Shown: positions 1 to 64,000 of the stretch, piece after piece
Layout of the letters: each line of letters starts with the position of its first letter
Numbering within the stretch: the stretch's first letter is position 1
IMG/VR virus record: IMGVR_UViG_3300025683_000003
Length of the DNA stretch: 64,000 nucleotides
Reading direction: 5' to 3' (one strand)
DNA from: a virus
Position numbers and translations under genes: made by a program
The notes under the pieces: model-generated
What the model was told of the DNA's origin: nothing
Seen by the model: the letters and a program-made list of their open reading frames with translations, nothing else
Databases searched by the model: none

Positions 1-1
1 T

Positions 2-199
2 GCAATACAACTATTGTATGCAAATGTTAAGTTTAAAACACCATGGTCACACCTTGCTATGCAAAAATACGACAAAGTTGATGCATTAAATTGCATTCAC
101 AACTATTACAGAGTTGATAATGGTAATAATGGCATAGAGCCAATGTATGAACTTTATAAAGAAGCTTTTGATTTATATAAACGAAGGAGTGTTATATGA
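2..199 (+). CDS. 5'-truncated hypothetical protein (frame open to the window edge)
   Basis: Frame +2 has no stop from nt 2 to the TGA at 197-199, which overlaps the endolysin ATG. The track's TTG start at 14 is probably internal. Confidence 0.6.
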   Translation, partial: AIQLLYANVKFKTPWSHLAMQKYDKVDALNCIHNYYRVDNGNNGIEPMYELYKEAFDLYKRRSVI

Positions 200-600
200 T
201 TACAATGCAGGAATTATTAAAAGATGCTAAATTTGAAGATCAGTCACAAGAAATACAGGACAATTTAGTTGAATTGCTGGTTCGAATCAATAAGGTTCGT
301 GCTGCATATGGGAAACCTATGAATGTGACTTCTGGACTTAGATCAATGGCAGATCATTTACGTATTTATGCTCAAAAAGGTATCACAGATCAGTCTAAAA
401 TCCCAATGCAATCTAATCATTTATATGGACGTGCAGTTGATATTAGTGATCCAAACAGAGAGTTGCAGGCTTGGGTACTAAAAAACGTTAAACTCATGGA
501 AGAAATCGGGCTATGGATGGAAGATTTTGGCGCTACCCCGAACTGGCTTCACTTTCAGATTAATCCACCCAAATCTGGCAACCGATTTTTTAAGCCCTAA
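196..600 (+). CDS. Peptidase M15 family endolysin (Zn peptidoglycan peptidase)
   Basis: M15 motifs: vTSGlRs...SnHlyGrAvD (HxxxxxxD) and the C-terminal WLHFQ His. Confidence 0.85.
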   Translation: MITMQELLKDAKFEDQSQEIQDNLVELLVRINKVRAAYGKPMNVTSGLRSMADHLRIYAQKGITDQSKIPMQSNHLYGRAVDISDPNRELQAWVLKNVKLMEEIGLWMEDFGATPNWLHFQINPPKSGNRFFKP

Positions 601-654
601 GATCCCTTCTTATACTGTCTTCAACAGGCATATATAAGTATATAAGCGCCCTAG

Positions 655-686
655 TTCGCAGATCGTTCCTACGTTTGCGAATTTTT
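655..686 (+). terminator. Probable intrinsic terminator between convergent genes
   Basis: Hairpin TTCGCA-gat-CGT-tcct-ACG-tt-TGCGAA (655-681) followed by TTTTT, 55 nt after the endolysin stop. Confidence 0.5.
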
Positions 687-762
687 AATAAAACACTAAG
701 TGTCACCAAGCTCGTAATTGACGAGACTTCATCTGTCACCTCTTGCATATCAATAATTTGTC

Positions 763-996
763 TCATAATTTTACCTTAAACATCTGTGTAGCATTCATTT
801 TACCAGTTGCGTCTACGTTCAATCTATAGTTGACCTGAGTAAACATTCGGTGATTGGTTTTGTGGTAAATTTCATTTGATATTCTCCCTGCTTTTTCAAA
901 ATACGCATACGGATACTTATCTCTAAGTATCTCCCTAATGTCCTTAAACATTACCTCATCCTCTTTATAAAAGCTTATTGGTCTAATTAGTTTCAT
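763..996 (-). CDS. Small DL-motif family protein, array A
   Basis: 77 aa; ends VNYRLNVDA; 14-nt overlap with the upstream member. Confidence 0.7.
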   Translation of the reverse strand: MKLIRPISFYKEDEVMFKDIREILRDKYPYAYFEKAGRISNEIYHKTNHRMFTQVNYRLNVDATGKMNATQMFKVKL

Positions 997-1222
997 ACTT
1001 TTTTAAATCCTTTACTAACATACCCTCGACAGCCGTTGATATTCTACTGTGACCATACCCCCTACTTCCACCAGGCATCTTTATGAGTACGTCATTTATA
1101 GCACTTCTGTGTTGTGATGAGCGTGCTACGATACCAAACATATGTGAAATACTAAAGCCACACTCTTCCTGACTTATAATGTAAATCAAGGAATCTCTCA
1201 GTTCATCGTCTATATTTTTCAT
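983..1222 (-). CDS. Small DL-motif family protein, array A
   Basis: 79 aa; ends VEGMLVKDLKK; ATGA coupling. Confidence 0.75.
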   Translation of the reverse strand: MKNIDDELRDSLIYIISQEECGFSISHMFGIVARSSQHRSAINDVLIKMPGGSRGYGHSRISTAVEGMLVKDLKKYETN

Positions 1223-1434
1223 TTTGCTACCCCAATAATATCTAACTCCACTCTACTTTTTATAATATAGTGAATGTTATCAATCAAGCGCTTGTTTAAG
1301 TGAAAATAGATAATGTCATACTTTGTGTATTCTTGGTATTTAGGATACAGCTGTTTGGCAGTATTGTTTATTTCGTCAATACTCGTTTTATCATATATTA
1401 AATCATTTAGATAGTATGCTGTTATTCTAGTCAT
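1219..1434 (-). CDS. Small DL-motif family protein, array A
   Basis: 71 aa; ends IKSRVELDI; ATGA coupling. Confidence 0.75.
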   Translation of the reverse strand: MTRITAYYLNDLIYDKTSIDEINNTAKQLYPKYQEYTKYDIIYFHLNKRLIDNIHYIIKSRVELDIIGVAK

Positions 1435-1649
1435 TGTTTTTCCAATTTTTTGAGGTCAATCCCAGATCGAGCTATAACAACACGAGCTACGTATGCGTCA
1501 GTAAGTCTTTCGACCTTACGTATATATAGAGATAGATCGTGAGCTGCCGAGTTACCATTATAGTATTTTTTAAATTCTATTGTGTAATCTAACACCCTAA
1601 ACATTCCCGTGTAAGCTTCTTGTTCGAGGTGTGGATCAATTAGTTTCAT
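1431..1649 (-). CDS. Small DL-motif family protein, array A
   Basis: Probable start MKLIDP at 1649 (GGGGTG SD-like upstream); ends VIARSGIDLKK. Confidence 0.7.
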   Translation of the reverse strand: MKLIDPHLEQEAYTGMFRVLDYTIEFKKYYNGNSAAHDLSLYIRKVERLTDAYVARVVIARSGIDLKKLEKQ

Positions 1650-1851
1650 GTTTGGGCACCCCATTTAAGTCTATTTTTAGTCGTTCCTCTACAACTACTG
1701 AAACGTAATGATATATAGACTTCACTGGACTAAATATTTTCTCAAATACGTAAATATTTGTCGAGAGATTGAAGCGATAAATAGTAAGATCAGTTATATC
1801 TGCTTTGATTATTCTGTGCCTAGACTCGTTTTGAAAGCTTATATATCTCAT
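1636..1851 (-). CDS. Small DL-motif family protein, array A
   Basis: Probable start MRYISF at 1851 (ATGA overlap with the upstream stop); ends VEERLKIDL. Confidence 0.7.
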   Translation of the reverse strand: MRYISFQNESRHRIIKADITDLTIYRFNLSTNIYVFEKIFSPVKSIYHYVSVVVEERLKIDLNGVPKHETN

Positions 1852-2036
1852 GCTTGACCACCTAACTTCTCCAAATCTCTTATTATAGAATTTTGAGCAG
1901 CATACCATACCTTTGTCTCAATCTTATTATATAACTCCATATGTACCCTGATGGGAGATATGTAATGCTCAGTTGGCATCATATAGAGTCCGAGGGTAAT
2001 TCTTAATTCATATTCTCTCAGCATTATGAGTTGCAT
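1848..2036 (-). CDS. Small DL-motif family protein, array A
   Basis: 62 aa; contains ELYNKI and ends AQNSIIRDLEK; TAATG coupling. Confidence 0.75.
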   Translation of the reverse strand: MQLIMLREYELRITLGLYMMPTEHYISPIRVHMELYNKIETKVWYAAQNSIIRDLEKLGGQA

Positions 2037-2233
2037 TACTTACCCACCCTCATTAAATCATCTTTAATTTGGTCTTTTATATTGTAGCTTAAATATAAGT
2101 GAGTTTTATTGTACAGATCAAAACGCAGCGCACTGCTTACCTTGTGGATAGCCAAGTTGATTGTTAGATACATCAGCCTATCTTGCGTCATAACAACCAG
2201 AGATTCGTCTGTGAAAAATTGTATTCTTCTCAT
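2036..2233 (-). CDS. Small DL-motif family protein, array A
   Basis: 65 aa; contains LRFDLYNK and ends IKDQIKDDL. Confidence 0.75.
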   Translation of the reverse strand: MRRIQFFTDESLVVMTQDRLMYLTINLAIHKVSSALRFDLYNKTHLYLSYNIKDQIKDDLMRVGK

Positions 2234-2442
2234 CGTCCCACCAACTTTAAAGCCCTATGAACTTCATTTTCAAGCGTCTCATACAGATTTTCACGAGTTT
2301 TATAATGCAAAACATCAAACAAATACTCATTAACAATCCTAGACGCATGACCGCGTGATCCATCAAATTTCCAGACTTTCTTCATACACTCTAACGAAGT
2401 CATTTCCACCATAATGTCCCCTCCAAAACATATTAGCTGCAT
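2230..2442 (-). CDS. Small DL-motif family protein, array A (D replaced by A)
   Basis: 70 aa; ends LENEVHRAL; same size and coupling as its neighbours. Confidence 0.7.
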   Translation of the reverse strand: MQLICFGGDIMVEMTSLECMKKVWKFDGSRGHASRIVNEYLFDVLHYKTRENLYETLENEVHRALKLVGR

Positions 2443-2645
2443 TTTGTACTCTCCTTCTCAAGATCATGAGTAATGCGCGTGGAGATTATTTTCATTAGGT
2501 GATGAGTGTATCTGATTTCCAAGGTATGATAGATGTGCCAGGCGTTAACAGGGGTTCTGCCTTGTAAAACAAGCTCCACGATAAATTCTGGGAACGTAGA
2601 CTCGCTAATCTTCACTCTGTTGTTGATGCATCTGACAAATCTCAT
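2433..2645 (-). CDS. Small DL-motif family protein, array A
   Basis: 70 aa; ends ISTRITHDLEK. Confidence 0.75.
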   Translation of the reverse strand: MRFVRCINNRVKISESTFPEFIVELVLQGRTPVNAWHIYHTLEIRYTHHLMKIISTRITHDLEKESTKCS

Positions 2646-2845
2646 ATTGTCACCATCTTAAACTGTTTTAAATCCCTACAAATAGCACGACCAACTTCTG
2701 TTTTGAGATGGGTTGTTCTTTGATTAATTCTATTGTAAAATCTGCACATACTAGCTATTTTCATTGCAGGTAGGCTATCGCGAACAAAATAATCTGACAT
2801 CATAATGGTTGCTGATGTATGTGTATAAAAAGTCACTCTAGTCAT
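2642..2845 (-). CDS. Small DL-motif family protein, array A
   Basis: 67 aa; ends VGRAICRDLKQ. Confidence 0.75.
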   Translation of the reverse strand: MTRVTFYTHTSATIMMSDYFVRDSLPAMKIASMCRFYNRINQRTTHLKTEVGRAICRDLKQFKMVTI

Positions 2846-3063
2846 TTAATCCCCCTTTGTAACCTACGTAGATCGTTTGATACTGCCATACGCATTTCGT
2901 TACACACTTCTACACTCATCTTGGAATAAATTATATTATTCAATCTGATAAAGATCGCATTTCTATATATTCTCTCTGTTAGGGCCGCCCATTCTTGCAG
3001 TACTTCCAACTGCATTAACGTATACACTTCGTGTGAGGAGATGGATTTAGATGGGGTTATCAT
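2842..3063 (-). CDS. Small DL-motif family protein, array A
   Basis: 73 aa; ends MRMAVSNDLRR. Confidence 0.75.
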   Translation of the reverse strand: MITPSKSISSHEVYTLMQLEVLQEWAALTERIYRNAIFIRLNNIIYSKMSVEVCNEMRMAVSNDLRRLQRGIK

Positions 3064-3287
3064 ATATCCACCCTATATAGATCAGATCTAACCATACTCC
3101 AAACCTCTATTCTGAATTTACCTGTGATTGTCTCTAATTTATGCTCCATTGGACACATAAGTCTTGCTCCATTAAAAATATCACTTCCATAACATTTCCA
3201 TGGGCTATTTAGGGCTAGTTTACAAATTTCAAAGCCAAAATTGATATGTATCTTATCGTGGATAATGTGTGGGTGTAGGTATTTCAT
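3060..3287 (-). CDS. Small DL-motif family protein, array A
   Basis: 75 aa; ends VWSMVRSDLYR. Confidence 0.75.
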   Translation of the reverse strand: MKYLHPHIIHDKIHINFGFEICKLALNSPWKCYGSDIFNGARLMCPMEHKLETITGKFRIEVWSMVRSDLYRVDI

Positions 3288-3475
3288 TTATAAAAATTCT
3301 CCATATCTCTCATTACAGAACTTTTCAAAACCCTATAATTTTTATGCTCCATTATACCGACTTGTAACGCAATAAAGACACTACTTCCTGTATATAGATG
3401 GTGAGAGAGTGAACTTGGAATTATATTTTGATTAATTAACCACGTCGTCATGGTGAATTGATAATTAACCCTCAT
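3284..3475 (-). CDS. Small DL-motif family protein, array A
   Basis: 63 aa; ends LKSSVMRDM. Confidence 0.75.
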   Translation of the reverse strand: MRVNYQFTMTTWLINQNIIPSSLSHHLYTGSSVFIALQVGIMEHKNYRVLKSSVMRDMENFYK

Positions 3476-3675
3476 ACTTCCATCCCCTTCAAATCGCGCC
3501 CCACCTGTATTGTCACATTGTCAGCAATCTCTCGGGCTATCATATCATCTAATATATCAGATAGCAAGGTGTCTAATTTTAGACATAGGGCGTAGAACTC
3601 GTTTCTGCGGTACTGTTTGTAGCAGAAGTTATGAAGGTCTCGTGATGCAATTCCTGTTATCCAAACTTGCTTCAT
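3472..3675 (-). CDS. Small DL-motif family protein, array A
   Basis: 67 aa; ends VTIQVGRDLK. Confidence 0.75.
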   Translation of the reverse strand: MKQVWITGIASRDLHNFCYKQYRRNEFYALCLKLDTLLSDILDDMIAREIADNVTIQVGRDLKGMEV

Positions 3676-3863
3676 TGTTTAATCCCAGTAAGTTTATAAA
3701 GATCTTTACATAATTGCCGCTGTTTTGGATGGTATATTAGGGAGCCGTGAGCGTGTCCTACACAAAGTTTTATCTTATCAAACGCCCCACCTTCGTCTAT
3801 ATAGGTTATTACTTTATATGGGAGTGTCCTAGCGCAGACAAGACTAACATTTAACCTTTTCAT
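3672..3863 (-). CDS. Small DL-motif family protein, array A
   Basis: 63 aa; ends KQRQLCKDLYK. Confidence 0.75.
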   Translation of the reverse strand: MKRLNVSLVCARTLPYKVITYIDEGGAFDKIKLCVGHAHGSLIYHPKQRQLCKDLYKLTGIKQ

Positions 3864-4051
3864 ATGACACCCATTTTTGCCAAATCTAACCTAACAATGT
3901 TGTCAGTCTTTTTATGTAGATTGTAGTAGCATTTAATATACATTACGTCATCAACAAGACTCCATAGGAGTACATACGGCCTCCTATTTAGGATTTTTCC
4001 AGCATTCATGTCGTAAATATCCCATACGTTGGGTGGGAAAAGTTGGGTCAT
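3860..4051 (-). CDS. Small DL-motif family protein, array A
   Basis: 63 aa; ends TDNIVRLDLAK. Confidence 0.75.
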   Translation of the reverse strand: MTQLFPPNVWDIYDMNAGKILNRRPYVLLWSLVDDVMYIKCYYNLHKKTDNIVRLDLAKMGVI

Positions 4052-4236
4052 TTTATTAACATCCTATATAAATCCATCTCTACTCGATCTTCAACCCTGT
4101 GCATAAGATTGTGTTTCATCTTTTTAGTGCATTTTAGTCGCAATAATCTTATTACACGGCCTCGTATCCATGGCTCAACCAATTCAGAGTCGGGTACTAA
4201 GTGTGATGGCAAAAATCTTCTTCCAATATGGTTCAT
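4048..4236 (-). CDS. Small DL-motif family protein, array A
   Basis: 62 aa; ends VEDRVEMDLYR. Confidence 0.75.
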   Translation of the reverse strand: MNHIGRRFLPSHLVPDSELVEPWIRGRVIRLLRLKCTKKMKHNLMHRVEDRVEMDLYRMLIK

Positions 4237-4559
4237 TATTTATCGACAATATCGGTTAGTAGCAATTTAATCTTTTTAAGGGTCTTACCAGCCTTAGACG
4301 TTCCTGTTGGATTGTACACATTAAAATTAAAATAAGCCTCCTCCAATAGATCCAAAGCATTTTGCAGGTGTTGTCGATTGGCATCATTTTCTTTTTCAAC
4401 CAAATCAACTCGTCGCTCTAGATCTTTCAACTGCCCCTCAGTGATAGGCTGGCTTGGCGTGTTAACTCTGACACTATTAGAGGACGTGGTCATATTTGAG
4501 CTACAAATTGGGCACATATATTCGTGACTTGACCATCCGTGTAAATAGCAATGGAACAT
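4236..4559 (-). CDS. Hypothetical protein with an N-terminal Cys/His cluster and a coiled coil
   Basis: CxxH...CPIC N-terminus; GGAG SD; coupled to the downstream gene. Confidence 0.6.
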   Translation of the reverse strand: MFHCYLHGWSSHEYMCPICSSNMTTSSNSVRVNTPSQPITEGQLKDLERRVDLVEKENDANRQHLQNALDLLEEAYFNFNVYNPTGTSKAGKTLKKIKLLLTDIVDK

Positions 4560-4570
4560 AATTACTCCTA

Positions 4571-4813
4571 TTAATCAAAAATTTTAAATTTAGTTTTAAA
4601 TTTAGATCTTATTCTGTCTAACTGATTAGGCTTAAGCACCTTAGATCTGTCAACTTTTCCATTTTTGACTGGGTGAACAAACCATGGGTTTGGTACTCCG
4701 TCTGCATGCACATATACCCTAGACTCATCACCTTTTACAGCAGCTAAAGCAGCGCATAGTGATCTGAATTTTTGAAAACATGTACCATTTCCATAAAATG
4801 CATATATTCTCAT
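4571..4813 (-). CDS. Hypothetical protein
   Basis: 80 aa ORF packed between neighbours, with an SD-like sequence upstream. Confidence 0.6.
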   Translation of the reverse strand: MRIYAFYGNGTCFQKFRSLCAALAAVKGDESRVYVHADGVPNPWFVHPVKNGKVDRSKVLKPNQLDRIRSKFKTKFKIFD

Positions 4814-4817
4814 CTTG

Positions 4818-5126
4818 CTACCCCTTAATCTTCTCTAAAACTTTTTGCGCTCTTTTACCAAAATCATCATTAATATTAGATGTTAATTGACTTCTTTCGT
4901 CGTTTGCGTAATGCCAATTCCAAGACCCCTCATCCTCATAAAACTTAAGAGCTTCTATACAAAGATCTAATTTCTCTCTAAGCTCGTTCTGGATCTTTAA
5001 ATGGCCTGCCTTAATATCTTCAAACTCAACAATTCGAGCATTGGCTTCATTTAATTTGCGCTGTAAATTTGCAAAGGCATATTCGTTTATAACAGAGGTG
5101 ATGTCTGGCTTCATACTAGTCCTCAC
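4818..5126 (-). CDS. Hypothetical coiled-coil protein (KLxxxxEAL family)
   Basis: EKLDLCIEALKFY resembles AKLLIAVEALEGI in 10813..11088. Confidence 0.6.
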   Translation of the reverse strand: MRTSMKPDITSVINEYAFANLQRKLNEANARIVEFEDIKAGHLKIQNELREKLDLCIEALKFYEDEGSWNWHYANDERSQLTSNINDDFGKRAQKVLEKIKG

Positions 5127-5889
5127 TCAGTAAAGCCTCAAGCTGCTCTACCTTCTCACTACTAACCTTATACTCTTTACCGCCAACTGTCACGGAAACC
5201 TTATCATTCTTTTTAATATTAGTCAATCTTGCTGGCTCTGCCCAATCCCTGCCTGTGAATTTCTTTTTTAACTTCCAAAAAGCACTGATAAGTTTAACCA
5301 CTTCGTATTCTCTTCCGTTTGGCATTTCAAAATGGTGCACAGTTCCTTGGCTGAGAACTTCAAATTTTGTTTTGTCCAAGTCACTAATTTCAATTTTAGC
5401 TATAACTTTATCAACATTAGGTTTGGTCCATCCCTCTCCAGCAATATATTTCATCGTTACATTGCTAAAACCTTCTGTAGCATCAAACTCTAAGCGGTCA
5501 GGGTATTGGCTATCGACACCTTGTAAATCTGCTGTCCATTTATGGACTATTTTTTTATTGTCTACACCTTTATCGCTCACGCTAGGGATCTGCACCACCT
5601 TTGTCTCCCATCCCTCAACTTTAGCTATAAAATTGTAAAATGGCATAAGCTTACCGTGAAGATCTACAAACGACATTATACGGTGACATGTAGAGGAGTT
5701 CGGGTGTATGTTGATGCCCCTTGGAAGAAGTCTTTCTTTAATGAAAAATGTTACAGAGTCGATTGGTGCACCGTCCATATAACCTAGGTTATTTGCAGGG
5801 ATTTTTAGTTCAATCGTGTCACCAACTCTACGATAACAACCAAATTCATATGATTGAAAATCAGCCACAAATTCATCAGAAGATTTCAT
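5116..5889 (-). CDS. Hypothetical protein, 257 aa
   Basis: Strong GGAGG SD; first gene after the promoter at 5909-5937. Confidence 0.75.
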   Translation of the reverse strand: MKSSDEFVADFQSYEFGCYRRVGDTIELKIPANNLGYMDGAPIDSVTFFIKERLLPRGINIHPNSSTCHRIMSFVDLHGKLMPFYNFIAKVEGWETKVVQIPSVSDKGVDNKKIVHKWTADLQGVDSQYPDRLEFDATEGFSNVTMKYIAGEGWTKPNVDKVIAKIEISDLDKTKFEVLSQGTVHHFEMPNGREYEVVKLISAFWKLKKKFTGRDWAEPARLTNIKKNDKVSVTVGGKEYKVSSEKVEQLEALLSED

Positions 5890-5908
5890 AATTCCTCCAC
5901 TATAGAGG

Positions 5909-5937
5909 AGTATAGCATACGATTTTTACTTAATCAA
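5909..5937 (-). promoter_or_regulatory. Sigma70-type promoter
   Basis: TTGATT-17 nt-TATACT with an extended -10 (TGc), followed by a GGAGG RBS. Confidence 0.7.
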
Positions 5938-6231
5938 GAAAAAACCAGACAGTATCATAATGATACCGACTATTTGAGTGGTAGTTAGTGAGAATGGTAT
6001 GAAGATGAATGGTACTAGAAGGAACATAAGGGTTAGTACCCCATCGTATATAAGTCCGTACAGAGGAATTGATGGCTCTGGTATTGATCTAACAATCTGC
6101 ACCCAGCATAGATTGGCAAAGATGCCGATAATGACAGCTAGAATTGTATGGGTGTTTTTGGCGACAAGGAATGGCAGACTAGCGCTTGCTGCATAAAGCA
6201 TAGCTGCTAGTATGAAGAATAGTATCGTCAT
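5926..6231 (-). CDS. Small 4-TM membrane protein, SMR/DMT-like
   Basis: 101 aa, four hydrophobic segments; C-terminal QIVGIIMILSG is typical of DMT/EamA-type repeats. Confidence 0.5.
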   Translation of the reverse strand: MTILFFILAAMLYAASASLPFLVAKNTHTILAVIIGIFANLCWVQIVRSIPEPSIPLYGLIYDGVLTLMFLLVPFIFIPFSLTTTQIVGIIMILSGFFLIK

Positions 6232-6249
6232 TACTCACCTTTTAGTTTT

Positions 6250-6552
6250 TTAACTTCTTCTCTTAGCGCCTGCAACTCTTTTGCAATTGCAAAAAAAAGC
6301 TCTATCTAGGCCATTTTGATATGGGCTATTTGTCATAGTAAGGTTTGTTTCGTATGGCGTATTCTCACCAATAACAATCTCGTCTACAATTTTAATTTCA
6401 GACACATCAGGATAGTAGGGGGTAATTAATCCTTGTATTGAGCTTAAAGAGTCCCTCACCTTTAGTGATTGGCCACATATGTGGCACACTTCTTGATTTT
6501 CGTCTACTGATGCTTGACATCCATAACATATGCCGCGATTATTCGAAGTCAT
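6250..6552 (-). CDS. Zinc-ribbon hypothetical protein
   Basis: CYGC...CHICG near the N-terminus. Confidence 0.6.
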   Translation of the reverse strand: MTSNNRGICYGCQASVDENQEVCHICGQSLKVRDSLSSIQGLITPYYPDVSEIKIVDEIVIGENTPYETNLTMTNSPYQNGLDRAFFCNCKRVAGAKRRS

Positions 6553-6698
6553 TTCTTCTCCCTAGCTTTGAGTAAAGCCTTTTTATATTCTGGGTCTGTT
6601 GGATATTTAACAATAACCCTACACTTACTGCAAACCAGTCCACCCATTTTAATGATAGGCTTACCTTTATATTTGCATTCTTGGCAGGTTATTGTCAT
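6549..6698 (-). CDS. Small zinc-ribbon protein (49 aa, below the track cutoff)
   Basis: MTITCQECK...VCSKCRV; ATGA overlaps at both ends. Confidence 0.6.
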   Translation of the reverse strand: MTITCQECKYKGKPIIKMGGLVCSKCRVIVKYPTDPEYKKALLKAREKK

Positions 6699-7367
6699 GA
6701 ATTTACCAAAGCGTCTAGCTTTCCATACAGCTTGTGGTATAGTTCGTCTATTTCATTATACTTATATTCCCAAAAATCAGCTCTAAGGTGTGGGTCAATA
6801 TTTTTAGCGGAGCACAATGGCTTAAATTGAGTGCGACCGTCTTTAATGTGAAGTGCTGAGATAAGCTCACAAAGCTTTTTATGTTGGGGCTGAGTTACGA
6901 TTGGATACCCTTTATCAGAAATAAAATGGTCTAGGTCTCCAAAATATTTTTTTACAATATCTTTATTTTTCATTTCACAATCCTTAGGTTCGGAATAACT
7001 GCCACTTGCTCAATACCGCTAGACCAAAGCTCAAAGCCACGCTTAGACTTCTCACCGGCTTTTGTAATAGGTGAGGCAACAACATTGCCGTCAAAATTAA
7101 GATCAATAACTTTCCAATAACGTTTATTATCAGTAAGGATTGAGCCGAGCTTTGCTTTTTTAAGAATCTGTGCAATCGTTTTCATTTGACCTCCAACACA
7201 TTATTATCTTTGTCAAAGAATTTTAATAAAATACAAGACTTGCCATTGTCATCAACTTCCTCCATAGTACACTGAAATACCTTAGTGACATCCACCATAC
7301 ATGCGAAGTCAAAAAGATCTAGGTAGGCTTCTCCGTCCTCGGTCTGCTTTACGCTAATTGTTTTCAT
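6695..7367 (-). CDS. Three coupled hypothetical ORFs (6695..6973, 6970..7185, 7182..7367)
   Basis: Consecutive ATGA overlaps. Confidence 0.6.
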
Positions 7368-7540
7368 AGATTATCCTTTTCAATAGGTTCATATTTGTAT
7401 GTTTTCATTGATGGCCACTTTCCAAATTCATACTGAAAAGATCCTCTCGATTTATAATAATGCACATGAAGTGTCCCACCTACATCGACAGCCTCAGCAA
7501 TATACTCTTTAGTCTTTTTATGGATAAGTCTATATCTCAT
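7364..7540 (-). CDS. Small hypothetical protein (58 aa, below the track cutoff)
   Basis: MRYRLIHKK...EKDNL; fills the gap, overlapping both neighbours by 4 nt. Confidence 0.6.
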   Translation of the reverse strand: MRYRLIHKKTKEYIAEAVDVGGTLHVHYYKSRGSFQYEFGKWPSMKTYKYEPIEKDNL

Positions 7541-7773
7541 TTTAAAGCCTCTTTATACTTGTTAAACAAATCTGTTGCCCACTCGCTACTATTCCTAGGA
7601 AATTCTTCATTACAATCAGGACATCTTAGGGCCACTAACCCATCATACACTCCAATATATCCACCGTCAATACCTATCTCACGCTTCCAATGAGTACCTG
7701 AGTAGTGGTGCGCTATATCTTCTGGTATTTTATCTCCTAACCATGAAGACTTACATTTAGGGCAATTGTCCAT
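7537..7773 (-). CDS. Zinc-ribbon hypothetical protein
   Basis: CPKC...CPDC. Confidence 0.65.
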   Translation of the reverse strand: MDNCPKCKSSWLGDKIPEDIAHHYSGTHWKREIGIDGGYIGVYDGLVALRCPDCNEEFPRNSSEWATDLFNKYKEALK

Positions 7774-7782
7774 ATTAGGCTC

Positions 7783-8217
7783 CTACAAGCTTATTTTGAT
7801 TGTGTGAAATGTTTTAGTTTCTATAGGGTCCCATACTACTTCTTTTTTAGTTGTAGTAAATATCCACATAAACTTATCTTCCACATCAATATATCTAGCA
7901 GAGTATTTTGTAGTGTACTCTTTTGGGGTAATTTCTACTTTATATCCAAAGTCTCTAAACTTATTTAAAAGATCTTCCCTACAGTATTTTGACTCTTGTC
8001 CATATGGAGTAGGAGAAAACGAGTGTTGAATCAGTCCGTTTGAATCTGTGTATTCCTTAACCTCTCTAGATCTCTCAAAAGGTCCTGTTTCAAAAGATCC
8101 ATATCTTTCAATGTGCCAGTAAATAGTTTCTACTGCACTTTCAAATTTAGAGGCTTCTTCTTTTGCCTTCTCTTCTTCTTTCTTCTTACGCATCTCATCT
8201 GCTGTTAATATTTTCAT
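7783..8217 (-). CDS. Hypothetical protein
   Basis: 144 aa; coupled to the upstream ORF. Confidence 0.6.
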   Translation of the reverse strand: MKILTADEMRKKKEEEKAKEEASKFESAVETIYWHIERYGSFETGPFERSREVKEYTDSNGLIQHSFSPTPYGQESKYCREDLLNKFRDFGYKVEITPKEYTTKYSARYIDVEDKFMWIFTTTKKEVVWDPIETKTFHTIKISL

Positions 8218-8423
8218 AACTCACCTTCAAATGTACTTGTATATACAGTCTCTCCGTTACCTTCATCATCATAATCTTCGATCACTCGCTCTGGAGGCTG
8301 CATTCCAGCGTTCTCAATTTCCTGTAGAACGTCAGATAATTCACTCTCGCTAAACTGGTAGTCTTGTGGTACTCGGCTATTTAAAATTTCTCCAAGCTTC
8401 GTAATCATCTCACTTCGTTTCAT
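8214..8423 (-). CDS. Hypothetical protein (MKRSEM family)
   Basis: MKRSEM...IENAGMQPP; paralog of 9329..9700. Confidence 0.65.
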   Translation of the reverse strand: MKRSEMITKLGEILNSRVPQDYQFSESELSDVLQEIENAGMQPPERVIEDYDDEGNGETVYTSTFEGEL

Positions 8424-8430
8424 AATTCAC

Positions 8431-8787
8431 CTATTTCTTTGGCACATTTTTACAAGGAATTTTATAATATGTTTGAACTTCCTCAACAGAAATATATCCT
8501 TCTTGCCATATTTTAATAGGGTTACTAAAAGCATCTTCATGATCTACTAGTGTAAAAACGCGAAGATCTGCAAGAATATCTTTGTCTTTTTTGTATTTCC
8601 CTAATTTATAGTAATTGTTACTATCACCATTATAATAGCAAGTATTAATATTTAAAGCAATATTTAATTGCCTCTTCAAGTCAATTACCTCTGCCTTAAG
8701 TTGTTGGTTTTCAATGACGTAGTTACCTTCTGTTTTGACGTTACACCCTACCATAAATACGAAGCTTAACAAAATTAATATCTTCAT
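8431..8787 (-). CDS. Putative lipoprotein
   Basis: MKILILLSFVFMVG-C lipobox. Confidence 0.6.
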   Translation of the reverse strand: MKILILLSFVFMVGCNVKTEGNYVIENQQLKAEVIDLKRQLNIALNINTCYYNGDSNNYYKLGKYKKDKDILADLRVFTLVDHEDAFSNPIKIWQEGYISVEEVQTYYKIPCKNVPKK

Positions 8788-8927
8788 ACAAACAATCTCC
8801 TCTGTTCATTAAACTCTTCTATTGTGATTCTATACCCCTCATAAAACATAATTCCAGTCCATAAATCTTTTGGCCATTTATAATCATGATCGTGCAATGC
8901 TTTGCGTATAGCTGAGGTTTTGTCCAT
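8784..8927 (-). CDS. Small hypothetical protein (47 aa, below the track cutoff)
   Basis: MDKTSAIRK...RLFV; TAATG and ATGA coupling. Confidence 0.55.
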   Translation of the reverse strand: MDKTSAIRKALHDHDYKWPKDLWTGIMFYEGYRITIEEFNEQRRLFV

Positions 8928-9325
8928 TAAAAATCCTCCAAGCAAGAGATAAAGGCTTCATGAACTACTTTATGAACTAAATTTTCATCTTTTTTATCAA
9001 ACTCTTTGCACTCTGCGTCTGCTTCAGTAGCTTTGGCAAACTTTAAGAAAGGTAAATGAGTCCATCTGTCTTGATTCTTATTGTAGACAGCTATACAATA
9101 GTATTTATCCTCCACAAGTTATTCCTTTTCGTATGGGATCATAATTGTCTCAACGTTTCTTTGTCGAATATGTTGTTCAATTACAGATCTGGCTGCATCT
9201 TCGGACGTACATATATAATATAGATATATCTTATGCCATCCTGTTAACCAAAGAAGTATATTTTTGTACCTATACTCTGGGTGGTACATATATCCAGTTT
9301 TTCTAATTCTATACTCTAATTCCAT
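8927..9325 (-). CDS. Two small hypothetical ORFs (8927..9115, 9119..9325)
   Basis: Tight packing on the coding strand. Confidence 0.55.
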
Positions 9326-9328
9326 TAA

Positions 9329-9700
9329 CTACCTCCACTTTAACCCTACCTTTTTTAAAACTTCTATAGCCTCATCACTTGGATTTTGCACATCGAAGAA
9401 GACAAATTCTCCTGTGTCTGGGTCTGTAATATGCATATATTCTGGTACTCCAAAATTTGCCTGTGACTTTGAAATTAAGGATATAAATTCTTCATCCGAC
9501 AAACCATCTTCCGCATCCCATCCGTTATCCATCATACCAAGCTGATTTAACTTTGTCAATGGTGGAAGCATCCCTTGTTCTTCTATTTTAGTCAATAAGA
9601 AGTCGCTAAACTCCCCATCGTCTAAATACGATAAAGGGCCATTGCCGTATCGCTCTGCAAAATAAGTTTCAATTAGTCGTACCATTTCGCTACGTTTCAT
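9329..9700 (-). CDS. Hypothetical protein (MKRSEM family)
   Basis: MKRSEM...IEEQGMLPP. Confidence 0.65.
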   Translation of the reverse strand: MKRSEMVRLIETYFAERYGNGPLSYLDDGEFSDFLLTKIEEQGMLPPLTKLNQLGMMDNGWDAEDGLSDEEFISLISKSQANFGVPEYMHITDPDTGEFVFFDVQNPSDEAIEVLKKVGLKWR

Positions 9701-9921
9701 TGCTGATCGTCCCCTTTAAATTCAGCTTCATACACATAAACCGATCTATCCTCGCAGGTAATTGTAGTCTTATGGCTTACTGTATCAACCTCAACAAAAA
9801 AAGGGATGCCGTTGCATGCTTTATACACATTATTTAAAAATTCTGGCCCTAGGACAATCTTTCTGGTCTCACACCCAGTCGACAAAAATAACGCCAATAA
9901 AATAATGCTACGTTTCATCAC
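9697..9921 (-). CDS. Putative small lipoprotein
   Basis: MKRSIILLALFLSTG-C lipobox plus two further Cys. Confidence 0.6.
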   Translation of the reverse strand: MMKRSIILLALFLSTGCETRKIVLGPEFLNNVYKACNGIPFFVEVDTVSHKTTITCEDRSVYVYEAEFKGDDQQ

Positions 9922-10433
9922 TCCCCCTTTAATTTCTTCCGCAAATCTTCCATTGATAATGGAATTCCATTTATATTTTCTACAGATACATTAATATAGC
10001 GTGGATCTAATCCACCATCTTCAAATCTTATGGAATTGTGATGCACATGACCATGAACATTAATTTTACCGCGAAGTTCTTGCGGATGAACTGGGGCATG
10101 ACTGAGCCACATGCCATTTTCTTTAACTATACCAAAAACGTTATTAAAATACTTTAAGTAGGCTTCAGTGGATTGTGTGTCGTGATTGCCACGAACTAGG
10201 CGCTTGTACCCTCTAAGTCTATCAACAAGTTTTAAAGCCTCTCCAGAGAATGCCACATCTCCCAGCACCCAAACCATGTCATTTTTTTGAACTACAGAGT
10301 TCCACTGTGAGATAATCCATTCATCATGCTCTTCAATATTAGTACCACCCCTTTGTGGGCTAAACCCTAATATCTTTTTGTGGCCTAAATGTAGATCTCC
10401 AATGAAAAACGTGTTACTCATGGCTGTCTCCAA
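9918..10433 (-). CDS. Calcineurin-like metallophosphoesterase
   Basis: GDLHLGH, LGDV, RGNHD, SHAP and HGHVH motifs. Confidence 0.9.
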   Translation of the reverse strand: METAMSNTFFIGDLHLGHKKILGFSPQRGGTNIEEHDEWIISQWNSVVQKNDMVWVLGDVAFSGEALKLVDRLRGYKRLVRGNHDTQSTEAYLKYFNNVFGIVKENGMWLSHAPVHPQELRGKINVHGHVHHNSIRFEDGGLDPRYINVSVENINGIPLSMEDLRKKLKGE

Positions 10434-10810
10434 AATTGTATAGACTGGCTACCAGCACTTGTTTTTTGTAAACTCTTATTATCTAGCATATAAAAATATA
10501 ATTCAAACATATCAGAGCATCTTCGTTTAGACGCTATCCTCTGCAAGTCAATCTCTGTATGGTATGGGGATGCTACACGGCTTTTTCTATTTTTTTCATT
10601 TAAATACAACATACAATCTCTAACAATGAGCGCCTCTCTAAGGGTTTTATATCGTCCACACATCATAGTCTTATGACCGCAAGATTGCGTTACTCTATAT
10701 GTAAGGCCATCTTTTCTTGTGTATGTCTCATGTATTGAGGTTAGATTAGCCTCTCGATATTCTTTTCCTGGAACTCTGATTATTTTTTTAACATACAATC
10801 TCTTATTCAT
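10418..10810 (-). CDS. Hypothetical protein, possibly an AP2-like DNA-binding domain
   Basis: YRVTQSCGHKTMMCGRYKTLREALIVRD resembles the AP2 pattern G.f.T.eeA...rD. Confidence 0.4.
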   Translation of the reverse strand: MNKRLYVKKIIRVPGKEYREANLTSIHETYTRKDGLTYRVTQSCGHKTMMCGRYKTLREALIVRDCMLYLNEKNRKSRVASPYHTEIDLQRIASKRRCSDMFELYFYMLDNKSLQKTSAGSQSIQFWRQP

Positions 10811-10812
10811 AG

Positions 10813-11088
10813 CTAACCTCGCAATTTCTTTAGTGCATCACCTGCGCAATAATGACACTCTAACTCTGTTGTTGTTTCATCACCCTTTGTAGAAGCTTTT
10901 TGAATTCCTTCCAGAGCCTCGACAGCAATTAAAAGCTTTGCTTCCAATCTATCAATAATCCAATCTCTAGATTCTAGGTTATTCTCAAGCTCCTCCAATT
11001 CCATATATGCTTGTTCTAGATCAATCAAAAGGCATCTTGGACAATTATATTGCTGTGAAATTGTGTGACAATATTCTCGTTTACTCAT
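10813..11088 (-). CDS. Hypothetical coiled-coil protein (KLxxxxEAL family)
   Basis: N-terminal CH...CPRC plus KLLIAVEAL. Confidence 0.6.
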   Translation of the reverse strand: MSKREYCHTISQQYNCPRCLLIDLEQAYMELEELENNLESRDWIIDRLEAKLLIAVEALEGIQKASTKGDETTTELECHYCAGDALKKLRG

Positions 11089-11096
11089 TTAAACTC

Positions 11097-11576
11097 CTAC
11101 TTTCCAGACGATCCATAACCTTGGTCGCCTCGTTCAGTTGATGATAACTCATCTACTTCTACTAAGTCAATAGCTGGATATGGAATAATTAACAATTGAC
11201 AGATTCTGTCACCAGGATTGTAAGAACCTATATGACCAACCTCTAAATTGTATGAGTGATTCTCGTTAACTGTGTTAAATCTAGCAGTTATCTCTCCTCG
11301 AAAATTTGAATCAATCACTCCAACAGCATTCCCTAAGGTCATATTAGTTTTAACAATAGACGATCTTGGGAATATCAAGCCGACATATCCTTCTGGGATT
11401 TCAACAGCAATACCTGTCCCATACACATACTGACATTGATTGTTGACATACTCGATTTTTTTCGTCATAGCCGTTAAATCAATCCCTGCATCCCCATCTC
11501 GTGAATATTTTGGTGTTGGCACTCCACCCATTAACTTTTTAAACTTAACTGGCATCTTAGTTTGTGGATACTTCAT
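11097..11576 (-). CDS. dut: Trimeric dUTPase
   Basis: Motifs AGIDL, PRSS, GVIDSNFRG, GDRICQ and RGDQGYGSSG. Confidence 0.95.
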   Translation of the reverse strand: MKYPQTKMPVKFKKLMGGVPTPKYSRDGDAGIDLTAMTKKIEYVNNQCQYVYGTGIAVEIPEGYVGLIFPRSSIVKTNMTLGNAVGVIDSNFRGEITARFNTVNENHSYNLEVGHIGSYNPGDRICQLLIIPYPAIDLVEVDELSSTERGDQGYGSSGK

Positions 11577-11761
11577 ACTTTCTCCTTATTTTTAACATCT
11601 TTAAAGACCATATCATCAACTGTATCGTATAATCGTATTCCTATTAGTAGGAAAATTTTTAGCTCTATAACAATTGGATTAACCTTTGTGTGCAAAGAGT
11701 TCAGCATATTCTTCTTTAAATCAGAAAGGGTTTCCTGTAAGTCAAGTTGGATATTTTTCAT
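11573..11761 (-). CDS. Small DL-motif family protein, cluster B
   Basis: 62 aa; ends VDDMVFKDV. Confidence 0.75.
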   Translation of the reverse strand: MKNIQLDLQETLSDLKKNMLNSLHTKVNPIVIELKIFLLIGIRLYDTVDDMVFKDVKNKEKV

Positions 11762-11985
11762 GCCTTCCCACTCTTCATACTTACTCTTATCTCTTCTAAA
11801 TCTTTCATCACTTGCGAATCTACTGGCTCATAGACGTAGTCAACCAGCAGGCATCCAAGTTCTCCATTAAGTCCAACGCTATCTCTTATGGCTTGCTCAA
11901 CTCTTTTGTTTACAAAATCTGCAATTACCCTAATATTCATGACTGGTATGCTATCTAGATAAAGTTCCCACTCAAGGTTTCTCAT
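11758..11985 (-). CDS. Small DL-motif family protein, cluster B
   Basis: 75 aa; YEPVDSQVMKDL. Confidence 0.75.
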   Translation of the reverse strand: MRNLEWELYLDSIPVMNIRVIADFVNKRVEQAIRDSVGLNGELGCLLVDYVYEPVDSQVMKDLEEIRVSMKSGKA

Positions 11986-12193
11986 ACAAGACCCTATTCA
12001 TATCCCTTAAATCTTTCATAATTCCCATTTCTACAACTCTTGATATGTTATGTAAAATACGATCAGATACTCCTCCATAAATAATAATGTCTGGCTTTTC
12101 TATCAAATCTTCAAAATCATGCATCATCCATCGAATTTTATTATTAAATTGGGGTTTCATACTTTCCCATAACTGATTCTGTAAATTTTTCAT
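11972..12193 (-). CDS. Small DL-motif family protein, cluster B
   Basis: 73 aa; VEMGIMKDL. Confidence 0.75.
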   Translation of the reverse strand: MKNLQNQLWESMKPQFNNKIRWMMHDFEDLIEKPDIIIYGGVSDRILHNISRVVEMGIMKDLRDMNRVLYEKP

Positions 12194-12387
12194 ACAAACC
12201 TACTTTTTATATCAACCACTATCATTTGTGTGACTGGTAGTCTTAATTCCATTTCTCTTTTTTTAAGACCTATTTTTTCATATAAATCAAATCTCAATTG
12301 AATTTCAAGCAATTCCCTTGTAGCAACCCCAATATCTATATTCATTTTAGTGATGCTTCCCATTGAAATTTTACTAAGATTATTCAT
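12190..12387 (-). CDS. Small DL-motif family protein, cluster B
   Basis: 65 aa; LRFDLYEK and VTQMIVVDI. Confidence 0.75.
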   Translation of the reverse strand: MNNLSKISMGSITKMNIDIGVATRELLEIQLRFDLYEKIGLKKREMELRLPVTQMIVVDIKSRFV

Positions 12388-12590
12388 GATGGATTCACCT
12401 TTTTGAGGTCTCTTTCTAATTGATTGTATGTTTGTATATAAATGTGTTCATGTATTTTTTTAAAAATAATAGCGTATATTTTCCTAGAGATATGTCTATT
12501 TACTGGCTCAATACCTATGTCTAAATCTGCTATTCTATGTAGCGGACCATGATTATAATAAGATAGCAGATTAAGCTCTATTGGAATCAT
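12384..12590 (-). CDS. Small DL-motif family protein, cluster B
   Basis: 68 aa; TYNQLERDL. Confidence 0.75.
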   Translation of the reverse strand: MIPIELNLLSYYNHGPLHRIADLDIGIEPVNRHISRKIYAIIFKKIHEHIYIQTYNQLERDLKKVNPS

Positions 12591-12805
12591 TATGCGTTTT
12601 CCTTAAAATTAAGAAGATCTGAGTATGTTGAACTTTCTACCACACCAGAAACTTTTATTATTAACTTTTCACCTAGCAAAACATCTAAATATCCACATAT
12701 AGCTATTTGTTTATAGGGCGTAACTTTACGCATACTAAGAAAGGATACCAATTCTTCACGAACCCTACCTACATTTAATAGATACGCCACATTTCTCATA
12801 ATCAC
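12590..12805 (-). CDS. Small DL-motif family protein, cluster B
   Basis: 71 aa; VESSTYSDL. Confidence 0.75.
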   Translation of the reverse strand: MIMRNVAYLLNVGRVREELVSFLSMRKVTPYKQIAICGYLDVLLGEKLIIKVSGVVESSTYSDLLNFKENA

Positions 12806-13951
12806 CTAAAATAAGTCTAAAATTTTACCAAAGTCTGGATGAAAAGATCCTTCAGCAGTACGTAGCCACAAAACTGGAAACTTTGGCTTTAATGGAATGT
12901 CTGCTGGGTCCATATCAGTCACATAAACTGCAACGTCACAGCCTAGCTTTGCAGCCGCATCAAAGGCTGGTTGGTACAATGTTCCACCCCTTCCTTTAAA
13001 TCCGTTAAATTTTGCTTTTTTAAATTCATATGGAGGTTTTTGCACTGTTGCATCAGCTTCAATAACCCAAATCTCATAGCCAAGCTTTTCAAGCTTCACC
13101 ATCTCAGCAACGGCCATTTGCAGCATATCTTCAGACATAGAGCCTGATGTGTCTACAATAAAAGCAATTGTAGGTGTAAAAATACGCTTTTTACCAGGTA
13201 TTGTAAAACCATAGCGTCTATTTCGCTTATTTCTTGTAATTTTATAGCTATGATCAACAGCAGAGGTAATGTATCTTTTCATTACAGCTCTCCAGTCAAC
13301 CTTACTTTTCTTAAAACTATCAATAGTCAGATCAGCAATTCCTGGAATATCACCAGGGCCGCAATGCTTTCTTGCATTTTCTAAAATACCTACAGTGAGA
13401 GCTTTACCTAAGGTAGGGTTATCGTTACCCCAATCGTGTTCATCAAAATTGGGCATGCTAACAATTTTTTCTTGTAATTCGTTTTTAACTTGTTTCAAGT
13501 AATTGAAGTAGTATTCAGAAGTCTCATTCTCCTTGATGCTATTATCCTCACAGAATTTACGAAGACTATCAACTGTCCAGGGTTTGAATTCCCCTTCTTT
13601 TGGAAAAAGAACTTTAGCGTCTGTTAAAATTTCATGTATTGCAATGTCTTTCGCTATATTTGCAATCGTATGATCGTTTTTGTTGGGCAAACGCTCTCCC
13701 CCTAAATGCCCAAGGACAATGTGGGCCATTTCATGGCACACTACAAAGACTCTTTGTTCTGGAGTTAATTTTTCAAAAAACTCAGTGCCAATAGTCATGT
13801 GCACTGATGAGCCTTGTATCCTAACTCCAGCTGTGGGGAATTTTTTGTCAAAACCAACCTTTAGCTGCAATAATATATGTGCAAAATATTTATGTCTAGA
13901 CACAAGCCTAATGATTGTATCTTCATACATCGAACGAACTGATCTGGACAT
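12806..13951 (-). CDS. VWA domain protein with an N-terminal HExxH metallopeptidase-like domain (DUF2201-type)
   Basis: VCHEMAH; MIDAS DTSGSM; GRGGT; VYVTD. Probable start MSRS at 13951 with a GGAGG SD. Confidence 0.88.
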   Translation of the reverse strand: MSRSVRSMYEDTIIRLVSRHKYFAHILLQLKVGFDKKFPTAGVRIQGSSVHMTIGTEFFEKLTPEQRVFVVCHEMAHIVLGHLGGERLPNKNDHTIANIAKDIAIHEILTDAKVLFPKEGEFKPWTVDSLRKFCEDNSIKENETSEYYFNYLKQVKNELQEKIVSMPNFDEHDWGNDNPTLGKALTVGILENARKHCGPGDIPGIADLTIDSFKKSKVDWRAVMKRYITSAVDHSYKITRNKRNRRYGFTIPGKKRIFTPTIAFIVDTSGSMSEDMLQMAVAEMVKLEKLGYEIWVIEADATVQKPPYEFKKAKFNGFKGRGGTLYQPAFDAAAKLGCDVAVYVTDMDPADIPLKPKFPVLWLRTAEGSFHPDFGKILDLF

Positions 13952-13970
13952 AAATTCCTCCATTAATACA

Positions 13971-13999
13971 ATACTACACCAACAAGCATGCTTGGTCAA
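13971..13999 (-). promoter_or_regulatory. Sigma70-type promoter with a 12-bp palindrome in the spacer
   Basis: TTGACC-17 nt-TAGTAT; palindrome CAAGCATGCTTG at 13983-13994. Confidence 0.55.
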
Positions 14000-14211
14000 T
14001 TATCTTTATTTTTCGTTAGGTCAACTTCGACCATACTTTTTGTCTGATTATATACATGCTCTATTCTATGCTCAACAAGATATTCAAGCCTTTCCTCAAT
14101 CTCATCAATAATTTCAGATGAGGTGAGGCTAAGTAATCCGCTCCGAGGTCTCCCCCAGAGCAGGAAATTCATTCTTGTGTAGTCACGAAACTTATAGTTT
14201 AAGTTAATCAT
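13996..14211 (-). CDS. Small DL-motif family protein inside the AAA/VWA operon
   Basis: 71 aa; RLEYL and TKSMVEVDL. Confidence 0.75.
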   Translation of the reverse strand: MINLNYKFRDYTRMNFLLWGRPRSGLLSLTSSEIIDEIEERLEYLVEHRIEHVYNQTKSMVEVDLTKNKDN

Positions 14212-14217
14212 AATCCC

Positions 14218-14850
14218 TTAGATCTTTTGAAAGATAGTCTGTCCTAGGGGTGAATGGAATTTAGCACAAGCTTTGAGCCACTCTTCCTTCGTCATAGACT
14301 CACCCTCATAAGCATAGATTTCATATCCATCTCGATACTGTAGTGATGCAGTTTGATTTGCTGTTAATTTCCCATCTACAGAGTCTACATGGATCACAGA
14401 AGGGAAGTCACAGATAATGGCAGCTTCATCAAAAGTCCACAGGAAATGTAAGTGATGTGAGTGCTCAAGGAATTCGTTGAATAACGGGAACTCATCATTC
14501 TTCTCTGGAAATAAAACATGTAAAACATAGTCGTAGAATGCATAAGAACTCATCCACCAATTACTTCTGGCCATTTCGTAATACTCTAAAGTCTCACCTG
14601 GCTGCAAATTTCTGGCATCTACATTTCGAGCCAACTTATTACAAAGAATTTGCCCCTCTAGGGGAGATTGTACGATGTGGATTGGCGGTGTGGGTAAATT
14701 TAAAAGCTTAGTATAGATGAAGTCTACGGCTGCTTTTGCCTTTTCTACATCCATAGTCTCAGTTTTGTAGCCCAAGCTTAGCCATTTATTCAAATAAACT
14801 TCAATTTGTGCTTCTTGTTCTGGTGTTAATTTATCAATTACTTCGCTCAT
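14218..14850 (-). CDS. DUF6745-like protein
   Basis: N-terminal KLTPEQEAQI...KW...G...D.EKA..AV...Y...P.I..V.SP and C-terminal W.F...AIICDFP..IH.D...G.L......L.Y.DG..IY match the family as I recall it. Confidence 0.65.
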   Translation of the reverse strand: MSEVIDKLTPEQEAQIEVYLNKWLSLGYKTETMDVEKAKAAVDFIYTKLLNLPTPPIHIVQSPLEGQILCNKLARNVDARNLQPGETLEYYEMARSNWWMSSYAFYDYVLHVLFPEKNDEFPLFNEFLEHSHHLHFLWTFDEAAIICDFPSVIHVDSVDGKLTANQTASLQYRDGYEIYAYEGESMTKEEWLKACAKFHSPLGQTIFQKI

Positions 14851-14851
14851 A

Positions 14852-16105
14852 TTATGCCTCCTGGCTTTCTGTTAAGTTTTCTTCTTTATTTAATAATTCT
14901 TCAGTATCTTGCACATTATTATCAACACTGTCTACAACACTCTCACCCTCAGTAACAGCAACCTCAGACATTGCTGCTGGGTCTAGTGGAGCACTCTCGT
15001 CTTTAAATTTCTCATCAATCTTCTTTTGTGCCTCTTCACCTTGTTTGACCAACAAGTCGTCCATCTTGTTCTTTAATTTTTCAAGAAGACTTTGATTCTG
15101 CCCTAAGGTGTTGTTGATTGCTACTAAGCCTAAGCCTAAGATCTCCCGAGATGCATTAAACGCAATTTCAATAGGGATGTCTTGAAGGTACTTAGCTAAG
15201 TTGTCAGCCTGTGGCTGTGTTAGAGTGTTAGCAATCTTGATCTCCCGAATAATCTCTTCATTGATGATATTAATAACATCCAAATTATTCTCATATTTGC
15301 TTACTTCAGACGCCATCAATTGGTCATAGCCGCTCAAAACTTCTCTACCTCTAATCTTTTTACCGCTATACTTTCGGAAAGATAGGTATTTTACAGCCAT
15401 AGGTGTTCCAACAAGTCCTCGTACAACCTCAAATAGAGACTCCTCTAAGGGATTCGTTTGGATAAATGGGCTCACAAAATCGTGCCAGCTTCTTCGGAAT
15501 GGCTTCAATGTCGGCAAGTAGGAGACGGATGACTCCTCCAGACATTCTGGATTCTCATGGATAAAGGCTGTGACAGAATCATCTACACCGCTACGAACAG
15601 CATTCTCTAACCACTCTTCAACTGTTGGCTCAAGCGGGATATGGCACAGTCTAGATACAAGCGCCTCATCAGAGAAATCTCCGACAATAAATTGATCTGT
15701 TGGCGGATTTGCAAGAAGGATAAAATGCGTATCTTCTGGCAGAATATGTGTATGCAGCTTCTTATCTAAGATAAATGTCAACATACTTTGGATAATCGAC
15801 TTTGGCATACGATTAGCTTCATCAATAAGGATTAAATTTTTAGGCGTTTCTGGGAACCAGTCTGGGCGCAAATGTCGCACAGCATAATCGTTACCATCTT
15901 TGTCTTTCAGGGGGGATAATAGTCCAATAAGGTCGGAATTGTCTTCTACAGAAGCTAGGGTTAGGTATATAAAATTGTATCCCATATCCTTTGCAATCTG
16001 CTTAACAATAGATGTTTTTCCAATTCCAGCGCCTCCCCACAGCATTGTGGAAATTTTTGCCTTAAACAAGTTCGGTACAGTATTCTTAAACGTAGTGATA
16101 TTCAT
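14852..16105 (-). CDS. MoxR-family AAA+ ATPase
   Basis: Walker A GGAGIGKT, Walker B LIDEANR, ANP sensor, ALVSR Arg finger, RRSW; probable start MNITTF at 16105 with a GGAGG SD. Confidence 0.9.
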   Translation of the reverse strand: MNITTFKNTVPNLFKAKISTMLWGGAGIGKTSIVKQIAKDMGYNFIYLTLASVEDNSDLIGLLSPLKDKDGNDYAVRHLRPDWFPETPKNLILIDEANRMPKSIIQSMLTFILDKKLHTHILPEDTHFILLANPPTDQFIVGDFSDEALVSRLCHIPLEPTVEEWLENAVRSGVDDSVTAFIHENPECLEESSVSYLPTLKPFRRSWHDFVSPFIQTNPLEESLFEVVRGLVGTPMAVKYLSFRKYSGKKIRGREVLSGYDQLMASEVSKYENNLDVINIINEEIIREIKIANTLTQPQADNLAKYLQDIPIEIAFNASREILGLGLVAINNTLGQNQSLLEKLKNKMDDLLVKQGEEAQKKIDEKFKDESAPLDPAAMSEVAVTEGESVVDSVDNNVQDTEELLNKEENLTESQEA

Positions 16106-16125
16106 TAAATTCCTCCATTTTTTAT

Positions 16126-16154
16126 AAATTAACATTAAAAAAATAATTAATCAA
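16126..16154 (-). promoter_or_regulatory. Sigma70-type promoter
   Basis: TTGATT-17 nt-TAATTT with an extended -10 (TGt). Confidence 0.5.
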
Positions 16155-16158
16155 CATT

Positions 16159-16377
16159 TTATTTTCTTTGTATCACAATGATACTGCTTTCAATAGCATC
16201 TTGATATAATTGTTTATCAACTGGTTCATACAGACATCTTTCTGTTAAATAGTCAAGCTCTTCTTCCAGATCTGACGCCCTATCTAAGATTGCTGAGTAC
16301 AATACATAGTCTATATCATAATGAAATTCATTAAGACGGAGGATACGATTAATGTGCATCTGCTTCATTTGCTTCAT
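16159..16377 (-). CDS. Small DL-motif family protein upstream of the AAA gene
   Basis: 72 aa; YEPVDKQLYQD. Confidence 0.75.
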   Translation of the reverse strand: MKQMKQMHINRILRLNEFHYDIDYVLYSAILDRASDLEEELDYLTERCLYEPVDKQLYQDAIESSIIVIQRK

Positions 16378-16577
16378 TTGCTTCTCTTCAACACTTTAAA
16401 ATCGCGTTTTACTTGGGCATCTACCATATCTCCAATCATATATTCTAGTCGTAATTCAAATTCTATCCACAGTGGGTTTTCAATATGCACGTATATGATA
16501 TCTGTAATAAAGTCTATTGTCCTTCTGGGCCTTATATCTAACAATGACTGGAGATTTATTTGTTTATTTTGTTTCAC
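16374..16577 (-). CDS. Small DL-motif family protein upstream of the AAA gene
   Basis: 67 aa; RLEYM and VDAQVKRDF. Confidence 0.75.
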   Translation of the reverse strand: MKQNKQINLQSLLDIRPRRTIDFITDIIYVHIENPLWIEFELRLEYMIGDMVDAQVKRDFKVLKRSK

Positions 16578-17085
16578 TGCCAGATTTCTCCCCTTTATCT
16601 TTCTTCTTTAGCTTTTTGTATATCAAATACCCACCAACAATGATAGTTCCGCCTGGAACAAATATAGCAATCAACGTTAGCTGCTTCTTAGTCAATTTCA
16701 TCAGATCTTCTCTCCGCAGCGTAAGTGCGCTTACCCTCATAGTAGTCATCTATATAATCTGAACCTTTCGCTGTAAACAAATCTTCCAACACTTTGATTG
16801 CTGATGGGTATATTTTGTGAGAACTCTGACCCTTCTTCTGAGTATAAGTAACACAATCTATAATGAACCCATCTCGATAATCACTCAAATGGAAGGATAT
16901 TCTAATCGGAAGCATCTCTCCGTTGGGCTTCAAGTATATTTTAAAATCTCTTTCCCACATAACTATCTCCCTAAATATTGAGCAATCATATCTCTAGACT
17001 TTTTAAACCCCAGATAGTACCCAACCATCAGGCCTGTAAAGAATGTAATTCCACAAAAGAAAACTGTTAGAAGTAGCGTCTCCAT
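16564..17085 (-). CDS. Three small ORFs: single-TM 16564..~16698, 16688..16960, single-TM 16963..17085 (40 aa, not in track)
   Basis: Hydrophobic segments IAIFVPGGTIIVGGYLIY and LLLTVFFCGITFFTGLMVGYYLG; tight coupling. Confidence 0.55.
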
Positions 17086-17642
17086 TAGAACTCCAGTCCA
17101 ATCCCTAAAAGGATGCTTTCGTTAGTTTGTAATTGTATGGTTCCAGATAGGTAGTCGAATCGTCGTGTATATTGGATAGCTCCAACCGCGTCATGCTTTA
17201 AATCAGCCTCTACCTTATTACCTACTAGCTTACCATCAATACTCACAGGCCCTCTTCCTGCTAATACAGTTACATTATTCTTTTTAAGCTTTCTGGCAAC
17301 AAATACAAGCTTCTCCTGCACTACCACTACCTTTTCGGCTGGTTTATTTTGGGCAGCATGAAGCTTTGCAGACACAAAGTTAAGGCTTTGTGCTAACTGC
17401 TCATTCTCAGACTCTAGATTTTTTAATTTCTTTTTTAAAAGAGCTACTTCAAGCTCACATTTAGACGCTTTTCTTACTACAATGTGGGTTTTTTGCGAAT
17501 AGGTGGTGCAATTATGACCGTTACACTTTTTTATAACTTCTTGGTCTAATGGGCACTCAGTTTTAGTGCAGACCTCTTGGGCATTTACTGCTAATTGTAA
17601 AAAAAGAACTGCTAAAAATATAAAGATCGTTTTTGTTGACAT
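17085..17642 (-). CDS. Secreted protein: signal peptide, Cys pairs, coiled coil and C-terminal beta-strands ending in Phe
   Basis: MSTKTIFIFLAVLFLQLAVNA signal; heptad LKKKLKNLESENEQL; ends ILLGIGLEF. Confidence 0.65.
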   Translation of the reverse strand: MSTKTIFIFLAVLFLQLAVNAQEVCTKTECPLDQEVIKKCNGHNCTTYSQKTHIVVRKASKCELEVALLKKKLKNLESENEQLAQSLNFVSAKLHAAQNKPAEKVVVVQEKLVFVARKLKKNNVTVLAGRGPVSIDGKLVGNKVEADLKHDAVGAIQYTRRFDYLSGTIQLQTNESILLGIGLEF

Positions 17643-17661
17643 AAATCCTCCTGTTTCAATG

Positions 17662-17689
17662 AATATATCACAAGAGGATCTGGATGCAA
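17662..17689 (-). promoter_or_regulatory. Sigma70-type promoter
   Basis: AATAATTC-TTGCAT-16 nt-TATATT with a TGa extension; AGGAGG RBS downstream. Confidence 0.55.
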
Positions 17690-17708
17690 GAATTATTTTA
17701 TTGTTGTA

Positions 17709-18041
17709 TCATTGTGAGATGCTAGGGCAAATCTCAGCTAATTTCTGAAAGCATACATCAGCCTTTTTAGAGTACATAAGGCAATTTTGCCGAATCCCCT
17801 CATAGCAACCACTCACTTCTGAAGACCTGCGAGTATTCTCTAATTGCTGCGAGCAGTAGTCTCTAGAGGTATTGAGTTGTGTTTGGTAGTATTCAGTATT
17901 TTCTTTTTTCTCAGACTCAGCTTTTACAGAGTTAATTTTGAGGCTGATAGAGTAGGCCGACAGCGACAAGGCTAATGCCGCTGCAATGAATTCTCTATTT
18001 GTGAATTTAAAAAATTGACGTACCGACATACTCAGCTCCAA
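17709..18041 (-). CDS. Membrane-anchored Cys-rich exported protein
   Basis: N-terminal hydrophobic helix; five Cys in the C-terminal half. Confidence 0.55.
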   Translation of the reverse strand: MELSMSVRQFFKFTNREFIAAALALSLSAYSISLKINSVKAESEKKENTEYYQTQLNTSRDYCSQQLENTRRSSEVSGCYEGIRQNCLMYSKKADVCFQKLAEICPSISQ

Positions 18042-18219
18042 TTTTTGCTAAATTCCTTTTAAGTTTATTGAATTTTTTAGTTGATCCAATCAGGTATTTA
18101 GTCCGAGTTGTGACTCCATCATATGTTATGACGCCAGTATGATAATCGACAGTCATGAACATATTAAGATCGTCAATGTAAAAAATTGCCTCTACAGCTG
18201 TTTTCTTGTTTGTTTTCAT
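18007..18219 (-). CDS. Hypothetical protein, tandem paralog 1
   Basis: EAIFYIDDLNMFMTVD...G; homologous to 18249..18467. Confidence 0.7.
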   Translation of the reverse strand: MKTNKKTAVEAIFYIDDLNMFMTVDYHTGVITYDGVTTRTKYLIGSTKKFNKLKRNLAKIGAEYVGTSIF

Positions 18220-18248
18220 AATTATTTCCTAATCCTCTGTTTGTAAAA

Positions 18249-18467
18249 TTAAAAATTTGATGAGTTTATATATTTGATCCCTATTTTTGATAGGCATTTT
18301 TCAATTCGGTAAAAATCGTCTGATGATGAGATTGTAAATTTATAGAATGCCACCTTTCCATTATAGTTCACAGTTCCTTCTCTATGATCTATAGTCATGA
18401 ATACATTATGTACTTCGTCGTAGAATATGGCCTCCGCAGCAATTCTCTTCGATTTATTCCTTTTCAT
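18249..18467 (-). CDS. Hypothetical protein, tandem paralog 2
   Basis: EAIFYDEVHNVFMTID...G; both paralogs end KIG..Y. Confidence 0.7.
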   Translation of the reverse strand: MKRNKSKRIAAEAIFYDEVHNVFMTIDHREGTVNYNGKVAFYKFTISSSDDFYRIEKCLSKIGIKYINSSNF

Positions 18468-18469
18468 AA

Positions 18470-19090
18470 TTATTTCCTAACTTTCTTTTTTGGTTTTATT
18501 TGAAAATCTTCTTTTTTCATATTAATGGCCAAAGCCGTTGTTGCTGGTGGGTAGATGTGTCTAGGTACACCGATTTTATCAATGATACCCCATTTCAAAG
18601 CTTCCTCGGCTGACAGAGTCCAGTCGGCATTATCTCTATTTCGCATCTCCTGCTTAAATTTAGATGCAGCAATTCCGGTATCTCTACTGAGATTGTCAAA
18701 GATCGTTTCGTTTAACCCATGGATACTTTGCGCGTCAATAACAATGTCAGCAGTTTTTCCACCAGTTCCACCAGACACCTGGTGAATAAGGATTCTTGAG
18801 TCTGGCGTAGCAAAACGTAAACCTCTAGTTCCAGACGCCAGAAGGTATGCACCACAACTCATAGCTTTACCCATACAAATGGTAGATACAGGTCGGTCAG
18901 ACGATTTAATTAAATCTCTTTTGGCAATATAAGAGAAGACTTCTCCACCATATGAGTTAATAAACACAGGGATGACATTTACCATGGGGTTATTTTCCAG
19001 ATCAACGAAGGAGTCATAAAACTCCTGCACTGAGTGCGTGTCAAAGAGCGATACCCATACAGATCTTGGTTTATTTCTTTCATCAATCAC
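18470..19090 (-). CDS. clpP: ClpP-like serine protease (copy 1)
   Basis: INSYGG, AMSCG (Ser), ILIHQ (His), RD...LSAEEALKWGIID. Confidence 0.88.
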   Translation of the reverse strand: MIDERNKPRSVWVSLFDTHSVQEFYDSFVDLENNPMVNVIPVFINSYGGEVFSYIAKRDLIKSSDRPVSTICMGKAMSCGAYLLASGTRGLRFATPDSRILIHQVSGGTGGKTADIVIDAQSIHGLNETIFDNLSRDTGIAASKFKQEMRNRDNADWTLSAEEALKWGIIDKIGVPRHIYPPATTALAINMKKEDFQIKPKKKVRK

Positions 19091-19601
19091 GCTTTTCTCC
19101 TTGTTTTACTACAAATTTATCTCTCATCTTAATAATTGCATTTCTTTTGTGTGTTTTAAAGGTCTCATACTTAGCAGTCTTTGAGTCAACATTTTCATTT
19201 CGTAGACACCTCTCTATAGTAGCCATCTCTTTGCTGCTCAGTGCCTCAGTCGCCCTTGCCTTCTTTATAATCATCTTCATTGAATATTCGTCAATATTAA
19301 AAACTAGTACGTCTGGGTCCTCAAATTCAACCTCAACCCATCTACCATCTTCATTTAATATTATTGGAATGCGGACATATCTACGATTAACCTTTTTATA
19401 GTTAGCATAAACCTGTCGTATCGTGCTTTTAGTGAAGCGCTCAATGTCTTTAATTCCATCAGAGCCAATGCCGCTTTTTAACAATCTCAATAGCGAGGCT
19501 TGTATCAGATCCTCTGCAATCTCTAACCTTTTAGATACCGCTTGGGCATACTTTAGGTAGTAGTCTCTATTACTTATTAAGTGCTCAACAACCCTAGACA
19601 T
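19083..19601 (-). CDS. ECF-like sigma factor
   Basis: Region 2-like YAQAVSKRLEIAEDLIQASLLRLL; degenerate region 4 LSSKEMATI...TFKTHKRNAIIKMR; probable start 19601. Confidence 0.6.
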   Translation of the reverse strand: MSRVVEHLISNRDYYLKYAQAVSKRLEIAEDLIQASLLRLLKSGIGSDGIKDIERFTKSTIRQVYANYKKVNRRYVRIPIILNEDGRWVEVEFEDPDVLVFNIDEYSMKMIIKKARATEALSSKEMATIERCLRNENVDSKTAKYETFKTHKRNAIIKMRDKFVVKQGEKRD

Positions 19602-19716
19602 TCTTATTCCCAACCATCATTAAAAGTAGTACAGGTGTCGAAACAAACATAACAATCGGATGTAAAAATATAGTAAGGAATAGCATTGCTAGGACTAATT
19701 TATGGTTATATTTCAT
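19594..19716 (-). CDS. Small membrane peptide (40 aa, not in track)
   Basis: MKYNHKLVLAMLFLTIFLHPIVMFV...; GAGG SD; first ORF after the 19733 promoter. Confidence 0.5.
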   Translation of the reverse strand: MKYNHKLVLAMLFLTIFLHPIVMFVSTPVLLLMMVGNKNV

Positions 19717-19732
19717 AAGCACCTCTTAATTA

Positions 19733-19761
19733 ACTTTAACATGCGTTCTTGTAAAGTGCAA
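19733..19761 (-). promoter_or_regulatory. Sigma70-type promoter
   Basis: AATAATTTC-TTGCAC-17 nt-TAAAGT with a TGt extension. Confidence 0.6.
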
Positions 19762-19765
19762 GAAA

Positions 19766-21721
19766 TTATTCAATCTCAATCTCTTTTCCATAATTCTCAG
19801 AAAGAGACTTGCATGTAGAGATAGACAAGGCAGTTCTGTCTGACTGCCTGTAGCATCCAACAAAATACGATTGTTTTGACATTTTAATTAAAACTTTGTA
19901 ATCATCACGACCGACAGCAGATTGAATAAACATTATAAGACCTATGAAAGATCCTAGTATGACGGCTAGAACCATCATCAGAATTGTCACTCTATCTTTT
20001 AGCACGTTCCCTCCGTTGCTGATGCCATGCTTTCCTAGCGTCTTCTGGTAGTATGTTGCCTTCTTTAAATGTGACTTCAAGGACCATATTAAATCGAAAA
20101 ATAGTTAAATGTACCCATAAAGATTGCTTATACTCTCCTGTAAACTTGCCATATTTAGTTTTATACACCCTTTCAAAGGGCATGAACCCAACAAAGTCAA
20201 GAAGTGGCGACTCGCTATCTCTATATGAATAAAAATCTATCCCCACCATAATTTTTCCAATTTAAAATATTTTACAATGGCCAATATGATGCCATACAGT
20301 ATCACGCCAATTGTTGCTGCCCATCCAAACATAATTAACACTACGATAATCGCTTCCATAAAACTCCTAATGAACTATTTTACTGTTCTTGTCTTTCTCT
20401 TCATACTGCTTATCTAAATATTCAGAACCTGTGTCTGGCTGAAAGCCATCTCCAGATCCTCCCAATAGCTCATTAAACAATAACTCTGCGGCAGTTTCTT
20501 CAAGAGCATAGAACTTAGACTCTGCCTCTTCGCCAACCAATAACTTTCCGCTATCGGAATCATACATAAATGGGTCTAGCAATGTAACTTTACCGATCTT
20601 ATTAATTTCATTCAATATATGCATCATAGCCATCTTGTCATTAAAAGAAATGTCTATAGCCAGTCCATAACAAGAATCGTTTTCAATCCATTCAATTACT
20701 GCAATTTCAGAGCTATCCTTAACAGGCTGTAGGTATAGTCTGCCTTCAAACTCTTCAACATACAAATCTAACTCTTTAAATAACCCCTCAAGGGCTTTAA
20801 ATTCTTTTCTCATACACCCTCCAATTATTTACAAAACATAAAAGAACCAAGTACACCAAAATGTGCAGTATTCTTATTAGTTTTTTGTAACTCCTGTACA
20901 CCTTCCCACACGTCAAAAACCGTCACTTCATCTTGGAAATCCGTAACAAAGTTTTTAAGCTCTTCAAGAGTCATGTCGTGTGCAATTTTAGCAACAGACT
21001 TAACACCATCTCTATTTGTAGAGGTAAACATTGCATTAAAAGTATTGTTTTTGCGATTAATTCCGATTTGTAACATGTGGCCTCCTGATAAAACAATACT
21101 ACCATAACCAAACATTATGTCAATCTTCGTCACCAAATCTTTTTCTATCAGTCTCAATGTGATCCCTGCACTGTATAAGTCTTTGAAATTCCTCATCTTT
21201 GGTTTCATATGTCGTTCTCAATATAGGAAGTCTTTCTAAAAAATTCTCAATCTTCTCTCGATTTTCATCTTCTCTTGTTGCCATAAAATCTCCAAATAAG
21301 CTCATCCTTGAGCTGTGGATCATCCTTGTTACTTTTTCAGGCTCTGCATCTTTTTTAATTTTTTAAAATATTTAGCCTTCCTACTTTGATGAGTTGAGGA
21401 AGCCTTCTTCTCTGCCTTATAAATGCGGATTAATATTTGATATGCAATATATAAAATACTAGCAATGATAGGTAAGATTATTATGTCAAATATCGCCAGG
21501 AGTACAAATGCCCAATCTGGGGCATCATTAACTACATGATTTAAACACATAAAGGATAGTATGGTTATTCCGCCAATATGTATATGTAGTGGTGACGACT
21601 TTGTTGGGGCAGTATGGCTGAGGTAATTGGCGGCCCTTCCCATTGCTGATGCCATTCTTCTAGCTTTCGCACTTGCTATGGCATTTTTATGAATTGCAAT
21701 CTTCATATTACGATCGTCCAT
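19766..21721 (-). CDS. Block of hypothetical ORFs (19766..20080 TM, 19992..20249, 20237..20359 TM, 20367..20813, 20825..21208, 21120..21323, 21329..21721 2-TM)
   Basis: Same strand, tightly packed, SD-like sequences; no recognisable domains. Confidence 0.55.
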
Positions 21722-22409
21722 CCCCTACCTCCTGGATTCTTTTTGCTATCTGAACATCTCTATCTGACATTTGTGTATAATTTTTCATACAAGCATCAAG
21801 TGCTGTAATTTTATGCTGGGATAGTGACCCCATTTTTAAATATACAGACTCTACCTCATTTAATGTTAATGATTCGATACCGCAATTGCTAAATGAATCT
21901 TCAAATTGAAGGCTAGCATCTTTCTGGGAGCTGGCTGTAATGGAGGTTGATAGTCTGCCGTAACTCTCCATTATAGCAATTTGGTGGGACATGATATGCT
22001 CTGATTGCACAGGTATGTCTAAGCAGGTGCCTAGTATCTTGTCCAATGGAGTGCATGCTCGGATGACATTGTTGCATGAATGTTTTTTTACTAGTAGAGA
22101 TAGATATGTTGTTGCCACAGCAGAGGTCACTGCGAAAAAATTAGCTTTGTCTGTACAGCCAGGGAATACCTGTTTGTAGACGTTGGATGTTTCTGTGTTC
22201 AAATTGAAAAATTCTACATCCAAATTATACCCATCATTCTGTTCCATATCCGTCAGGACGTCTCTGATCCTAGGATAGTTCTGCCCATACGACGCCTTCA
22301 TTAGTACGACCAACACATTAGAGTTGGAATATTGTCCAATAGTTTCGCGTAATACTTTAAATGATGCTAAATTATCTTCTAAAAAAAAGATTGCATTGTA
22401 TTTTTTCAT
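21708..22409 (-). CDS. Hypothetical protein with weak resemblance to the QueC/PP-loop N-terminal domain (PP-loop degenerate)
   Basis: AIFFLEDNLAS...IGQY...VLVV...SYGQNY aligns by eye with QueC AVVVFSGGQDS...LQQY...VHCV..DYGQRH. Confidence 0.3.
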   Translation of the reverse strand: MKKYNAIFFLEDNLASFKVLRETIGQYSNSNVLVVLMKASYGQNYPRIRDVLTDMEQNDGYNLDVEFFNLNTETSNVYKQVFPGCTDKANFFAVTSAVATTYLSLLVKKHSCNNVIRACTPLDKILGTCLDIPVQSEHIMSHQIAIMESYGRLSTSITASSQKDASLQFEDSFSNCGIESLTLNEVESVYLKMGSLSQHKITALDACMKNYTQMSDRDVQIAKRIQEVGDGRS

Positions 22410-23347
22410 TTATCCACCTTCTTATCACATTTCTTGCAATATGTGAATGATTCGGAGAAGCCATTATACTCTACCCATTCGTGTATGCATTGGGATGTGT
22501 TCTTTCTCATATCTATAGGCTCTGTTGTGTAGTTGTGCTCGTAGTCGCCAATGTACTGATGGCTATTTTTGTTTAGTCCAGAAGATGGTAGATCGTTAGC
22601 TTGTCCATACACTAGATTTATAATCTGCTCCCATTCGTCATCAACTTCTGCCGCCAAATATTTACATCGACCTGATAAGTGCTGCCACTCGATTTCATAA
22701 AAAATTTCTACGTCATTCCCAGGCGTATCGACAGCTACTATATCTACAACTTTACCCTCATGACACGTTCTTTTATGGCGAAAAAAATCGCCACGATTAA
22801 ACTTAAAGTTCACAGCCAGAATTTTATCTATCAAACTATCCATTAGGCTTACCCTTTTTATATCTATTCTCAACTTCACATACAGAGTTTAGGTGCACCT
22901 GCATTGGCTCGTCAAAGGAAGTCTCTCTGTCAATTATTTTTACCAATTCCATTCCCAGGTCTTTCAGTCCGTCGTATAATCTAATTGCATTGTTATAATT
23001 TTTACAATCAACATATGAAATCGGGCTCTTCAGTGTCTTTTTAAAGAATACGCGGTACTTCTTGAATGTATTATTCATTAAATCCCCCTAGATCGAACTT
23101 CTTCCATAACCTGTTTAATAATTTCATCTTGCTTTTCTTCCAAATCTTTTTTAGACACTTCGATGTAAGCACATTTTGAGTGCTTACATACTACCACAAC
23201 AGTGTTTTTAGAGCTTTTGGCTAATGAGTCCATAAGCTCTACAGTGTATTCGGCTTGTCCAAAAGCTGTTTTAGAGAATAAAAGCATCAGTAAGAGAGTT
23301 AAGTAGACCAACATTAACATTTTATCGCTAGCCTTATTCATAATCAC
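22406..23347 (-). CDS. Three hypothetical ORFs (22406..22879 with a C-terminal CxH...CxxC; 22836..23078; 23078..23347 with a signal peptide)
   Basis: Coupled starts and stops; CIHEW...YCKKC motif. Confidence 0.55.
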
Positions 23348-23349
23348 TC

Positions 23350-24597
23350 CTAGTGTTTCAAAAAGCTTGAATTAAGCACTTGTCTAGAGAATTCTGAACT
23401 ACTCCACTCAAGTACTAGGGAAATTCTAGTTCTTGGCCCCTGAAAGTACTCAATATGGACATCGTGATTGCCTTTACTCAGGGTCGAATTGTTCTGGTAT
23501 GCTCGTGTTGAGTGTAATCCATCATTATTGATAAGAAGGTTTCCGTCAATGTACAGCTTAGAACCGTCATCGCTGGTAAGGTAGAATGTGTATGTAGACG
23601 CTTTAGGGACTTTAATAGTGCCATCACACACTAGTCCATACCACTCAAGCATGCTCTTTAGGGCTAGTGGGAATTTTGGAAAGCTACCTGCATAGTCAAC
23701 ATCAGATACATCAAGCTGATCAACAATGATAGTCGATACTGGTGTTAGGTTGGAGAAATTTGGTAGGGTGCTTGGCTGTGTAGAGCTTAAATTATAGACT
23801 TTACATGTCAATCCAGTACTCTTCTTAGTTTTTTTATTCTTATGCCCATTATGTTCATCACTGTCAGACTCATTGTCATGGTTATTATGGGAACCGTTTG
23901 TAAGTTCAGAATTTGTGGCAGTATTTTGACCGCTTACAGTATTTCCGCCAGAATTACTGTTGGCTGTGTTGGAGCCTGTTACAGAATTTCCGCCAGAGTT
24001 GCTATTAGAGCTTGTATCACTCGAATTGCTGTTATTGTTAGACGAAGTTCCACCTGTGGCCGATTGAGATCCCGAGTTAGACACAGACCCACTGTTGGAA
24101 GTAGTGTTAGATCCAGAATTGTTAGCGTTGCTAGTAGAATTTCCAGCAGAGGCTCCTCCGCCAGTCCCACCAGCCGATGTAGAATTGCCAGATGTCACAT
24201 TGTTCGTATTAGTATTACTTCCACCAGCTCCACCAGCAGAGGTCGATGTGCTTGTTCCTCCAGCTCCACCATTTCCGCCTGTAGCTGTATTATTCCCTCC
24301 ACTAATTGTACCTGTAACTCCACCATTCGTAGCTGAAGAGCTTCCTCCTGTAGAGGATACGTTTCCTACAGATCCTCCAGTAGAAGTATTATTGTTAGAG
24401 CTATTAATTGTAGGGTCGACAGATACATTAACATCACCAGTAGTCACAGACACATTAGGGGTCACATTAACGGTAATAGCAGGGGGGTTAATTACGATTT
24501 GTGCTGGCTCTGTGGGAATCTGAAATTCCACATGGTCTTTGTTTTTAGCACAAGATGCAAGCCCTACAGTTACTAAAGTTAAAATTATTTTTTTCAT
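23350..24597 (-). CDS. Lipoprotein with a Gly/Ser/Asn/Thr-rich linker and a C-terminal PA14 domain
   Basis: MKKIILTLVTVGLAS-C lipobox; PA14 signature GTIKVP..STYTFYLTSDDGSKLYIDG.LLI.NDG.H...L.KG.H...IEYFQG. Confidence 0.85.
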   Translation of the reverse strand: MKKIILTLVTVGLASCAKNKDHVEFQIPTEPAQIVINPPAITVNVTPNVSVTTGDVNVSVDPTINSSNNNTSTGGSVGNVSSTGGSSSATNGGVTGTISGGNNTATGGNGGAGGTSTSTSAGGAGGSNTNTNNVTSGNSTSAGGTGGGASAGNSTSNANNSGSNTTSNSGSVSNSGSQSATGGTSSNNNSNSSDTSSNSNSGGNSVTGSNTANSNSGGNTVSGQNTATNSELTNGSHNNHDNESDSDEHNGHKNKKTKKSTGLTCKVYNLSSTQPSTLPNFSNLTPVSTIIVDQLDVSDVDYAGSFPKFPLALKSMLEWYGLVCDGTIKVPKASTYTFYLTSDDGSKLYIDGNLLINNDGLHSTRAYQNNSTLSKGNHDVHIEYFQGPRTRISLVLEWSSSEFSRQVLNSSFLKH

Positions 24598-24598
24598 A

Positions 24599-24808
24599 CT
24601 AATTACCTCCATTTTTTACAGTGTAAATTAAATTTCTTTCATCGTCAAGGACATTAAACGATTCGACTGGTTCGAGCAATTTTCCGTATGCAATAGCGTC
24701 CTCCAGCGTTTTAAATGCTGTTGGCGAATTAATAAGTGCTTCTACTACTGTCTCATTTTGATATTGAATAAAGTAAAAATCAGGATTTCTTCTGTAGTAT
24801 GATTTCAT
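24599..24808 (-). CDS. Hypothetical protein
   Basis: 69 aa; coupled to its neighbours. Confidence 0.55.
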   Translation of the reverse strand: MKSYYRRNPDFYFIQYQNETVVEALINSPTAFKTLEDAIAYGKLLEPVESFNVLDDERNLIYTVKNGGN

Positions 24809-25287
24809 TTTAATAACTCCTTAAAGTAATAGTCTCTATTGTTTCTGTACGCAAAAGTGTCTCCGAAACTGTATGGGTACATCACAGACTCAGGCATCGA
24901 ATAGTTGTATTGCGACTGAGTTAGATTTGCATCATGCGGCTTGTTTTTGGTACAATGTAAAAATTCATGCATTAACACCTGTTCAATATAAAAAGACCCA
25001 TTCTTCTCTGTAGATTTCTTGGTGTAGGTTTCTAAGTCGATCTGTATTCTAGACGTCCTGGTATTAATTTCTAATTGCTTTGTTAGTGGGTTCACTTCCA
25101 GACGGCACATGCCGTCAATTGTATGCTCCCCTAAATTTAAATTCACAATCTCAACAGTGCCATTAAATACTATTCCAGAGTAGGCTTCAAAACTCTCTAT
25201 GTAGCCTGCCAACCTCTTATCCCTTCCAGCCGTGGCTCGTCCACAGCCGACAATAAATAACATAGCGGTGATCAATAATAGTTTCAT
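24805..25287 (-). CDS. Lipoprotein with a metzincin/matrixin-like Zn peptidase motif
   Basis: FIVG-C lipobox; HEFLHCTKNKPH; Met-turn SVMYP. Confidence 0.7.
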   Translation of the reverse strand: MKLLLITAMLFIVGCGRATAGRDKRLAGYIESFEAYSGIVFNGTVEIVNLNLGEHTIDGMCRLEVNPLTKQLEINTRTSRIQIDLETYTKKSTEKNGSFYIEQVLMHEFLHCTKNKPHDANLTQSQYNYSMPESVMYPYSFGDTFAYRNNRDYYFKELLK

Positions 25288-25954
25288 TTTATTTTCCCTA
25301 CCTTAACAGCATAGATGTATGCTCCGATTAATTGATCGTCGGATATCTGTCTGCCAAATTTCTTTCTATATAGCTGTAACGATAAAAATGCTAGTACGAC
25401 TAAGAAGACTATCCAAGTATGGTTATTTAAAAAGTAACCCCACACATCACTTAAGGATTGGCAGGTGTCAGCATTAAACTTACACATAATTTACATCCTT
25501 TATTTTAATAATAACCTGAGATTCGTCACTTACATCACCATTTAATACTGCCAAAGCTAAAAACTCAACGGCCTCATCCAAATCTTTCTTGTCATATTCT
25601 TTTCCGTCAATAACTACTGTAAAATTAGAAGGATTCATTGTCTTCCTCCTCATCTTCAAAAGAGTATTCCACTTCATCTTCACTAATTTCATGAAGAGCC
25701 GACGTAATAATGTATTGGTATGTATTAATTGGATCTTGGGTATCAGAGGAGGCGATATTAATGTGCACTTGTACTAATTCTTTGGCTTCAAAAGCCGATA
25801 GTTTTAGCCCAAATAAACTCTTTAATAGAGCACGAAGAGCTACTTGTTGCCCAACTAGGAATCCTCGATTTTTATATGCGAATCTCACCAAAACAACTTG
25901 TTCGATTAAATAAGCAACACCTAAAAATACAAAAATGTTTGTAACTGTTTCCAT
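25284..25954 (-). CDS. Three small hypothetical ORFs (25284..25487 TM, 25480..~25638, 25625..25954 TM)
   Basis: Tight packing; first ORF has a GGAGG SD. Confidence 0.5.
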
Positions 25955-25972
25955 GTAACCTCCATGAAATAC

Positions 25973-26001
25973 AATTTAACAAACATTTTTTAAAAAAACA
26001 A
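25973..26001 (-). promoter_or_regulatory. Sigma70-type promoter
   Basis: AATAAT-TTGTTT-17 nt-TAAATT with a TGt extension. Confidence 0.45.
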
Positions 26002-26020
26002 ATTATTTATATTGGGTGTA

Positions 26021-26445
26021 TTATTCTGAGACGCCAGCCTCTTCTTTTATTCGACTTATCTCTCCACGCAACTTAAAGGCGAGGTGTTCTAAAATTTCCA
26101 CCATCTTACTATCCTGACGCACCTCTGGATATTCATCTTCTATAATACTTATAAAGTCGGTCCCATTATATTTATGGATACGTCTCAGGTACTGATCTAA
26201 ATCCTCAAAGGCTATGGCATAGTTGTGCGCATTAATACATAGAAAAAATTCTTCTTTTTCGTCTGGCATATCAAAATTTAACGATACTTTCATAACTTCT
26301 CCATTAGTCCAAGTTTATATTTCTTTTTATACAGAGAGACTACGATTCCTGTGAATACTCCAAAGGTCTCTTTTTCTCTATACAAAATACCAAAATTAAA
26401 TATGTATCCTGGCAAAACCTTATCTGTTTTATAAAACCATTTCAT
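26021..26445 (-). CDS. Two hypothetical ORFs (26021..26293; ~26290..26445, 51 aa, not in track)
   Basis: Coupled to the second ClpP gene. Confidence 0.55.
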
Positions 26446-27044
26446 TACACAATCTCATCAATTAAATTATAATCTAAAGCCTGATCAGGAGTTAGTATTG
26501 TATCGAACCGCATGAGCTTTTTTACTTGGCTAGCGGTAAAATTCGGCTTTTTGATTCGTATCTTCTCCAAAAGAATATTTTCAAAGATACTCTCATCTTT
26601 AATGAATTGACTCATCCACTTCTTATTTATCTCTGGGTGATCTTCAGGTAATCCCATTCTGCCTGTATGAATCATCATTCTACTGTTCTTTGTCATAACT
26701 CTATGATCAGCTGCCTGCATAATCCAAGCAGATATGGACATAATTCTTCCTGTACCTAAAATGGTAACATGATTTTTACACTGAGTAATCTTATCGTAAA
26801 TCGCCATTCCGCTTAAGACATCTCCGCCATTAGAATTTAGAACAACATTTATAGGCTTATCGCCATCAGAAGATAGAGAGTCCAGTACATGCAAGTTTTT
26901 GATGGTTCTTTGAGCTATTTGATGATTAATCCCTACTTCATCCCCATCGCCATCAACAAATGATCCAATAAACACAGTCCTGGTTGGCACATGTATGTCG
27001 TAATCGTGGTATCTATCTATGTCATCTTTATGTATTCTTGCCAT
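26445..27044 (-). CDS. clpP: ClpP-like serine protease (copy 2)
   Basis: RTVFIG, LNSNGG, IMSIS (Ser), MMIHT (His), FDTILTPDQALDYNLIDEIV. Confidence 0.82.
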   Translation of the reverse strand: MARIHKDDIDRYHDYDIHVPTRTVFIGSFVDGDGDEVGINHQIAQRTIKNLHVLDSLSSDGDKPINVVLNSNGGDVLSGMAIYDKITQCKNHVTILGTGRIMSISAWIMQAADHRVMTKNSRMMIHTGRMGLPEDHPEINKKWMSQFIKDESIFENILLEKIRIKKPNFTASQVKKLMRFDTILTPDQALDYNLIDEIV

Positions 27045-27055
27045 ACATGTCCTTA

Positions 27056-29853
27056 TTAAATCTTTTCGTTTTTATTCCCTACATTTGCCAAAACAACACC
27101 TACAGAAGTATCATTATCTTTGATTTTGAACTTTAGGTATGGTAATAGTAGGCACACAACTTCCGCATAAGCCAACCCTGGTTTAGTCCAATTTATATCC
27201 TTAGCCTCTTCTTGAATAAACGAAGCTACAGCCAGATCATTCCCAGTAATTAAGGTATTTAAACCCTTAGAGAGTACATCTTGGGCACAATCATCTTTGG
27301 ATATAACAAGTTCTAATCTATTGCTCATAATTCTCCGACAAGCACCCAGTCTTTTGTAAGTGCCATGAAGATATTCATCTTCTCTTCTATTTTTACCACA
27401 GGTGTACCCTTAATGTAAAGTCCTATCAAATTTAGACGCTCGTTATAGTAAATCATTCAGACCTCTGCTTGTGTGGATTTAAGTATAGCGGACATTGATC
27501 ATTATGTAAATATTTATTATCGGACAAAACCCAGGCTCCACAATTGCAATTACCAGTCTTCATATTTAGGGCAGAACGCCCCCATCCAGCAGTCTTTGTG
27601 TGAATCAATTCACCGCTCGATAAAAACTTACTAAACTCTGTTTTAGGCATGGATTTCATCTGGTATGTCGAATCATCGGACTGAAATAACAGCTGGTCCC
27701 CATCTTTTTTAAACGACACATATTCACTAGGTACTATATATCGCTTATACTCAAAAATGTAAGTGTACCCATTAGGCCAATCAATAAAAAAATCTTCAAT
27801 TTGAGATTTAGTCATTTTTAGATTTCCTTAATTCTTTTAGTTGTCGCTCTGCTTGAGATTCGACAATGCATTCGTAACGTCTAACTACTGCCGATTTAAA
27901 AACATGGTTTTTATCTTTAAAATTATCAACTACTTTGACAAATGAAGGCCCTGACTGAATTACGTTGCCGTCTAAAGTTTCCAAATATTCTATGGTTGTC
28001 ACTGGAACTTCGCAGTCGCCAACAAGAGCTTGCAGCTCAAGAGTTTTTTTGTCTAGAGCATCATAAAGAGATCTTGTTGAATCTATCAGCGCTTTTAAAT
28101 TTAAAATCTCCCTACTGAGCTTTTGGATTTGCATATCAGACTCTATGGTCTTTTTTAAATCAGACATAAAACCTCCTATGGATTGCGCATTCTAAGGCTT
28201 GGGTCTACACTTGGATCACTAACTTCGGATTGAACTAAGCGTTCATACTCCTCACAGCTAACACTTCTGCCATTATAGTGGCATTGAATCCAAGGATTGA
28301 CAGTTTCGTGCCGTTTAATAAAAAGGCTTAAATCTTGTAGTTGTTTTAAGCTTTTTTTGCTTGCAGTCTCTTTTCCATACCCACAATCATCTGCCTTGAC
28401 GTATCCAGATATTAGGATCAGTGCTGCATATAAATATTTAGTGAAGCTCATTGTTATTCTCCATATCGTAGTCAACTGTCGCCAGCTGGTTTAAGATGAA
28501 TATAATAAGCATATCATACTTTCCGAATTCTACCGAGGAAATTTTAAAATCAAGCCCAAAAGCGTATCGTATTGCGACAGCATCTTTAATTTTAGGGTTT
28601 AGGCACACCATAACTGCCCCAACAACTCCGTCTAGGGCAAATTGATTGTGAAAAAACCTTATCCCCCTTTTTTGAGCAGTTGAGTCAATAACTACTTTTT
28701 TTCTTATTTTAGTGATGCGATCAATAAGGGATGATTTAAATTCTGCTGTTATGTCTTCCAATTTTACCACAATTTCTGCAAACACTAACGCCATTTTTCA
28801 TTACAAAATCACAGTATATGCACGTTATGCTACTTTTAATATTCGCTTTTTTGCGACCTCTTATTACTAAAAAGACAACTAACAGCGAGGAGAATACACT
28901 CCCTGCTGTAAAAAATAAGGGCCAATCCGTGGCCCCAAAACCTTCCATAGTTATTAAGTCAAATAACACTCTACTTACCTTGCATTAAAGCTTTGAACCC
29001 TCGGATAGCCGCTCTTTGAGTTTTAGAACCAGTCGTTTTCTTTCTTTTACCAGCAATAACTCTAGCCAAACGATTTGTTTCAATCTCTAAATTTAACAAT
29101 CTCAATAGTTTTGATTTATCAACTGAAGTAGTCACTACTCCATCTTCACCTGTAGTCGATACAGTTGCAGATAATTTAGCTGCCTTGTAAGATTCTTTAC
29201 CTACTTGCCCTTTAAGGACTTTAAACATTCTAACTTCACGTTGATTAACTTCTGATACAGCTTTTTTATAAGCCTCATTTGACCGCTTCATATTTTTTTG
29301 GTATTGACTAATCATCTTACGCATTTTCATAGTCATTACTTGCAATTGTTGTGCAGATTGACTTTCTGTCACTGCCTCTTCCGAATTTGTAGTTACATCT
29401 AATGAAGTCTCTATCATACGTTCTCCTATTGTATTTTTGGTGATTCTTCTAACATTTTTAAATATTCTTCATAACACGTTTGGCTTGTAGATGAAACGAT
29501 AGTTCCAGTCACTATGCACCCAACTCCCACTAGCTTTTTAGAGAAGCTTGATAGAACCTCCATTAGCTCAGGTTCTGCATATCTAAAGGCACATATGGTC
29601 TTGGTGTCGCCTTCTGGAGTTAAATAATAAACCGTTCCTACAAGCATATTGTTTTCCATTAATCTACAGGCTCCACATTGATTTTTTCTGGAAATGTAAA
29701 CTCGTCTTTTATCTGTAATACATTAATAACAGCCTTAACATAACATTGTGCCAAAAACTCTCTGTCGCTTAAATCCTTGGCTGCATCATTGATGTAATAA
29801 TCTTTTGAGAACTCAAGGATTTTATTAAGATCGTATTTTGTAATGTTCTTCAC
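27056..29853 (-). CDS. Block of hypothetical ORFs (27056..27328, ~27325..27456, 27453..27815, 27808..28167, 28176..28475, 28438..28794, 28736..28969, 28971..29417, 29426..29659, 29659..29853)
   Basis: Contiguous same-strand ORFs; Cys clusters in 27453 (CNCG..H..C) and 28736 (TM + CxxC..CxxC); signal-like segment in 28176. Confidence 0.55.
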
Positions 29854-29863
29854 AATATCTCCG

Positions 29864-30310
29864 TTAAAACTCTAATGATACCGTTAATCCCAACTCCCCT
29901 TGAGTGCTTCCTTGCACTCCGATTGAGATTGGGCCAGCAATCCGTCGCTCGATACCATAAGTATACACTGGAATTAATTTAAAGTCAATAGTACTTACAC
30001 CAACTCTTACTCTATTTTTTACAGACTCCTTAGAAACTACAGTAGATTCTTTTTGTGAAACGCTAACACTTCCTTCAATCTGACTTTTATCGACTTCTTT
30101 TCTGTCAATGATAACAGTACCGTCTGGACGCTTCTCTGTGCGTTCAACAACAACGACATCTTTTTTAGTTACAACCTTTTCCTGAATCTCAATTTCTTTT
30201 TTAATTTCCACTTTTGCTGGCTGCAAATATCTACCAGTTCCATAACCAACTAAAGCTAATACCACTCCAGCTACCAAAATACCAGCAGATTCTTTTAATC
30301 CAATTTCCAT
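29864..30310 (-). CDS. Membrane-anchored protein with C-terminal amphipathic beta-strands ending in Phe
   Basis: N-terminal TM helix; ends GPISIGVQGSTQGELGLTVSLEF. Confidence 0.6.
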   Translation of the reverse strand: MEIGLKESAGILVAGVVLALVGYGTGRYLQPAKVEIKKEIEIQEKVVTKKDVVVVERTEKRPDGTVIIDRKEVDKSQIEGSVSVSQKESTVVSKESVKNRVRVGVSTIDFKLIPVYTYGIERRIAGPISIGVQGSTQGELGLTVSLEF

Positions 30311-30318
30311 AAATTCTC

Positions 30319-30987
30319 CTATATTAAAACAGATTCAATACTTGTTACTTTCATCATCTCTAGGATTACCCCAGAAATGTGCTCTAATCTTTCAATATGA
30401 CTCTGGCATTCAAAAAAGCTATCACCCACTGCAAATACACCATGTCGAATCATAACTGAAATGTCAGGAGGATTTAAAGACGATTCTGGTAAAAATGAGT
30501 CTTCTACGCTTTGATGAAGGGCTACAGAGCCAGGCGTTTGGAATGGTATAGTCTTTCCAAGTTTAGTATATCTGTGCAGTTCTGGCCATTCTGTCATCAT
30601 TTTACGTTCTAATCTTTCAACTAAGTGCGGATAATTGTTGTTTACCGCAGAGAATAGGGCAACAGTTTTTGGGCTGTGCACATGTATAGAAAATGCCTTG
30701 CTAGAGCAAAATAGGGCCGATAGGTGAGCTGGGGTCTCAATGGATGGCTTTAGCCCAGACGGAGATTCAATAACTTCACCTAAACCATCAACTTCAACAA
30801 TCATGTCAGTAGACATGTGCTGCTTAGGGATGCTTGTAGGTGTCACAAAAAATCTTTCATCAAATTTAAAGCAAGCGTTTCCATCCATAGATGTGATATA
30901 TCCTTGTGAATACATGTCAGCCATAATACCAACTGCATGTACCTTTAATGCTTTTAGTGCTACATCTTTTGATGATTGCATTCCCAT
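30319..30987 (-). CDS. Class II aldolase/adducin family protein
   Basis: GN...FFVTPTS, KPSIETPAH, IHVHS and RHG Zn-binding motifs. Confidence 0.85.
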   Translation of the reverse strand: MGMQSSKDVALKALKVHAVGIMADMYSQGYITSMDGNACFKFDERFFVTPTSIPKQHMSTDMIVEVDGLGEVIESPSGLKPSIETPAHLSALFCSSKAFSIHVHSPKTVALFSAVNNNYPHLVERLERKMMTEWPELHRYTKLGKTIPFQTPGSVALHQSVEDSFLPESSLNPPDISVMIRHGVFAVGDSFFECQSHIERLEHISGVILEMMKVTSIESVLI

Positions 30988-32555
30988 TAAGTCTCCTGCT
31001 TTTTACCTGGAACGTAGTTTGCCGTTGGTATTAAGCTAACACTATTATCAGTTGTTGGCAATTGTTTTTGCTTATTCAGCGCAACATCTATTATCTCTGT
31101 TGAAAATTTTTCATTTGATTCTTGAATATAAGACTCCAAAAATCCACCAGGGATGTCTGTCTGCCACATGCCATTATTGTCATACATATTTTTGTCACCA
31201 AAAACATTAGCTGCGTGATATGCGGTTCGAGTATTAATCGTAATATCTGTGTCCCCACCTCGGGATTTTGCAATATTAAAACGAACAATCTTCTTCCTTT
31301 TGTCATCTGCGGATCTATTAAGTGTAAACACATTTGCTAAATTTTGAATAATTCCGTAAGACTCATCAACCTCTTCCATGCCAAGGAGTGTTTTAGATTC
31401 TATACTTCCGCTATTTTGACGAAGACCGTTTCTATTAGTCTGGATAGCAACAAACACATGGGCATCTAACTCAGCTGCCAGCTGATTAAATGTATCGTAA
31501 ACTAATGCCAATTCATGTCTAGCCGCATCTTTACCCATTGCAAATCGTGATTTTAGCTTTTTAGGGTAGTCATCAATGATAATATCGAAACCTTTACCAG
31601 TCTTATTTTTTTTGTCATCATTTAATTTTTTGACTAGTTCTACCACATCTTCTACGAACATTCCACCAGTTTTCATATATGGAACATAAGTAATGTGTTT
31701 ATTGATATACTCACCAATCTCTGTGATAATTCCATATTTAGATGGGTCGTCCATCCATTTATACCAAGTATCCTTCTCTATTCCTAGATATGACATAAAT
31801 ATACGTTCACGTATTTCATCTTGATTACCTTCATGCAATAAGAACAATGCGTCTTGTTTTTGCCATGCAGCATGCCTAGCAATTGTTACAAGGCAGGCCG
31901 TTTTGCCCTGATTAGATGGAGCCATAACCGCACAAGTTTCACCTCTAAATAATCCCCCACCTAAAGCCTTATCTAAAGCTTTACACCCTGTACTAATGGC
32001 ATTAGAGCGCTTATCCTTATTCTTTCTACCCCACTCAAGCGGATTATCAAAAGTTAGTGCTACATCCTCATCAACAAATGAGGCATCCTGTATGGCATTA
32101 ATGCGCATTTTAGACCATTCATATGCGTCCTCAAACCCTTGCTGCTTGTATCTTTTTGCTGCCCCTTCAATACTCTCTTTAAATAACGACAAACGCAAAA
32201 AAGCTGTTAGACTTCTTTCTAATTTATCGAGAGTAAACAGGTCTTTGGCCTGAAAAATACACAAATCAATTGCATCGTAATACTTCTTCTTTTCAAATGG
32301 AGTTTGGTCTAGGAAAAAGAAGTCGCTTTTAAATTCTTCTATAGATTTTATGAATACGCCATCAGTTTTGTACACCTTACATAGCAAATCAAAAATAACT
32401 CCATGTAGCGGATTCTTTGTAAACCAAGTTCCACGCAACTTGGTGTGTGCCTTAAGAAAAAATTTGTAGTTTATAAGGCAATGGCCAACAATGGCTCCCT
32501 GTTGTGATTCAGAGAACGGAAGTATGTGGTCTGACACTCTATTTTCTTCGCTCAT
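30987..32555 (-). CDS. dnaB: DnaB-like replicative helicase
   Basis: Walker A APSNQGKT, Walker B IIIDDY, IQTNR, IAKSRGG. Confidence 0.85.
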   Translation of the reverse strand: MSEENRVSDHILPFSESQQGAIVGHCLINYKFFLKAHTKLRGTWFTKNPLHGVIFDLLCKVYKTDGVFIKSIEEFKSDFFFLDQTPFEKKKYYDAIDLCIFQAKDLFTLDKLERSLTAFLRLSLFKESIEGAAKRYKQQGFEDAYEWSKMRINAIQDASFVDEDVALTFDNPLEWGRKNKDKRSNAISTGCKALDKALGGGLFRGETCAVMAPSNQGKTACLVTIARHAAWQKQDALFLLHEGNQDEIRERIFMSYLGIEKDTWYKWMDDPSKYGIITEIGEYINKHITYVPYMKTGGMFVEDVVELVKKLNDDKKNKTGKGFDIIIDDYPKKLKSRFAMGKDAARHELALVYDTFNQLAAELDAHVFVAIQTNRNGLRQNSGSIESKTLLGMEEVDESYGIIQNLANVFTLNRSADDKRKKIVRFNIAKSRGGDTDITINTRTAYHAANVFGDKNMYDNNGMWQTDIPGGFLESYIQESNEKFSTEIIDVALNKQKQLPTTDNSVSLIPTANYVPGKKQET

Positions 32556-32563
32556 AATTCTCC

Positions 32564-33559
32564 CTATACCTTAATCTTGCCAACATCTTTAATTTTAAAG
32601 CTGATGTGTGTAAATATTTCGTGTAAATTTACTTCTTCTGCACCATTAAATGCATCTAAAGCTTCCTGATATGTGCAATCTCCAAAATCGTCTCTATGTG
32701 CTGGTACATTTATTTTGTAAAACTTTGCATCTGGAACTATTTTTTTATATGCATTAACTAAATTGGGAATTTTATCGTCAGCATCTCTATCTAAGGCTAG
32801 GTATATATTTTTAACGCCATACTCTGCTATAACCTCAAATTGCCCTAAGCTAATCTCTTTACCCATTGTGGCCACAAAATGCTTGGCCAGCTCAAATTTC
32901 ATAGCAGATATGGGTCCTTCGGCAATAATGGCCATCTTGTTTGAGTTATTTTTTAGATTATCAACAAACATCACAGCCCTATCTCGCCATCTGCCAGGCC
33001 AATTTTTCATTCTAAACGCCTTATCGACCTTATCAATTGCACGACCTTGATAGCCAATCAATCTATCTCCATCAAATACTGGGAATATCACCCTACGGTC
33101 TCCAGGGCTATATGCAATATTATACTTTATCGTATCAGGGATGTGTATTCCTCGACCATTTAAATACGACATACCATCTACAGCTTTTTCATCTGGAAAG
33201 AAGTATGTGTCATGGGGTAAAATTGCATCTGGCACTGCTTCTACCTTTTTTACTAACTCGACGTCATCAAAATTAACGTCAATATCTTCTCCAAGTTGAG
33301 TTTGAAAGCCGAGAATCTCATCTTTCACTTGCTTAATGGAAATACCAGCTATTAGGCTTAGGGCATAGAAGGGTTTTGAACCTTTCTTAGGGCAATTCTC
33401 AAGCTCTTGACGAAAACATACAGTGCGTCCGTCTTTCTTCTGAACGTACAGCTTTGAGTCTCCATTGCATACTGGACAATCAAACTGGTAACTCCTATTA
33501 TTTTCATTATTAGGAGTTATTTTATGTTTTATGAAGAAGTCTTTAAGTTGTGCTTCCAC
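32564..33559 (-). CDS. DNA primase (Zn-binding domain + TOPRIM)
   Basis: CPVC...CF...C; RVIFPV..G..IGYQGR; AEG; ALDRD. Adjacent to the helicase. Confidence 0.85.
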   Translation of the reverse strand: MEAQLKDFFIKHKITPNNENNRSYQFDCPVCNGDSKLYVQKKDGRTVCFRQELENCPKKGSKPFYALSLIAGISIKQVKDEILGFQTQLGEDIDVNFDDVELVKKVEAVPDAILPHDTYFFPDEKAVDGMSYLNGRGIHIPDTIKYNIAYSPGDRRVIFPVFDGDRLIGYQGRAIDKVDKAFRMKNWPGRWRDRAVMFVDNLKNNSNKMAIIAEGPISAMKFELAKHFVATMGKEISLGQFEVIAEYGVKNIYLALDRDADDKIPNLVNAYKKIVPDAKFYKINVPAHRDDFGDCTYQEALDAFNGAEEVNLHEIFTHISFKIKDVGKIKV

Positions 33560-34010
33560 TATACCTCTTTAACCCACTCAACAATTTTGTTAACCCATTC
33601 TTACGAATCTTACTATACATCTTAGTATTTTCACTTCGGAACTGATTCAAAGTCTTATATTGGGATATTACCTCAGACATCTGGTTAATGTCAACACCTC
33701 TATCATATTTCTTATTCATGTGAGATGTGACTTCTTTTAGCCAACCTTTTTTAACGCATAGTTGGTAGTCATATTGGTTTTCTTGTCTCCAGGCACCAAT
33801 ATCAGTATATTGAGATGATTTGGCGAGGATTGTGTCTATAGTGACACTGCGCTTTTTGGTAACACCAGATTCTTCGATTATTTGCTTTGCAACACCATAT
33901 TTGTAAGCCGCATTATATGCAGCCCTACTCTTGTACATTACATCAGACAGTTTACTATGCTTTTTAAATTCGGCTAAAATGGTATGGTATGTCCACTTTT
34001 TATCTATCAT
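33543..34010 (-). CDS. Protein of three ~50-aa repeats of the homing-endonuclease DNA-binding type, with no nuclease domain
   Basis: Repeat consensus w/vT..i...k.Y.t..ef....p..Y....k.Gwl..v..hm. Confidence 0.65.
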   Translation of the reverse strand: MIDKKWTYHTILAEFKKHSKLSDVMYKSRAAYNAAYKYGVAKQIIEESGVTKKRSVTIDTILAKSSQYTDIGAWRQENQYDYQLCVKKGWLKEVTSHMNKKYDRGVDINQMSEVISQYKTLNQFRSENTKMYSKIRKNGLTKLLSGLKRYSGSTT

Positions 34011-35830
34011 TTATTCCTCTTCGGATACGGCTTGATTAGTGGAGTGATTGCAGCCTCTAAATCTCTTTTTTCGTATTTATTACCCTTAAAGTAGAAGTAC
34101 CGTCCTTTACTTTTTTGCTTTACAAATAATACGTCTGGATATTTTTTAAGTATATCCTCTTTTCTCTGAGATCCAACCTTAGCTCGTATTGATCGTGAAC
34201 CGTAAAGCTTGCCATTAATGACAAAGCCGCTAATATTTTTATTTTCTTTCATTGAACCTACGTATTTAAAATTACATGCTTGATAGATTGTTCCAATTTC
34301 ACCAGCCAAAGGATCAACTGTGGCAGTAATTACTTTGTATTGCTCTGGCAAAAGGTTAATAGATTTGGCAATAAGGTGACTTGCAGCCCAATTTGGAGCC
34401 CAATGGACACAAGCTCCACGAGATAGTAATATCATTTTTCCAGTGTAGCCGTACTTATCCCAAACTCCGAGATTTTCAGAATATTCAGGACTGAATACTG
34501 TGACCCCAGCTAAGTGCTCACCAAAAAATAGCCCATAACAGTGTAGCACTACGGCTGGCATGCTTTGAAGCCATTCGTATTTCATGATAATCTTTCTTGC
34601 CTCTTTTGCAGGTATAGGTTTTACAACAGGGTTTGAAAAGTCATTAATTGGTGCCAGCTCATGACTATATTTATCCCTGAGGATTTTTTGATACGCCTTC
34701 ATTTCAATATTAAGGCTGCTATTGGAATTAATAAAATCAACTATCTGCGATAGAGTATGACTTTTAAGCGCAGTCCATAGAGCTTCTTCGATAAACAGTA
34801 TCTTGATGCCTAAGCTTTTAAAATAGTCGATTTTCATTTTTCTATGATGACTCTTACTATCATAACCGCGACTCTGCATAAGCTTGTTGCTATGCCAATA
34901 TGTTCCATCAAATTCGATGCCTAATTTTAAATCTGGCATATAAACATCCAGCTCAAATCTTCTTCCCCTCTCTCTTTTATACCTAAAGTGAGGCAAGACT
35001 TTTATTCCTAATCCTTTCACAAAATCTCTAACTTCCACCTCACCTTTTGACTCTCCAGCTATCCTTGGAAGAATCTTAGCTACTTCTTCAGAAACTTTGT
35101 GTTTTATTTCTGCACTCTTAACGCCTCTATTTGCTCTATAGAAGTCTGATCTAGACCTATATTTTTTAGCCTCTTCTAAAATGCTTTCTGCATCCCATTT
35201 TTTATTATGTTTTCTTTCTAAATCTGATGTTAGGTGTAAATTTCTACTTCTCAGTAGATACCCGTATAGCGACGGATTATTTTTCGTCAATTCTGAAATT
35301 GATGTGAATTTGCTTATAGATTCTTTCAAACTATCTTCAGAAATTTTCTGGCGTTGTCTTACTAGATGAGCACTAACCTCTTCTAGCCATCCATTTCTGT
35401 TACAGGTGGATACGTCTTGTGGGCAATCTTTACTCCACTCATAATATGTAGTGTATTTTAATGCGGTAGCAATAACCTCTTCTTTAGAAATATCCTTACG
35501 CTTTTTTTGTACTTGTATTCCCGACAGTTCACAAAGCTCTTCCTTCCATCCATGGTGGAAGGCTATATCTATAGCTTTTCTACTGTTTTTTACTAATTCT
35601 GTCATTGTGGAATATTTTTTAAACTCCTCGAGACACTTATCAAACGTCCAAACAATTCTGCCTTCCATATGTGCAGTAAAATCTTCCATTAGGCCGTTTT
35701 TAGACGTCCATCGGTACTCATTTGGGCAAGCTTTTAACCATTCAGACTTCACCAAATAAGAAAGCGCCTCCTTGCGGACGCGCTCTTTTCTGTCTTCAAA
35801 ATTTTCTCTTTTTTGGCGTTCTTTTTTCAT
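34007..35830 (-). CDS. Fusion of five ~50-aa repeats, a Vsr/PD-(D/E)xK-like endonuclease and a Mom-like GNAT DNA-modification domain
   Basis: SKGEVEV...ELDVYMPDLKLGIEFDGTYWH nuclease (~35056-34720); LSRGAC...ASHLIAKS...VDPLAGEIGTIYQACNFKYVG Mom-like domain (34702-34007). Confidence 0.75.
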   Translation of the reverse strand: MKKERQKRENFEDRKERVRKEALSYLVKSEWLKACPNEYRWTSKNGLMEDFTAHMEGRIVWTFDKCLEEFKKYSTMTELVKNSRKAIDIAFHHGWKEELCELSGIQVQKKRKDISKEEVIATALKYTTYYEWSKDCPQDVSTCNRNGWLEEVSAHLVRQRQKISEDSLKESISKFTSISELTKNNPSLYGYLLRSRNLHLTSDLERKHNKKWDAESILEEAKKYRSRSDFYRANRGVKSAEIKHKVSEEVAKILPRIAGESKGEVEVRDFVKGLGIKVLPHFRYKRERGRRFELDVYMPDLKLGIEFDGTYWHSNKLMQSRGYDSKSHHRKMKIDYFKSLGIKILFIEEALWTALKSHTLSQIVDFINSNSSLNIEMKAYQKILRDKYSHELAPINDFSNPVVKPIPAKEARKIIMKYEWLQSMPAVVLHCYGLFFGEHLAGVTVFSPEYSENLGVWDKYGYTGKMILLSRGACVHWAPNWAASHLIAKSINLLPEQYKVITATVDPLAGEIGTIYQACNFKYVGSMKENKNISGFVINGKLYGSRSIRAKVGSQRKEDILKKYPDVLFVKQKSKGRYFYFKGNKYEKRDLEAAITPLIKPYPKRNK

Positions 35831-35834
35831 ATAT

Positions 35835-36860
35835 CTAAGTTATATCATTCTCCGCAATCTTTTTCAATAGTTTTTGCTGGAGATCAGGGTCGGACGAAAT
35901 TGCGTTTGCGAAATTGTCGAAACCGACCCATTTCTGACCGTCTACGACATAACTGGTATTATTAGGTCTTTCAACAGCACCCATATTATTTGCTAGCTCT
36001 GCAATCTCAATATGAGCATTTACAAGCCCCTCAGTATAAGATAAGTGGACTTCAGCCGATCTATTTTGAGGCCCTAATGAGTTTTCTTCCATTTTGACGC
36101 GAATACTATGTCCAACCTGGATAGCATTACCGCTACCATCAAGTCGATCACTATCAAATACTTTACTATCTTTTGAATCAATCTTTTGACATAAAATCCA
36201 ATACTCTGTAAAAAATTTTAAGGCGCTCCCTCCTGGGATCGTATACGGCTTGTACTTTGCTGAGTTAGGGTCCATATTGGCACGAGTGTGCTGGATCATA
36301 ATATTATACAAATTGTATTTACGAATGACTGGCAAGATAGCCTTCATTGCTCGCTTAAGGTAAGCTGAGGCATCTCCAATAATATGGTTAGACAAAGATT
36401 CAGCGCCTGCCTCTTTTGGATAACTAACACCCTCTAAAGAGTCGATGATGATCATTTTGATGGGAGCCCCTTCCTGAAGCATTGCGTGCACATCCGTTGC
36501 GATAAAATCAAAAATCTCTTTAGGGTCATTGGTCGCATAGCTAATAATTCGACTCGTATCAATTCCAAACACTTTTGCCCATGTAGGTACAGTCTTTCTC
36601 ATCTCTGTATCAAAATGAAGCACAATAGCTTCTGGATCTTCACGATGCAATGCACCAGCTAAAGCCATTGAGAATAGGGTCTTGCCGGATTTTGCTGGCC
36701 CATAAATTAATGCCGAATATCCAGCTTTTAAACCTTGCGCCTTACCAAAGATGTAGTTAAATGCTGGGCTAGGACTCTTTAGAACATCCTCTTTTTTACC
36801 CTCAAAATTAACCACTCCACCGTTCTTTTTTAACATTTTTATCCATTTTTCACTACTCAT
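35835..36860 (-). CDS. recA: RecA/UvsX-like recombinase
   Basis: YGPAKSGKT, IIIDSL, PGGSALKF. Confidence 0.9.
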   Translation of the reverse strand: MSSEKWIKMLKKNGGVVNFEGKKEDVLKSPSPAFNYIFGKAQGLKAGYSALIYGPAKSGKTLFSMALAGALHREDPEAIVLHFDTEMRKTVPTWAKVFGIDTSRIISYATNDPKEIFDFIATDVHAMLQEGAPIKMIIIDSLEGVSYPKEAGAESLSNHIIGDASAYLKRAMKAILPVIRKYNLYNIMIQHTRANMDPNSAKYKPYTIPGGSALKFFTEYWILCQKIDSKDSKVFDSDRLDGSGNAIQVGHSIRVKMEENSLGPQNRSAEVHLSYTEGLVNAHIEIAELANNMGAVERPNNTSYVVDGQKWVGFDNFANAISSDPDLQQKLLKKIAENDIT

Positions 36861-36868
36861 ATTATCTC

Positions 36869-37384
36869 CTATCCAGCATAATTCTTTTCGCTAGACAATC
36901 TATTGTTAATTTCCAAAATCTTCTTTGTTCCATGATAAGCATACTCAACTGCCTTCATTCGGGAACGTAAATAATCAGCCGTAACCTTAAGACCTGACAC
37001 TCTAGACCTAGAAGCACTTACTTCGCGATCTAATGCTAAAGCCGCAGCTCTAGTGTCTGCTGATGACTTTACGTTTTTAAAGCTAAGAACCTTCTCAACG
37101 CGATCTAGTAAGGCTTCAGCCTCAGTTTCTTCAAGGGCTTGCTCTGCATCATACAGTTCAAGCTCAACCAGACTAATTGCTCGTGCAATATGTAATAATC
37201 CAGAGTTAAATTCCATAATAAGCTCACCAGCTGTAATTGCTGAGGCTCTAGCCATTTCAGGAATCCTGTTCTCGATCTGAACAATACGAGTTAAATCAAT
37301 CGAAATGGCAGGGAGACCAGGTCTCCCCCTTGGAATGATTAACATATTGTTTTGTTCTTGAAAATCACTACCATTTTCCATCAT
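36869..37384 (-). CDS. Helical protein, possibly a UvsY-like recombination mediator
   Basis: Coiled-coil character; located between RecA and SSB. Confidence 0.4.
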   Translation of the reverse strand: MMENGSDFQEQNNMLIIPRGRPGLPAISIDLTRIVQIENRIPEMARASAITAGELIMEFNSGLLHIARAISLVELELYDAEQALEETEAEALLDRVEKVLSFKNVKSSADTRAAALALDREVSASRSRVSGLKVTADYLRSRMKAVEYAYHGTKKILEINNRLSSEKNYAG

Positions 37385-38391
37385 TAATTCCTAGTTTGAT
37401 TTAAAAAGTTACGAACTCTCTCGCGGTCAACTCCAGCTGAAGTTGTAGTAGATCCAGCAGTTGCACCATTAGTTAGTTTAGAAGATAAGCTTGCGCTAGA
37501 AGTTTCAGTTCCAGCATCAGCCTTCATTCCACCGCCAACATTACTTTTAGGTGATACTGTGTAGCTTCCACCATCATCTTCACCTTCGTCACCGCCATCA
37601 TCTTCAACTTTAGTTGATTTTGTGAACACGCTGTCAATAGCTTTAGGATCTAAAGAAGCAACGATAGATTGCTCTTCAACGGATAACGTTTTAAACAATG
37701 TACCAAGATCGCGAGCTTCTTTTTCCATACGGCCAATAATAACGTCATCAATAGGCATATACTGGTAGTCTACGCGCATTTTATTAGTGGCTGGATCTTT
37801 CGAAACAATACTTGCAATGTCTACTGTATATCCAACTTTACCTTTTTCGTCACGACTACGTTTAAAGTCAAATACAATCCCATTGTCTGGACCTGGATTA
37901 ATTGCATCAACTCCACGAGCATCAAGCTCTTCTAAACGCTTTTTAAGCGCTTGCCATCCAGTGTACTTAATTTTTAATACGCCAATTTCACCAGCTGGGT
38001 TAATAACATTAAGGTAGTATGATTTATCTGCATTTAAATTTTGTAACATTGATTTAAGACTCTCAATTACACGAGCTGGAGCGCCTTTTGTCTCTAGTTC
38101 AGCTAATTCGTTCTTTTTAGCTGCGATAGCATCTTCCAACGGATCAGCCTGTAGTACAACCTTATCTTTTCCAGTCTTACGAATAGATACTACTGGCTTC
38201 TTACTTGTTGCACCTTGCACCCAATAAATTTCCCAAAATTTTGCAATTGCACCTGTTTGCGTTTGTGATCCAAATGGTGGAAGAATTCTATAAAGATTTG
38301 ACCCATCAGCTAAGTAAAAGTTCTTTGTTTTTACGAACTTACTTCCATTTGAATTCAAATTACCAATACTAAATGATCCTACTTTAGACAT
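37384..38391 (-). CDS. gp32-like single-stranded DNA-binding protein
   Basis: N-terminal F.L..G.N.YRILPP; acidic VEDDGGDEGEDD tail; replication context. Confidence 0.65.
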   Translation of the reverse strand: MSKVGSFSIGNLNSNGSKFVKTKNFYLADGSNLYRILPPFGSQTQTGAIAKFWEIYWVQGATSKKPVVSIRKTGKDKVVLQADPLEDAIAAKKNELAELETKGAPARVIESLKSMLQNLNADKSYYLNVINPAGEIGVLKIKYTGWQALKKRLEELDARGVDAINPGPDNGIVFDFKRSRDEKGKVGYTVDIASIVSKDPATNKMRVDYQYMPIDDVIIGRMEKEARDLGTLFKTLSVEEQSIVASLDPKAIDSVFTKSTKVEDDGGDEGEDDGGSYTVSPKSNVGGGMKADAGTETSSASLSSKLTNGATAGSTTTSAGVDRERVRNFLNQTRN

Positions 38392-38414
38392 ATAATCTCC
38401 TTTGGCACTATGGC

Positions 38415-39179
38415 CTATTTTTTGTTTGTCTTTTTGTTTTGTTTTTTAGCTTCTTCTTTAAAATTCATTAATGCTTCAATCACTTCATTGGCATCCGTAT
38501 CTTTAGACACTTTTGTGCCAATTTTTGCCGTTTCGGTGATGATGGCAACCTGCTTACCAAGTGATTTAAACATCTCCAAATCCTCTTCATTTGCATTTCC
38601 AATGAATACAATTTTAACATCAGAGTCAGTGTTGGCCGTAATCTTTTCTCTGATAAGCTTTGCTGTGTAGATATTTTTAAGATCTGTCCCAAAGGTACGA
38701 TTAAAGATTGATGACATCTTCTCAACAGCCTTAGATGCAGTTTCCATTGAGCCAAAATCTGAAGCTTGGCCACTAATTTTTGGAATACTAAGGGCGTTGA
38801 TATCTTCTGCAAGTTTATACAGTAAGTTATTCATTATAAAAATTGTATTACTGTCAAATCGGTATGGAGGTCTTTGTGATCCAAAGATGTCGCCAAAGAA
38901 CTTCTTTTCTAATGCCAAAGCATCAACCAGCGCAGCTTCTGGGCCTAAATTACGTAACGCTTCAACGATCTGCCCTGTAATTGAAACTTCTTTTGTAGCA
39001 ATAAGAATGCGTACATTATTTAATGTCTCTTCATAAATGGCCTGCTCAATGACAGGAATTTCTTCCTTGGCTGCACGTTTTGCGCCCTCCATTGATGTGC
39101 GTGAATTTGGATTCCACTCACTAAGATCCTTTTTTGCTAGTTCCTTTAGATTTGCTAATCTTTCTTTGAGCTTTTTCAT
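38415..39179 (-). CDS. Hypothetical protein
   Basis: Probable start MKKLKE at 39179 (AAGGA SD), overlapping the dnaE tail. Confidence 0.6.
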   Translation of the reverse strand: MKKLKERLANLKELAKKDLSEWNPNSRTSMEGAKRAAKEEIPVIEQAIYEETLNNVRILIATKEVSITGQIVEALRNLGPEAALVDALALEKKFFGDIFGSQRPPYRFDSNTIFIMNNLLYKLAEDINALSIPKISGQASDFGSMETASKAVEKMSSIFNRTFGTDLKNIYTAKLIREKITANTDSDVKIVFIGNANEEDLEMFKSLGKQVAIITETAKIGTKVSKDTDANEVIEALMNFKEEAKKQNKKTNKK

Positions 39180-42100
39180 GTTTTTCCTTTTCTTTGCGCT
39201 CTTCAGCCGCATCTTTTAAAAAATTTATATTTTCAATTGGCAACAACTGTTTTACAACAATTGGAGCGCCATCGTCAGATTTTTTCGATATCACAAACAA
39301 GCATATACCATCTTCTATGCTTTTGTCAAGTCCATGGTTATCTTTACCCCAATCTGGAAATTTTATAAACTCATAAGCTTTATCTCCAATCTCTACAGTC
39401 ATGATCATCATCTTTTTCTTTTTATTATCGTAAGCCTTCTCTTCCATTGATGAAATGAAACCAACCACAGTTCCGTCTATGTAGTACCCTTCATCAATGG
39501 ATTGTTGAAGATAGTCAGGAGTTATGTGTAATTTTTGTCCTAAGTTTGCACCTTCAAACATTAGTACACCCTGCTCTCCTTCAATTAACACCTCTCTGTT
39601 CACCAGGAAAGGAACTACAATATTTTCAAGATTGTCAAAGTACACTTTATATACCGATTTCATCAATAAATATTCTTTAATAGGTGTTAGATTTCTATAC
39701 TCTTCAGGAACTGTCTCTGGATTTTTTTTACCTAAAACATCAGCCCTAACATTTAAGTATTCCTGCATTTTTTCAATATCATTCATACCTTCTTTAAAAA
39801 ATCTATCCAGAGTGCCAGAAAGAATAAGTTTGAACATGACACCTCTATTGAGGGCTGTTCTCTCTAGGATATCTCTTAGCGATGTGAATGGTCTAAACTC
39901 AAGTATTTGTGAGATTGCAGATGTCCCAACACCGTTAATAAAATTAATTGGGGCTAAAATCTTTTCCTGGTCTCCATCTTCTACAATCTGGAATTGATCT
40001 GTAGACAGGTTGATGTCAGGCATTTTTACGACATTACAAACTCTTGGCCACAATTTAATAAGATCTTCCTTAGATGCATTAGTTAATACTGCTGTCCACC
40101 ATTCAATTGGGAAATAAAGCTTTAAAAATCCACAGGCTCTGGCTACATAACTGTACGAAATTGCATGTGATTTATTGAAACTGTACTTACCAGATGCTTT
40201 TAGTTGCTCAACTAATGAGTTTACCTGATCTTCACTCCAACCCTTATCTAAAAGATTTTCTTTCACTTTGTGTAATAGTTTAATTAAGACATCGCCAGAT
40301 TTTTTAGAGATGGCTTTTCTAAATTGATTGGTTTCGGGCATTGTTAGTCCACCAAGCTCATGAACAATCCTCATTGATTGCTCTTGGAAAACTATAACCC
40401 CAACCGTACTTTCGATAATTGGCTTCATATCTTCATGTATATACTTAACATACTGCCTATTGTTCCATCTAAATAGGAACATGTCAGCCATTGTCATGCC
40501 TGGCTCTTCAGATGGAGCATCCATGGCTCCTGGACGAAATACAGATGTTAGGATTGCAGCCTCTTGGACGCTCTGAGGCTTCATTGATCTTAGTCCAGGT
40601 CGAATTGTTTCTGTATGAAACTGAAATACAGTGGTGGGATCTTCGGTAATTGCATTCCACACCTCAGGGTCGTCTGGTATTTTCCATGGGTCAATATCGT
40701 ATCCATGCCTTTTTTTAACTAAATTTAAAGCTACACGGATATCTTCTAAGGTACTGAGCCCCAAGATATCGTATTTAACTCCGCCAGATTTTTCTACCCA
40801 TTTTGGCATTAATTGTGTGGTTGGCTCGTCCGATACTTTCATCATCGGGATAAATTCTTGAACTGGAATATCTGATATGATTACGCCAGCAGCATGACGT
40901 CCCATTTGTCTTGGAAGTTTAGTCATTTTCATTAAAAAATCATAATGCTGTGGATTATTATTTAAATAATATTTAAATGAATCGTTTGAATCAATAAATC
41001 CTTCGTGATATATGCCGTCAGCATCTGTATGTCCATTTAAAAAATCTAGCTCATTAAGACCTTGTCCTGTATGTGGTATTAGCTTACATATCTGCTCAGT
41101 CTCTTTTCGAACTTCACCATACAAGTATCTATCTACATCTTTTAAAATAGATTTTGTTTTAAAGGTGGAGGAGATTCCTAGGTAGGCAAACGAATCGCCA
41201 TACTCTGCCTTTAACATATCGACCACTTTACTTCTATCACTAAAGTCGGAGTCGATATCGGCTAATCCGTCAACAATACGAGTCGCATCAAAAAATCTTT
41301 CAAACGATAAGTCTTCAATAATTGGATCTACAGCTGTGATGCCTAAAGCATAGGCTAATAGTGAGCCTGCTGCCGAACCACGGCCTGGGCCAGTTGTTAC
41401 ATCGTTTACCTTACACCAGTCAAATACCTTATTTAAAAATAACATATATCTAGCTAAATTTGTATGCCCATTGTAGTACAGGGCATCAATCTCTCTCATT
41501 AAACGATCAAAATAGATTTCATTTCCTAAGTCGATAATTTTCTTATTTTGTACTAATTCCATTGTATAATTCAGAAGCTCATCGTCTGTAGATAGCTCTT
41601 GTTTTTCAATAACAATATTCCCAGACGGCTGTGTAATACTCTTGTCAATAACTATCTTTGGCAATCTAAATTCAAACTTTGGCTCAAAACTTTTAAAATT
41701 GCCAAGCATGTCATAAGAATTATCTACCCACTTCTCAAACATATTCTCGTTTACTTCTTCTGGATGAAGACGCAACATTTCTTCATAAATCCACTCAGTA
41801 GAATGTAGGCAATTGGCGTCGGACATTTTCCATGTCCCTTTGCCATCCTTGTTAATTCTACAATTGTGAACAATAAAACCTTCAGCTACAAAATTGTTAT
41901 CATTACCAACTTGTAGATCATATACTGGTACTTGATTTATTATATTTTTTTTAACATAACAGATTCTTCTATAGAATCCTTCGGAAGTCTCTATGGTATG
42001 GTAATTTATACGATTTGTGACTCGCACATAATCGTATTTTTCGCCTATAATTTCACAAAATTTATTTGAATAAAAAGTGTTGAAGTATATTGAGTATGTT

Positions 42101-43836
42101 GGCTTAGTGTAACATTTAACTCCTCCACGAATAGTCTCTGTGCCACTCCGATTGTCATTTTTAAATATTAAACCCCTAGAAAGGGCCCACAAGCTCATAA
42201 TCCCAATTGGCTGAGGAGCGCTAAGTACGATTGAGAGGTAGTCTTCATTCTTCCTGCCATCAGCATCATAGAGACCGTACACAAACATATCCTGCTGTTT
42301 TTTTGTTAAACTAAAAAAAATATCAATAGGTATATTTTTTAAATCATTGTTATAAAAATTTTTCTTTAGCCATCTAGAAAAATGCCCTCCACCAATACTG
42401 TAAACGTCTATGCCTTTATGTCCAGCTTTATTTTTAGACACACGCAAGTCTCCCAGATTGGCGGCTAAACTTTTTAAATACCCTACAGCTTTTACATTTT
42501 TAGTGTCGATAACAAAAACTGTATCTTTACCATTTTTGCTATACCCATCCCCTAAAAATAATCCTAACATGTACGCATCAGTGTCGCTTATTTTAGTTTT
42601 TATTGGGTATAATCTAGTACTGCCATCTAAATTATTTCTCACAGATGATCTGTTATCATCCTCTAAGTTGTTAATTAAAAAATCTGAAAAATCAAAATAC
42701 GCTCCATTCCCGCTTGGCAAGTTTACCTTCGGAGTATAGACGTAATGATCCAAGGTCAGATCTTTGGCCTGAACCCATTGCGGTTCTTCGGATTCAAAAT
42801 CTACTCTTCTTGATTTAAACGACTTTTTTTTCATTTTTTTTGCCAATACAAGATGATCTTCCGTCATCTCGACAAAATTATTCTTTCGGCTCATTGATAT
42901 CTGAACTTTATTTTTTTTAGAATATAGCCCTCTTGTCGCTTCAACTAGATTCATTTTTCCTGAGTTAGATAAGACTCTGTCTCCGACCTTTACGTCCTCG
43001 ATTTTTTTCAGACCGTTGTCCGTTGTAATAATAGTGCCTGCCGACAAGCAGTCTTGCAACATCTTATCTTCTTCTTTTGCATAGTGGGCATCTTCGGATA
43101 TAATCACAGGTACATTGTATTTTTTAGATAGATGAAAAATCCATTTGTTGACATCAACTTGTAACTTTCCTGATGGACAACATTCTGTTGGTGGGATTGG
43201 ATCAAATGTTTTAGTTTTTCCATTCCAATTTTTAGAGACTTCGTATGGGAGTATCTCTGCAAAGAATTTACCAGGGCCAGCAATGTCTTTTAGTCTTTTA
43301 AAGTATCTCTCACTTACTTCTTTACGATTGTTCATAAAGTTCTTACCCACTGGACTAATCATACATCCAGAAGTAAGTGTGACCTTACCAGACATGCTGC
43401 GTAATTCATCCCACGTCCACAATGGTTTTAACTCTCCACCTTTCCAAATAGATCTATCGTATGATGTTTTACTAATCTTCGACCCATCAAGATAGGAGTT
43501 AAAATCACTAAAATGCATTGTTAAATGGTAATATTCGGCTTTTACAGTACCTTTTTCGTTAGGTATTAGAGATGGATCATCGTGATCAGGCTGTAAATAT
43601 ATCTCGATGCCTGGAATAATCGTAATGTTTATGTTTTCTTTTTTCTTTAATTCTTTAGAAAAGTCGTGCGCTTCTAAAAGGGCAGACATCATGCCATGGT
43701 CTGTAATAGCTATCGCTGTACGACCAAAATCTTTAGCAGCGCTGCGTATAAAGTCTTGGGTGGAGTTACCTGAGTCAAGAGACCCAGATACGTGATTATG
43801 AGGGCCTACAATTGTTTTATTATTAAATCTAGACAA
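39121..43836 (-). CDS. dnaE: DNA polymerase III alpha subunit (family C) with one intein
   Basis: TTG start with an AGGAGG SD; PHP motifs HNH/TDHG/GIE/EDAHY; GRGSAAGS; DIDSD; HAAGV; KYDILGL; FQEQ; FNKSHA. Confidence 0.95.
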   Translation of the reverse strand: MSRFNNKTIVGPHNHVSGSLDSGNSTQDFIRSAAKDFGRTAIAITDHGMMSALLEAHDFSKELKKKENINITIIPGIEIYLQPDHDDPSLIPNEKGTVKAEYYHLTMHFSDFNSYLDGSKISKTSYDRSIWKGGELKPLWTWDELRSMSGKVTLTSGCMISPVGKNFMNNRKEVSERYFKRLKDIAGPGKFFAEILPYEVSKNWNGKTKTFDPIPPTECCPSGKLQVDVNKWIFHLSKKYNVPVIISEDAHYAKEEDKMLQDCLSAGTIITTDNGLKKIEDVKVGDRVLSNSGKMNLVEATRGLYSKKNKVQISMSRKNNFVEMTEDHLVLAKKMKKKSFKSRRVDFESEEPQWVQAKDLTLDHYVYTPKVNLPSGNGAYFDFSDFLINNLEDDNRSSVRNNLDGSTRLYPIKTKISDTDAYMLGLFLGDGYSKNGKDTVFVIDTKNVKAVGYLKSLAANLGDLRVSKNKAGHKGIDVYSIGGGHFSRWLKKNFYNNDLKNIPIDIFFSLTKKQQDMFVYGLYDADGRKNEDYLSIVLSAPQPIGIMSLWALSRGLIFKNDNRSGTETIRGGVKCYTKPTYSIYFNTFYSNKFCEIIGEKYDYVRVTNRINYHTIETSEGFYRRICYVKKNIINQVPVYDLQVGNDNNFVAEGFIVHNCRINKDGKGTWKMSDANCLHSTEWIYEEMLRLHPEEVNENMFEKWVDNSYDMLGNFKSFEPKFEFRLPKIVIDKSITQPSGNIVIEKQELSTDDELLNYTMELVQNKKIIDLGNEIYFDRLMREIDALYYNGHTNLARYMLFLNKVFDWCKVNDVTTGPGRGSAAGSLLAYALGITAVDPIIEDLSFERFFDATRIVDGLADIDSDFSDRSKVVDMLKAEYGDSFAYLGISSTFKTKSILKDVDRYLYGEVRKETEQICKLIPHTGQGLNELDFLNGHTDADGIYHEGFIDSNDSFKYYLNNNPQHYDFLMKMTKLPRQMGRHAAGVIISDIPVQEFIPMMKVSDEPTTQLMPKWVEKSGGVKYDILGLSTLEDIRVALNLVKKRHGYDIDPWKIPDDPEVWNAITEDPTTVFQFHTETIRPGLRSMKPQSVQEAAILTSVFRPGAMDAPSEEPGMTMADMFLFRWNNRQYVKYIHEDMKPIIESTVGVIVFQEQSMRIVHELGGLTMPETNQFRKAISKKSGDVLIKLLHKVKENLLDKGWSEDQVNSLVEQLKASGKYSFNKSHAISYSYVARACGFLKLYFPIEWWTAVLTNASKEDLIKLWPRVCNVVKMPDINLSTDQFQIVEDGDQEKILAPINFINGVGTSAISQILEFRPFTSLRDILERTALNRGVMFKLILSGTLDRFFKEGMNDIEKMQEYLNVRADVLGKKNPETVPEEYRNLTPIKEYLLMKSVYKVYFDNLENIVVPFLVNREVLIEGEQGVLMFEGANLGQKLHITPDYLQQSIDEGYYIDGTVVGFISSMEEKAYDNKKKKMMIMTVEIGDKAYEFIKFPDWGKDNHGLDKSIEDGICLFVISKKSDDGAPIVVKQLLPIENINFLKDAAEERKEKEKHEKAQRKISKSKGTSKKGS
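41863..43050 (-). mobile_element. Intein (396 aa) with a LAGLIDADG homing endonuclease, inside the DnaE PHP domain
   Basis: Starts C-LSAGT (codon 43050-43048), ends VYDLQV..NNFVAEGFIVHN, followed by a +1 Cys; LGLFLGDG and YGLYDADG motifs. Confidence 0.93.
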
Positions 43837-43854
43837 AGCTCCTCCTAGTGGGAA

Positions 43855-44103
43855 TTACTCTGAATCTACATTAATATTCAGCTTTTGTCTAGCCTTTAAA
43901 ATTATTCTGTTATATATTGATACAACTTCTTGAACAGATAAGCCCAAAAAGTGAGCTATATTTGGATCTGTAGTTCCATTTGGATTATTTTGTATAAATC
44001 TTTTTAAGCTGTTTTTATGTTTTTTAGAATTAATAAAATCAAAATCATCAGAAGCAGCCATTTTTACTGTATTTTTTTTATCTTGGTCTGGATTGACTGA
44101 CAT
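43855..44103 (-). CDS. Small HTH protein (sigma region 4-like)
   Basis: TDPNIAHFLGLSVQEVVSIYNRIILKAR. Confidence 0.5.
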   Translation of the reverse strand: MSVNPDQDKKNTVKMAASDDFDFINSKKHKNSLKRFIQNNPNGTTDPNIAHFLGLSVQEVVSIYNRIILKARQKLNINVDSE

Positions 44104-44104
44104 A

Positions 44105-44802
44105 TTAACCTCTTTGTGGGAATTTGAGTATTTTTCCCTTTTTATTGTTTAGACGAAAGACTCGAAGCTGCTCTCTTAGTTTCTCAGCTTCTTTTTTCTT
44201 TTCTTTCATAAAATAGTTCATTCTCTGAATGGACTCGTACTGTCTCTTTAGGGCATCAACAATGTGAGTAAGGTCGTGGCGGATGGACCGAAATTCAGAT
44301 AGGGATACCGTCACGTCTGTAGTTTTAAGATGAGTTACGGCATAGTTAGTTTGCTTTAAAAATTCAGCAGTAAGCTCAATCTCAAGCATAGTCTCTTGTA
44401 TCCCCTCAGCAGCCACAAGACATGCCTTCTCTGCCCCAACAATAGCTTGGAGCAGATATTCTTCTGTCACTAAGGTTATAACTTCATTAGACACTACTTA
44501 ACCTTTTTCCTATCTCCACATGTATTACATGTGCTATAAACTCTATCTAATATCTCAAACATCTCAAGATGTCCCTTGCCACACGCTTCACACTTCTTTA
44601 AACTAGCTTCAGACACATTAAACGATTCAACTTCCATAACTTCAGTTAATATTTCTTCATAATCCTGCACAATGTCTTCGTATCTGTGCTTTTGTTTTTT
44701 GTGAAATCCAAGCTGCTTTTCTAGCTGATTCACTCTCTTCTGAAGCTCTCTACATTTGCCCTTCCAAAACTCTTCTGCTGTCTTTTCTTTCTTTTTAGGC
44801 AT
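44105..44802 (-). CDS. Two coiled-coil ORFs (44105..44494; 44494..44802 with a CxxC..CxxC ribbon)
   Basis: TAATG coupling; CEACG and CNTCG. Confidence 0.6.
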
Positions 44803-44816
44803 TATAGCGGCCTTTC

Positions 44817-46490
44817 TTATTTAATAGTATATTTTCCGTCAATATAGTTAATCAATTGGACTTGATTGTTTGGGTATCTAATCGCATCTGTATGCGTCCA
44901 CGATGAGGGGCCTCGATTATATCCTTGGCGTTTTTGGGATAGGGTCCCCACACGGAATACTTTTCTTAAAATACCTGGCGTATGTGAATGTCCAGAGATT
45001 GCAGCACCCCAACCTTTTTCAATACCAGCAAGACCTGGCTGTCTTTGGCCATTTCTTCCAATATGTCCATGAACTATATTAAATACACCAAATTTAATGT
45101 CATCATTAATGTCTGGGAATTGCAATTTACCACTAGCCACTAATTTATCAAAATCCTTAATTACTCCAGATAGGCGCAATCCCTCAACAAAAGGATCTTT
45201 CCCTTCCAACATCAGATCAGATAATTTACAGCCGATACGAAAATTTCTAGAGTCTTTAATAAAAGACCCTTTACGTAGATATCTTGCCAAGAAGTCATCA
45301 TGGTTAGATGGGACAACAATGACATTCTCTGTTATTTTTAGCATATCTTGTAAGTGTTTTGCTACCATAGCCAATTCATCTTCGATAGTAGCTCTGTCTT
45401 TTTTTGACAAAGCAGCCTGCTGAATCACATCGTCGGCAATGTGATGATTGCAACTAGCTCCATCAAAAAGGTCATTCTCAGCAATTGTTTTAATTTTTAA
45501 AGCTTTTATTAGCAAATTTGAAGTTGCTACAGCTACCTTATCTTCTACACCAATGTGGATATCTCCACGCACCATTTCTGGAGATTTCTTGAAATAGCTT
45601 TCAATTTTATGAACTTTTTTACCCAGATAATAGTTTCCATCTACATCACAAAATCCACCGTTCTGATCGAACTGCACTTGTCGAAAGTGATAAACTTTAT
45701 CGTTCTCAATTTCAACTATAACTCCACCCATAACGTGATCATTAGTAGCAATCCATGCAGTTCTCATTGCATTACCTTTTGATGTTTTATAGTTTGGAAG
45801 GGTAATAGCTCCGCTAGACATTCCTGCGTTTGGGTATTTAGACGCATTACTAACAGACTCATACTCTAATGATTGCTTAGGAGACCCAAAAATCATGGAA
45901 CCCTTTTTTTGAACATGTCTACCAATTCCAGTGAGGGGATTGATTTGCTTTGCTGTAACAAAATAATCTGAGATTCTAAAATTTGAGTTTAATGACAATC
46001 CGCCAAATAAAAGTGGCAGCTTTAACAATTCAGCATCAAAATGCCATTCAATTTCATTGTCTAAATTGTGAGCAGTGTCTAGGGATGGAAGAATGATAAT
46101 CCCACCGTTTTTCTTTTTCTGCCAAGATCTTACAGATTCCAATCCCTCAGAGAAAACTCTTTGTCCAGAGATTGCCGCAGTGATAAAAAATCTTTTCTTA
46201 CCACTTAAAGCTTTCTTAGCCTTATCTGTATAAAGAACGGTGTCTTTTTCGGCTATTGCACCAGAGAATAGATGTGGATAAACAACCCGAGTTTCTGCTC
46301 GTAGATTGTTTAAAGATCTAAAGTAATGACGCCATTTCTCTCTTGATACTCCAGCGTCATGCAAATCCATGATAGATGGGAATAAATCCACATCTACCAT
46401 TAATTTAGAGTAGATATCAATTATCTGCCGCTTAATTTTAGTAGCAGCCTCAGCCTTCTTATTCTGCTGAAGTATCTTCTTGTTGCTCAT
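44817..46490 (-). CDS. T5 A1-like metallophosphoesterase-fold protein
   Basis: RFFITAA; GDIH; DLFDG...NHH; SNHD; HGH.G.NG; GHSHTP; YNRGPSSWTH, as recalled for the A1 family. Confidence 0.65.
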   Translation of the reverse strand: MSNKKILQQNKKAEAATKIKRQIIDIYSKLMVDVDLFPSIMDLHDAGVSREKWRHYFRSLNNLRAETRVVYPHLFSGAIAEKDTVLYTDKAKKALSGKKRFFITAAISGQRVFSEGLESVRSWQKKKNGGIIILPSLDTAHNLDNEIEWHFDAELLKLPLLFGGLSLNSNFRISDYFVTAKQINPLTGIGRHVQKKGSMIFGSPKQSLEYESVSNASKYPNAGMSSGAITLPNYKTSKGNAMRTAWIATNDHVMGGVIVEIENDKVYHFRQVQFDQNGGFCDVDGNYYLGKKVHKIESYFKKSPEMVRGDIHIGVEDKVAVATSNLLIKALKIKTIAENDLFDGASCNHHIADDVIQQAALSKKDRATIEDELAMVAKHLQDMLKITENVIVVPSNHDDFLARYLRKGSFIKDSRNFRIGCKLSDLMLEGKDPFVEGLRLSGVIKDFDKLVASGKLQFPDINDDIKFGVFNIVHGHIGRNGQRQPGLAGIEKGWGAAISGHSHTPGILRKVFRVGTLSQKRQGYNRGPSSWTHTDAIRYPNNQVQLINYIDGKYTIK

Positions 46491-47010
46491 CAGTAGCCTC
46501 TTCTTTTACAAGTGAGTAAATTCCTACGATTTTTGCTTCTTGATTATTTAACATTACAGCAGAATCTACCGTTTTGCCAATAATATCTGCATTTGCTCCG
46601 TCTTTTTGTAAATCTGACACAGGTGAAGTGGCAAACAAAACTTCATCCGAAGTTACAGCTACAATTGAATTTTCAAAAACTTGAGACTCGACCTTGAGTC
46701 TCCCTTGAGCCAACCCTTCCTGGATTGAATTTTTAATTAATTGAGCTTGATTTTCTGCCATCTTTTTAGAAATGTTCTCTTCGGTCAACTTAGACTTACC
46801 TTTTGATAAATCCATAATGGCGCGAATAACTTCTGTATTTACTTGAGTCTGCTGATATGTAGTCTCTACAGCTGCTTGCAATTGGCCACTTCTTTGAGCT
46901 AACTCATTGATGTTACCATAATGAGCTTGCAACACCACTAAAATACTATCTACAGCTTTTTCAAGATCGTAGAATCTCTCTGTTAAGCTTTTTTGTTTAG
47001 TTTCTGTCAT
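46459..47010 (-). CDS. Hypothetical coiled-coil protein
   Basis: 183 aa; GGAGA SD. Confidence 0.6.
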   Translation of the reverse strand: MTETKQKSLTERFYDLEKAVDSILVVLQAHYGNINELAQRSGQLQAAVETTYQQTQVNTEVIRAIMDLSKGKSKLTEENISKKMAENQAQLIKNSIQEGLAQGRLKVESQVFENSIVAVTSDEVLFATSPVSDLQKDGANADIIGKTVDSAVMLNNQEAKIVGIYSLVKEEATDEQQEDTSAE

Positions 47011-47020
47011 ATCTTTCTCC

Positions 47021-47866
47021 CTATTCGTCTAGACTGTCGGCTGGTGAGGCATTATCTGTATGAATACCTGCCATTTGGTTTATAATATTTCCTAATAATT
47101 GATTACTTGTCTTAACTGTACTCTGATTGATACCCTCTGTAGTCATCACAACTCCAGATTGATTCATCTGATACATGGCACCTAATTGCGCTGCATTAGG
47201 CATTGCCTTTGGTTTAGGGAGGTTCCTATTCTTTTTCTGCGCTGTTACAGCCTGTTTTTTAGCTTGAGCTGCCTGCTGCTTTGCTGGAGTCTGAGATTGC
47301 TGTTTTTGCACTGGCTTTGATTGCTGCTGAGTTTTAGGCTGCTGCATAGCAGGTTGTACAGGTCTAGCCTGCTGCATTTTCGGTTGTGCTGTCTCTTGAA
47401 TCTGAATAGCGTTCATTGTCGGCACTTTTTCTTCTGACTGCTGAACTGAAGGCTCTCTTTTTGTTATTTTGGACGCAAGAATTTTTAGGGCTGAAACTTC
47501 TTGCTCAGAGAATGGTGACTCTACCTTTTGCTGAATAACTTTAACTTCTTCTTTGGCTGGACGAAGACCTAATAAAATTTCTAATTCTTTTTTAGCAAAC
47601 TCTCTAACTTTTTTATTTACAGAACGTAAAATATCTGGACTTGCAGATCCTTCAGAGAATACAGGCTGTTTAATAAGAAGTTTGAATAAATTCGCTTCCT
47701 CAATTCGTTTAACTGCCTGACTCATTGTGGCATCAATATCTTCGTCATCTGATTCGTCAGACTGCTCTAAGCTATCAAGAATTTCATCAGCAGAGTCTTC
47801 TGCTGAATCTGCGGCCTCCTGCTCTTGAGCCTGAAGATCTTCTTCCATATCATCAAAATTAAACAT
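47021..47866 (-). CDS. Hypothetical protein with an acidic N-terminus and a Gln-rich low-complexity region
   Basis: D/E-rich first 45 aa; QQARPVQPAMQQPKTQQQ tract. Confidence 0.7.
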   Translation of the reverse strand: MFNFDDMEEDLQAQEQEAADSAEDSADEILDSLEQSDESDDEDIDATMSQAVKRIEEANLFKLLIKQPVFSEGSASPDILRSVNKKVREFAKKELEILLGLRPAKEEVKVIQQKVESPFSEQEVSALKILASKITKREPSVQQSEEKVPTMNAIQIQETAQPKMQQARPVQPAMQQPKTQQQSKPVQKQQSQTPAKQQAAQAKKQAVTAQKKNRNLPKPKAMPNAAQLGAMYQMNQSGVVMTTEGINQSTVKTSNQLLGNIINQMAGIHTDNASPADSLDE

Positions 47867-47880
47867 AAATACCTCGTGTA

Positions 47881-48486
47881 TTAATTTGTAACACTCTTAT
47901 TCTTTTTTGTCAACTTTTTAGTTTTTGGCTTAGATTTTTCTATAAGATATTCTCTATATTGCAATTCAAATTCTGAGAGGAGAATACTGATAGAAGTGGG
48001 ATTAAGGTCTTTGGCAGCCAAATTGTTTTGTTTTTTATACTCTGCAAATCTGTCACGAACAAAATTTTCATATGCAGACTTATGTGTATGACAACTCTTC
48101 TCGCCTTTTGGTAGATCTTTTATTTTGGTGGAGCACAACACTTGAAGGTTTTTTACATCACACCATATACGCTCTACAAGCGTATTGTAATCTGTCTCTT
48201 CTTCAGATTCCCACAGGTTAATAACTGGGTGAATGTGATCGACTTGCACATTCTTAGATTGAAACAGCTGCTTACATTGAGCACATCTATATCTGACTTG
48301 ATTTTTAGCACCTGGGGTGCCGTCTTTTTTAATAGCAGGGGGCAATTCAACCCTTGCTTCTTTCAAACAAAAAGACATTTCGCTGGATTGACGATAAACT
48401 CGTCTAATGGCCCCCTTGACCATCCGTTTCTTGACGATCTCAGGGGTTGGCAAAGTTTTAACTACTGGTTTCTTGGCTTTTGCCAT
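47881..48486 (-). CDS. HNH endonuclease
   Basis: CAQC...VDHIHPV...NLQVLC...CH..K. Confidence 0.8.
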   Translation of the reverse strand: MAKAKKPVVKTLPTPEIVKKRMVKGAIRRVYRQSSEMSFCLKEARVELPPAIKKDGTPGAKNQVRYRCAQCKQLFQSKNVQVDHIHPVINLWESEEETDYNTLVERIWCDVKNLQVLCSTKIKDLPKGEKSCHTHKSAYENFVRDRFAEYKKQNNLAAKDLNPTSISILLSEFELQYREYLIEKSKPKTKKLTKKNKSVTN

Positions 48487-48489
48487 AAA

Positions 48490-49157
48490 CTACAGCATTC
48501 CTCGTTCTTGCATTTTTAAGATAATATACTGTAAACGATTTTTCTTTTCTTTACGAGCATCGTTATATCCACCATTAAGGTCTTTTAATTGCTCTTTTAA
48601 GGAGTTTAGTGTTGGATCAGCAGCCTTAGCCGACTCAATCTCTTCAACTTCCTTAGAGAATTTAACGATCATCTCTTTAAGTTTTGCTAAATCAGCAACT
48701 TTAATCTCAGATACAAACATATCATCCAATTTCTTTTCTGCCTTCTTTAACTTCTCGTCTAATACTGCTGCGTCCATCTCGTTCTCCTTGTTTAATTGTT
48801 CAAATTTGTCCATAAAATATCCAAATTATAAATTTTATCATCTACACCAAAAACACACAAAGCGCAATCAATAATGACATAGTTGTATTTTTTTGACATA
48901 TTTTCCATGCTATTAACCAAAGTTTTATATCTAACCTTAGCTGGAGCAGTTGTTTCATCGTCAGCTAACTCTTTATATTTCAAAACTTCTGACTTATTTA
49001 AAAACACTCTTACAGTGTAGTTGGTTATATCAACTTTTTCAACAAAAATAGATGTACCAGCATCTACCTCTCTAGTCAAAAGATATAGCCAAGTATCTTC
49101 TTCGATAAGATCCCAAGCTTCTAATTGAGCTTTGTTTAATCTCAGATTTATTCCCAT
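48490..49157 (-). CDS. Two hypothetical ORFs (48490..48813 coiled coil; 48792..49157)
   Basis: Tight packing downstream of the SbcC-like gene. Confidence 0.55.
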
Positions 49158-51280
49158 TACGTCTCCACTCTAGCTATCTTATCTTTTTTACGTAAAGTAA
49201 TTCTGTCCTCAAATGAGGCGTTCAATTCTGATCCGTGGTCAATTACTATATAAGATTTATTATGAGACTTTTCTTTGTAGAAGTCAAGGATTGCTTCTTT
49301 GGTGTTAAGATCAATGAATCCCATCTGCTCATCTAATACCTTCCACCCAACAAAAAATCCCATCCTTCTCTCTAATACTGTATCTAATGCTTCATCTACA
49401 GCTGTCAGGATACTCATCTCTTCTCCACCAGATGTGGTTTTTATATTAATCTCTTCGCTACCTGAAAATAATGTGAAAGTTATGTTTTTGCTTACGTTTC
49501 CTGTGCTTTTGGTTGTCTTTTCTGGTAAAAAGAACAGGCTAAACTTTTGCGCATTAGGGAAGAGCTTTAAATTTTTATTAATTTCAGCATTTAAATCTTC
49601 CAAAATTTCATCAAACAGGTAGGCTATTGCCCCATCTTTGGAAACAGCATCCTTAGTGTGGATCTTTACCTCTAGGCTTCTACTTAAGCCTACAATTTCC
49701 TCTGATATTTTACTCGACTCTAACAATGCCGCTTCAAAATCTAATTTTGATTTATTAACTGTGCTTACGTGTTTTTCATACGTATATGTCAACTGTTGTT
49801 TTTCATTTTTTTTGTTTTTTATAGATTCATAAATGCTATTTTTTAAGTTGTCAATATCTCTTTGGGTCTGATTTACTATTGATGATATTTGATTTTTGAG
49901 AGAGTTGACTGATGATTGAGCTAGCAACTTCTCTAGCTCAATAGCCTTAATATCTTTCTTTTTATTAGCAACAGCTTCCTGTAGTTTTGCAGGTGAGTTT
50001 GCAGCAAGGAATTCTGCAATGGCCGTTTTTGCAGCTAAAACATCAGACTCAACACTTGATATTCTATTGTCTATATCCGAATTCGACTCACACTCTGCAA
50101 ATAAAGTATTTAAAAGTTCTTTTTTTACATCTAGCGTTTTATGTAGATTTGCAAGGTGTGTTTCTTGATCTTTTTCTGGTAGCTCTTGATTGCAATGCCC
50201 ACAAATCTTCTTATTTGGACTATTTAAGCTCTCTTCCAGCTTCTCAGCTTCGTCTAAAGTCACCTGCAATAAGCGTAGGTTATATTCATGTTTTTTTCGT
50301 AAGGATAACGCAGTATTTAAATCGTCTGTGGCACTTTTTACCGCCAAATTCAGGCTATCAGGAACTTTTCCTGCGTTCAGTATCTCTTTTTCAATAGCGT
50401 ATATTTCTTGATTTATGGCATCAATCTGAATTGCAGCTTCTACGTTTTTAGTTGTGGATATATTTAACGCTTTTTCATACTGTTTTTTTAAAGTCTGGTA
50501 CTCATTGTTTCCTGACAACATCATCTCTATATCTGTTAGGGCTATATTGTCACTCTCATATTCAAGAGATGCAATCTCTAGGTCTAACTTCTCATTTTTT
50601 GCAGCATATTCAGACAAAAATGCATTAAACTCTCGATCTTTTTCAACTAGAGCTTGTTCTAATTTAGGGATATTTGTATTATTTAAATATTCAAGTGTTG
50701 CAGTCTTTTTTATGGATGAGTCCTTAATTGTGCTGATCTCTTTTAATAGGGTGTCATAAACACCCTCAAATTTTGAATCATCAACAAAAGAACTGAGGAA
50801 TTCTTTCTTTTCTGCATCCGTCATTAGTAGGAATCTTGTTGGTGATTTCTGGTCCTTGTACGATAGCATAAGAATTTGGTTGGGAGTCATGCCAATCGTA
50901 GCAATTAATTTCTCCTGCACATCATCTACAGCACCTGTAACTGGGGTTTCGTCACCATAAACGAATGACAGTTCTCCACCCAGAACTCGTGTAACCTTTA
51001 AATCTATGTCGTTTAATTTGTAATACCCAACAGTTTTTACTGGGGATTTTAAGTGTCTATTTTTAAGATCTTTAGCTGATACACCTATGTATTTTGGTCC
51101 AAATAAATTAAGCGGGATAGAGATGGCTAGTGAAGATTTTCCAGTTGCATTACTTCCGCCATCATCCTCATTAATACCTATAACTCCGATGACAGTATTC
51201 TGAGGTATTGTTACTTCTTGGTCTACATCTAAATCTTTTAGTGCGGAAACTTCGATTTTTAATACCTCAATTTTACTCAT
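49157..51280 (-). CDS. sbcC: SbcC/Rad50/gp46-like ATPase
   Basis: GSNATGKSS Walker A; long coiled coil with a CGHC zinc hook; TSGGE signature; VLDE Walker B; IDH. Confidence 0.9.
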   Translation of the reverse strand: MSKIEVLKIEVSALKDLDVDQEVTIPQNTVIGVIGINEDDGGSNATGKSSLAISIPLNLFGPKYIGVSAKDLKNRHLKSPVKTVGYYKLNDIDLKVTRVLGGELSFVYGDETPVTGAVDDVQEKLIATIGMTPNQILMLSYKDQKSPTRFLLMTDAEKKEFLSSFVDDSKFEGVYDTLLKEISTIKDSSIKKTATLEYLNNTNIPKLEQALVEKDREFNAFLSEYAAKNEKLDLEIASLEYESDNIALTDIEMMLSGNNEYQTLKKQYEKALNISTTKNVEAAIQIDAINQEIYAIEKEILNAGKVPDSLNLAVKSATDDLNTALSLRKKHEYNLRLLQVTLDEAEKLEESLNSPNKKICGHCNQELPEKDQETHLANLHKTLDVKKELLNTLFAECESNSDIDNRISSVESDVLAAKTAIAEFLAANSPAKLQEAVANKKKDIKAIELEKLLAQSSVNSLKNQISSIVNQTQRDIDNLKNSIYESIKNKKNEKQQLTYTYEKHVSTVNKSKLDFEAALLESSKISEEIVGLSRSLEVKIHTKDAVSKDGAIAYLFDEILEDLNAEINKNLKLFPNAQKFSLFFLPEKTTKSTGNVSKNITFTLFSGSEEINIKTTSGGEEMSILTAVDEALDTVLERRMGFFVGWKVLDEQMGFIDLNTKEAILDFYKEKSHNKSYIVIDHGSELNASFEDRITLRKKDKIARVET

Positions 51281-51559
51281 TTAATCATCCTTTTTTAATA
51301 TCCTATCCCTAGTCTCCATCAGCTTTACATGCTGATCACCCTTTTCTTTAAATTTCTGTACAGCATCTTTTCGTAATTCAACAGATCTAGCCATACCGCC
51401 AGTATCTACGATTTCAATACTGCTAAATCCAAAGTCTGGGAGCTTTTTCTCTAAAACCCCACCGCACTCACAAGTTAAAAAGGGTGCCTGCTTATCAGCA
51501 GTTTGATACAACTTTTTAATCTCATTCGTACACAAATTACACTTATATAAAACTATCAT
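51281..51559 (-). CDS. FmdB-like zinc-ribbon protein
   Basis: YKCNLC...CECGG.LEK. Confidence 0.6.
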   Translation of the reverse strand: MIVLYKCNLCTNEIKKLYQTADKQAPFLTCECGGVLEKKLPDFGFSSIEIVDTGGMARSVELRKDAVQKFKEKGDQHVKLMETRDRILKKDD

Positions 51560-51568
51560 AACTGCATC

Positions 51569-51871
51569 CTAACTTAATGTCAACTCAGAATCTCGATCTG
51601 AGAATGACACTGTGATTTTAGATCCTTTATCGTCAGCATCAATCTTAAGGCGTCCATCTGTGGCTGCTTTCATTACAGCTGCTTTTAAAGATTTGGTATT
51701 CATTGGCTTTTTAGTCTGTTGGGCAATAATGCTAGATGTAAACTCATCAGCTTCTTTTTTACCCAAAACTAAAGCAGTAGGTAGACTCCCACTGCTTTTT
51801 AAAAATTGATTAATTTTAATGTCAATATTTCTTAAAATTTCCATACTCACTCCTAAAAAGGTACTTCCCAT
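51569..51871 (-). CDS. Hypothetical protein
   Basis: ~91-100 aa ORF between GroEL and the zinc-ribbon gene. Confidence 0.55.
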   Translation of the reverse strand: MGSTFLGVSMEILRNIDIKINQFLKSSGSLPTALVLGKKEADEFTSSIIAQQTKKPMNTKSLKAAVMKAATDGRLKIDADDKGSKITVSFSDRDSELTLS

Positions 51872-53658
51872 TTTTCTTTTTCTTGTTGTTTCAATGCTTC
51901 CTGAATAGCTTGTCTTTGCTCACTATTACTTTCAGCTACATTTCGGTCTAACTCGTTATCTCTCTTAAATACAACAATACCCGACAATCCCATAAGCATT
52001 TTAGCAACACTTAGACTGTTCTTGATAGCCATCAAAACCGCCTCTGCTGAATCAATAATACCCATTTCAACGGCTGGACCGTGTACATGATTTAATGAAT
52101 CATACGTAGTAAAGAATGGTTGATTTTCATCCATCATTTTTGAATAAACATCTCTCATTTCATCAGCATTAGCTCCACCATTACTTAAAATTCTATAGAA
52201 TGGCTCTAAATATGCCTTACCCATAATTTCTTTTACAGCCTCAGAGTAATTACCATTTCTGATAATTAAACTAAGAGTCAGTAATGTTTTAGCTCCACCA
52301 GGTAAAACTCCTTGACGAAGGGCACCCTTAATGGCACAAACTGCATCCTCAACTCTATGCTTCTTCTCTTTAAGTTCTGCCTCAGAAGATCCCATAACCT
52401 TAACACGAGCAATTCCACCAGTTAAGATGCCAAGACGCTCATTAGTTAACTCCTTGTCAAGAGAGCTTTCAGCATGCTTAAGTTGAATCTCAAGCTCTTC
52501 AGCACGAGAAATCACCATTAACTCATCTGGTCTACCGATAATCAAGCTTTTATATCGGTAAAATTCAAATTGTTGCATACTATCCAATCCAAGATCTTCA
52601 ATCTCACCATGCTCCAATGGGTTAGTCATAGGGTCAAAAACCTTAGCTCCTGTGTATGCAGCTAAGTCTAAAAGGAAGTGATATTGCCCATTAGCTTGGT
52701 AGCTTAGTGGGGTTTTGAGTGGTACTAGGTTTAATGTTTCGGGGTTTTTAAAGTTATTAGCAAACCAGGCCAAAACAGTTTCTGAAAAGTGGTGAGCAAC
52801 CACTACGATGTTTGGGCTTTGAGGCGTTGCACTGTCAGCATCGTCTCCGTCTAACCCTGTAGCTCTAACAATTTTTTGCAAAATTGGAATAAGAGCTGAC
52901 GATTCATTAAGTTTACCATTATATAAAATAAAGCGTGGCTTATCTAGGACAGTTCTGTAATTTCCCTTATCATTGATGAATTCTTCCAAGAATCGACCAC
53001 ACGAATCTTCAAACCCTCTGGCAATAGGGAATCCCTCAATTTTCTCTACGTCAAACCCAGACGATCCTGGAGTCTCTGCAATGGTAATATTTCCGTTGTG
53101 TCCAACCAGATTAAATGCATCTAATACTGCACTGGACATTTCTTCGTCATTATTTGTAGAAATTAATGCAACTTTTTTTAATAGATCTTTATCATTCTCA
53201 TTGTTAATCTTAATAGCTTGTTGCTGAATCAAAGGTACTACTAAGTTTTTATATACAGCTTCTAATTCGCGCATAACTTTTTGTGTAGATAGTTTTGGGT
53301 TCTTTTCTAAATATTCAAACCCTAAACGAATTAAAGCCTCTGCAAGAATGGTTGCAGTTGTTGTCCCATCACCAGCCTCAGAATTGGTTTTAGACGAAGC
53401 ATCGCGAGCAGCTTCTAAAATTGCTTGTGCAGTTGGGTCAGAGAATGCCATTGAATTAAATACAGAGATACCATCCTTTGTAGTGTATGGAGGTAGGTCT
53501 TCTTGTCTTTCAATTAAGACAACTTTACCATTTGGCCCTAAAGTTGAACCAACAAGATCTGATGCTTGTCTTACTGTGTCAAGAACCTTCTCTTTTAAGC
53601 CTTTATGCTCAAAAGTTATTGTTTTTGCTGCTGTTTTAGCTTTTGCCATCTCTCTCAT
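51853..53658 (-). CDS. groEL: Group I chaperonin GroEL-like protein
   Basis: TLGPNG, TKDG, AGDGTTTATILA, EKKHRVEDAVCA, GVLPGG, GIID; no GGM tail; ATG at 53658 has an AGGAG SD. Confidence 0.93.
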   Translation of the reverse strand: MREMAKAKTAAKTITFEHKGLKEKVLDTVRQASDLVGSTLGPNGKVVLIERQEDLPPYTTKDGISVFNSMAFSDPTAQAILEAARDASSKTNSEAGDGTTTATILAEALIRLGFEYLEKNPKLSTQKVMRELEAVYKNLVVPLIQQQAIKINNENDKDLLKKVALISTNNDEEMSSAVLDAFNLVGHNGNITIAETPGSSGFDVEKIEGFPIARGFEDSCGRFLEEFINDKGNYRTVLDKPRFILYNGKLNESSALIPILQKIVRATGLDGDDADSATPQSPNIVVVAHHFSETVLAWFANNFKNPETLNLVPLKTPLSYQANGQYHFLLDLAAYTGAKVFDPMTNPLEHGEIEDLGLDSMQQFEFYRYKSLIIGRPDELMVISRAEELEIQLKHAESSLDKELTNERLGILTGGIARVKVMGSSEAELKEKKHRVEDAVCAIKGALRQGVLPGGAKTLLTLSLIIRNGNYSEAVKEIMGKAYLEPFYRILSNGGANADEMRDVYSKMMDENQPFFTTYDSLNHVHGPAVEMGIIDSAEAVLMAIKNSLSVAKMLMGLSGIVVFKRDNELDRNVAESNSEQRQAIQEALKQQEKEKWEVPF

Positions 53659-53717
53659 GTACAAAACTCCTACATTAACGGTTAATCTAATTACAAGTAT
53701 TACTAAGGGTTATGTTA

Positions 53718-53746
53718 AATATACGCATCATAATGATATATGTCAA
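53718..53746 (-). promoter_or_regulatory. Sigma70-type promoter for the leftward block
   Basis: TTGACA-17 nt-TATATT, pointing at groEL. Confidence 0.7.
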
Positions 53747-53805
53747 GAATTTAATCGTTTTAGTGTTTATTTAACCCAGAAGCCATGGCCAATCTTTCAG
53801 CGACT

Positions 53806-53831
53806 AATATTGTTTGGACGAATATTGTTTG
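53806..53831. repeat. Two 11-bp direct repeats AATATTGTTTG
   Basis: Copies at 53806-53816 and 53821-53831, inside the inverted-repeat spacer. Confidence 0.6.
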
Positions 53832-53978
53832 CAAAATATACTCATTTTTATGTTAAAAACTATAAATAGCACCAACTTCTAAGACTAACCCTTAGTAATA
53901 CTTGTAATTGAAGATATAGTATGTCATATTGATACAGTACCTATGGGTTAAATAAACAATAAGAAGGATAGAAGTTTA

Positions 53979-55325
53979 ATGTCTAGTCTGGCTAAAAGAA
54001 TTACAGTCATATATCAAGAACTATTTGGTGACAGTGTATCATTTAGACTTAGTTCTGTTGAAAAAAAGGTATATTCTACGTTTATTCAAGAGTTTAAGGG
54101 TGATGGTAGTAAGTTTATTTATCAAAAAGAGAATAGATGGCGTATAGTTTGGTCAGTTTTAGGTGAAATGGCATCAGAAGCTCAATTGATTGACGAAGAT
54201 ATCTTAACACTAATGTCATTTAGTAAGCAAAAGAAAACTATTAATGTGCATGCAGATGTATTTTTTTGCTATTTAGTTTGCATGAAGAGAGAGTTGGGAC
54301 ATGAGGTTGAAGGACTACCAAATTGGCTAATAAAAGAGAATGTAAAAAGATTTTATGGTGAAGTTAAGCATTGCACAACTAAGCCGGAAGCCATCAAATC
54401 AATCCTAAAGGGTAGAAAGAAAGCACTTCCTTTAGTTAAAAATCAAGCCGATGCTATTAAAATGGTAAAAGGCAAGCTAGAAATGTCTAAAATCATAGAT
54501 TTGTGTAAGCAAAATAACCCTGGAAAAGTTGATAAAAAATATTACACAGAAGAATACATGAAAGATTTAGCTCAAGATCTTTACGATGTTGTCGGATCTC
54601 AACTTTCAATGAATAAAAAATTAAGTTATCACGAAACTAACGCTCTTGTAAAAAAGTATAGAATTTCTCGCAAAAAAAGCTTAAAGTATATTGCCTACTG
54701 GTATTTAATGTCAGGAATTCAGTCATATCATGGCAGAGAAATTCAGATTTGTACTAAAAAAGAAAAGGCATATTTTGGCTATGCTTATAAATTATTTCGT
54801 GATGCCTTAGTTGCAATGAAGAAAATTCAATGTGTTGATGCAACATTTTGTCCAGGAATTAGATCAAGAACTTTTAAGACTGAAATATTTAAGCCAAAAT
54901 CTTTAAAGTTTAGTAAAGATAATAGTTTAAGTGTTACCAAATTTGAAGATTTTATGCTACACTCTAAGAAAGAAGACTTAAAACCTTTCCAATTGCAGTA
55001 TTTGAAAGAAAGATTTGCGGCTATTCATCATACGATAGAATATAAAAAGCAAATAAAGAAGATAAGTTACATTAAGTTTAAGGCATGGGGACTAAAAAAG
55101 ACAGCTAAAGATTTTGCAGAAGATCATCCAATGAATGTAGAAGCTGAAAGAATGCTACGTTTGTATGAGCAAAGAATTTGGGGGGTTGCAAGAATGTCCA
55201 CATACGAGCCGAAGTTCTTGCGGAAGTATAGTGAGCCTAAATCATTTGACTTTGATATTATAAATGGAATTGCGCCAAAGCCAGAATATGCATTAGTTGG
55301 AAGAAAATTAGTAGTAGTCGCTTAA
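53979..55325 (+). CDS. Basic hypothetical protein, possibly DNA-binding
   Basis: 448 aa, Lys-rich; LVAMKKIQCVDATFCPGIRSRTF resembles a winged-helix wing. Confidence 0.6.
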   Translation: MSSLAKRITVIYQELFGDSVSFRLSSVEKKVYSTFIQEFKGDGSKFIYQKENRWRIVWSVLGEMASEAQLIDEDILTLMSFSKQKKTINVHADVFFCYLVCMKRELGHEVEGLPNWLIKENVKRFYGEVKHCTTKPEAIKSILKGRKKALPLVKNQADAIKMVKGKLEMSKIIDLCKQNNPGKVDKKYYTEEYMKDLAQDLYDVVGSQLSMNKKLSYHETNALVKKYRISRKKSLKYIAYWYLMSGIQSYHGREIQICTKKEKAYFGYAYKLFRDALVAMKKIQCVDATFCPGIRSRTFKTEIFKPKSLKFSKDNSLSVTKFEDFMLHSKKEDLKPFQLQYLKERFAAIHHTIEYKKQIKKISYIKFKAWGLKKTAKDFAEDHPMNVEAERMLRLYEQRIWGVARMSTYEPKFLRKYSEPKSFDFDIINGIAPKPEYALVGRKLVVVA

Positions 55326-55337
55326 TTGGAGAGAAAA

Positions 55338-56780
55338 ATGTTATTAGTTAAACAAGAGCCTACAAAATTAAGAATCGTAGATTTTTCAGATTCAGATATT
55401 GAAAAATTAAGAAAAGCTTTGACATTTAAAAAGAAAGAAATTGTCTATCAAATTCAACAGCTAAAAAAGACTAGATATTTTCAAGTATCTCGTTATGGTG
55501 AAGAAGCTTTTCAAAATATGTTAGATAAATTAAATAAAGATATTAATGGGTGCCTTTTGTATGAAGATGATAAAGGCTACTATACCCTGACAGGACTGCA
55601 AAACCGCTTAGAAAATTTGTTTCCAGCTGCACGATTCGTTGATAATGTAGAATATCCAGAATTTAAATTAATTCCATGGCAAAAAATGCCAGACAAAGAG
55701 CCTAGGTACTATCAAGCAGAGGCTATTGAAAAGCTTTTAGATAATCCATTAAGCCATATTGAATTTGCAACAGGTGCAGGGAAAAGTCTCATTATTTTGC
55801 ATCTAGTTAAAAAAACAGGATTGCCATCAGTAGTAGTAACACCATCAGCGTCTATTGGCCGTCAATTATATAATGAAGCAATTGAACTGTTTGGCAAAAA
55901 GAATGTTGGGCTATTTGGAGATGGAAAAAAAGAGATTGGCAAGAAAATCCTTATCTCTATTGCTAAGTCTGTGGCCATGGTTGAAGAGCCAGAAATATTA
56001 GAACAATTTAAAATGTACAAAGTTTGTATCACAGATGAGTCGCATCAAGTTCCAAGCGAGCTGCTGTCCAAATCAGCCCTTAATACGTTGGCACACTGCC
56101 CTTACAGATGGTTTGTGTCTGCAACACAAGAAAGAAATGATGGACGAGACATTATGCTTGAGGGGATTATTGGTCCTAAGGTTCACGAAAAAACCATCAA
56201 CGATCTTCAAAATGAGGGATTCCTCGCTAGAATTGAAACTATGGTTGTAAATGTAACCTCAAAGGATAAGTATTCTGGATCAAATACTCTAAAAAATAAC
56301 CAGCACCATTTCCTTTACAACAAGAATATCCTATCGGCTATAACAATGTTTATACAAGAAGCTATCTCCTCACAAATTCCCACCCTAATCCTTATTGATG
56401 AAAAAGATCAAGAATTGGCAATCAGAAATGCTGTAGGTAATGTTTATGAATTTGCTCATGGCGGATCAGACACTACAGCCATTGTAGATAGATTTAATAG
56501 TGGAGAGACTCTAATTGTCGTAGGAACCTCTGCCGTATCGGTTGGTACGGACTTTAGACCAGTAAGGCTTACAATTAACTGGATGGCCAACAGAAGCTCT
56601 GTAAAGGTCAAGCAGGGGGCTATAGGAAGATCGACTAGAATTTGTACACGAACTGGCAAAAAAGACTGTAAAATCATTGACTTTTGCGTAGAAAACGTAG
56701 ATATTCTAAAGAGGCATGTAAATGATAGGATAAAGCTCTACAAGGAAGTAGGGCCAGTATCTTTCATGGATTGGGAATAA
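55338..56780 (+). CDS. Superfamily 2 helicase (UvsW-like)
   Basis: RYYQ..A, ATGAGKS, TDESH, SAT, QGAIGR; ATG at 55338 after GGAGAG. Confidence 0.88.
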   Translation: MLLVKQEPTKLRIVDFSDSDIEKLRKALTFKKKEIVYQIQQLKKTRYFQVSRYGEEAFQNMLDKLNKDINGCLLYEDDKGYYTLTGLQNRLENLFPAARFVDNVEYPEFKLIPWQKMPDKEPRYYQAEAIEKLLDNPLSHIEFATGAGKSLIILHLVKKTGLPSVVVTPSASIGRQLYNEAIELFGKKNVGLFGDGKKEIGKKILISIAKSVAMVEEPEILEQFKMYKVCITDESHQVPSELLSKSALNTLAHCPYRWFVSATQERNDGRDIMLEGIIGPKVHEKTINDLQNEGFLARIETMVVNVTSKDKYSGSNTLKNNQHHFLYNKNILSAITMFIQEAISSQIPTLILIDEKDQELAIRNAVGNVYEFAHGGSDTTAIVDRFNSGETLIVVGTSAVSVGTDFRPVRLTINWMANRSSVKVKQGAIGRSTRICTRTGKKDCKIIDFCVENVDILKRHVNDRIKLYKEVGPVSFMDWE

Positions 56781-57814
56781 TGACGTCAAGAATCATAAAA
56801 TCTTACCTAAAGGACCTCAATACGTCTTTAAACGAAAAAGAAGACGTAGAGGTCTCCACTTTATTTAAACTCTTGTTTCAAAAAGAGAGAATATTTGCCT
56901 CCCACCTCCAATCTACTGGGAATGGTAAAAAAGTTTATATGAAATTTATTCAAAGAACAGCAGACTCTGATGGTGGAATTAAAACCGCCAGATCTTATTT
57001 TAGAGCAAGACAAGATTCATTCCTTAATACGGTCAACAAAGCAATCAGAGATGTAGAACCTAAAGGAATGTATGACGTACCTATCAACTTTAAGTTTTGC
57101 AAATTTGCCGTAGACAATCTACCAAAGCCAGATCAAAAGATTTTTAATTTATATAACGATATAAAAACAATTAGAGAAGATATCATCACTAGATATATGC
57201 ACCTATCTCTACACAGAGCTAAATTGTTTACAACAAACACAACCAACAAAATGGGAAACCTTACTTTTGAAGACTTTATCCAGGCTGCAAACATTGGCCT
57301 AGTTGATGCAGTAGATAAATATGTAATGGAAAATGAAAATGAAGATATTAAGCAGTTTCATTTCATGCTTATTGGTAGGATTTCATCTAGCTTGATTAAT
57401 GAGTTCAATGATGCAAGCACAGACGTATCTGTCGGAGAACAAGCCCAAAAAAGATTGTATCAAATTCGCAGATGGCTAGAGAAGAATGCTACGTCTGCAT
57501 CAAAAGCTGATATATCAAAAATGTCTAAAGATCTTGAAATTCAAAAGGAAGAGATTGTTGATTTATTAAACGCAACAGTATCTAGTAATATATCACTAGA
57601 CTCCGCAACTGGCAACAACACAGATGGACAGACTACACTTCATGTAGATTATTTCAACCCAGAAGATCACGATTATACAAGAAAAAATAATCAAGAAGAT
57701 GTTGCCATTCAAAATAATATGGATAGAGCATTGCGTAAGGTTTTAAACGAACTTTCCACATTAGAAAAGAAGATTTTAATACTAAAAGGAGTAAAAATAA
57801 ATGAAAACTACTAA
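56771..57814 (+). CDS. Sigma70-family sigma factor (probable middle/late sigma)
   Basis: Region 2 EDFIQAANIGLVDAVDKY; region 3 ISLD; region 4 LNELSTLEKKIL (truncated HTH). Confidence 0.75.
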   Translation: MGIMTSRIIKSYLKDLNTSLNEKEDVEVSTLFKLLFQKERIFASHLQSTGNGKKVYMKFIQRTADSDGGIKTARSYFRARQDSFLNTVNKAIRDVEPKGMYDVPINFKFCKFAVDNLPKPDQKIFNLYNDIKTIREDIITRYMHLSLHRAKLFTTNTTNKMGNLTFEDFIQAANIGLVDAVDKYVMENENEDIKQFHFMLIGRISSSLINEFNDASTDVSVGEQAQKRLYQIRRWLEKNATSASKADISKMSKDLEIQKEEIVDLLNATVSSNISLDSATGNNTDGQTTLHVDYFNPEDHDYTRKNNQEDVAIQNNMDRALRKVLNELSTLEKKILILKGVKINENY

Positions 57815-58073
57815 TAAGCTAATTGCTGTGGCACCTTTTAATATTCAAGAAAAGGATAAAAAAGTTGTAAGAGGTTTAGATATGTCGGATGGTCTAATCA
57901 AAAGCCTTATTTCAACAAAGGTGTTGATCGACTCAGAAAAGTACAAAACAGGGCAAACCCTGTATTTCCGAGCAGATACATCAATTCATCCATCAGCAAA
58001 ACATAAATTGACTTTAGGGGATAAAGAGTTTATTCTTTTAGATGAAGGTTTAGTTATAGCTGTGGAGGAGTAA
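57801..58073 (+). CDS. groES: GroES/Cpn10-like co-chaperonin
   Basis: 90 aa; N-terminal KLIAVAP, mobile-loop KKVVRGLDM, C-terminal LGDKEFILLDEGLVIAVEE. Confidence 0.6.
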   Translation: MKTTNKLIAVAPFNIQEKDKKVVRGLDMSDGLIKSLISTKVLIDSEKYKTGQTLYFRADTSIHPSAKHKLTLGDKEFILLDEGLVIAVEE

Positions 58074-59101
58074 TGAAGTATATACTAGTTGGTGATATGC
58101 ATGTTCAACCATCAAATGTTAACGATTCAAACATAATTTTTGACAAAATTGCCAGCCTAGTAAATAAAGAAGTGAACCATGTTGTCTTTTTAGGAGACAT
58201 GTTTCACACTCACTCAGTAGTAAGAACCGAAGTAATGGATTGTGTGTTTAATGGAATGACAAAGCTCCTCAATGTAGGAGCTAAAGTTGTTTATATTAGT
58301 GGAAATCATGACAACCAGACTCCAAAGGCTACAGACACCATTACAGCACCTAAGTACATTCTTCCAAAAGAAGTCTTGTTTATTGACCACAATATTGATA
58401 AGCCAGTGATGATTAGCGAGAATGTTTATGGGATTGGCTTTATTGGTGATAATGAAAGATTTGTTGAGCTTGTAAGATCCCTAGACAATCCCAATGCTAC
58501 AATATTTCATCACCAAACACTAGCTGGTGCTAAATATGAGAATGGGTTTCCAGCACATGGAGCTATTGAGTTTGAAGAGATTAAGTGTAAGCAATTTATA
58601 GGCGGACATATACACACCTCCTCAGATAATGGCAAATCTTGGTATCCTGGATCACCAAGAGCCATTACTAAGGCTGAAGTTAATATGGACAAAGGCATAT
58701 ATGTTTGGGATAGCGAGAATGGGGCCAGAGCGTTCCATAGCCTAAATAAACTTGTTAAAACTTTTAAGAAGTATGAGATTTTAGAAGAAAACGGACTTGA
58801 AGTGCCAGAGTTGGATAATCCAGAATTTACAGATAAAGATAATGTGACTGTTTTAGTTAAGGGTAGTCAAGACTTTTATGACGCCCTACTGAAAAAGTAC
58901 AAAAAAATGGGTAAGATTGGCTTTGTTCGTGATGTAAAAGTTAACATTAATAAGACTATTGACACAAATAAGTCAAATTTTACTATAGATACATTGTATC
59001 ATGAATATGTATTCAAAGTGTCTAAAATACCAGACTCAATGAAGGGAGATGTATGGAAAGAGCTACAGAGACTAGTTCCGAATCTTGGCAGCAGCAACTA
59101 G
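58073..59101 (+). CDS. sbcD: SbcD/Mre11/gp47-like nuclease
   Basis: GDMH, LGDMFH, SGNHD, HHQ, GGHIH, YPGS. Confidence 0.9.
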   Translation: MKYILVGDMHVQPSNVNDSNIIFDKIASLVNKEVNHVVFLGDMFHTHSVVRTEVMDCVFNGMTKLLNVGAKVVYISGNHDNQTPKATDTITAPKYILPKEVLFIDHNIDKPVMISENVYGIGFIGDNERFVELVRSLDNPNATIFHHQTLAGAKYENGFPAHGAIEFEEIKCKQFIGGHIHTSSDNGKSWYPGSPRAITKAEVNMDKGIYVWDSENGARAFHSLNKLVKTFKKYEILEENGLEVPELDNPEFTDKDNVTVLVKGSQDFYDALLKKYKKMGKIGFVRDVKVNINKTIDTNKSNFTIDTLYHEYVFKVSKIPDSMKGDVWKELQRLVPNLGSSN

Positions 59102-59469
59102 CGTTGGCAAAAATCCTAGTAAGAAAATATGGAGTTTTGCATGAATTCCATAGTGTTCAACTTAAGAATTATTGTGTGGCCTGCGCACCTATGATTATAG
59201 GTGGAACTGCTGAAGTAAATATGGAAGAAAAGTCTATCGTATTTCGCCTTCAAAGTGATTTCTGCCATTATTTAGATGGCGCAAAAGTGGCGCAAAGATC
59301 TAAGTATTCCATTAAGCGATTGTTAAGCTTTTTGCCGTTTTTATATGGTAAACAAGTCAGTAATGCCTATCAGAATCTTAATATTTGGTGTAAGGAGTTA
59401 TTTTGGGGCGATAGCACTAAAATAAGAGTATTCATAGATGGAAAACAAATCTTTGGGAATGGTAAATAG
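59053..59469 (+). CDS. Hypothetical protein
   Basis: 138 aa; GGGAGA SD. Confidence 0.55.
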   Translation: MERATETSSESWQQQLALAKILVRKYGVLHEFHSVQLKNYCVACAPMIIGGTAEVNMEEKSIVFRLQSDFCHYLDGAKVAQRSKYSIKRLLSFLPFLYGKQVSNAYQNLNIWCKELFWGDSTKIRVFIDGKQIFGNGK

Positions 59470-60049
59470 CCTATTCTCAGATAAAGAACAAGAAATTTTA
59501 ATAGATATTAAGGAAAAAGGGGCTAAAGCAATAGCCCCTACACTTGCTGCGCAAATGTTCTCCCTTTTCCTTGAGGGATACTCATGCGCTGAGATAGCCA
59601 AACAAAACAAGATGTTCTCAGAAGGGGACATACTTTATGCATGTGAGAAGTTTCAATGGCACGAGCAAAGAGATATCTACGCAGCTAACCTACAAAGACA
59701 AATATCTGAAAAATTGGCCAAATCAAAGCTAGAATCTGTCGAATTTTTGACCAATATGCTATCTGTTACTCATAAACAATATAGAGATCAGACGCTAAAG
59801 TACCTTCAAACTGGAAAAGAAGAAGATATGCCTGAAAGTTGGGCTAAAGGTCCAAAGAGCTATATGGATCTTATTAGTACGATTGCCAAGGTGACTGGCG
59901 AGGATAAGGTTAGTAAGGTCAACATTGATCAAAAGACTGAGACAAACTTGAATATTAATGGAAACTCTGATATACTACAGAAGATTCTTGAACCTGACAA
60001 TGCTGCGAAAATACTCAGCCATTTGGTTAAAGAATCAGAAAGTAAGTAG
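59438..60049 (+). CDS. Probable terminase small subunit
   Basis: N-terminal HTH (GYSCAEIAKQ), helical core; upstream of terL. Confidence 0.5.
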   Translation: MENKSLGMVNSLFSDKEQEILIDIKEKGAKAIAPTLAAQMFSLFLEGYSCAEIAKQNKMFSEGDILYACEKFQWHEQRDIYAANLQRQISEKLAKSKLESVEFLTNMLSVTHKQYRDQTLKYLQTGKEEDMPESWAKGPKSYMDLISTIAKVTGEDKVSKVNIDQKTETNLNINGNSDILQKILEPDNAAKILSHLVKESESK

Positions 60050-61300
60050 ATGAAAAAGCGCACTCTTGAAGACATTAAGGCCGCCCTCCCTGAGTTTGTA
60101 ACTCTTGTTGAATCCACTTATGTAAACACAAACATAAAAGCGCAATTTATTGATAGAGATTATGGTGCATTTTGGAAGGATGCATATACAGTTATGAACA
60201 CCAAGTGTGGGCACCCAAAAAGAGGCCAGAAGGCCAAAGGCCAAGCCAGAAAGAGTTCGTATGAAACTCTGAAGGCTAAGTTGCCAGATTATTTAGATTT
60301 TGATTATAGCACCTATGAAAATAATAAATTACCAGTTAAGTTTTTTGACTCTGAATTTGGTGAATTTTGGGGCAATATGAGCCATGCCATGAATGGACAA
60401 TCTAACCATCCAGATAGATTGAAACTTAAGTTTCGCAAAGCCCTCGATGAGCACTACTCTTCTATCGAAGGAAACTACGATTTACCCGAAGGCATTACTT
60501 TAAAAGAGGGGCAGACTCTGCCACAGAATAAGCAAACTGAAAGAAGAATTTTTATTGATGAAAAGTTTGGAGAATTTGAAAGTACATTTTTAGCATTACA
60601 GTATAGAGGTGCAAGTCTACATCCAATGGTTACACACGAAAGAAAAAGTTCTGTAGAATTTAAGATGATTCAGACAGATAATGCAAAAAAAATGTGGCAA
60701 AAATTTAAAAAAGAGGGATACATACATGCGTCATCGTCTCCAGAGGCAGTGCAAAAAAGAAAAAAAACATGCTTAAAAAGGTATGGAACTGAATATCCCG
60801 CAATGAATCCAGATGTTCGTGAAAAGGCTAAGAAAACCCTTATAGAGAAATACAGTCTAGACTCTCCTGAAAAAGTATCCCAATTTTATAAAGAAAAACT
60901 TAATAAAAGTGTGATGAATAAATATGGAGTTGAGAATATATCACAGATACCATCTGTCCGATTAAAAGCAGCGAAAAGCGCTAGAAAAATAATTGAAGTG
61001 ACCCACTGGAAAACTGGAGAAAAAGTACCATGTTATGGCACTTGGGAACAAAAAGTGGCAGAATATTTTAATGATAACGAGATTAATTACGAAAAAGAAA
61101 AGAGAACTTTTAAACTTGCTGATTTGAATCAAACATATACGCCTGATTTCTATCTACCAGACTTGGATCTATGGGTTGAAGTTAAGGGTAGAGTTTATGA
61201 CGCATGGCAAAAGAAATGGAACTCTTTTCAAAAATTGGGATTAAATGCAGAAGTGTGGGACAAAAAAGTTCTCCTCTCAAAAGGTATTAAGGTCAGATGA
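60050..61300 (+). CDS. Free-standing homing endonuclease-like protein (repeats + PD-(D/E)xK nuclease)
   Basis: Three F.D..fG.F...HP repeats; KKTCLKRYG-type repeats; YTPDFYLPDLDLWVEVKG. Confidence 0.7.
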   Translation: MKKRTLEDIKAALPEFVTLVESTYVNTNIKAQFIDRDYGAFWKDAYTVMNTKCGHPKRGQKAKGQARKSSYETLKAKLPDYLDFDYSTYENNKLPVKFFDSEFGEFWGNMSHAMNGQSNHPDRLKLKFRKALDEHYSSIEGNYDLPEGITLKEGQTLPQNKQTERRIFIDEKFGEFESTFLALQYRGASLHPMVTHERKSSVEFKMIQTDNAKKMWQKFKKEGYIHASSSPEAVQKRKKTCLKRYGTEYPAMNPDVREKAKKTLIEKYSLDSPEKVSQFYKEKLNKSVMNKYGVENISQIPSVRLKAAKSARKIIEVTHWKTGEKVPCYGTWEQKVAEYFNDNEINYEKEKRTFKLADLNQTYTPDFYLPDLDLWVEVKGRVYDAWQKKWNSFQKLGLNAEVWDKKVLLSKGIKVR

Positions 61301-63210
61301 TGGATGACAATAAAATAAAAAGATCCCTACTATTAGTACCATGTACTACAAGAGAACACCTTCAGGATTGGTTTAAAACATTTCTTGATTTTCACGTATT
61401 TGATACGACATCAAGCAGATTCGCATCTGCAACCCCTCTAGATGCTGCCTGGGAAGTTTATAAATTCACAATGTTTCCAGAACAGAGAACTCCCAGAAAC
61501 CATTTATTTGCATCAGCACGTTCTACACAAAAGACAATCACCTTAGCTGCATTAGAGGTAGCCGTACTTTTACACGCAAAAAGAACAGTCCTACATTTTG
61601 CAGGATCTAAAGATCAGGTAGAAGCAGGATATCAGTACGTCAAAAAATTTTTAAATTTGCCCGTCATTCGCGACCTTCTTGAGGGTGATATTACCCAAAC
61701 TCAAACAGAACTTCTAATCCCTGAATATAACAATCCAATGTGGCTTGATGGTAAAACAGCAAAAGAAATTCTAAAGGAAAATCCGGGATCTGTTAAGAAA
61801 ATAAAAGTTTTTGTGAAGACAATTTCGCCATTTTCTACACAAGGTCAGCACGAGAGTTGGATCGGTGTGGATGAACTCCACACTCTTAAAGGAGAAAAAC
61901 GTCAAGCATATCAAGATATTAGAAAGATCCCAATTTCTAGTTGGGACGGTAAACCTTGGGCGAGGGTCAACATCTCCTCACGAAAGTCACCTACATCAGT
62001 TGTTGAACAAGAGATTGCTAACAAAGATAAGTCTGGCCTTATTGTAAAACAATGGACTGTGTTTGAGGGAGTTGAACAGTGCCCAGTAGACAGACATGGT
62101 AATAACTTTGTTCACAACAGATATATTAATGTCTACAATGGGGCAGAAAAAACAGAAGAAGAATTTGCTGCATACGAAGGTAAAGATAAAGACAAGTATA
62201 GTTTCACAACGCTAAGTGACGGCTGTCTTAACTGCCCATTAAGATCTGTTTGTATGGCCGATCTTGCAAAACCAAAGAAATATAATAAGCATCACCAATC
62301 GGTCGAAGCTGCCATTGTCGATTTTGTTTCCGATGCTGATAGAGGCTGGTACATAGCGCAGTGTCTAAGCTTGCAGCCATCTAGAGAGGGTATTGTATTT
62401 TCACGATTTGATAGAAATGAATTTGAAAAAACACCATCAGAATTATATGAAATATTTGCTGGCGAATCTCCAGGACGAGAGCTTACAGAAGATGAGCTTA
62501 TTGCTTTTATGTTATCTAAAGGTGTAAAGGCATATGCTGGACTGGATCATGGATATACTGACCCAATGGGAATAGTTGTTAACTACGAAGATTCTGTAGG
62601 TACAATCTATACAATGAAGACTGTAGCTAAACAGGGCCTAGATCCTAACCAAGTAGTGGAGGAAGTGAGAAAGATTGTCGACAAATATAAGATCACTCAC
62701 CTATACCCAGATACAGCAACACCTGCAATCAATGCTCTAATAAAAAAGGCTAAAATCGTAAGAGTTATGGATGACTTTGATAAAAAAGACGGCATTGCAA
62801 ACGGTATTGCTTTAATTAGAGGAAAGATATCGCCAGCAGTGGGGGCCACAAAATATTACGGTCTACAAGGTAATTGCAATGAATTAATCTCAGAAATGGA
62901 AAAGTATAGCTACTCAACCGACTCTACAGGTAAGTTTACAGATGAGCCTGAAGATGAGTTTAATCATTTAATTGATGCACAACGTTATAGCGCCCTCAAC
63001 CGATGGGACAAATCGTCACTTGTGGTAAGAGAAAAAGACAGTAAACCTAAAACGCGAGAAGAAGAAATTACCCATTATAATCAGCAGGTTGCAGAGCAGC
63101 AAGCAAAATATGTATCCCAAGAGATTAATAAAGCAATTAAAGAAAATGGCGGTTCCGCATCAGGTGCCAAAAAGTCCAAATCTGGTGGAGTTTTCTGGGA
63201 TATCGGATAG
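61297..63210 (+). CDS. terL: Terminase large subunit
   Basis: Walker B GVDELH; coupling motif ISS; nuclease GLDHGYTDP; DEFNHLIDAQRY. Confidence 0.88.
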   Translation: MMDDNKIKRSLLLVPCTTREHLQDWFKTFLDFHVFDTTSSRFASATPLDAAWEVYKFTMFPEQRTPRNHLFASARSTQKTITLAALEVAVLLHAKRTVLHFAGSKDQVEAGYQYVKKFLNLPVIRDLLEGDITQTQTELLIPEYNNPMWLDGKTAKEILKENPGSVKKIKVFVKTISPFSTQGQHESWIGVDELHTLKGEKRQAYQDIRKIPISSWDGKPWARVNISSRKSPTSVVEQEIANKDKSGLIVKQWTVFEGVEQCPVDRHGNNFVHNRYINVYNGAEKTEEEFAAYEGKDKDKYSFTTLSDGCLNCPLRSVCMADLAKPKKYNKHHQSVEAAIVDFVSDADRGWYIAQCLSLQPSREGIVFSRFDRNEFEKTPSELYEIFAGESPGRELTEDELIAFMLSKGVKAYAGLDHGYTDPMGIVVNYEDSVGTIYTMKTVAKQGLDPNQVVEEVRKIVDKYKITHLYPDTATPAINALIKKAKIVRVMDDFDKKDGIANGIALIRGKISPAVGATKYYGLQGNCNELISEMEKYSYSTDSTGKFTDEPEDEFNHLIDAQRYSALNRWDKSSLVVREKDSKPKTREEEITHYNQQVAEQQAKYVSQEINKAIKENGGSASGAKKSKSGGVFWDIG

Positions 63211-63287
63211 TCTAAATACTTAATAATATTGCAAATTTAATAATCTACCCTAATTATATGTTAGTTAATCCCTCACTAGGAGATAAA

Positions 63288-64000
63288 ATGCCACAATTAA
63301 ATTTAACCATTAATGCTATTTCTTTTAAAGATTCAGTTGTATCTAACAACCCAGCGCTTAGAGTATTTGACCTAACTCTAAAGCATTTAGGCCAAGATTC
63401 TTTAAAACCAAAGGCTGAGGATTTTACTTTAGCCCCAGGAGAAGAAAAAGTAGTATTTAGCGGCACTAAGTCTATGGCCATAGACAACTCAACACAACTG
63501 TCTATTACTATGCCAAACCCTAATGAATCTCTTTATTACATTACACATACAGGCGGCACAAACCCACTATTTAGAACAGAACGTGCAATTGGCATAGACA
63601 ATACTACAGCCCTAAGTATATCAGTTAACGGACCACTAATGACCCTTACTTACGTCTCTGGAACTGCACTGAACACAGCCAATATTGTTATTGGTGATAT
63701 ATTAAGACTAGGAAATTCTGTTAGCTTAAGCAATCAAGGTTCGTTTGAAGTATTGTCCAAAACGGCTACATCTATTACTGTTAAAAATTTAAATGCAGCT
63801 GCTGAATCTGTAGCCATTCAAAATGAAGCGGATATGATTTTCTATAGTTCTGGAGGCGGAAGCTCAAACCAAGTTCAAAAATTAGACAAGCTTATCATCT
63901 CTGGTGGATTCAGCTCTTCATCTTTTGGTACATACGAAATTGTTGATGTCACCTCACGTTTTATAGTTATTAAAGCTTCCCCAGAAAGAGGACTAGCAAT
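63288..64000 (+). CDS. 3'-truncated probable virion structural protein
   Basis: ATG at 63288 after AGGAGA; open to the window end (MPQLNLTINAISFKD...); Ser/Thr/Gly-rich beta-type composition; follows terL. Confidence 0.6.
   Translation, partial: MPQLNLTINAISFKDSVVSNNPALRVFDLTLKHLGQDSLKPKAEDFTLAPGEEKVVFSGTKSMAIDNSTQLSITMPNPNESLYYITHTGGTNPLFRTERAIGIDNTTALSISVNGPLMTLTYVSGTALNTANIVIGDILRLGNSVSLSNQGSFEVLSKTATSITVKNLNAAAESVAIQNEADMIFYSSGGGSSNQVQKLDKLIISGGFSSSSFGTYEIVDVTSRFIVIKASPERGLA

Follow-up and report, generated by a model that had tools for sequence, protein, structure and literature searches.

A single family of small proteins is encoded 27 times in the 64-kb window, that is, the whole stretch of DNA analysed here, and takes up approximately 9% of it (about 5.5 kb). 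The mini-genes are predicted to be protein-coding and to represent a single new, lineage-specific family with soluble products of 58-79 aa that are alpha-helical and for the most part basic; this family would have grown through tandem duplication within a large virulent phage that has Myxococcus phage Mx1 as a distant relative. We see roughly even chances that these genes constitute a family restricted to one lineage and coupled in translation, whose products are accessory binding proteins that are probably directed at the host. Small genes of unknown function are numerous in large virulent phages, and here about 5.5 kb of 64 kb belong to a single family, which offers a tractable entry point given its solid statistics, a defined helix in which one acidic residue is invariant, and conserved paralogue-specific heads.

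Genomic organisation of the mini-genes

The window originates from an uncultured large phage of sludge digesters. The first group of copies, array A, comprises 18 minus-strand genes for proteins of 58-79 aa at 590-4236. The initial annotation had listed 17 open reading frames of 62-79 aa at 763-4236; all of them were found again, on the minus strand and with lengths that rest on the starts used by public gene callers, but the count was one short, because an 18th gene for a 58-aa protein lies at 590..766 (minus strand) at the end of the array. This last copy, which was absent from the training set, was recovered by the family HMM with E=4e-4 among 272 ORFs of the window, carries the C-terminal motif I-R-R-D-L and is called as a gene in public assemblies. 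The near-universal overlap of stop and start codons reported before holds for all 18 junctions, also for that to the 107-aa gene upstream, and the overlaps amount to 4 nt (ATGA) in 13 cases, 14 nt in two, 10 nt in one and 1 nt in two. Moreover, a G-rich Shine-Dalgarno-like stretch is found in the last codons of each mini-gene ahead of the next start. Judged from these overlaps and G-rich stretches, the copies of array A are therefore probably produced together by translational coupling. Array A is situated at the far end of a 53-kb leftward block with replication and nucleotide-metabolism genes.

In transcription order, the array starts with the gene for a 62-aa protein at 4048..4236, which overlaps the upstream gene by 1 nt. 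The leave-one-out test described below covered the members at 3860..4051 (63 aa), 3672..3863 (63 aa), 3284..3475 (63 aa), 2842..3063 (73 aa), 2642..2845 (67 aa) and 1848..2036 (62 aa), and also those at 1636..1851 (71 aa, ATG at 1851) and 1431..1649 (72 aa, ATG at 1649), which are additionally supported by public gene calls. The member at 2433..2645 (70 aa) was included in the motif test, and that at 983..1222 (79 aa) in both the motif and the leave-one-out tests. The genes at 3472..3675 (67 aa), 3060..3287 (75 aa), 2230..2442 (70 aa) and 1219..1434 (71 aa) have orthologues in the related phage L013 with 52%, 38%, 35% and 33% identity, respectively, the last with E=4e-13. The protein encoded at 2036..2233 (65 aa) reached a leave-one-out score of 18.3 bits. 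The weakest member is the 77-aa protein at 763..996, which has the D but lacks the L of the motif and shows 31% identity to a weak orthologue in L013. All these genes are on the minus strand.

Nine further copies form cluster B at 11.6-16.6 kb, also on the minus strand. Its first part consists of six tandem members at 11573..12805 (11573-11761, 11758-11985, 11972-12193, 12190-12387, 12384-12590 and 12590-12805), which were supported by the leave-one-out and cross-cluster HMMs. A single member at 13996..14211 lies between a DUF6745 gene and a DUF2201 gene encoding a metallopeptidase with a VWA domain, and two members at 16159..16577 (16159-16377 and 16374-16577) are located upstream of a gene for a MoxR-type AAA+ ATPase.

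Array A occupies a conserved slot. One boundary is marked by the directly upstream, non-family gene for a 107-aa protein (4236..4559, minus strand), which has no Pfam or PHROG match and is 62% identical to a 111-aa gene that likewise precedes a 13-copy array in L013. The other boundary is a convergent endolysin-like gene (196..600, plus strand; Peptidase_M15_3, PF08291), which shares 11 nt with the 3' end of the 58-aa mini-gene; its counterpart in L013 shares 91% identity with it and likewise borders on the array. No HTH regulator gene, which might have served as an aca-like marker of anti-defence proteins, adjoins array A. A consensus scan found TTGATT, a 17-nt spacer with TG, and TATACT at 5909..5937 (minus strand), preceded by a terminator-like hairpin at 5950-5968. 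This is a possible promoter for a unit from 5889 to 590, and it is ranked as a candidate because the regional counts of such sites do not exceed chance.

The mini-proteins form one divergent family

The mini-proteins had been described as barely alignable, which agrees with pairwise identities of 7-29% and a best blastp E-value of 5e-4. Their relationship became evident from profiles and from the C-terminal motif. The motif h-x-x-D-[LIMVF] lies within the final 20 residues in 21 of the 26 members that were tested first; 5000 composition-preserving shuffles of these 26 gave 3.5 on average and 10 at most. Of the other small proteins encoded by this phage, 5 of 43 contain it. Hence, the DL motif is clearly commoner than in shuffled controls. 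Among the 17 original members the aspartate is indeed present in 16, the exception being the protein encoded at 2230-2442 with Ala. The Leu at the motif is encoded by five different codons (TTA, TTG, CTT, CTA and CTC), therefore the conservation acts at the protein level and points to selection on the protein.

In leave-one-out HMM searches, 21 of 26 members were equalled or beaten by at most five of 200 self-shuffles and 12 of 26 by none. The proposal that array A and the 11.6-16.6 kb cluster belong to the same family was likewise borne out: the best non-training matches of an HMM built from array A only were four cluster-B genes (E 2e-7 to 2e-3), 12 array-A genes ranked first with an HMM built from cluster B only, and hhalign aligned A with B at P=4.5e-6. 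The segments LRFDLYNK (2036..2233) and LRFDLYEK (12190..12387) are placed at equivalent positions. Thus, the all-versus-all profile comparison by leave-one-out HMMs, cross-cluster HMMs and hhalign supports one paralogous family, with at least three adjacent paralogues statistically related, and the initial estimate of roughly 26 paralogues is statistically sustained with 27 copies in the window.

An Asp-anchored profile of 44 sequences revealed hydrophobic residues at -23, -19, -15, -11, -7, -3, +1 and +4, with Asp at the anchor position in 42 of 44 sequences. The shared C-terminal segment of about 30 residues is thus characterised by a hydrophobic residue at each fourth position, Arg at -4, and the near-invariant Asp followed by Leu. 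Near the N-terminus, hydrophobic residues recur at every second position (4, 6 and 8), and 41 of 44 members have one at position 4.

Outside of the clade the family appears to be new. When the 27 members were scanned against Pfam-A and PHROGs and the 44 members against PADLOC, each at E up to 1, no family was matched by two or more members, and E-values were 0.006-0.02 at best. No homologue was found in the PDB or among GenBank phages, the fold libraries gave no specific match, and known inhibitor families in Pfam and PHROG did not match the mini-proteins. The earlier suggestion of decoys, sponges or inhibitor variants thus finds no pointer in PADLOC, Pfam, PHROGs, PDB or the fold libraries. 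Inspection of the family sequences by eye showed no membrane segments.

Predicted structure and possible self-assembly

The expectation of a common helical fold is supported by structure prediction, because both modelled members consist mostly of one long C-terminal helix. AlphaFold2 predicted one helix at residues 10-64 for the protein encoded at 2036..2233 (mean pLDDT 87) and helices at residues 9-21 and 24-65 for that encoded at 3472..3675 (mean pLDDT 85); in both models a coil at residues 1-8 is followed by long helices, and no strand occurs. For short helical proteins with shallow alignments AlphaFold might be over-confident, and an ESM Atlas model of one member is of low confidence (pLDDT 0.44). 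Matches in structural searches were generic long helices, with Z no higher than 5.8. The AlphaFold models lack the helix break that is suggested by Asn at -12 (15 of 44 members) and Pro at -8 (7 of 44).

Long single helices normally require a partner helix, and both models show such helices without tertiary packing. In this regard, the mini-proteins might be self-assembling subunits that pair or bundle via the hydrophobic stripe common to all copies, and the coupling of all junctions would fix the proportions of a mixed oligomer. However, the conserved hydrophobic spacing is 4,4,4,4,4,4,3 and not the 3,4 of canonical left-handed coiled-coil heptads; the period of 4.0 over 28 residues may rather reflect two shorter helices packed together. 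Furthermore, if the copies were parts of a structural assembly, closely related phages would not be expected to differ by a third of the subunits. We regard self-assembly as improbable.

Copy number and divergence in related phages

The family was detected in only two related uncultured phages (L013 and L009/L012), and searches of more distant relatives and of Mx1 gave no members. Part of this confinement to a narrow clade could be due to a weak profile, since a database-wide search missed even the 13 copies of L013. As to the array content across related phages, the copy number changes while the flanking genes are conserved. In L013, 13 copies, which are the top HMM matches of the contig, fill the same slot between the endolysin and the 111-aa gene compared with 18 here, and 6 of these 13 have a recognisable counterpart in array A with 31-52% identity. 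In L009/L012, four copies instead of six lie between the VWA gene (89-95% identical) and a dUTPase gene. The four copies of L009 are 46-63% identical to their counterparts, whereas their neighbours reach 75-99%, so that orthologous copies show overall 31-63% identity compared with 75-99% for most flanking genes. Accordingly, dN is 0.26-0.80 in the family versus 0.005-0.26 in 11 of 12 flanking genes; the remaining one, with dN of 0.50, is a fast-evolving 257-aa gene.

In eight orthologue pairs dN/dS was 0.16-0.55 (pairwise NG86, with dS near saturation), therefore the copies are fast-evolving yet constrained and under purifying selection. The initial annotation had interpreted the variation as arms-race diversification. 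The much faster evolution compared with the neighbours agrees with this view, but positive selection is unsupported, and with dN/dS lower than 1 and saturated dS an arms race is not demonstrated. High divergence between paralogues alone is no evidence for an ongoing arms race, and the comparison with two relatives corrects this tempting reading. The assumption of a free N-terminus was likewise not upheld: across nine orthologous pairs, identity is 44% in the N-terminal and 37% in the C-terminal half. Conservation between orthologues is thus no weaker in the N-terminal half, hence each paralogue keeps its own head.

The extreme divergence, the variable copy number and the failure to detect a function could also be explained by near-neutral duplicated filler, i.e. 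copies that persist through frequent tandem duplication and low cost without any specific function. However, this is doubtful in view of the low dN/dS values and the maintenance of frames, sizes, overlaps, motif and paralogue-specific N-terminal halves between phages with saturated synonymous sites. Moreover, no DNA-level repeats are left among the copies and no recent amplification is visible; because these repeats are gone, the copies are old and retained.

Possible functions

The reading as accessory binding proteins would assign different tasks to the two parts of the protein. The shared C-terminal segment may serve as a common scaffold or docking helix, and the paralogue-specific N-terminal halves would give each copy its own binding target. 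The set of copies could then be a repertoire of accessory proteins against host or competitor proteins, with host takeover, counter-defence or exclusion as candidate roles, and this repertoire would expand, contract and diverge fast between related phages. The binding, any host-directed role and the time of expression are what we infer here.

The shared helix might alternatively dock via its invariant Asp on one phage-encoded partner, so that the mini-proteins would be a set of adaptors or clients for a phage machine and the heads would bring the targets. Candidate partners are the VWA/MIDAS domain of the DUF2201 metallopeptidase acting with the MoxR AAA+ ATPase, or the ClpP or GroEL, both of which are encoded by the phage. 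The nine cluster-B copies are interspersed with the MoxR AAA_5, DUF6745 and DUF2201 (HExxH plus VWA) genes, and the translation shows that the D-x-S-x-S MIDAS motif is kept in the VWA domain and HExxH in the peptidase. MIDAS sites, for example in integrin I-domains and in the MIDAS domain of midasin, bind an acidic residue of the ligand, which would match the near-invariant Asp; also the combination of a family-wide conserved surface with paralogue-specific heads suits an adaptor design. However, array A with 18 of the 27 copies is 8 kb distant from the MoxR/VWA genes. Furthermore, related phages with DUF6745 and DUF2201 beside the endolysin have no family member in the fetched flanks, hence these enzymes do not need the mini-proteins. 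We consider an adaptor set unlikely. Its most specific version, for which we see only a very slim chance, would be an adaptor library, in which the Asp of the C-terminal helix binds the MIDAS metal site of the VWA-metallopeptidase working with the MoxR AAA+ ATPase, and the heads bring distinct host proteins for remodelling or cleavage. If true, the phage would possess a programmable system for the disposal of host proteins, and tandem duplication would expand and contract its set of specificities.

Small nucleic-acid-binding regulators, e.g. ribbon-helix-helix-like proteins with an N-terminal strand followed by helices and an own site per copy, are quite improbable: most copies are basic (pI 8-10.6) and the hydrophobic residues at positions 4, 6 and 8 alternate beta-strand-like, which is the sole resemblance to CopG/Arc/MetJ, but several copies are acidic (pI 4.6-5.6), no ribbon-helix-helix or other DNA-binding Pfam family matched at E up to 1, the AlphaFold models contain neither strand nor helix-turn-helix, and a search of array A and its surroundings revealed no repeated DNA sites.

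The family is by kind, and not by homology, a tandem lineage-specific multigene family of a large virus, albeit with NG86 dN/dS of 0.16-0.55 and not above 1. Such families are known as genomic accordions, for example the amplification of poxvirus K3L and the MGF families of ASFV. Common features are paralogues of one family arranged head to tail, rapid divergence, copy numbers that vary from one close relative to the next, and an accessory role presumed to be directed at the host. However, the targets of those families are known (PKR, interferon pathways) and their proteins are usually larger, whereas the phage copies of 58-79 aa have diverged too far for any DNA similarity to persist and show no visible recent amplification. 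In large virulent phages, clusters of small early or host-takeover genes, such as the hyperplastic regions of T4, the SPO1 module gp37-gp60 and the Tre genes of Twort-like phages, resemble the mini-genes in many tightly packed small genes without database homologues, their variability between relatives and the replication genes on the same strand. In contrast, their genes are mostly mutually unrelated, whereas here 27 of 27 belong to one family with a common motif. Finally, the polymorphic internal-protein (Ip) loci of T-even phages also comprise a variable set of small basic proteins with a short conserved segment on divergent bodies. The Ip proteins are packaged and their conserved part is N-terminal, serving capsid targeting and cleavage, whereas in the mini-proteins it is the C-terminal helix; these proteins show no evident protease site, and their genes do not belong to a structural module.

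A tandem family of small helical proteins

The minus-strand genes at 590-4236 (array A) and nine further copies between 11.6 and 16.6 kb (cluster B) encode small helical proteins of 58-79 aa that make up a new family, which has expanded in tandem, shows a coupled gene organisation, is under selection at the protein level and diverges fast. All 17 ORFs that the initial annotation had assigned to array A are present on the minus strand with the sizes described there, but an 18th copy at 590-766 had been overlooked. This copy, which was left out of the training set of the family HMM, scores E = 4e-4, while the next-best among the other 245 ORFs of the window reaches E = 0.19. With the minus-strand copies of cluster B (six in tandem at 11573-12805, one at 13996-14211 and two at 16159-16577), the window holds 27 copies amounting to approximately 5.5 kb; the family domain was not found within larger window proteins. 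The overlapping of stop and start codons extends to every junction of array A, with 13 ATGA overlaps and the remainder of 1, 10 or 14 nt. A scan for promoters and terminators gave site numbers no higher than chance. None of the runs listed as containing this DNA was an RNA run, and in metatranscriptome contigs of a study that had also supplied one of the contigs with this DNA only chance matches of 18-30 nt turned up. No DNA repeat in array A exceeds 27 nt at 74% identity, hence, the duplications are old.

The proposed conserved C-terminal DL motif, a hydrophobic residue followed by xxD[LIMVF], was recovered in 21 of the 26 members, whereas shuffled sequences (n = 5000) gave 3.5 on average and never more than 10. 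It occurs in 5/43 other small proteins of the phage. The Leu following the motif Asp is specified by five different codons across the members, which indicates that it is the protein, rather than the DNA, that is conserved. Together with the varied codons at the hydrophobic positions, this led us to reject a nucleotide signal ahead of the following start codon (a promoter or an RNA element) as the origin of the motif, an explanation that is also countered by the lack of DNA repeats. Although pairwise identity among the members is as low as 7-29%, in leave-one-out HMM tests 21/26 members were matched or beaten by at most five of 200 shuffles of their own sequence. The suggestion that array A and cluster B belong to the same family was supported by HMM searches in both directions, since a model built from array A only ranked four cluster B genes at the top and a model built from cluster B only did so for twelve array A genes, as well as by hhalign (P = 4.5e-6). 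Two adjacent genes at 18007-18467, encoding 70 and 72 aa, are by eye clear paralogues of each other (AVEAIFY, NMFMT/NVFMT, GVITYDG/GTVNYNG) and lie outside the DL family.

No member had a match in Pfam, PHROGs, PADLOC, PDB sequences or GenBank phages. The best E-value of the PDB sequence profile search was 0.41, and zero matches were returned by megablast of window positions 1-6000 against GenBank phages and when 50,697 phage records were searched by tblastn with two of the members. Fold libraries gave generic long helices only, as in the wide VIA-align search (Z ≤ 5.8); Foldseek found nothing at E ≤ 0.001 in PDB and BFVD, and ESM Atlas scores of at most 0.86 pointed to no consistent family. 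A database-wide HMMER search retrieved the phage's own copies, two orthologues on the contig of a close relative (L009) and two other matches, to a repeat protein and an ankyrin protein, which were taken as spurious. This global search missed the copies of a second related phage (contig L013) and is thus of limited sensitivity, so that the family may extend somewhat further than observed here. When IMG/VR was scanned with the AAA+ protein and with the 257-aa protein (5116-5889), matches were remote or absent.

Protein anatomy and predicted fold

In a profile of 44 sequences anchored on the conserved Asp, which is present in 42 of them, hydrophobic residues recur at -23, -19, -15, -11, -7, -3, +1 and +4 with an occupancy of 64-98%. 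Arg is frequent at -4 and Asn at -12, and some members have Pro at -8. The N-terminus, which had been regarded as free, is not so. At position 4, 39/44 members have I, L or V and 41/44 a hydrophobic residue, and hydrophobic residues are also frequent at positions 6 and 8. Position 2 (K/R/T/N/I) was not accepted as a conserved protein feature, since the second codon must begin with A under the ATGA overlap. Behind the motif the sequence varies and is in many cases rich in Gly, overlying G-rich Shine-Dalgarno-like stretches for the next gene.

By composition the proteins are soluble and mainly basic. For two members AlphaFold2 predicted long helices preceded by a short coil (pLDDT 85-87); the helical part spans residues 10-64 in the first and residues 9-21 and 24-65 in the second. 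An ESM Atlas model of a member had low confidence only. Given the spacing of 4.0 residues and the Asn or Pro found near -12 to -8, some members may have a helix break that is absent from the models.

The phage carrying the family and its relatives

The same DNA was found on 16 metagenome contigs, all 100% identical, among them two ENA assemblies, two JGI samples and Logan runs labelled activated sludge or anaerobic digester; the window hence belongs to an uncultured large phage. All other contigs with array A match it at 100% identity and thus offer no variants for a comparison within the population. The window has 36% G+C, is nearly all coding, and its genes run leftward from approximately 53.7 kb as far as 590, and beyond that rightward. 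It encodes a GroEL-type chaperonin, a Pol III alpha subunit, a DnaB-type helicase, a Mom-like domain protein and a ClpP-like protease (18470-19613 region; PF00574, E = 2e-35). A gene for a DUF6745 protein is grouped with those for a MoxR-type AAA+ ATPase (AAA_5) and a DUF2201 metallopeptidase-VWA protein (12806-13999), in which both HExxH and the D-x-S-x-S MIDAS motif of the VWA-like domain (about residues 270-397) are kept. The closest named relative is Myxococcus phage Mx1 (GroEL 42% and Pol III alpha 30% identical), which shares gene order with the window and has no match to the family profile. ARAGORN detected no tRNA genes in the 64 kb. The ClpP-like gene is followed by one for a 176-aa protein that shows a weak match to Sigma70 region 2 under the Pfam cut-off.

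Copies have been gained and lost between related phages. L009 carries four copies between the VWA and dUTPase genes, a position with six in the window phage. Contig L013, found via its endolysin gene (91% identical to the endolysin-like gene at 196-600, which is convergent with array A), has this gene followed by 13 copies and then by a 111-aa gene 62% identical to the 107-aa gene directly upstream of array A (4236-4559); its array thus occupies the same slot. All 13 are the top HMM matches of that contig, and they show a sharper form of the motif, R-[VLI]-[RK]-x-D-L. Only six of them have a recognisable window counterpart (31-52% identity) with the order roughly kept. An array A in the L009 phage, sought via the 107-aa gene, was not found in the collection, and the DNA examined from more distant relatives (endolysin 67-76% identical) contained no copy.

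Rates were estimated by NG86 for eight orthologue pairs of the family and twelve flanking genes. The dN values were 0.26-0.80 in the family and 0.005-0.26 in 11 of the 12 flanking genes, with 0.50 for the fast-evolving 257-aa gene. The dN/dS ratios of 0.16-0.55, compared to 0.06-0.30 in most neighbours, indicate that the small proteins are under purifying selection weaker than that on their neighbours. With dS in the array regions near or past saturation, these ratios do not demonstrate positive selection, nor the arms-race diversification initially proposed. Across nine orthologue pairs, identity amounts to 44% in the N-terminal half and to 37% in the C-terminal half. Each paralogue retains its own head, which fits better with old, functionally distinct copies than with a freely varying tip.

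Possible function

In the reading that we favour, and to which we give about an even chance, the shared C-terminal segment would be a common scaffold or docking helix, the paralogue-specific heads would be the source of specificity, and the set would be directed at proteins of the host or of competitors. It appears unlikely that the copies instead assemble with one another into mixed oligomers. It is also rather improbable that the proteins are an adaptor set for the phage MoxR/VWA-peptidase, ClpP or GroEL; the intact MIDAS motif of the VWA domain and the interleaving of nine copies with genes of the MoxR/VWA-peptidase region are consistent with this role, but relatives have the DUF6745 and DUF2201 (VWA) enzymes without any of the small proteins in the flanks examined. 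We regard near-neutral filler as similarly improbable, and small nucleic-acid binders as very unlikely. The architecture of the array is of a known kind, since large viruses have both multigene families confined to one lineage and regions in which the content of small genes is plastic.

Plasticity of the neighbouring regions

The 102-aa gene at 4818-5126, close to array A on its upstream side, has a homologue in L009 (2019-2315) between the dUTPase and phosphoesterase genes, which indicates that small genes move between slots. L009:4607-5203 (198 aa) matches the 257-aa protein over residues 61-257 with 78% identity, and its first 75 residues also align to a 100-aa protein (6250-6552) with 51% identity; the 101-aa membrane-like gene at 5926-6231 is absent between the L009 counterparts of these two genes. 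In three further relatives (L015, L016 and L018) the DUF6745 and DUF2201 genes directly adjoin the endolysin gene, without copies of the family. An IS605 OrfB/TnpB (Cas12f-like) gene lies inside the leftward block of a related phage (L015:13071-14261, L016:14677-15618). Finally, synonymous divergence between window positions 6549-13999 and L009/L012 is strongly mosaic, with dS of 0.07-0.10 for the genes at 6970-7773, 0.38 at 9918-10433 and approximately 1 for the dUTPase and VWA genes, a pattern that points to recent recombination between lineages.

Follow-up and report, generated by a model that had tools for sequence, protein, structure and literature searches.

MoxR-type AAA+ ATPases and vWA proteins form chaperone pairs with a dedicated client, as in CbbQ-CbbO with Rubisco, NorQ-NorD, RavA-ViaA and BchI-BchD. 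In this paradigm, the client is remodelled by the ATPase as one of its acidic residues is bound at the MIDAS of the vWA protein. We know of no client for the phage form of the pair. The phage pair of the N4 gp24/gp25 type belongs to the core genes of Schitoviridae and is known from group 2.2 jumbo phages as well (Iyer et al. 2021, PMC7824862). In cells, MoxR-vWA-centric ternary conflict systems have been described from multicellular bacteria (Kaur, Burroughs, Iyer, Aravind 2020, PMC7159879).

The DNA analysed here (the window) is a stretch of 64,000 nt from a sludge phage, in which a module at 11573-16577 has all its ORFs on the minus strand (Table 1). The transcription order given in the first-pass annotation, with two small proteins (minis), MoxR AAA+, a DUF6745-like protein, one mini, the HExxH and vWA protein and six further minis, is borne out. 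The same annotation had proposed a candidate new system, which does not hold for the MoxR/vWA pair as this is of the N4 gp24/gp25 type, a MoxR with a zincin-vWA. The novelty lies in the family of the minis, the p4 minis described below, and not in the AAA/vWA pair.

Table 1. Positions of the module genes, the adjoining gene and the second array of minis in the window.
Feature	Coordinates	Strand	Description
Mini 1	16374-16577	-	67 aa; N-cap MKQNKQI, C-cap KRDF
Mini 2	16159-16377	-	72 aa; YEPVDKQL word, cap QDA; weakest member
MoxR-like AAA+ ATPase (AAA_5), N4 gp24-like	14852-16135	-	427 aa; AAA_5/AAA match
Short DUF6745 protein	14218-14850	-	210 aa; PF20530 match; no period-4 repeat insert
Mini 3	13996-14211	-	71 aa; between DUF6745 and vWA; cap EVDL
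Zincin (HExxH...H) + vWA/MIDAS protein, N4 gp25-like	12806-13999	-	DUF2201_N + DUF2201
Mini 4	12590-12805	-	71 aa; perhaps 69 aa from ATG
Mini 5	12384-12590	-	68 aa; top-scoring member, array-A (590-4236) profile E = 8e-9
Mini 6	12190-12387	-	65 aa; LRFDLYEK word, common to the 2036-2233 mini
Mini 7	11972-12193	-	73 aa; cap MKDL; best match of the independent p4-mini profile
Mini 8	11758-11985	-	75 aa; YEPVDSQVMKDL
Mini 9	11573-11761	-	62 aa; stop overlaps dUTPase gene start
dUTPase gene	11097-11576		start overlapped by Mini 9 stop
Second array, 18 consecutive minis of the same family	590-4236	-	58-90 aa; stop/start codons mostly overlapping

The AAA+ protein scores 33.4 bits against PF07728 (Pfam cut-off 22) and matches phrog_1297 at E = 7e-49. 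Its Walker A (GAGIGKT) and Walker B (IDE, of the hhhhDE type) motifs are conserved in the alignment of 20 homologues (alignment A2), and it has an acidic C-terminal extension of ~70 aa which is absent from the relatives. The HExxH-vWA protein matches DUF2201_N (E = 3e-15; 56.9 bits, cut-off 23.2), DUF2201 (E = 2e-16; 60.9 bits, cut-off 26.4) and phrog_1314 (E = 5e-55). The ATG at 13963, giving 385 aa as in the relatives, is more likely to be its start than the TTG at 13999. Residues H77, E78, H81 and H86, D271, S273, G274 and S275, G326, G327 and T328, and D350 are invariant in 19 homologues, and the AAA/vWA machine looks intact since the HExxH...H and MIDAS residues are among them. The vWA domain forms the end of this protein (residues 278-396 of 397) and the N-terminal zincin is the sole fusion. 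In tblastn, matches to the vWA protein came from 183 phage records, with at least 80% of its length covered in 170; the annotations in the records are N4 gp25-like, metallopeptidase or, in error, HNH.

Besides the nine minis of the module (62-75 aa), a second array is located 8.5-12 kb away, at the distal end of the leftward block of genes, and the window therefore holds 27 minis (9 + 18) in place of the 26 counted earlier, with 18 of the 27 lying away from the module. The sequence of the second array is also present, identically, in a second run (L013). The minis are coding, as the annotated frame was the best of six by codon usage in 26 of 27 (p ~1e-19). When a profile was built from the second array only, eight of the nine module minis ranked directly below the training set among 912 six-frame ORFs (hypergeometric p ~1e-18), Mini 2 was at rank 30 of 912, and the mini profile scored with no other ORF of the window. 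phmmer found similarity for no pair of minis, so the family is detectable at the profile or motif level only. The minis had been taken as one family in the first-pass annotation, and this has been found to be real, with hyperdivergent members; the shared words YEPVDSQV/YEPVDKQL and RLEYL/RLEYM are likewise present. A motif h-x-x-x-h-x-(R/K)-D-(L/I/V/F) is found 7-14 residues before the C-terminus, and the Asp of this acidic cap is present in 26 of the 27 aligned minis. The starts include MKQNKQI, MKQMKQM, MKNLQNQL and MRNLEWEL, and the hydrophobic residues show a power-spectrum peak at 3.9-4.0 residues. Mini 1 is predicted by AF2 to be a helical hairpin, the long C-terminal helix of which (residues 35-66) has pLDDT > 94.

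Judged by their sequences, the 27 minis are probably degenerate members of an undescribed and unnamed phage family, here called p4 minis, which we define by a length of 54-120 aa, a basic N-cap, period-4 hydrophobics and an acidic C-cap. The typical start is M-K/R-x-x-x-Q-I/L, the long helix takes the form, elsewhere in phages, of a plain xQLW/xDQL repeat with 12-nt tandem repeats in the coding DNA, and EDL, KDL/KDI, EEF and EET have been observed as caps. What was first described as a DL motif is this acidic C-terminal cap. The window minis (58-90 aa) have the size and the start of the family, with comparable starts in L040 (MKKRKQI), L033 (MKRREQI) and L088 (MTKHKQI), and comparable caps in L028 (KDI/KDL) and in L092, L106 and L082 (WEDL, REDL and WEDV). 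With a profile of 28 minis derived from a DNA scan, window minis were at ranks 1, 2, 3, 5, 6, 7, 10, 11, 14, 15 and 17 of 912 ORFs (p ~2e-14), the single E-values being weak (0.06-5) and HMMER E-values in general being inflated by repeat proteins. In hhalign, the window family and the L028 minis gave E = 9e-4 with a probability of 22%, and D-L was aligned on D-I.

The search of 1.84 billion representatives with the mini profile matched nothing but the minis of the window, the repeat inserts of three long DUF6745 proteins, and another three repeat proteins; the forward scores were 37-55 bits versus at most 13 bits for reversed or shuffled sequences. DUF6745 is a Pfam family of unknown function and no mention of it was found in the literature searched. 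The first-pass annotation had stated that DUF6745 proteins often carry a variable QV-rich helical insert which is nearly absent here. The statement is correct for a QV/QL-rich insert, and the window protein has ~27 residues in its place versus ~215 in P0029. The window protein scores 29.2 bits against PF20530 (cut-off 27), over residues 131-192 only, and aligns to residues 1-69 and 287-373 of the 487-aa P0029 (BLASTP E = 6e-10 for the N-domain and 8e-6 for the C-domain), skipping the ~215-aa period-4 repeat, the insert site being right after an invariant Ser-Pro (S62-P63). It has both conserved domains of the family without the repeat insert, a non-defining feature of many members (P0029, P0034, P0039, L031 and 24 IMG/VR contigs). 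Among its Atlas feature matches, 98 of 100 are DUF6745, mostly viral, and its AF2 model (pLDDT 79) gave no match in the PDB fold search. In the DNA examined, the long insert-bearing DUF6745 proteins mostly stand alone with no AAA/vWA nearby and the short forms sit in the module.

An unbiased scan of IMG/VR DNA with the motif W[DN]QLW[DN]QL gave 44 stretches, 24 of them inside DUF6745 ORFs; the motif was found in free small ORFs at nine loci, six of which also hold a DUF6745. Near-identical phages can differ in the number of repeats, by 164 aa between P0029 and P0055. The minis have the period-4 pattern in common with the insert, and these comparisons show, at the level of sequence, that the same repeat builds the p4 minis and the length-variable insert of DUF6745. 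A convergent origin can also be considered, in which the window minis would be unrelated amphipathic helical hairpins whose period-4 pattern the profiles happen to align with repeat proteins. In the window minis, tandem repeats are absent at the level of DNA, and only one of 27 passes the strict rule of four consecutive repeat units, so that the repeat is degenerate in them. Moreover, single domains on the DUF6745 inserts score no more than 10-18 bits, with the D-L always outside the match, the non-DUF6745 repeat proteins P0048 and P0052 were matched too, and the reciprocal phmmer test is circular. On the other hand, the L028 minis bridge the two types, as they combine xRLW repeats with the KDL/KDI cap, agree in size and start, and have homologous AAA and vWA genes on either side. 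The independent profile places the window minis on top in spite of its weak single E-values, EDL-type caps occur in L092, L106 and L082, and the gene nearest to the minis in the genome codes for a DUF6745. With these points weighed, convergence is considered improbable, and membership of the p4 family is the reading followed here.

The co-location of the minis with MoxR, vWA and DUF6745, as first proposed, is seen again in other phages, where the gene orders differ, but ~11 of the 18 near-clade lineages have the module without minis. In L028 the order is AAA, five minis, vWA and two minis; in L088 it is vWA, mini, AAA, two minis and DUF6745; in L033 it is vWA, minis, DUF6745, an unassigned 216-aa ORF, AAA and mini; and in L040, minis and DUF6745 are followed by a divergent AAA, vWA and three minis. 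Minis are found at the module in L017 and L008 too, and in L031 the order is AAA, vWA and a DUF6745 which bears the repeat itself. In at least six other phage lineages, p4 minis alternate with genes for AAA, vWA and/or DUF6745, the order of which changes from one lineage to another. Two or more such ORFs within 3 kb were found in 6 of 18 near-clade lineages versus 0 of 45 distant AAA/vWA loci (Fisher p = 3e-4), and the share of ORFs with at least four repeat units falls from 3.6% at up to 2 kb from a module gene to ~0.6% beyond 4 kb. No minis were detected within 10 kb of the module in L004, L006, L010, L011, L012, L029/30, L032, L034-L036 and L038. The L028 contig (82% complete) has minis and AAA/vWA with no DUF6745, and p4 minis and DUF6745 occur without a DUF2201 vWA in a complete 190-kb phage. 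Dependence of the module on the minis was rejected because of the lineages with the module alone, and dependence of the minis on the module because of the distant 18 and of the 190-kb phage.

Adjacency alone is weak evidence, as phage genomes pack small genes everywhere. The minis may therefore share only a location with the module, as lineage-expanded small accessory proteins of the early or host-takeover type, duplicated in tandem in plastic parts of the genome where the module happens to sit. This would suit the two thirds of window minis that are far from the module, the near relatives, most of which have the module and no minis, and the mini arrays of L082, L090 and L106, which are without the module in the DNA examined. 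Tight packing runs through the whole 53-kb leftward block, so that "operon" membership means little, and the promoter and terminator scans give no separate unit. Mere co-location is less easily reconciled with the interleaving in at least six other lineages with differently ordered module genes, with the lack of such arrays in 45 loci (~800 kb) having distant AAA/vWA pairs, and with a repeat that is physically part of DUF6745 in 24 IMG/VR contigs and in the module-borne DUF6745 of L031. Shared location only is, on the whole, somewhat unlikely.

The reading that we prefer, tentatively and at a little less than even confidence, is that the window minis are free-standing, trans-encoded counterparts of the variable helix of DUF6745, probably working with DUF6745 and, where present, with the AAA+ ATPase and the zincin-vWA adaptor. 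The minis may be in physical contact with these proteins. By analogy with the MoxR-vWA model, they may act as clients, adaptors or substrates, with the peptidase perhaps cleaving the minis or their cargo. Docking by the DL helix, and a role in counter-defence or host takeover which none of these results shows, are hypotheses of the first-pass annotation. The near-invariant Asp may have a part in this recognition; the minis of the vWA-less 190-kb phage retain the acidic cap, so that the cap cannot be solely for a vWA MIDAS.

Virion assembly could be a different purpose, with the MoxR/zincin-vWA as assembly chaperone and processing protease and the repeat helices of minis and DUF6745 insert as structural, spacer or scaffold elements of variable length which it assembles or trims. 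For the pair of group 2.2 jumbo phages, a function in virion assembly together with peptidolytic processing is proposed by Iyer et al. 2021 (PMC7824862), who cite the MoxR-vWA tail-assembly case of ATV, and the gp24/gp25 homologues of roseophages are near a second structural module (PMC4193335). Tail/lysis genes on one side and portal/terminase genes on the other flank the module in L004 and L006, and variation in repeat number, as between P0029 and P0055, is typically a trait of rulers or exposed fibres. In the window, L010, L011 and L012, on the contrary, the module is among genes of replication and nucleotide metabolism (dUTPase, ThyX, ERF, DnaB), N4 gp24/gp25 are middle genes, and 27 different 65-aa paralogues are hard to fit in a virion. 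Virion assembly is accordingly held to be clearly unlikely. Through the recurrent position of p4 minis among its genes, a common but unexplained phage ATPase/protease-adaptor pair gains candidate partners.

In comparison to N4 gp24/gp25, the window pair has the same two domain architectures, adjacent and co-oriented, with HExxH and MIDAS intact, whereas the identity is only ~25%. The window phage differs from the N4-like phages: it encodes GroEL, ClpP and a 1571-aa PolA, and no giant virion RNA polymerase was seen. LUZ7 likewise has a small gene between its gp24-like and gp25-like genes. The third gene of the window module is a DUF6745, unlike ORF38 of LUZ7. Arrays of repeat minis were found only in the AAA clade of the window and in none of the 45 distant-clade loci. 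In CbbQ-CbbO-type pairs, an AAA+ ring works with a vWA adaptor that binds an acidic residue of the client, and the minis offer one near-invariant Asp in otherwise free sequence. One client is served there, whereas the phage adaptor carries a peptidase, the window phage has 27 candidate clients, and the acidic cap persists in a phage without the vWA protein. The ternary conflict systems (PMC7159879) have effectors fused C-terminally to vWA, whereas the phage-borne window protein has its vWA C-terminal to the zincin, with no variable effector domain after it. In the Pfam scan of the three module proteins, VMAP-C, iSTAND, FtsH and beta-propeller domains were absent and bpMoxR scored 15.4 bits, below the cut-off of 27. 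The ternary systems and the window nevertheless have in common a MoxR and vWA core with a third conserved protein. Small multi-copy co-factors (tandem DUF397) are found beside some of these systems, and their VMAP consists of an N-terminal domain and a conserved alpha+beta C-domain with a hypervariable all-alpha region between them, which is the same layout as that of DUF6745.

The window has a GC content of about 36% and carries every gene between 53.6 kb and 0.6 kb on the minus strand. The gene order and domain calls of the first-pass annotation were found to be correct from the ORFs, Pfam and PHROGs. An identical copy of this phage contig occurs in three studies of activated-sludge or digester metagenomes, and a sequencing-run search found it absent from RNA runs. 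Promoter and terminator scanning showed no excess over shuffles, and cultured phages yielded no megablast match to the region. The phage encodes GroEL, SbcC, a 1571-aa PolA, ClpP and a sigma-like protein and is not N4-like; its protein-quality-control set (ClpP, GroEL, MoxR AAA+ ATPase and zincin-vWA) is unusually full.

Features of the MoxR/DUF6745/vWA region in transcription order, followed by two protein-quality-control genes of the same phage
Feature	Coordinates	Strand	Remarks
Mini 1	16374-16577	-	first in transcription order
Mini 2	16159-16377	-	second in transcription order
AAA+ ATPase, 427 aa	14852-16135	-	Pfam AAA_5/AAA; PHROGs phrog_1297
210-aa protein	14218-14850	-	Pfam DUF6745
Mini 3	13996-14211	-	between DUF6745 and vWA genes
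Zincin-vWA, 397 aa or more likely 385 aa	12806-13999 or 12806-13963	-	DUF2201_N (HExxH) + DUF2201 (vWA-like); phrog_1314
Six minis	12805 down to 11573	-	after vWA gene
dUTPase	after last of six minis	-	ends listed transcription order
ClpP	18470-19090		PF00574, E = 2e-35
GroEL	51853-53664

The probable start of the vWA gene is the ATG at 13963, giving a length in line with the 382-389 aa of its relatives; the alternative TTG at 13999 would run into mini 3. The AAA protein is longer than its relatives (345-373 aa) owing to an extra C-terminal tail of about 70-85 residues (14852-15110), strongly acidic, rich in Glu, Asp and Ser and present in no relative. Two adjacent paralogues of 70 and 72 aa (18007-18219 and 18249-18467), not related to the minis, were the sole pair from an all-against-all phmmer comparison (E = 1e-15). 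An M15-family peptidase gene (likely endolysin; 196-600, +) is the sole plus-strand gene at the left end, and a homologue adjoins the AAA/DUF6745/vWA module in two other phage contigs (L004 and L006).

The small helical proteins of the window, here called minis, form one family. Pairwise phmmer detected no similarity among them. In a MAFFT alignment, 27 small ORFs share their start and, towards the C-terminus, the block V-x-x-x-h-x-(R/K)-D-(L/I/V/F), with the Asp present in 26. Eighteen of them lie one after another in a second array (590-4236), and the M15 peptidase gene comes directly beyond its last mini. A profile built from this array alone placed eight of the nine minis at the module in ranks 19-26 of 912 six-frame ORFs, straight after the 18 training sequences (p about 1e-18), and no further window ORF scored. 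Non-coding DNA repeats are ruled out by a codon-usage model of the long genes, in which the annotated frame beats the other five in 26 of the 27 minis, and by the lack of DNA-level tandem repeats inside the minis. With the family alignment, AF2 predicts a helical hairpin with a long C-terminal helix (pLDDT above 94). Foldseek against the PDB returned zero matches to this model, an Atlas feature search with a window mini gave nothing usable, and a word-indexed search with the mini alignment recovered the window's own proteins only. A sliding-clamp-binding motif was dropped on inspection only, as QLxDQL does not fit QL[SD]LF, and a C-terminal degron for the phage ClpP was dropped as the extreme C-termini vary. 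Where minis 1 and 2 meet, the 9-nt unit CATTTGCTT is repeated in tandem (3.1 copies, 16357-16384); this repeat encodes the mini 2 start MKQMKQM, a minor sign that repeats drive change at the N-cap.

The variable insert of DUF6745, described in the first-pass annotation as nearly absent here, is real. Residues 1-69 and 287-373 of a 487-aa DUF6745 protein (P0029, from the database search; L014 8001-9464) have counterparts in the 210-aa protein, which lacks the approximately 215 residues of 4-residue repeats in between, the insert site being directly after the invariant Ser62-Pro63 of a 15-sequence alignment. In the Atlas it groups with DUF6745 clusters, which are mostly viral. No PDB counterpart of its AF2 model (pLDDT 79) was found by Foldseek/VIA-align (best Z 3.9), tblastn against cultured phages gave no match, and the literature search found no paper on this family. 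A module-borne DUF6745 at another locus (L031), 38% identical to that of the window, carries a 75-aa SQLY/SQLR repeat. Another protein, P0055, is 100% identical to P0029 over the 201-residue C-terminal region compared, and the two differ by 164 residues in length (323 vs 487 aa), the gap lying in the repeat insert (alignment A6). Hence the repeat expands and contracts between near-identical phages, a sign that the locus adapts rapidly. As a protein-search query the P0029 C-domain retrieved only this length variant, so independent DUF6745 inserts were taken from a DNA motif scan. In the contig stretches examined, long insert-bearing DUF6745 genes are mostly without AAA/vWA genes nearby. Intein/LAGLIDADG insertions are present in large genes of related contigs, namely the terminase in L004 (18694-21074) and a 664-aa protein in L014 (712-2706).

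The minis share this repeat with DUF6745, and the likeness proposed in the first-pass annotation holds up. Searched against 1.84 billion representatives, the mini profile retrieved 21 window minis, three repeat proteins of other kinds and, matched within the inserts, three long DUF6745 proteins. The insert matches are weak taken alone (10-18 bits per domain, alignments ending before D-L), and repeats inflate such E-values. The match is direction-specific, with 37-55 bits forward vs at most 13 bits for reversed or shuffled sequences; the hydrophobic periodicity of the window minis has its peak at 3.9-4.0 residues, not at 3.6. On relatives, DUF6745 repeats were the sole matches of a C-terminal-block profile. 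A reciprocal phmmer search with DUF6745 inserts, which ranked the minis top, was discounted as circular.

An independent line of evidence came from scanning IMG/VR for DNA encoding W[DN]QLW[DN]QL, with no module gene used as reference. Among 44 stretches, 24 fall within DUF6745 ORFs, and the motif occurs in free 64-121-aa ORFs at nine loci, six of which have DUF6745 and four AAA and vWA genes. A profile of 28 scan-derived minis placed window minis at ranks 1, 2, 3, 5, 6, 7, 10, 11, 14, 15 and 17 of 912 ORFs (p about 2e-14), their single E-values being only 0.06-5. Convergent similarity between the minis and the DUF6745 repeat is improbable. The acidic caps stand at the very end in some lineages (WEDL, REDL and EEDL in L092 and L106) and take the forms WEDVDD (L082), REEFNND (L090) and REET (L116) in others; an acidic cap is therefore general, and the basic residue plus DL of the window is one of its forms. 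We call this wider family p4 minis (54-120 aa, period-4 helix, basic N-cap and acidic C-cap). Pfam has no family for minis of the type found at locus L033, and the nearest Atlas clusters of an L033 mini are all viral, with 56-201 members, and consist of hypothetical proteins of 65-96 aa. At DNA level the L033 minis consist of 12-nt units repeated in tandem, with 10-17 copies each. These repeats (3980-4362, 7634-8288 and 11069-11268) are open in several frames on both strands and can yield shadow ORFs in gene calls (GTSLGTS or GPTMGPT peptides).

The genomic association of minis with the module genes recurs in other phages. AAA homologues of 46-60% identity were found on metagenomic contigs of 36-94 kb. 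L004 and L006 have a compact operon of AAA, DUF6745 and vWA genes followed by 3-5 unrelated small genes, and L011 and L012 have a DUF6745-like gene, AAA, vWA, small genes and dUTPase. In L010 (AAA, DUF6745, 74-aa gene, vWA) the small gene was rejected as a mini (hhalign probability 0.3%), so the position between DUF6745 and vWA is not conserved as a mini. In the lineages of P0010 and P0009 the module genes are rearranged, with many 54-94-aa genes between and around them; small ORFs of the P0010 lineage (3-kb piece) gave the top but weak mini-profile matches (hhalign probability 26%). Single-protein scans of IMG/VR gave two distant loci at most, or none, and close relatives were absent from two metagenome-contig scans.

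With the AAA alignment as query, 54 loci were retrieved from IMG/VR. The nearest, L028 (135-kb contig, 47% AAA identity), has AAA, five genes of 73-82 aa, vWA and two more small genes; the small proteins start MRxL/MNN-like, carry xRLW-type 4-residue repeats and end in KDI/KDL, and hhalign matched the window family to them with E = 9e-4, placing D-L on D-I. In other lineages the minis have plain xQLW/xDQL repeats behind a basic start, and their acidic ends differ from lineage to lineage. The order is vWA, minis, DUF6745, 216-aa ORF, AAA and mini in L033/L037, with further minis upstream; an MKKRxQI mini array, DUF6745 and then, divergently, AAA, vWA and three minis in L040/L041; and AAA followed by two minis in L017. 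The motif scan added L088, a lineage missed by the AAA scan, with vWA, mini, AAA, two minis and DUF6745. At least two such ORFs lie within 3 kb of a module gene in 6 of the 18 lineages with an AAA close to that of the window, against 0 of 45 loci with distant AAA/vWA pairs (about 800 kb; Fisher p = 3e-4). The first-pass observation is confirmed and extends well beyond the region.

The association is partial. A complete 190-kb phage (L082 contig) has p4 minis and DUF6745 without the DUF2201 vWA, the L028 contig (82% complete) has minis and AAA/vWA without DUF6745, minis are missing beside the module in about eleven near-clade lineages, and 18 of the 27 window minis sit 8.5-12 kb off the module. 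These partial co-occurrences indicate a network of frequent association rather than an obligate operon. That the minis are merely co-located with the module is somewhat unlikely. That they work jointly with DUF6745 and/or the AAA-vWA machine is our tentative reading, a little short of an even chance.

The AAA/vWA pair itself, offered in the first-pass annotation as a candidate new system, is already known. Using tblastn the vWA protein matched 183 cultured-phage records at about 25% identity, with at least 80% of vWA covered in 170, and named matches are 'N4 gp25-like' or metallopeptidase. In LUZ7 a gp24-like gene (AAA protein) is followed by one small ORF and the vWA homologue. N4 gp24/gp25 are middle genes (PMC4193335), and the MoxR and metallopeptidase-vWA pair is known from group 2.2 jumbo phages, with a proposed role in virion assembly and processing (PMC7824862). 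It is a core pair of N4-like phages, present in many others, and virion assembly is the sole function proposed for it in print. A structural or assembly role of the minis, in keeping with that proposal, is rather improbable. The HExxH...H and MIDAS residues (DxSGS, GGT, D) are invariant in 19 vWA homologues, and the catalytic and MIDAS motifs are intact as judged from sequence. Many cultured-phage records and PHROGs (phrog_1314) label this zincin-vWA family 'HNH endonuclease', which its DUF2201_N and DUF2201 content does not support.

In MoxR-vWA pairs an acidic residue of the client is held at the MIDAS of the vWA adaptor while the AAA+ ring remodels the client. By analogy, the best candidates for clients, adaptors or substrates of the AAA-vWA machine would be the minis and, acting in cis, the insert of DUF6745; the fused zincin may add cleavage. 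A more specific version, in which the p4 minis are exchangeable trans-acting adaptors of a diversifying phage system for targeted remodelling or proteolysis (host takeover or counter-defence), is a long shot. Here the variable half of each mini would grip a different host or phage protein, the vWA MIDAS site or DUF6745 would serve as docking site for the conserved acidic cap, and the MoxR ATPase with its fused zincin would remodel or cut the delivered protein; the DUF6745 insert would be a cis-encoded form of the adaptor in other phages. The acidic cap is kept in a phage without the vWA protein, which speaks against a purely MIDAS-directed role.

The first-pass interpretation has stood in part: the DUF6745 insert and the mini likeness hold and the co-location recurs, and the AAA/vWA pair is not new. 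What is new here is the family of p4 minis and its link with DUF6745 and this pair. It gives a name to a common kind of phage 'ORFan' mini-gene, and p4 minis, inside DUF6745 or free between ATPase, adaptor and DUF6745, are concrete, testable partner candidates. VMAP-C, iSTAND and similar defining domains of MoxR-vWA ternary systems are absent from the window module, which is therefore not classed as such a system. In DUF6745 a hypervariable all-alpha middle separates the N-domain from a conserved alpha/beta C-domain, a layout that parallels VMAP, the third component of the cellular ternary systems, some of which also carry tandem small co-factors (PMC7159879).

Follow-up and report, generated by a model that had tools for sequence, protein, structure and literature searches.

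The DNA analysed here, referred to below as the window, is a stretch of 64,000 nucleotides from the IMG/VR virus record IMGVR_UViG_3300025683_000003. On its minus strand it carries a 607-aa ORF in which an array of repeats, a nuclease domain and a Mom-family GNAT domain follow one another in a single frame (Table 1). The first-pass annotation of the window had already recognized this ORF without stating its strand; we place its start at the ATG at 35830. The same annotation had set the gene between those for primase and RecA, and both of these flanks are indeed present, but a 155-aa ORF that it did not mention, consisting of further copies of the repeat, intervenes before the primase gene and belongs to the same insert.

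Table 1. Features of the recA/primase region of the window
Feature	Position	Strand	Remarks
607-aa ORF (P0001)	34007..35830	-	Repeats, EDxHD/Vsr-like nuclease and Mom domain; stop TGA 34009-34007
Repeat array, five ~50-aa helical repeats	35045..35806	-	aa ~9-262; presumed DNA-binding
Vsr-like/EDxHD PD-(D/E)xK nuclease domain	34703..35044	-	aa 263-376; E293, D295, E306, D308, H313, K333
Full-length Mom-family GNAT domain	34010..34702	-	aa 377-607; from internal Met377
Alternative start of the 607-aa ORF	35753..35773	-	AAGGAGG 35773-35767, TTG 35755
155-aa ORF	33543..34010	-	Three copies of the same repeat only; part of the same insert
RecA-like recombinase gene	35835..36860	-	Upstream flank of the insert; Pfam RecA E 2e-16
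Toprim primase gene	32564..33559	-	Downstream flank of the insert; weak Toprim/DNAG_N Pfam matches

The start of the 607-aa ORF lies 4 nt past the recA stop codon, and a relative of its product, P0005, likewise begins with MKK right after its own recA gene. A database copy of the protein (P0004, 582 aa) starts at the TTG listed in Table 1, i.e., at aa 26, with the AAGGAGG 11 nt ahead of it. At the other end of the gene the packing is also tight, with the ATG of the 155-aa ORF overlapping the stop codon of the 607-aa ORF (ATGA), through which the smaller gene is translationally coupled to the larger. The insert shows no contrast in base composition with its surroundings (GC of 0.355-0.378 across its parts, compared with 0.37-0.40 for the genes on either side). 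A megablast search of positions 33000-37000 against 50,697 phage records found no close DNA relatives, and no RNA data carrying the sequence are listed among the public runs.

The fused frame is genuine and not an artefact of assembly. Contigs assembled from three runs, which belong to three studies, carry the segment from 33400 to 36000 in identical form and with no indels at depths of 11-21x; this answers the earlier concern that a stop codon ahead of the Mom part might have been lost. In addition, a single open frame runs through all three parts in P0005 (39% identity; contig L004), directly after recA. The proposal that the frame does not yield one protein, whether through an assembly or sequencing error or through separate production of Mom from Met377 (34702), takes its appeal from the ATG situated exactly at the nuclease/Mom boundary and from the tight packing evident in the coupling of the 155-aa gene. 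We consider it most improbable in the face of the agreement between the three studies and of the relative in which the frame is open and the equivalent position holds no Met. No Shine-Dalgarno core stands ahead of Met377, as against 31 of the 49 ORFs of this phage that have one (background 10%), but this argument against internal initiation is weak because the ATG at 35830 is itself without a well-spaced Shine-Dalgarno. Translation as two proteins finds no support in the sequence.

The internal methionine, which had been singled out in the first-pass annotation, does mark a boundary of another kind, since it aligns with residue 1 of the stand-alone 242-aa Mom protein P0125. Residues 377-607 match entire stand-alone Mom proteins, and the part ahead of them (residues 1-376) corresponds to complete Mom-less repeat+REase proteins, 341-345 aa in length. 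Together these matches indicate that two separate genes were once joined head to tail, and they bear out the earlier description of an end-to-end fusion between a homing-type endonuclease and Mom. Among the Mom-less proteins, the metagenomic P0276, P0283 and P0271 combine the same ~50-aa repeat with the nuclease and end at the equivalent of residue ~376; P0271 has two nuclease units.

The five repeats align in register with one another and with the three repeats of the 155-aa ORF. The repeat arrays of the two ORFs match each other (tblastn E 6e-18), and both ORFs match the family phrog_20046. AlphaFold models the array of the larger protein as five four-helix modules (pLDDT 89.7, pTM 0.42), for which a fold search of the PDB returned no solved structure at E <= 0.001. 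In other proteins the partners of the same repeat include REase and GIY-YIG domains and SF2 helicases, and it is on account of these partners that we presume the array to bind DNA.

The nuclease domain carries the motifs ELDVY (aa 293-297) and GIEFDGTYWH (aa 304-313), as previously noted. Pfam matches in this region (MTES_1575, Vsr and PvuRts1I_N) are all sub-threshold. In the AlphaFold model of aa 255-607 (pLDDT 91.7), however, the domain matches the catalytic domain of I-Bth0305I (3r3p_B) with a TM-score of 0.74 by target, an rmsd of 3.7 A over 111 columns, an E-value of 3e-3 and 22% identity, so the assignment to the Vsr/PD-(D/E)xK-like nucleases stands. Of 60 Hef-like proteins, all have D295, E306, H313 and K333 and 59 have E293; the 607-aa ORF keeps all five residues. 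Hef-type enzymes have been placed in the EDxHD family (Taylor et al. 2011, PMC3239194), and E293, D295, D308 and H313 of its motif are present here and conserved in the Hef-like proteins. The candidate for the last Asp of the motif, D324, is placed with low confidence and is an Asp in just 24 of the 60. I-Bth0305I (3r3p; PMC3239194), the prototype of the EDxHD homing endonucleases, shares more than the nuclease fold with the protein described here, namely a modular DNA-binding region ahead of the nuclease and an association with recA of a phage. It differs in being intron-encoded, in using NUMOD/HTH motifs in place of 50-aa repeats and in having no Mom after the nuclease.

The C-terminal domain is Mom-like, as the first-pass annotation had held. 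The Pfam family PF25680 spans aa 402-604 (positions 3-202 of a 202-position profile) with 80.8 bits (cut-off 27.1; E 1.4e-22); phrog_1384 is matched with an E-value of 6e-28, and a PHROG homing-endonuclease family is matched as well. The top PDB fold match of the aa 255-607 model is Mom of phage Mu (8bv8; E 5e-11, TM 0.66-0.69 by target). Mu Mom (8bv8; Silva et al. 2026, PMC13219725; Karambelkar et al. 2020, PMC7261163) is ~25% identical to this domain and shares with it the GNAT fold and, by alignment, the Mom-specific HTH-like insertion (Mu residues ~175-209), although the Mu protein stands alone under the control of Com and the domain studied here is fused to a nuclease. In Mu Mom the HTH-like insertion is required, R111, S124, D149 and R151 are essential, and mutation of H58, Y59 or Y159 strongly reduces activity. 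Equivalents of R111, S124, D149 and Y159 are kept as R471, S484, D506 and Y516, while R151 is replaced by Leu508, H58 by Glu419 and Y59 by Trp420; these replacements, together with Glu511, are conserved across the clade to which the domain belongs. They may point to a different chemistry or donor, or to an inactive domain.

This last option would leave the domain as a catalytically dead module, structural or DNA-binding (base-flipping), whose sole contribution is to target recognition, as might be suspected from the loss of an essential and two important Mu residues and from the frequent reuse of GNAT folds. We regard such a module as unlikely. The remaining four of the residues named above are kept along with the HTH-like insert, and E419 and E511 are each present in 59 of 60 members of a clade, many of whose proteins stand alone and must have a function of their own. 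The domain is probably catalytically active, and modification of adenines in DNA would be its most likely activity.

The 607-aa ORF is colinear, from the nuclease into the GNAT domain, with g171 of Yersinia phage phiR1-37, which is annotated as a "homing endonuclease", and with a "Hef-like" protein of JC221 (JC221_166). The order of parts in these proteins is the same, i.e., a variable DNA-binding N-terminus, a Vsr-like nuclease and a Mom-like GNAT; g171 passes the Pfam threshold for Mom, and the whole nuclease+GNAT module is C-terminal in 79 of the 120 Hef-like homologues listed. A nuclease followed by a Mom-like domain is the normal arrangement in the large and widespread Hef-like family, whose members occur in T4-related and jumbo phages. 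Like the 607-aa ORF, the Hef-like proteins are free-standing between conserved phage genes, and the nuclease residues and the R/S/D/Y residues of the GNAT are shared. They differ in the extent of the last domain. The Hef-type module is ~280 aa long with a shortened GNAT that has neither the C-terminal PYPKR tail nor some 20 aa of the HTH-like insertion, whereas the 607-aa ORF has a full 231-aa Mom with both insertion and tail. On the other hand, the Hef-type GNAT keeps the Mu-like H and D-x-R, which the 607-aa ORF does not. Genes of the Hef-like kind are already in print, and what is unusual here is the complete Mom part. F-CphI was also considered as a relative of Hef and was rejected, as it is an Endo VII-type enzyme unrelated to the Vsr-like fold.

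The Mom domain shares 47-62% identity with Moms that stand alone or are fused to methylases, but only ~20% with the GNAT domains of the Hef type. In the free tree of Mom domains it groups with the stand-alone Moms (95% support) and the Hef-type domains form a separate clade (99%). An AU test nevertheless did not reject uniting it with the Hef-type domains in one clade (p 0.68), and the tree constrained in this way scored higher, so that the two Mom forms may have had either independent origins or a single one. The corresponding tree of nuclease domains, built on 84 columns only, does not resolve between the Hef-type and the Mom-less repeat+REase proteins. The full-Mom form may preserve the ancestral state that gave the shortened Hef-type domain. 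Hundreds of metagenomic proteins have Mom joined to other partners, among them GIY-YIG nucleases and N6/N4 DNA methylases. If the full-Mom form is ancestral, the independent joining of Mom to GIY-YIG homing endonucleases would mean that the arrangement had been invented twice; a full-text literature search found no paper on the combination of a Mom-like domain with GIY-YIG.

The recA/primase junction itself varies between related contigs, on which (L004-L008) recA is 57-68% identical to the gene in the window. In three of these (L005, L006 and L008) the primase gene follows recA after 29-139 bp with no insert and no mom gene; where the primase gene lies directly 3' of recA it is 45-48% identical, and the 155-aa repeat ORF is missing wherever the two genes abut. 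In a fourth (L007) the exact junction is occupied by a 469-aa Hef-like gene with HTH repeats, the same nuclease and a shortened Mom-like domain, and in L004 the same fusion as in the window (39% identity) lies next to recA. Further Hef-like copies occur elsewhere on related contigs. By its sporadic presence and its replacement by another family member, the gene behaves as a mobile insert at the recA/primase junction, and since the junction of insert-free relatives is empty of mom, the whole fused gene is the unit that was inserted.

These contigs bear on one of the two origins put forward in the first-pass annotation, according to which a mom gene was already resident between recA and primase and a homing endonuclease invaded its 5' end in frame. 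The coincidence of Met377 with residue 1 of stand-alone Moms and the completeness of residues 1-376 as a repeat+REase protein speak for such an invasion, but the three contigs in which recA runs into primase without mom, and the fourth with its different Hef-like gene, speak against it at this site. Moreover, no stand-alone mom was found on the related contigs, where every Mom-family match falls in a Hef-like frame of 474-533 aa, and we give the resident-gene scenario very little credence. Because stand-alone mom is missing both from the junction and from among these matches, the nuclease-Mom join probably predates arrival at the recA/primase site.

We therefore favor, with a probability of roughly 0.7, the reading that the 607-aa ORF is an intact free-standing homing-type endonuclease of the EDxHD lineage that has a complete Mom domain and is mobile, together with the 155-aa ORF, between recA and primase. 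In such an element the five helical modules would bind a long DNA site, the nuclease would cut the empty recA/primase region of co-infecting relatives and the gene would be copied in by recombinational repair; modification by Mom would make the DNA of the carrier refractory to its own nuclease and/or to host restriction. A more specific form of this idea, which we entertain as a tentative possibility, is that of a self-immunising homing endonuclease whose repeats bring the nuclease and an active Mom to one and the same long target site, where a momylated adenine would protect the carrier and unmodified incoming relatives would be cut. If so, the gene would amount to a restriction-modification unit that is mobile, consists of one chain and relies on tRNA-dependent chemistry.

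Few selfish genes of large phages are as common as the Hef-like ones, and the unshortened Mom domain, being near to stand-alone enzymes, makes this one a good candidate for questions about DNA modification, the adduct involved and the control of the nuclease. Were Mom active and in control of the nuclease, it would explain how free-standing homing endonucleases spare their own genome, and the tRNA-dependent chemistry of Mom, solved recently, would gain a second biological use. With an inactive Mom, the gene would simply be another homing endonuclease.

The other origin suggested in the first-pass annotation, that of a one-polypeptide module that modifies self and cuts non-self, is not new. Fusions of Mom with REases in jumbo phages have been noted and a role in modifying self and cutting others has been proposed for them (Iyer et al. 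2021, PMC7824862). These fusions likewise combine Mom with a DNase of the restriction-endonuclease fold in a phage. The 607-aa ORF differs from them in coming from a sludge phage that is not declared a jumbo phage (its longest assembled contig is 168 kb) and in being found as a polymorphic insert at one junction. Applied to the window, the proposal would be that of a weapon of conflict resembling restriction-modification, with Mom marking the adenines of the phage and the nuclease degrading unmarked DNA of the host or of superinfecting phages. The conservation of both active sites in the 60 Hef-like proteins and in the clade of the 607-aa ORF speaks in favor of this proposal, as do the fusions of Mom to other nucleases and to methylases described above. 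The gene is also kept at the same site at 39% identity, i.e., more stably than many homing genes, which would fit a retained useful gene as well. We nonetheless find the weapon doubtful, as a DNA-binding array of this length and modular make-up points to specific sites that are rare and not to bulk degradation, and presence, absence and replacement at one intergenic junction are the signature of a homing gene. Hef itself was reportedly published as a homing endonuclease, going by the title of the 2005 work of Sandegren, Nord & Sjoberg. Single-chain restriction-modification enzymes of the type IIG kind offer an analogy of logic only, in that they use an S-adenosylmethionine methyltransferase, which shares a target-recognition part with the nuclease, where the 607-aa ORF has a GNAT; Pfam finds no methyltransferase domain in the latter. 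The weapon and homing explanations overlap, and both may hold together.

Between recA and primase, this sludge phage has a real, single gene of the EDxHD/Hef kind, a mobile nuclease-Mom fusion that has been inserted at that junction. The first-pass annotation had placed a 607-aa ORF there, and both the ORF and its location between the primase and RecA genes are borne out, as are the five repeats, which align with one another in register. The choice of start is ambiguous. The database copy, 582 aa long, begins at the TTG codon of residue 26, with AAGGAGG upstream of it at 35773-35767; the ATG at 35830 lies 4 nt past the stop codon of the preceding recA-like gene, and the protein of the nearest relative (P0005, on Logan contig L004) likewise opens with MKK straight after its recA gene, and we have therefore retained the long form.

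Features of the window and related contigs, with Mu Mom residues and their counterparts in the 607-aa protein
Feature	Location	Strand	Basis or remark
607-aa ORF	34007..35830	minus	length counted from ATG 35830
~50-aa repeats, five	residues ~9-262 of 607-aa protein	minus	in-register alignment
Vsr-like/EDxHD nuclease	residues 263-376 of 607-aa protein	minus	AlphaFold fold match, conserved residues
Mom-family domain	residues 377-607 of 607-aa protein	minus	Pfam PF25680, 80.8 bits across entire profile
155-aa ORF, solely three ~50-aa repeats	33543..34010	minus	entire ORF consists of repeats
Mu R111	R471		kept
Mu S124	S484		kept
Mu D149	D506		kept
Mu Y159	Y516		kept
Mu HTH-like insertion			present
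Mu R151	Leu508		replaced
Mu H58 / Y59	Glu419 / Trp420		replaced
DNA polymerase III alpha gene	39121-43836	minus	1571 aa; intein at aa 262-658 (Hint, Intein_splicing matches); two LAGLIDADG-like motifs
L004 repeat-nuclease-Mom gene	L004:1-9716, gene 8001-9521		run ERR1356702
L007 helicase interruption	L007:10647-11395		~750 bp
L008 extra ORF	L008:8118-8807		229 aa, no Pfam family
L009 Hef-like gene	L009:1426-2772	minus	same 50-aa repeats
L009 neighbouring ORF	L009:5-1195	minus	396 aa
L013 Mom-GIY-YIG gene	L013:5001-6458		directly 3' of major capsid gene (gp23)

The fusion might have been an assembly artefact, with a stop lost before 34702, or might be translated as two separate products. Contigs from three sequencing runs belonging to three studies (two are from activated sludge sampled in 2016, the third from an anaerobic digester in 2022; any one of them may be the window's own source, the remaining runs being independent) are identical across 33400-36000, with zero substitutions and zero indels at depths of 11-21. 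P0005 (506 aa, 39% identity across 83% of the query) also joins repeats, nuclease and Mom in a single frame straight after recA, and has no Met at the nuclease/Mom boundary. Its gene contains eight in-frame TAGs and none of the other stop codons on a contig that reads TAG as sense, and the fused frame has therefore survived a change of genetic code. Upstream of Met377 a Shine-Dalgarno core is absent; 31 of the 49 long window ORFs have one, against a background of 10%. Neither alternative thus found support in the three runs' contigs, P0005 or the Shine-Dalgarno scan. As a separate observation, the look-up for L004 gives 'with_TAG=Q' and the genes next to this one break up when translated with table 11, while in the window's own phage 20 of 49 long ORFs end in TAG; the genetic code therefore differs between two related sludge phages.

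A search of viral contigs with the window's RecA-like protein identified four relatives, at 57-66% identity. On L005, L006 and L008 only 29 to 139 bases, with no gene in them, separate the recA stop from the primase start. At this junction L007 has a 469-aa ORF, a typical Hef-like homing endonuclease that combines four or five helix-turn-helix repeats with the nuclease motifs of the window's protein and a Mom-like domain in shortened form. The window and L004 carry the repeat-nuclease-Mom gene at this spot, followed in the window by the 155-aa repeat ORF. Compared across these contigs, a single intergenic site flanked by two conserved replication genes is thus occupied, empty or taken by another member of the family, which is the behaviour of free-standing homing endonuclease genes. 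The gene-free junctions and the Hef-like gene of L007 therefore indicate that there was no resident mom here to be invaded, and the earlier proposal that a homing endonuclease had entered the 5' end of a mom gene is not supported at this site. Related contigs have more Hef-like copies at other places, in one frame of 498 aa and another of 533 aa, and no stand-alone mom is among their Mom-family matches.

The proposed Vsr/PD-(D/E)xK-like nuclease gave only sub-threshold Pfam matches (Vsr, MTES_1575, PvuRts1I_N). An AlphaFold model of residues 255-607, built on a 122-sequence alignment (pLDDT 91.7, pTM 0.82), has a structural match in I-Bth0305I, an EDxHD homing endonuclease, at its catalytic domain (3r3p_B; TM 0.74 by target, 22% identity), and E293, D295, E306, H313 and K333 are all present. 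Among 60 Hef-like proteins the last four positions are invariant and that of E293 is kept in 59. Hef-type enzymes have been assigned to the EDxHD family (Taylor et al. 2011, PMC3239194). In tblastn searches of phage genomes, g171 of Yersinia phage phiR1-37 (annotated 'homing endonuclease') and a JC221 protein ('Hef-like homing endonuclease') matched colinearly from the nuclease through into the Mom domain, and g171 is itself above the Pfam Mom threshold (41.3 bits). The L007 protein matched 242 proteins; in 79 of the best 120 a complete ~280-aa nuclease-plus-GNAT module is C-terminal, and among the matches listed the N-termini ahead of it are highly diverse and DNA-binding, and many have precomputed PF25680 or PF00583 matches. 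For jumbo-phage Mom-REase fusions, Iyer et al. [quoted passage not shown] The suggested one-polypeptide modify-self/cut-non-self module is possible and compatible with homing, but it is not new: architecture and idea are both already in print as computational predictions.

The Mom assignment held from the internal Met at 34702 (residue 377), which aligns with residue 1 of the stand-alone 242-aa Mom P0125 (54% identity), and among solved structures Mu Mom gives the best match (8bv8, E 5e-11). Mu Mom moves glycine from Gly-tRNA onto adenine N6 in double-stranded DNA; R111, S124, D149 and R151 are essential, and H58, Y59 and Y159 matter too, as does the HTH-like insertion (Silva et al. 2026, PMC13219725). 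In the domain's clade, which includes many stand-alone proteins, Glu419 and Glu511 are each conserved in 59 of 60 members. From this clade-wide conservation and the pattern of kept and replaced Mu residues, we read the domain as probably an active enzyme, possibly with a donor or chemistry unlike that of Mu Mom; it could instead be an inactive recognition module. Hef-type domains, in contrast, retain the Mu-like His and D-x-R motif. They are missing the PYPKR tail at the C-terminus and ~20 residues from the HTH-like insertion, whereas the Mom domain here is full-length, which makes the gene a good test case for Mom's role in nuclease-Mom genes.

With stand-alone Moms and a Mom-methylase fusion the domain shares 47-62% identity, but with Hef-type domains ~20%. 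In a free tree it nests among stand-alone Moms (95%) and Hef-type domains form a separate clade (99%); an AU test did not reject a single clade of the two (p 0.68), and the nuclease-domain tree gave no resolved placement; the join seen here may be the one from which Hef arose or a separate event. Whole repeat+REase proteins that lack Mom, 341-345 aa long, are the counterparts of residues 1-376, and residues 377-607 match stand-alone Moms; on these alignments two genes that otherwise exist independently seem to have been joined head to tail, the start codon of Mom being retained. Among 120 listed homologues from the same clade, most have a GIY-YIG homing-endonuclease module C-terminal to Mom and some are fused to N6/N4 DNA methylases. 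Hundreds of metagenomic proteins of ~485 aa (P0014, P0017 and others) combine an N-terminal Mom domain of this clade with a complete GIY-YIG homing endonuclease bearing NUMOD motifs, and one such gene lies on a 340-kb T4-like contig. A full-text literature search found no paper pairing Mom-like with GIY-YIG. That Mom has become fused with homing-type nucleases of two unrelated folds speaks for a functional link and against accident.

The five repeats also align in register with the three of the 155-aa ORF (tblastn E 6e-18), and both arrays match phrog_20046. Modelled by AlphaFold on an alignment of 22 related arrays, the array is predicted to form five four-helix modules that are locally confident but not fixed in mutual arrangement (pLDDT 89.7, pTM 0.42), and a search of solved structures gave no match. 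Many copies of the repeat adjoin MTES_1575/Vsr-like nucleases, GIY-YIG nucleases and SF2 helicases, and with these partners it would fit a putative nucleic-acid-binding module. The ATG of the 155-aa ORF overlaps the nuclease-Mom stop as ATGA (translational coupling), and the ORF also overlaps the primase start; it could be what is left of an earlier homing gene, or else a DNA-binding partner or an immunity factor in its own right.

On the related viral contig L009, the Hef-like gene neighbours an ORF whose N-terminal sequence resembles, we presume, a TnpB/IS605-OrfB-type protein. The polymerase intein is a second mobile element within the window's replication module, and L004 likewise has one. 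The L007 insert breaks the DnaB-like helicase match and may represent an intein, intron or inserted gene, and the L008 ORF separates primase from helicase, which adjoin in the window; these two interruptions are more polymorphic inserts in the same gene block.
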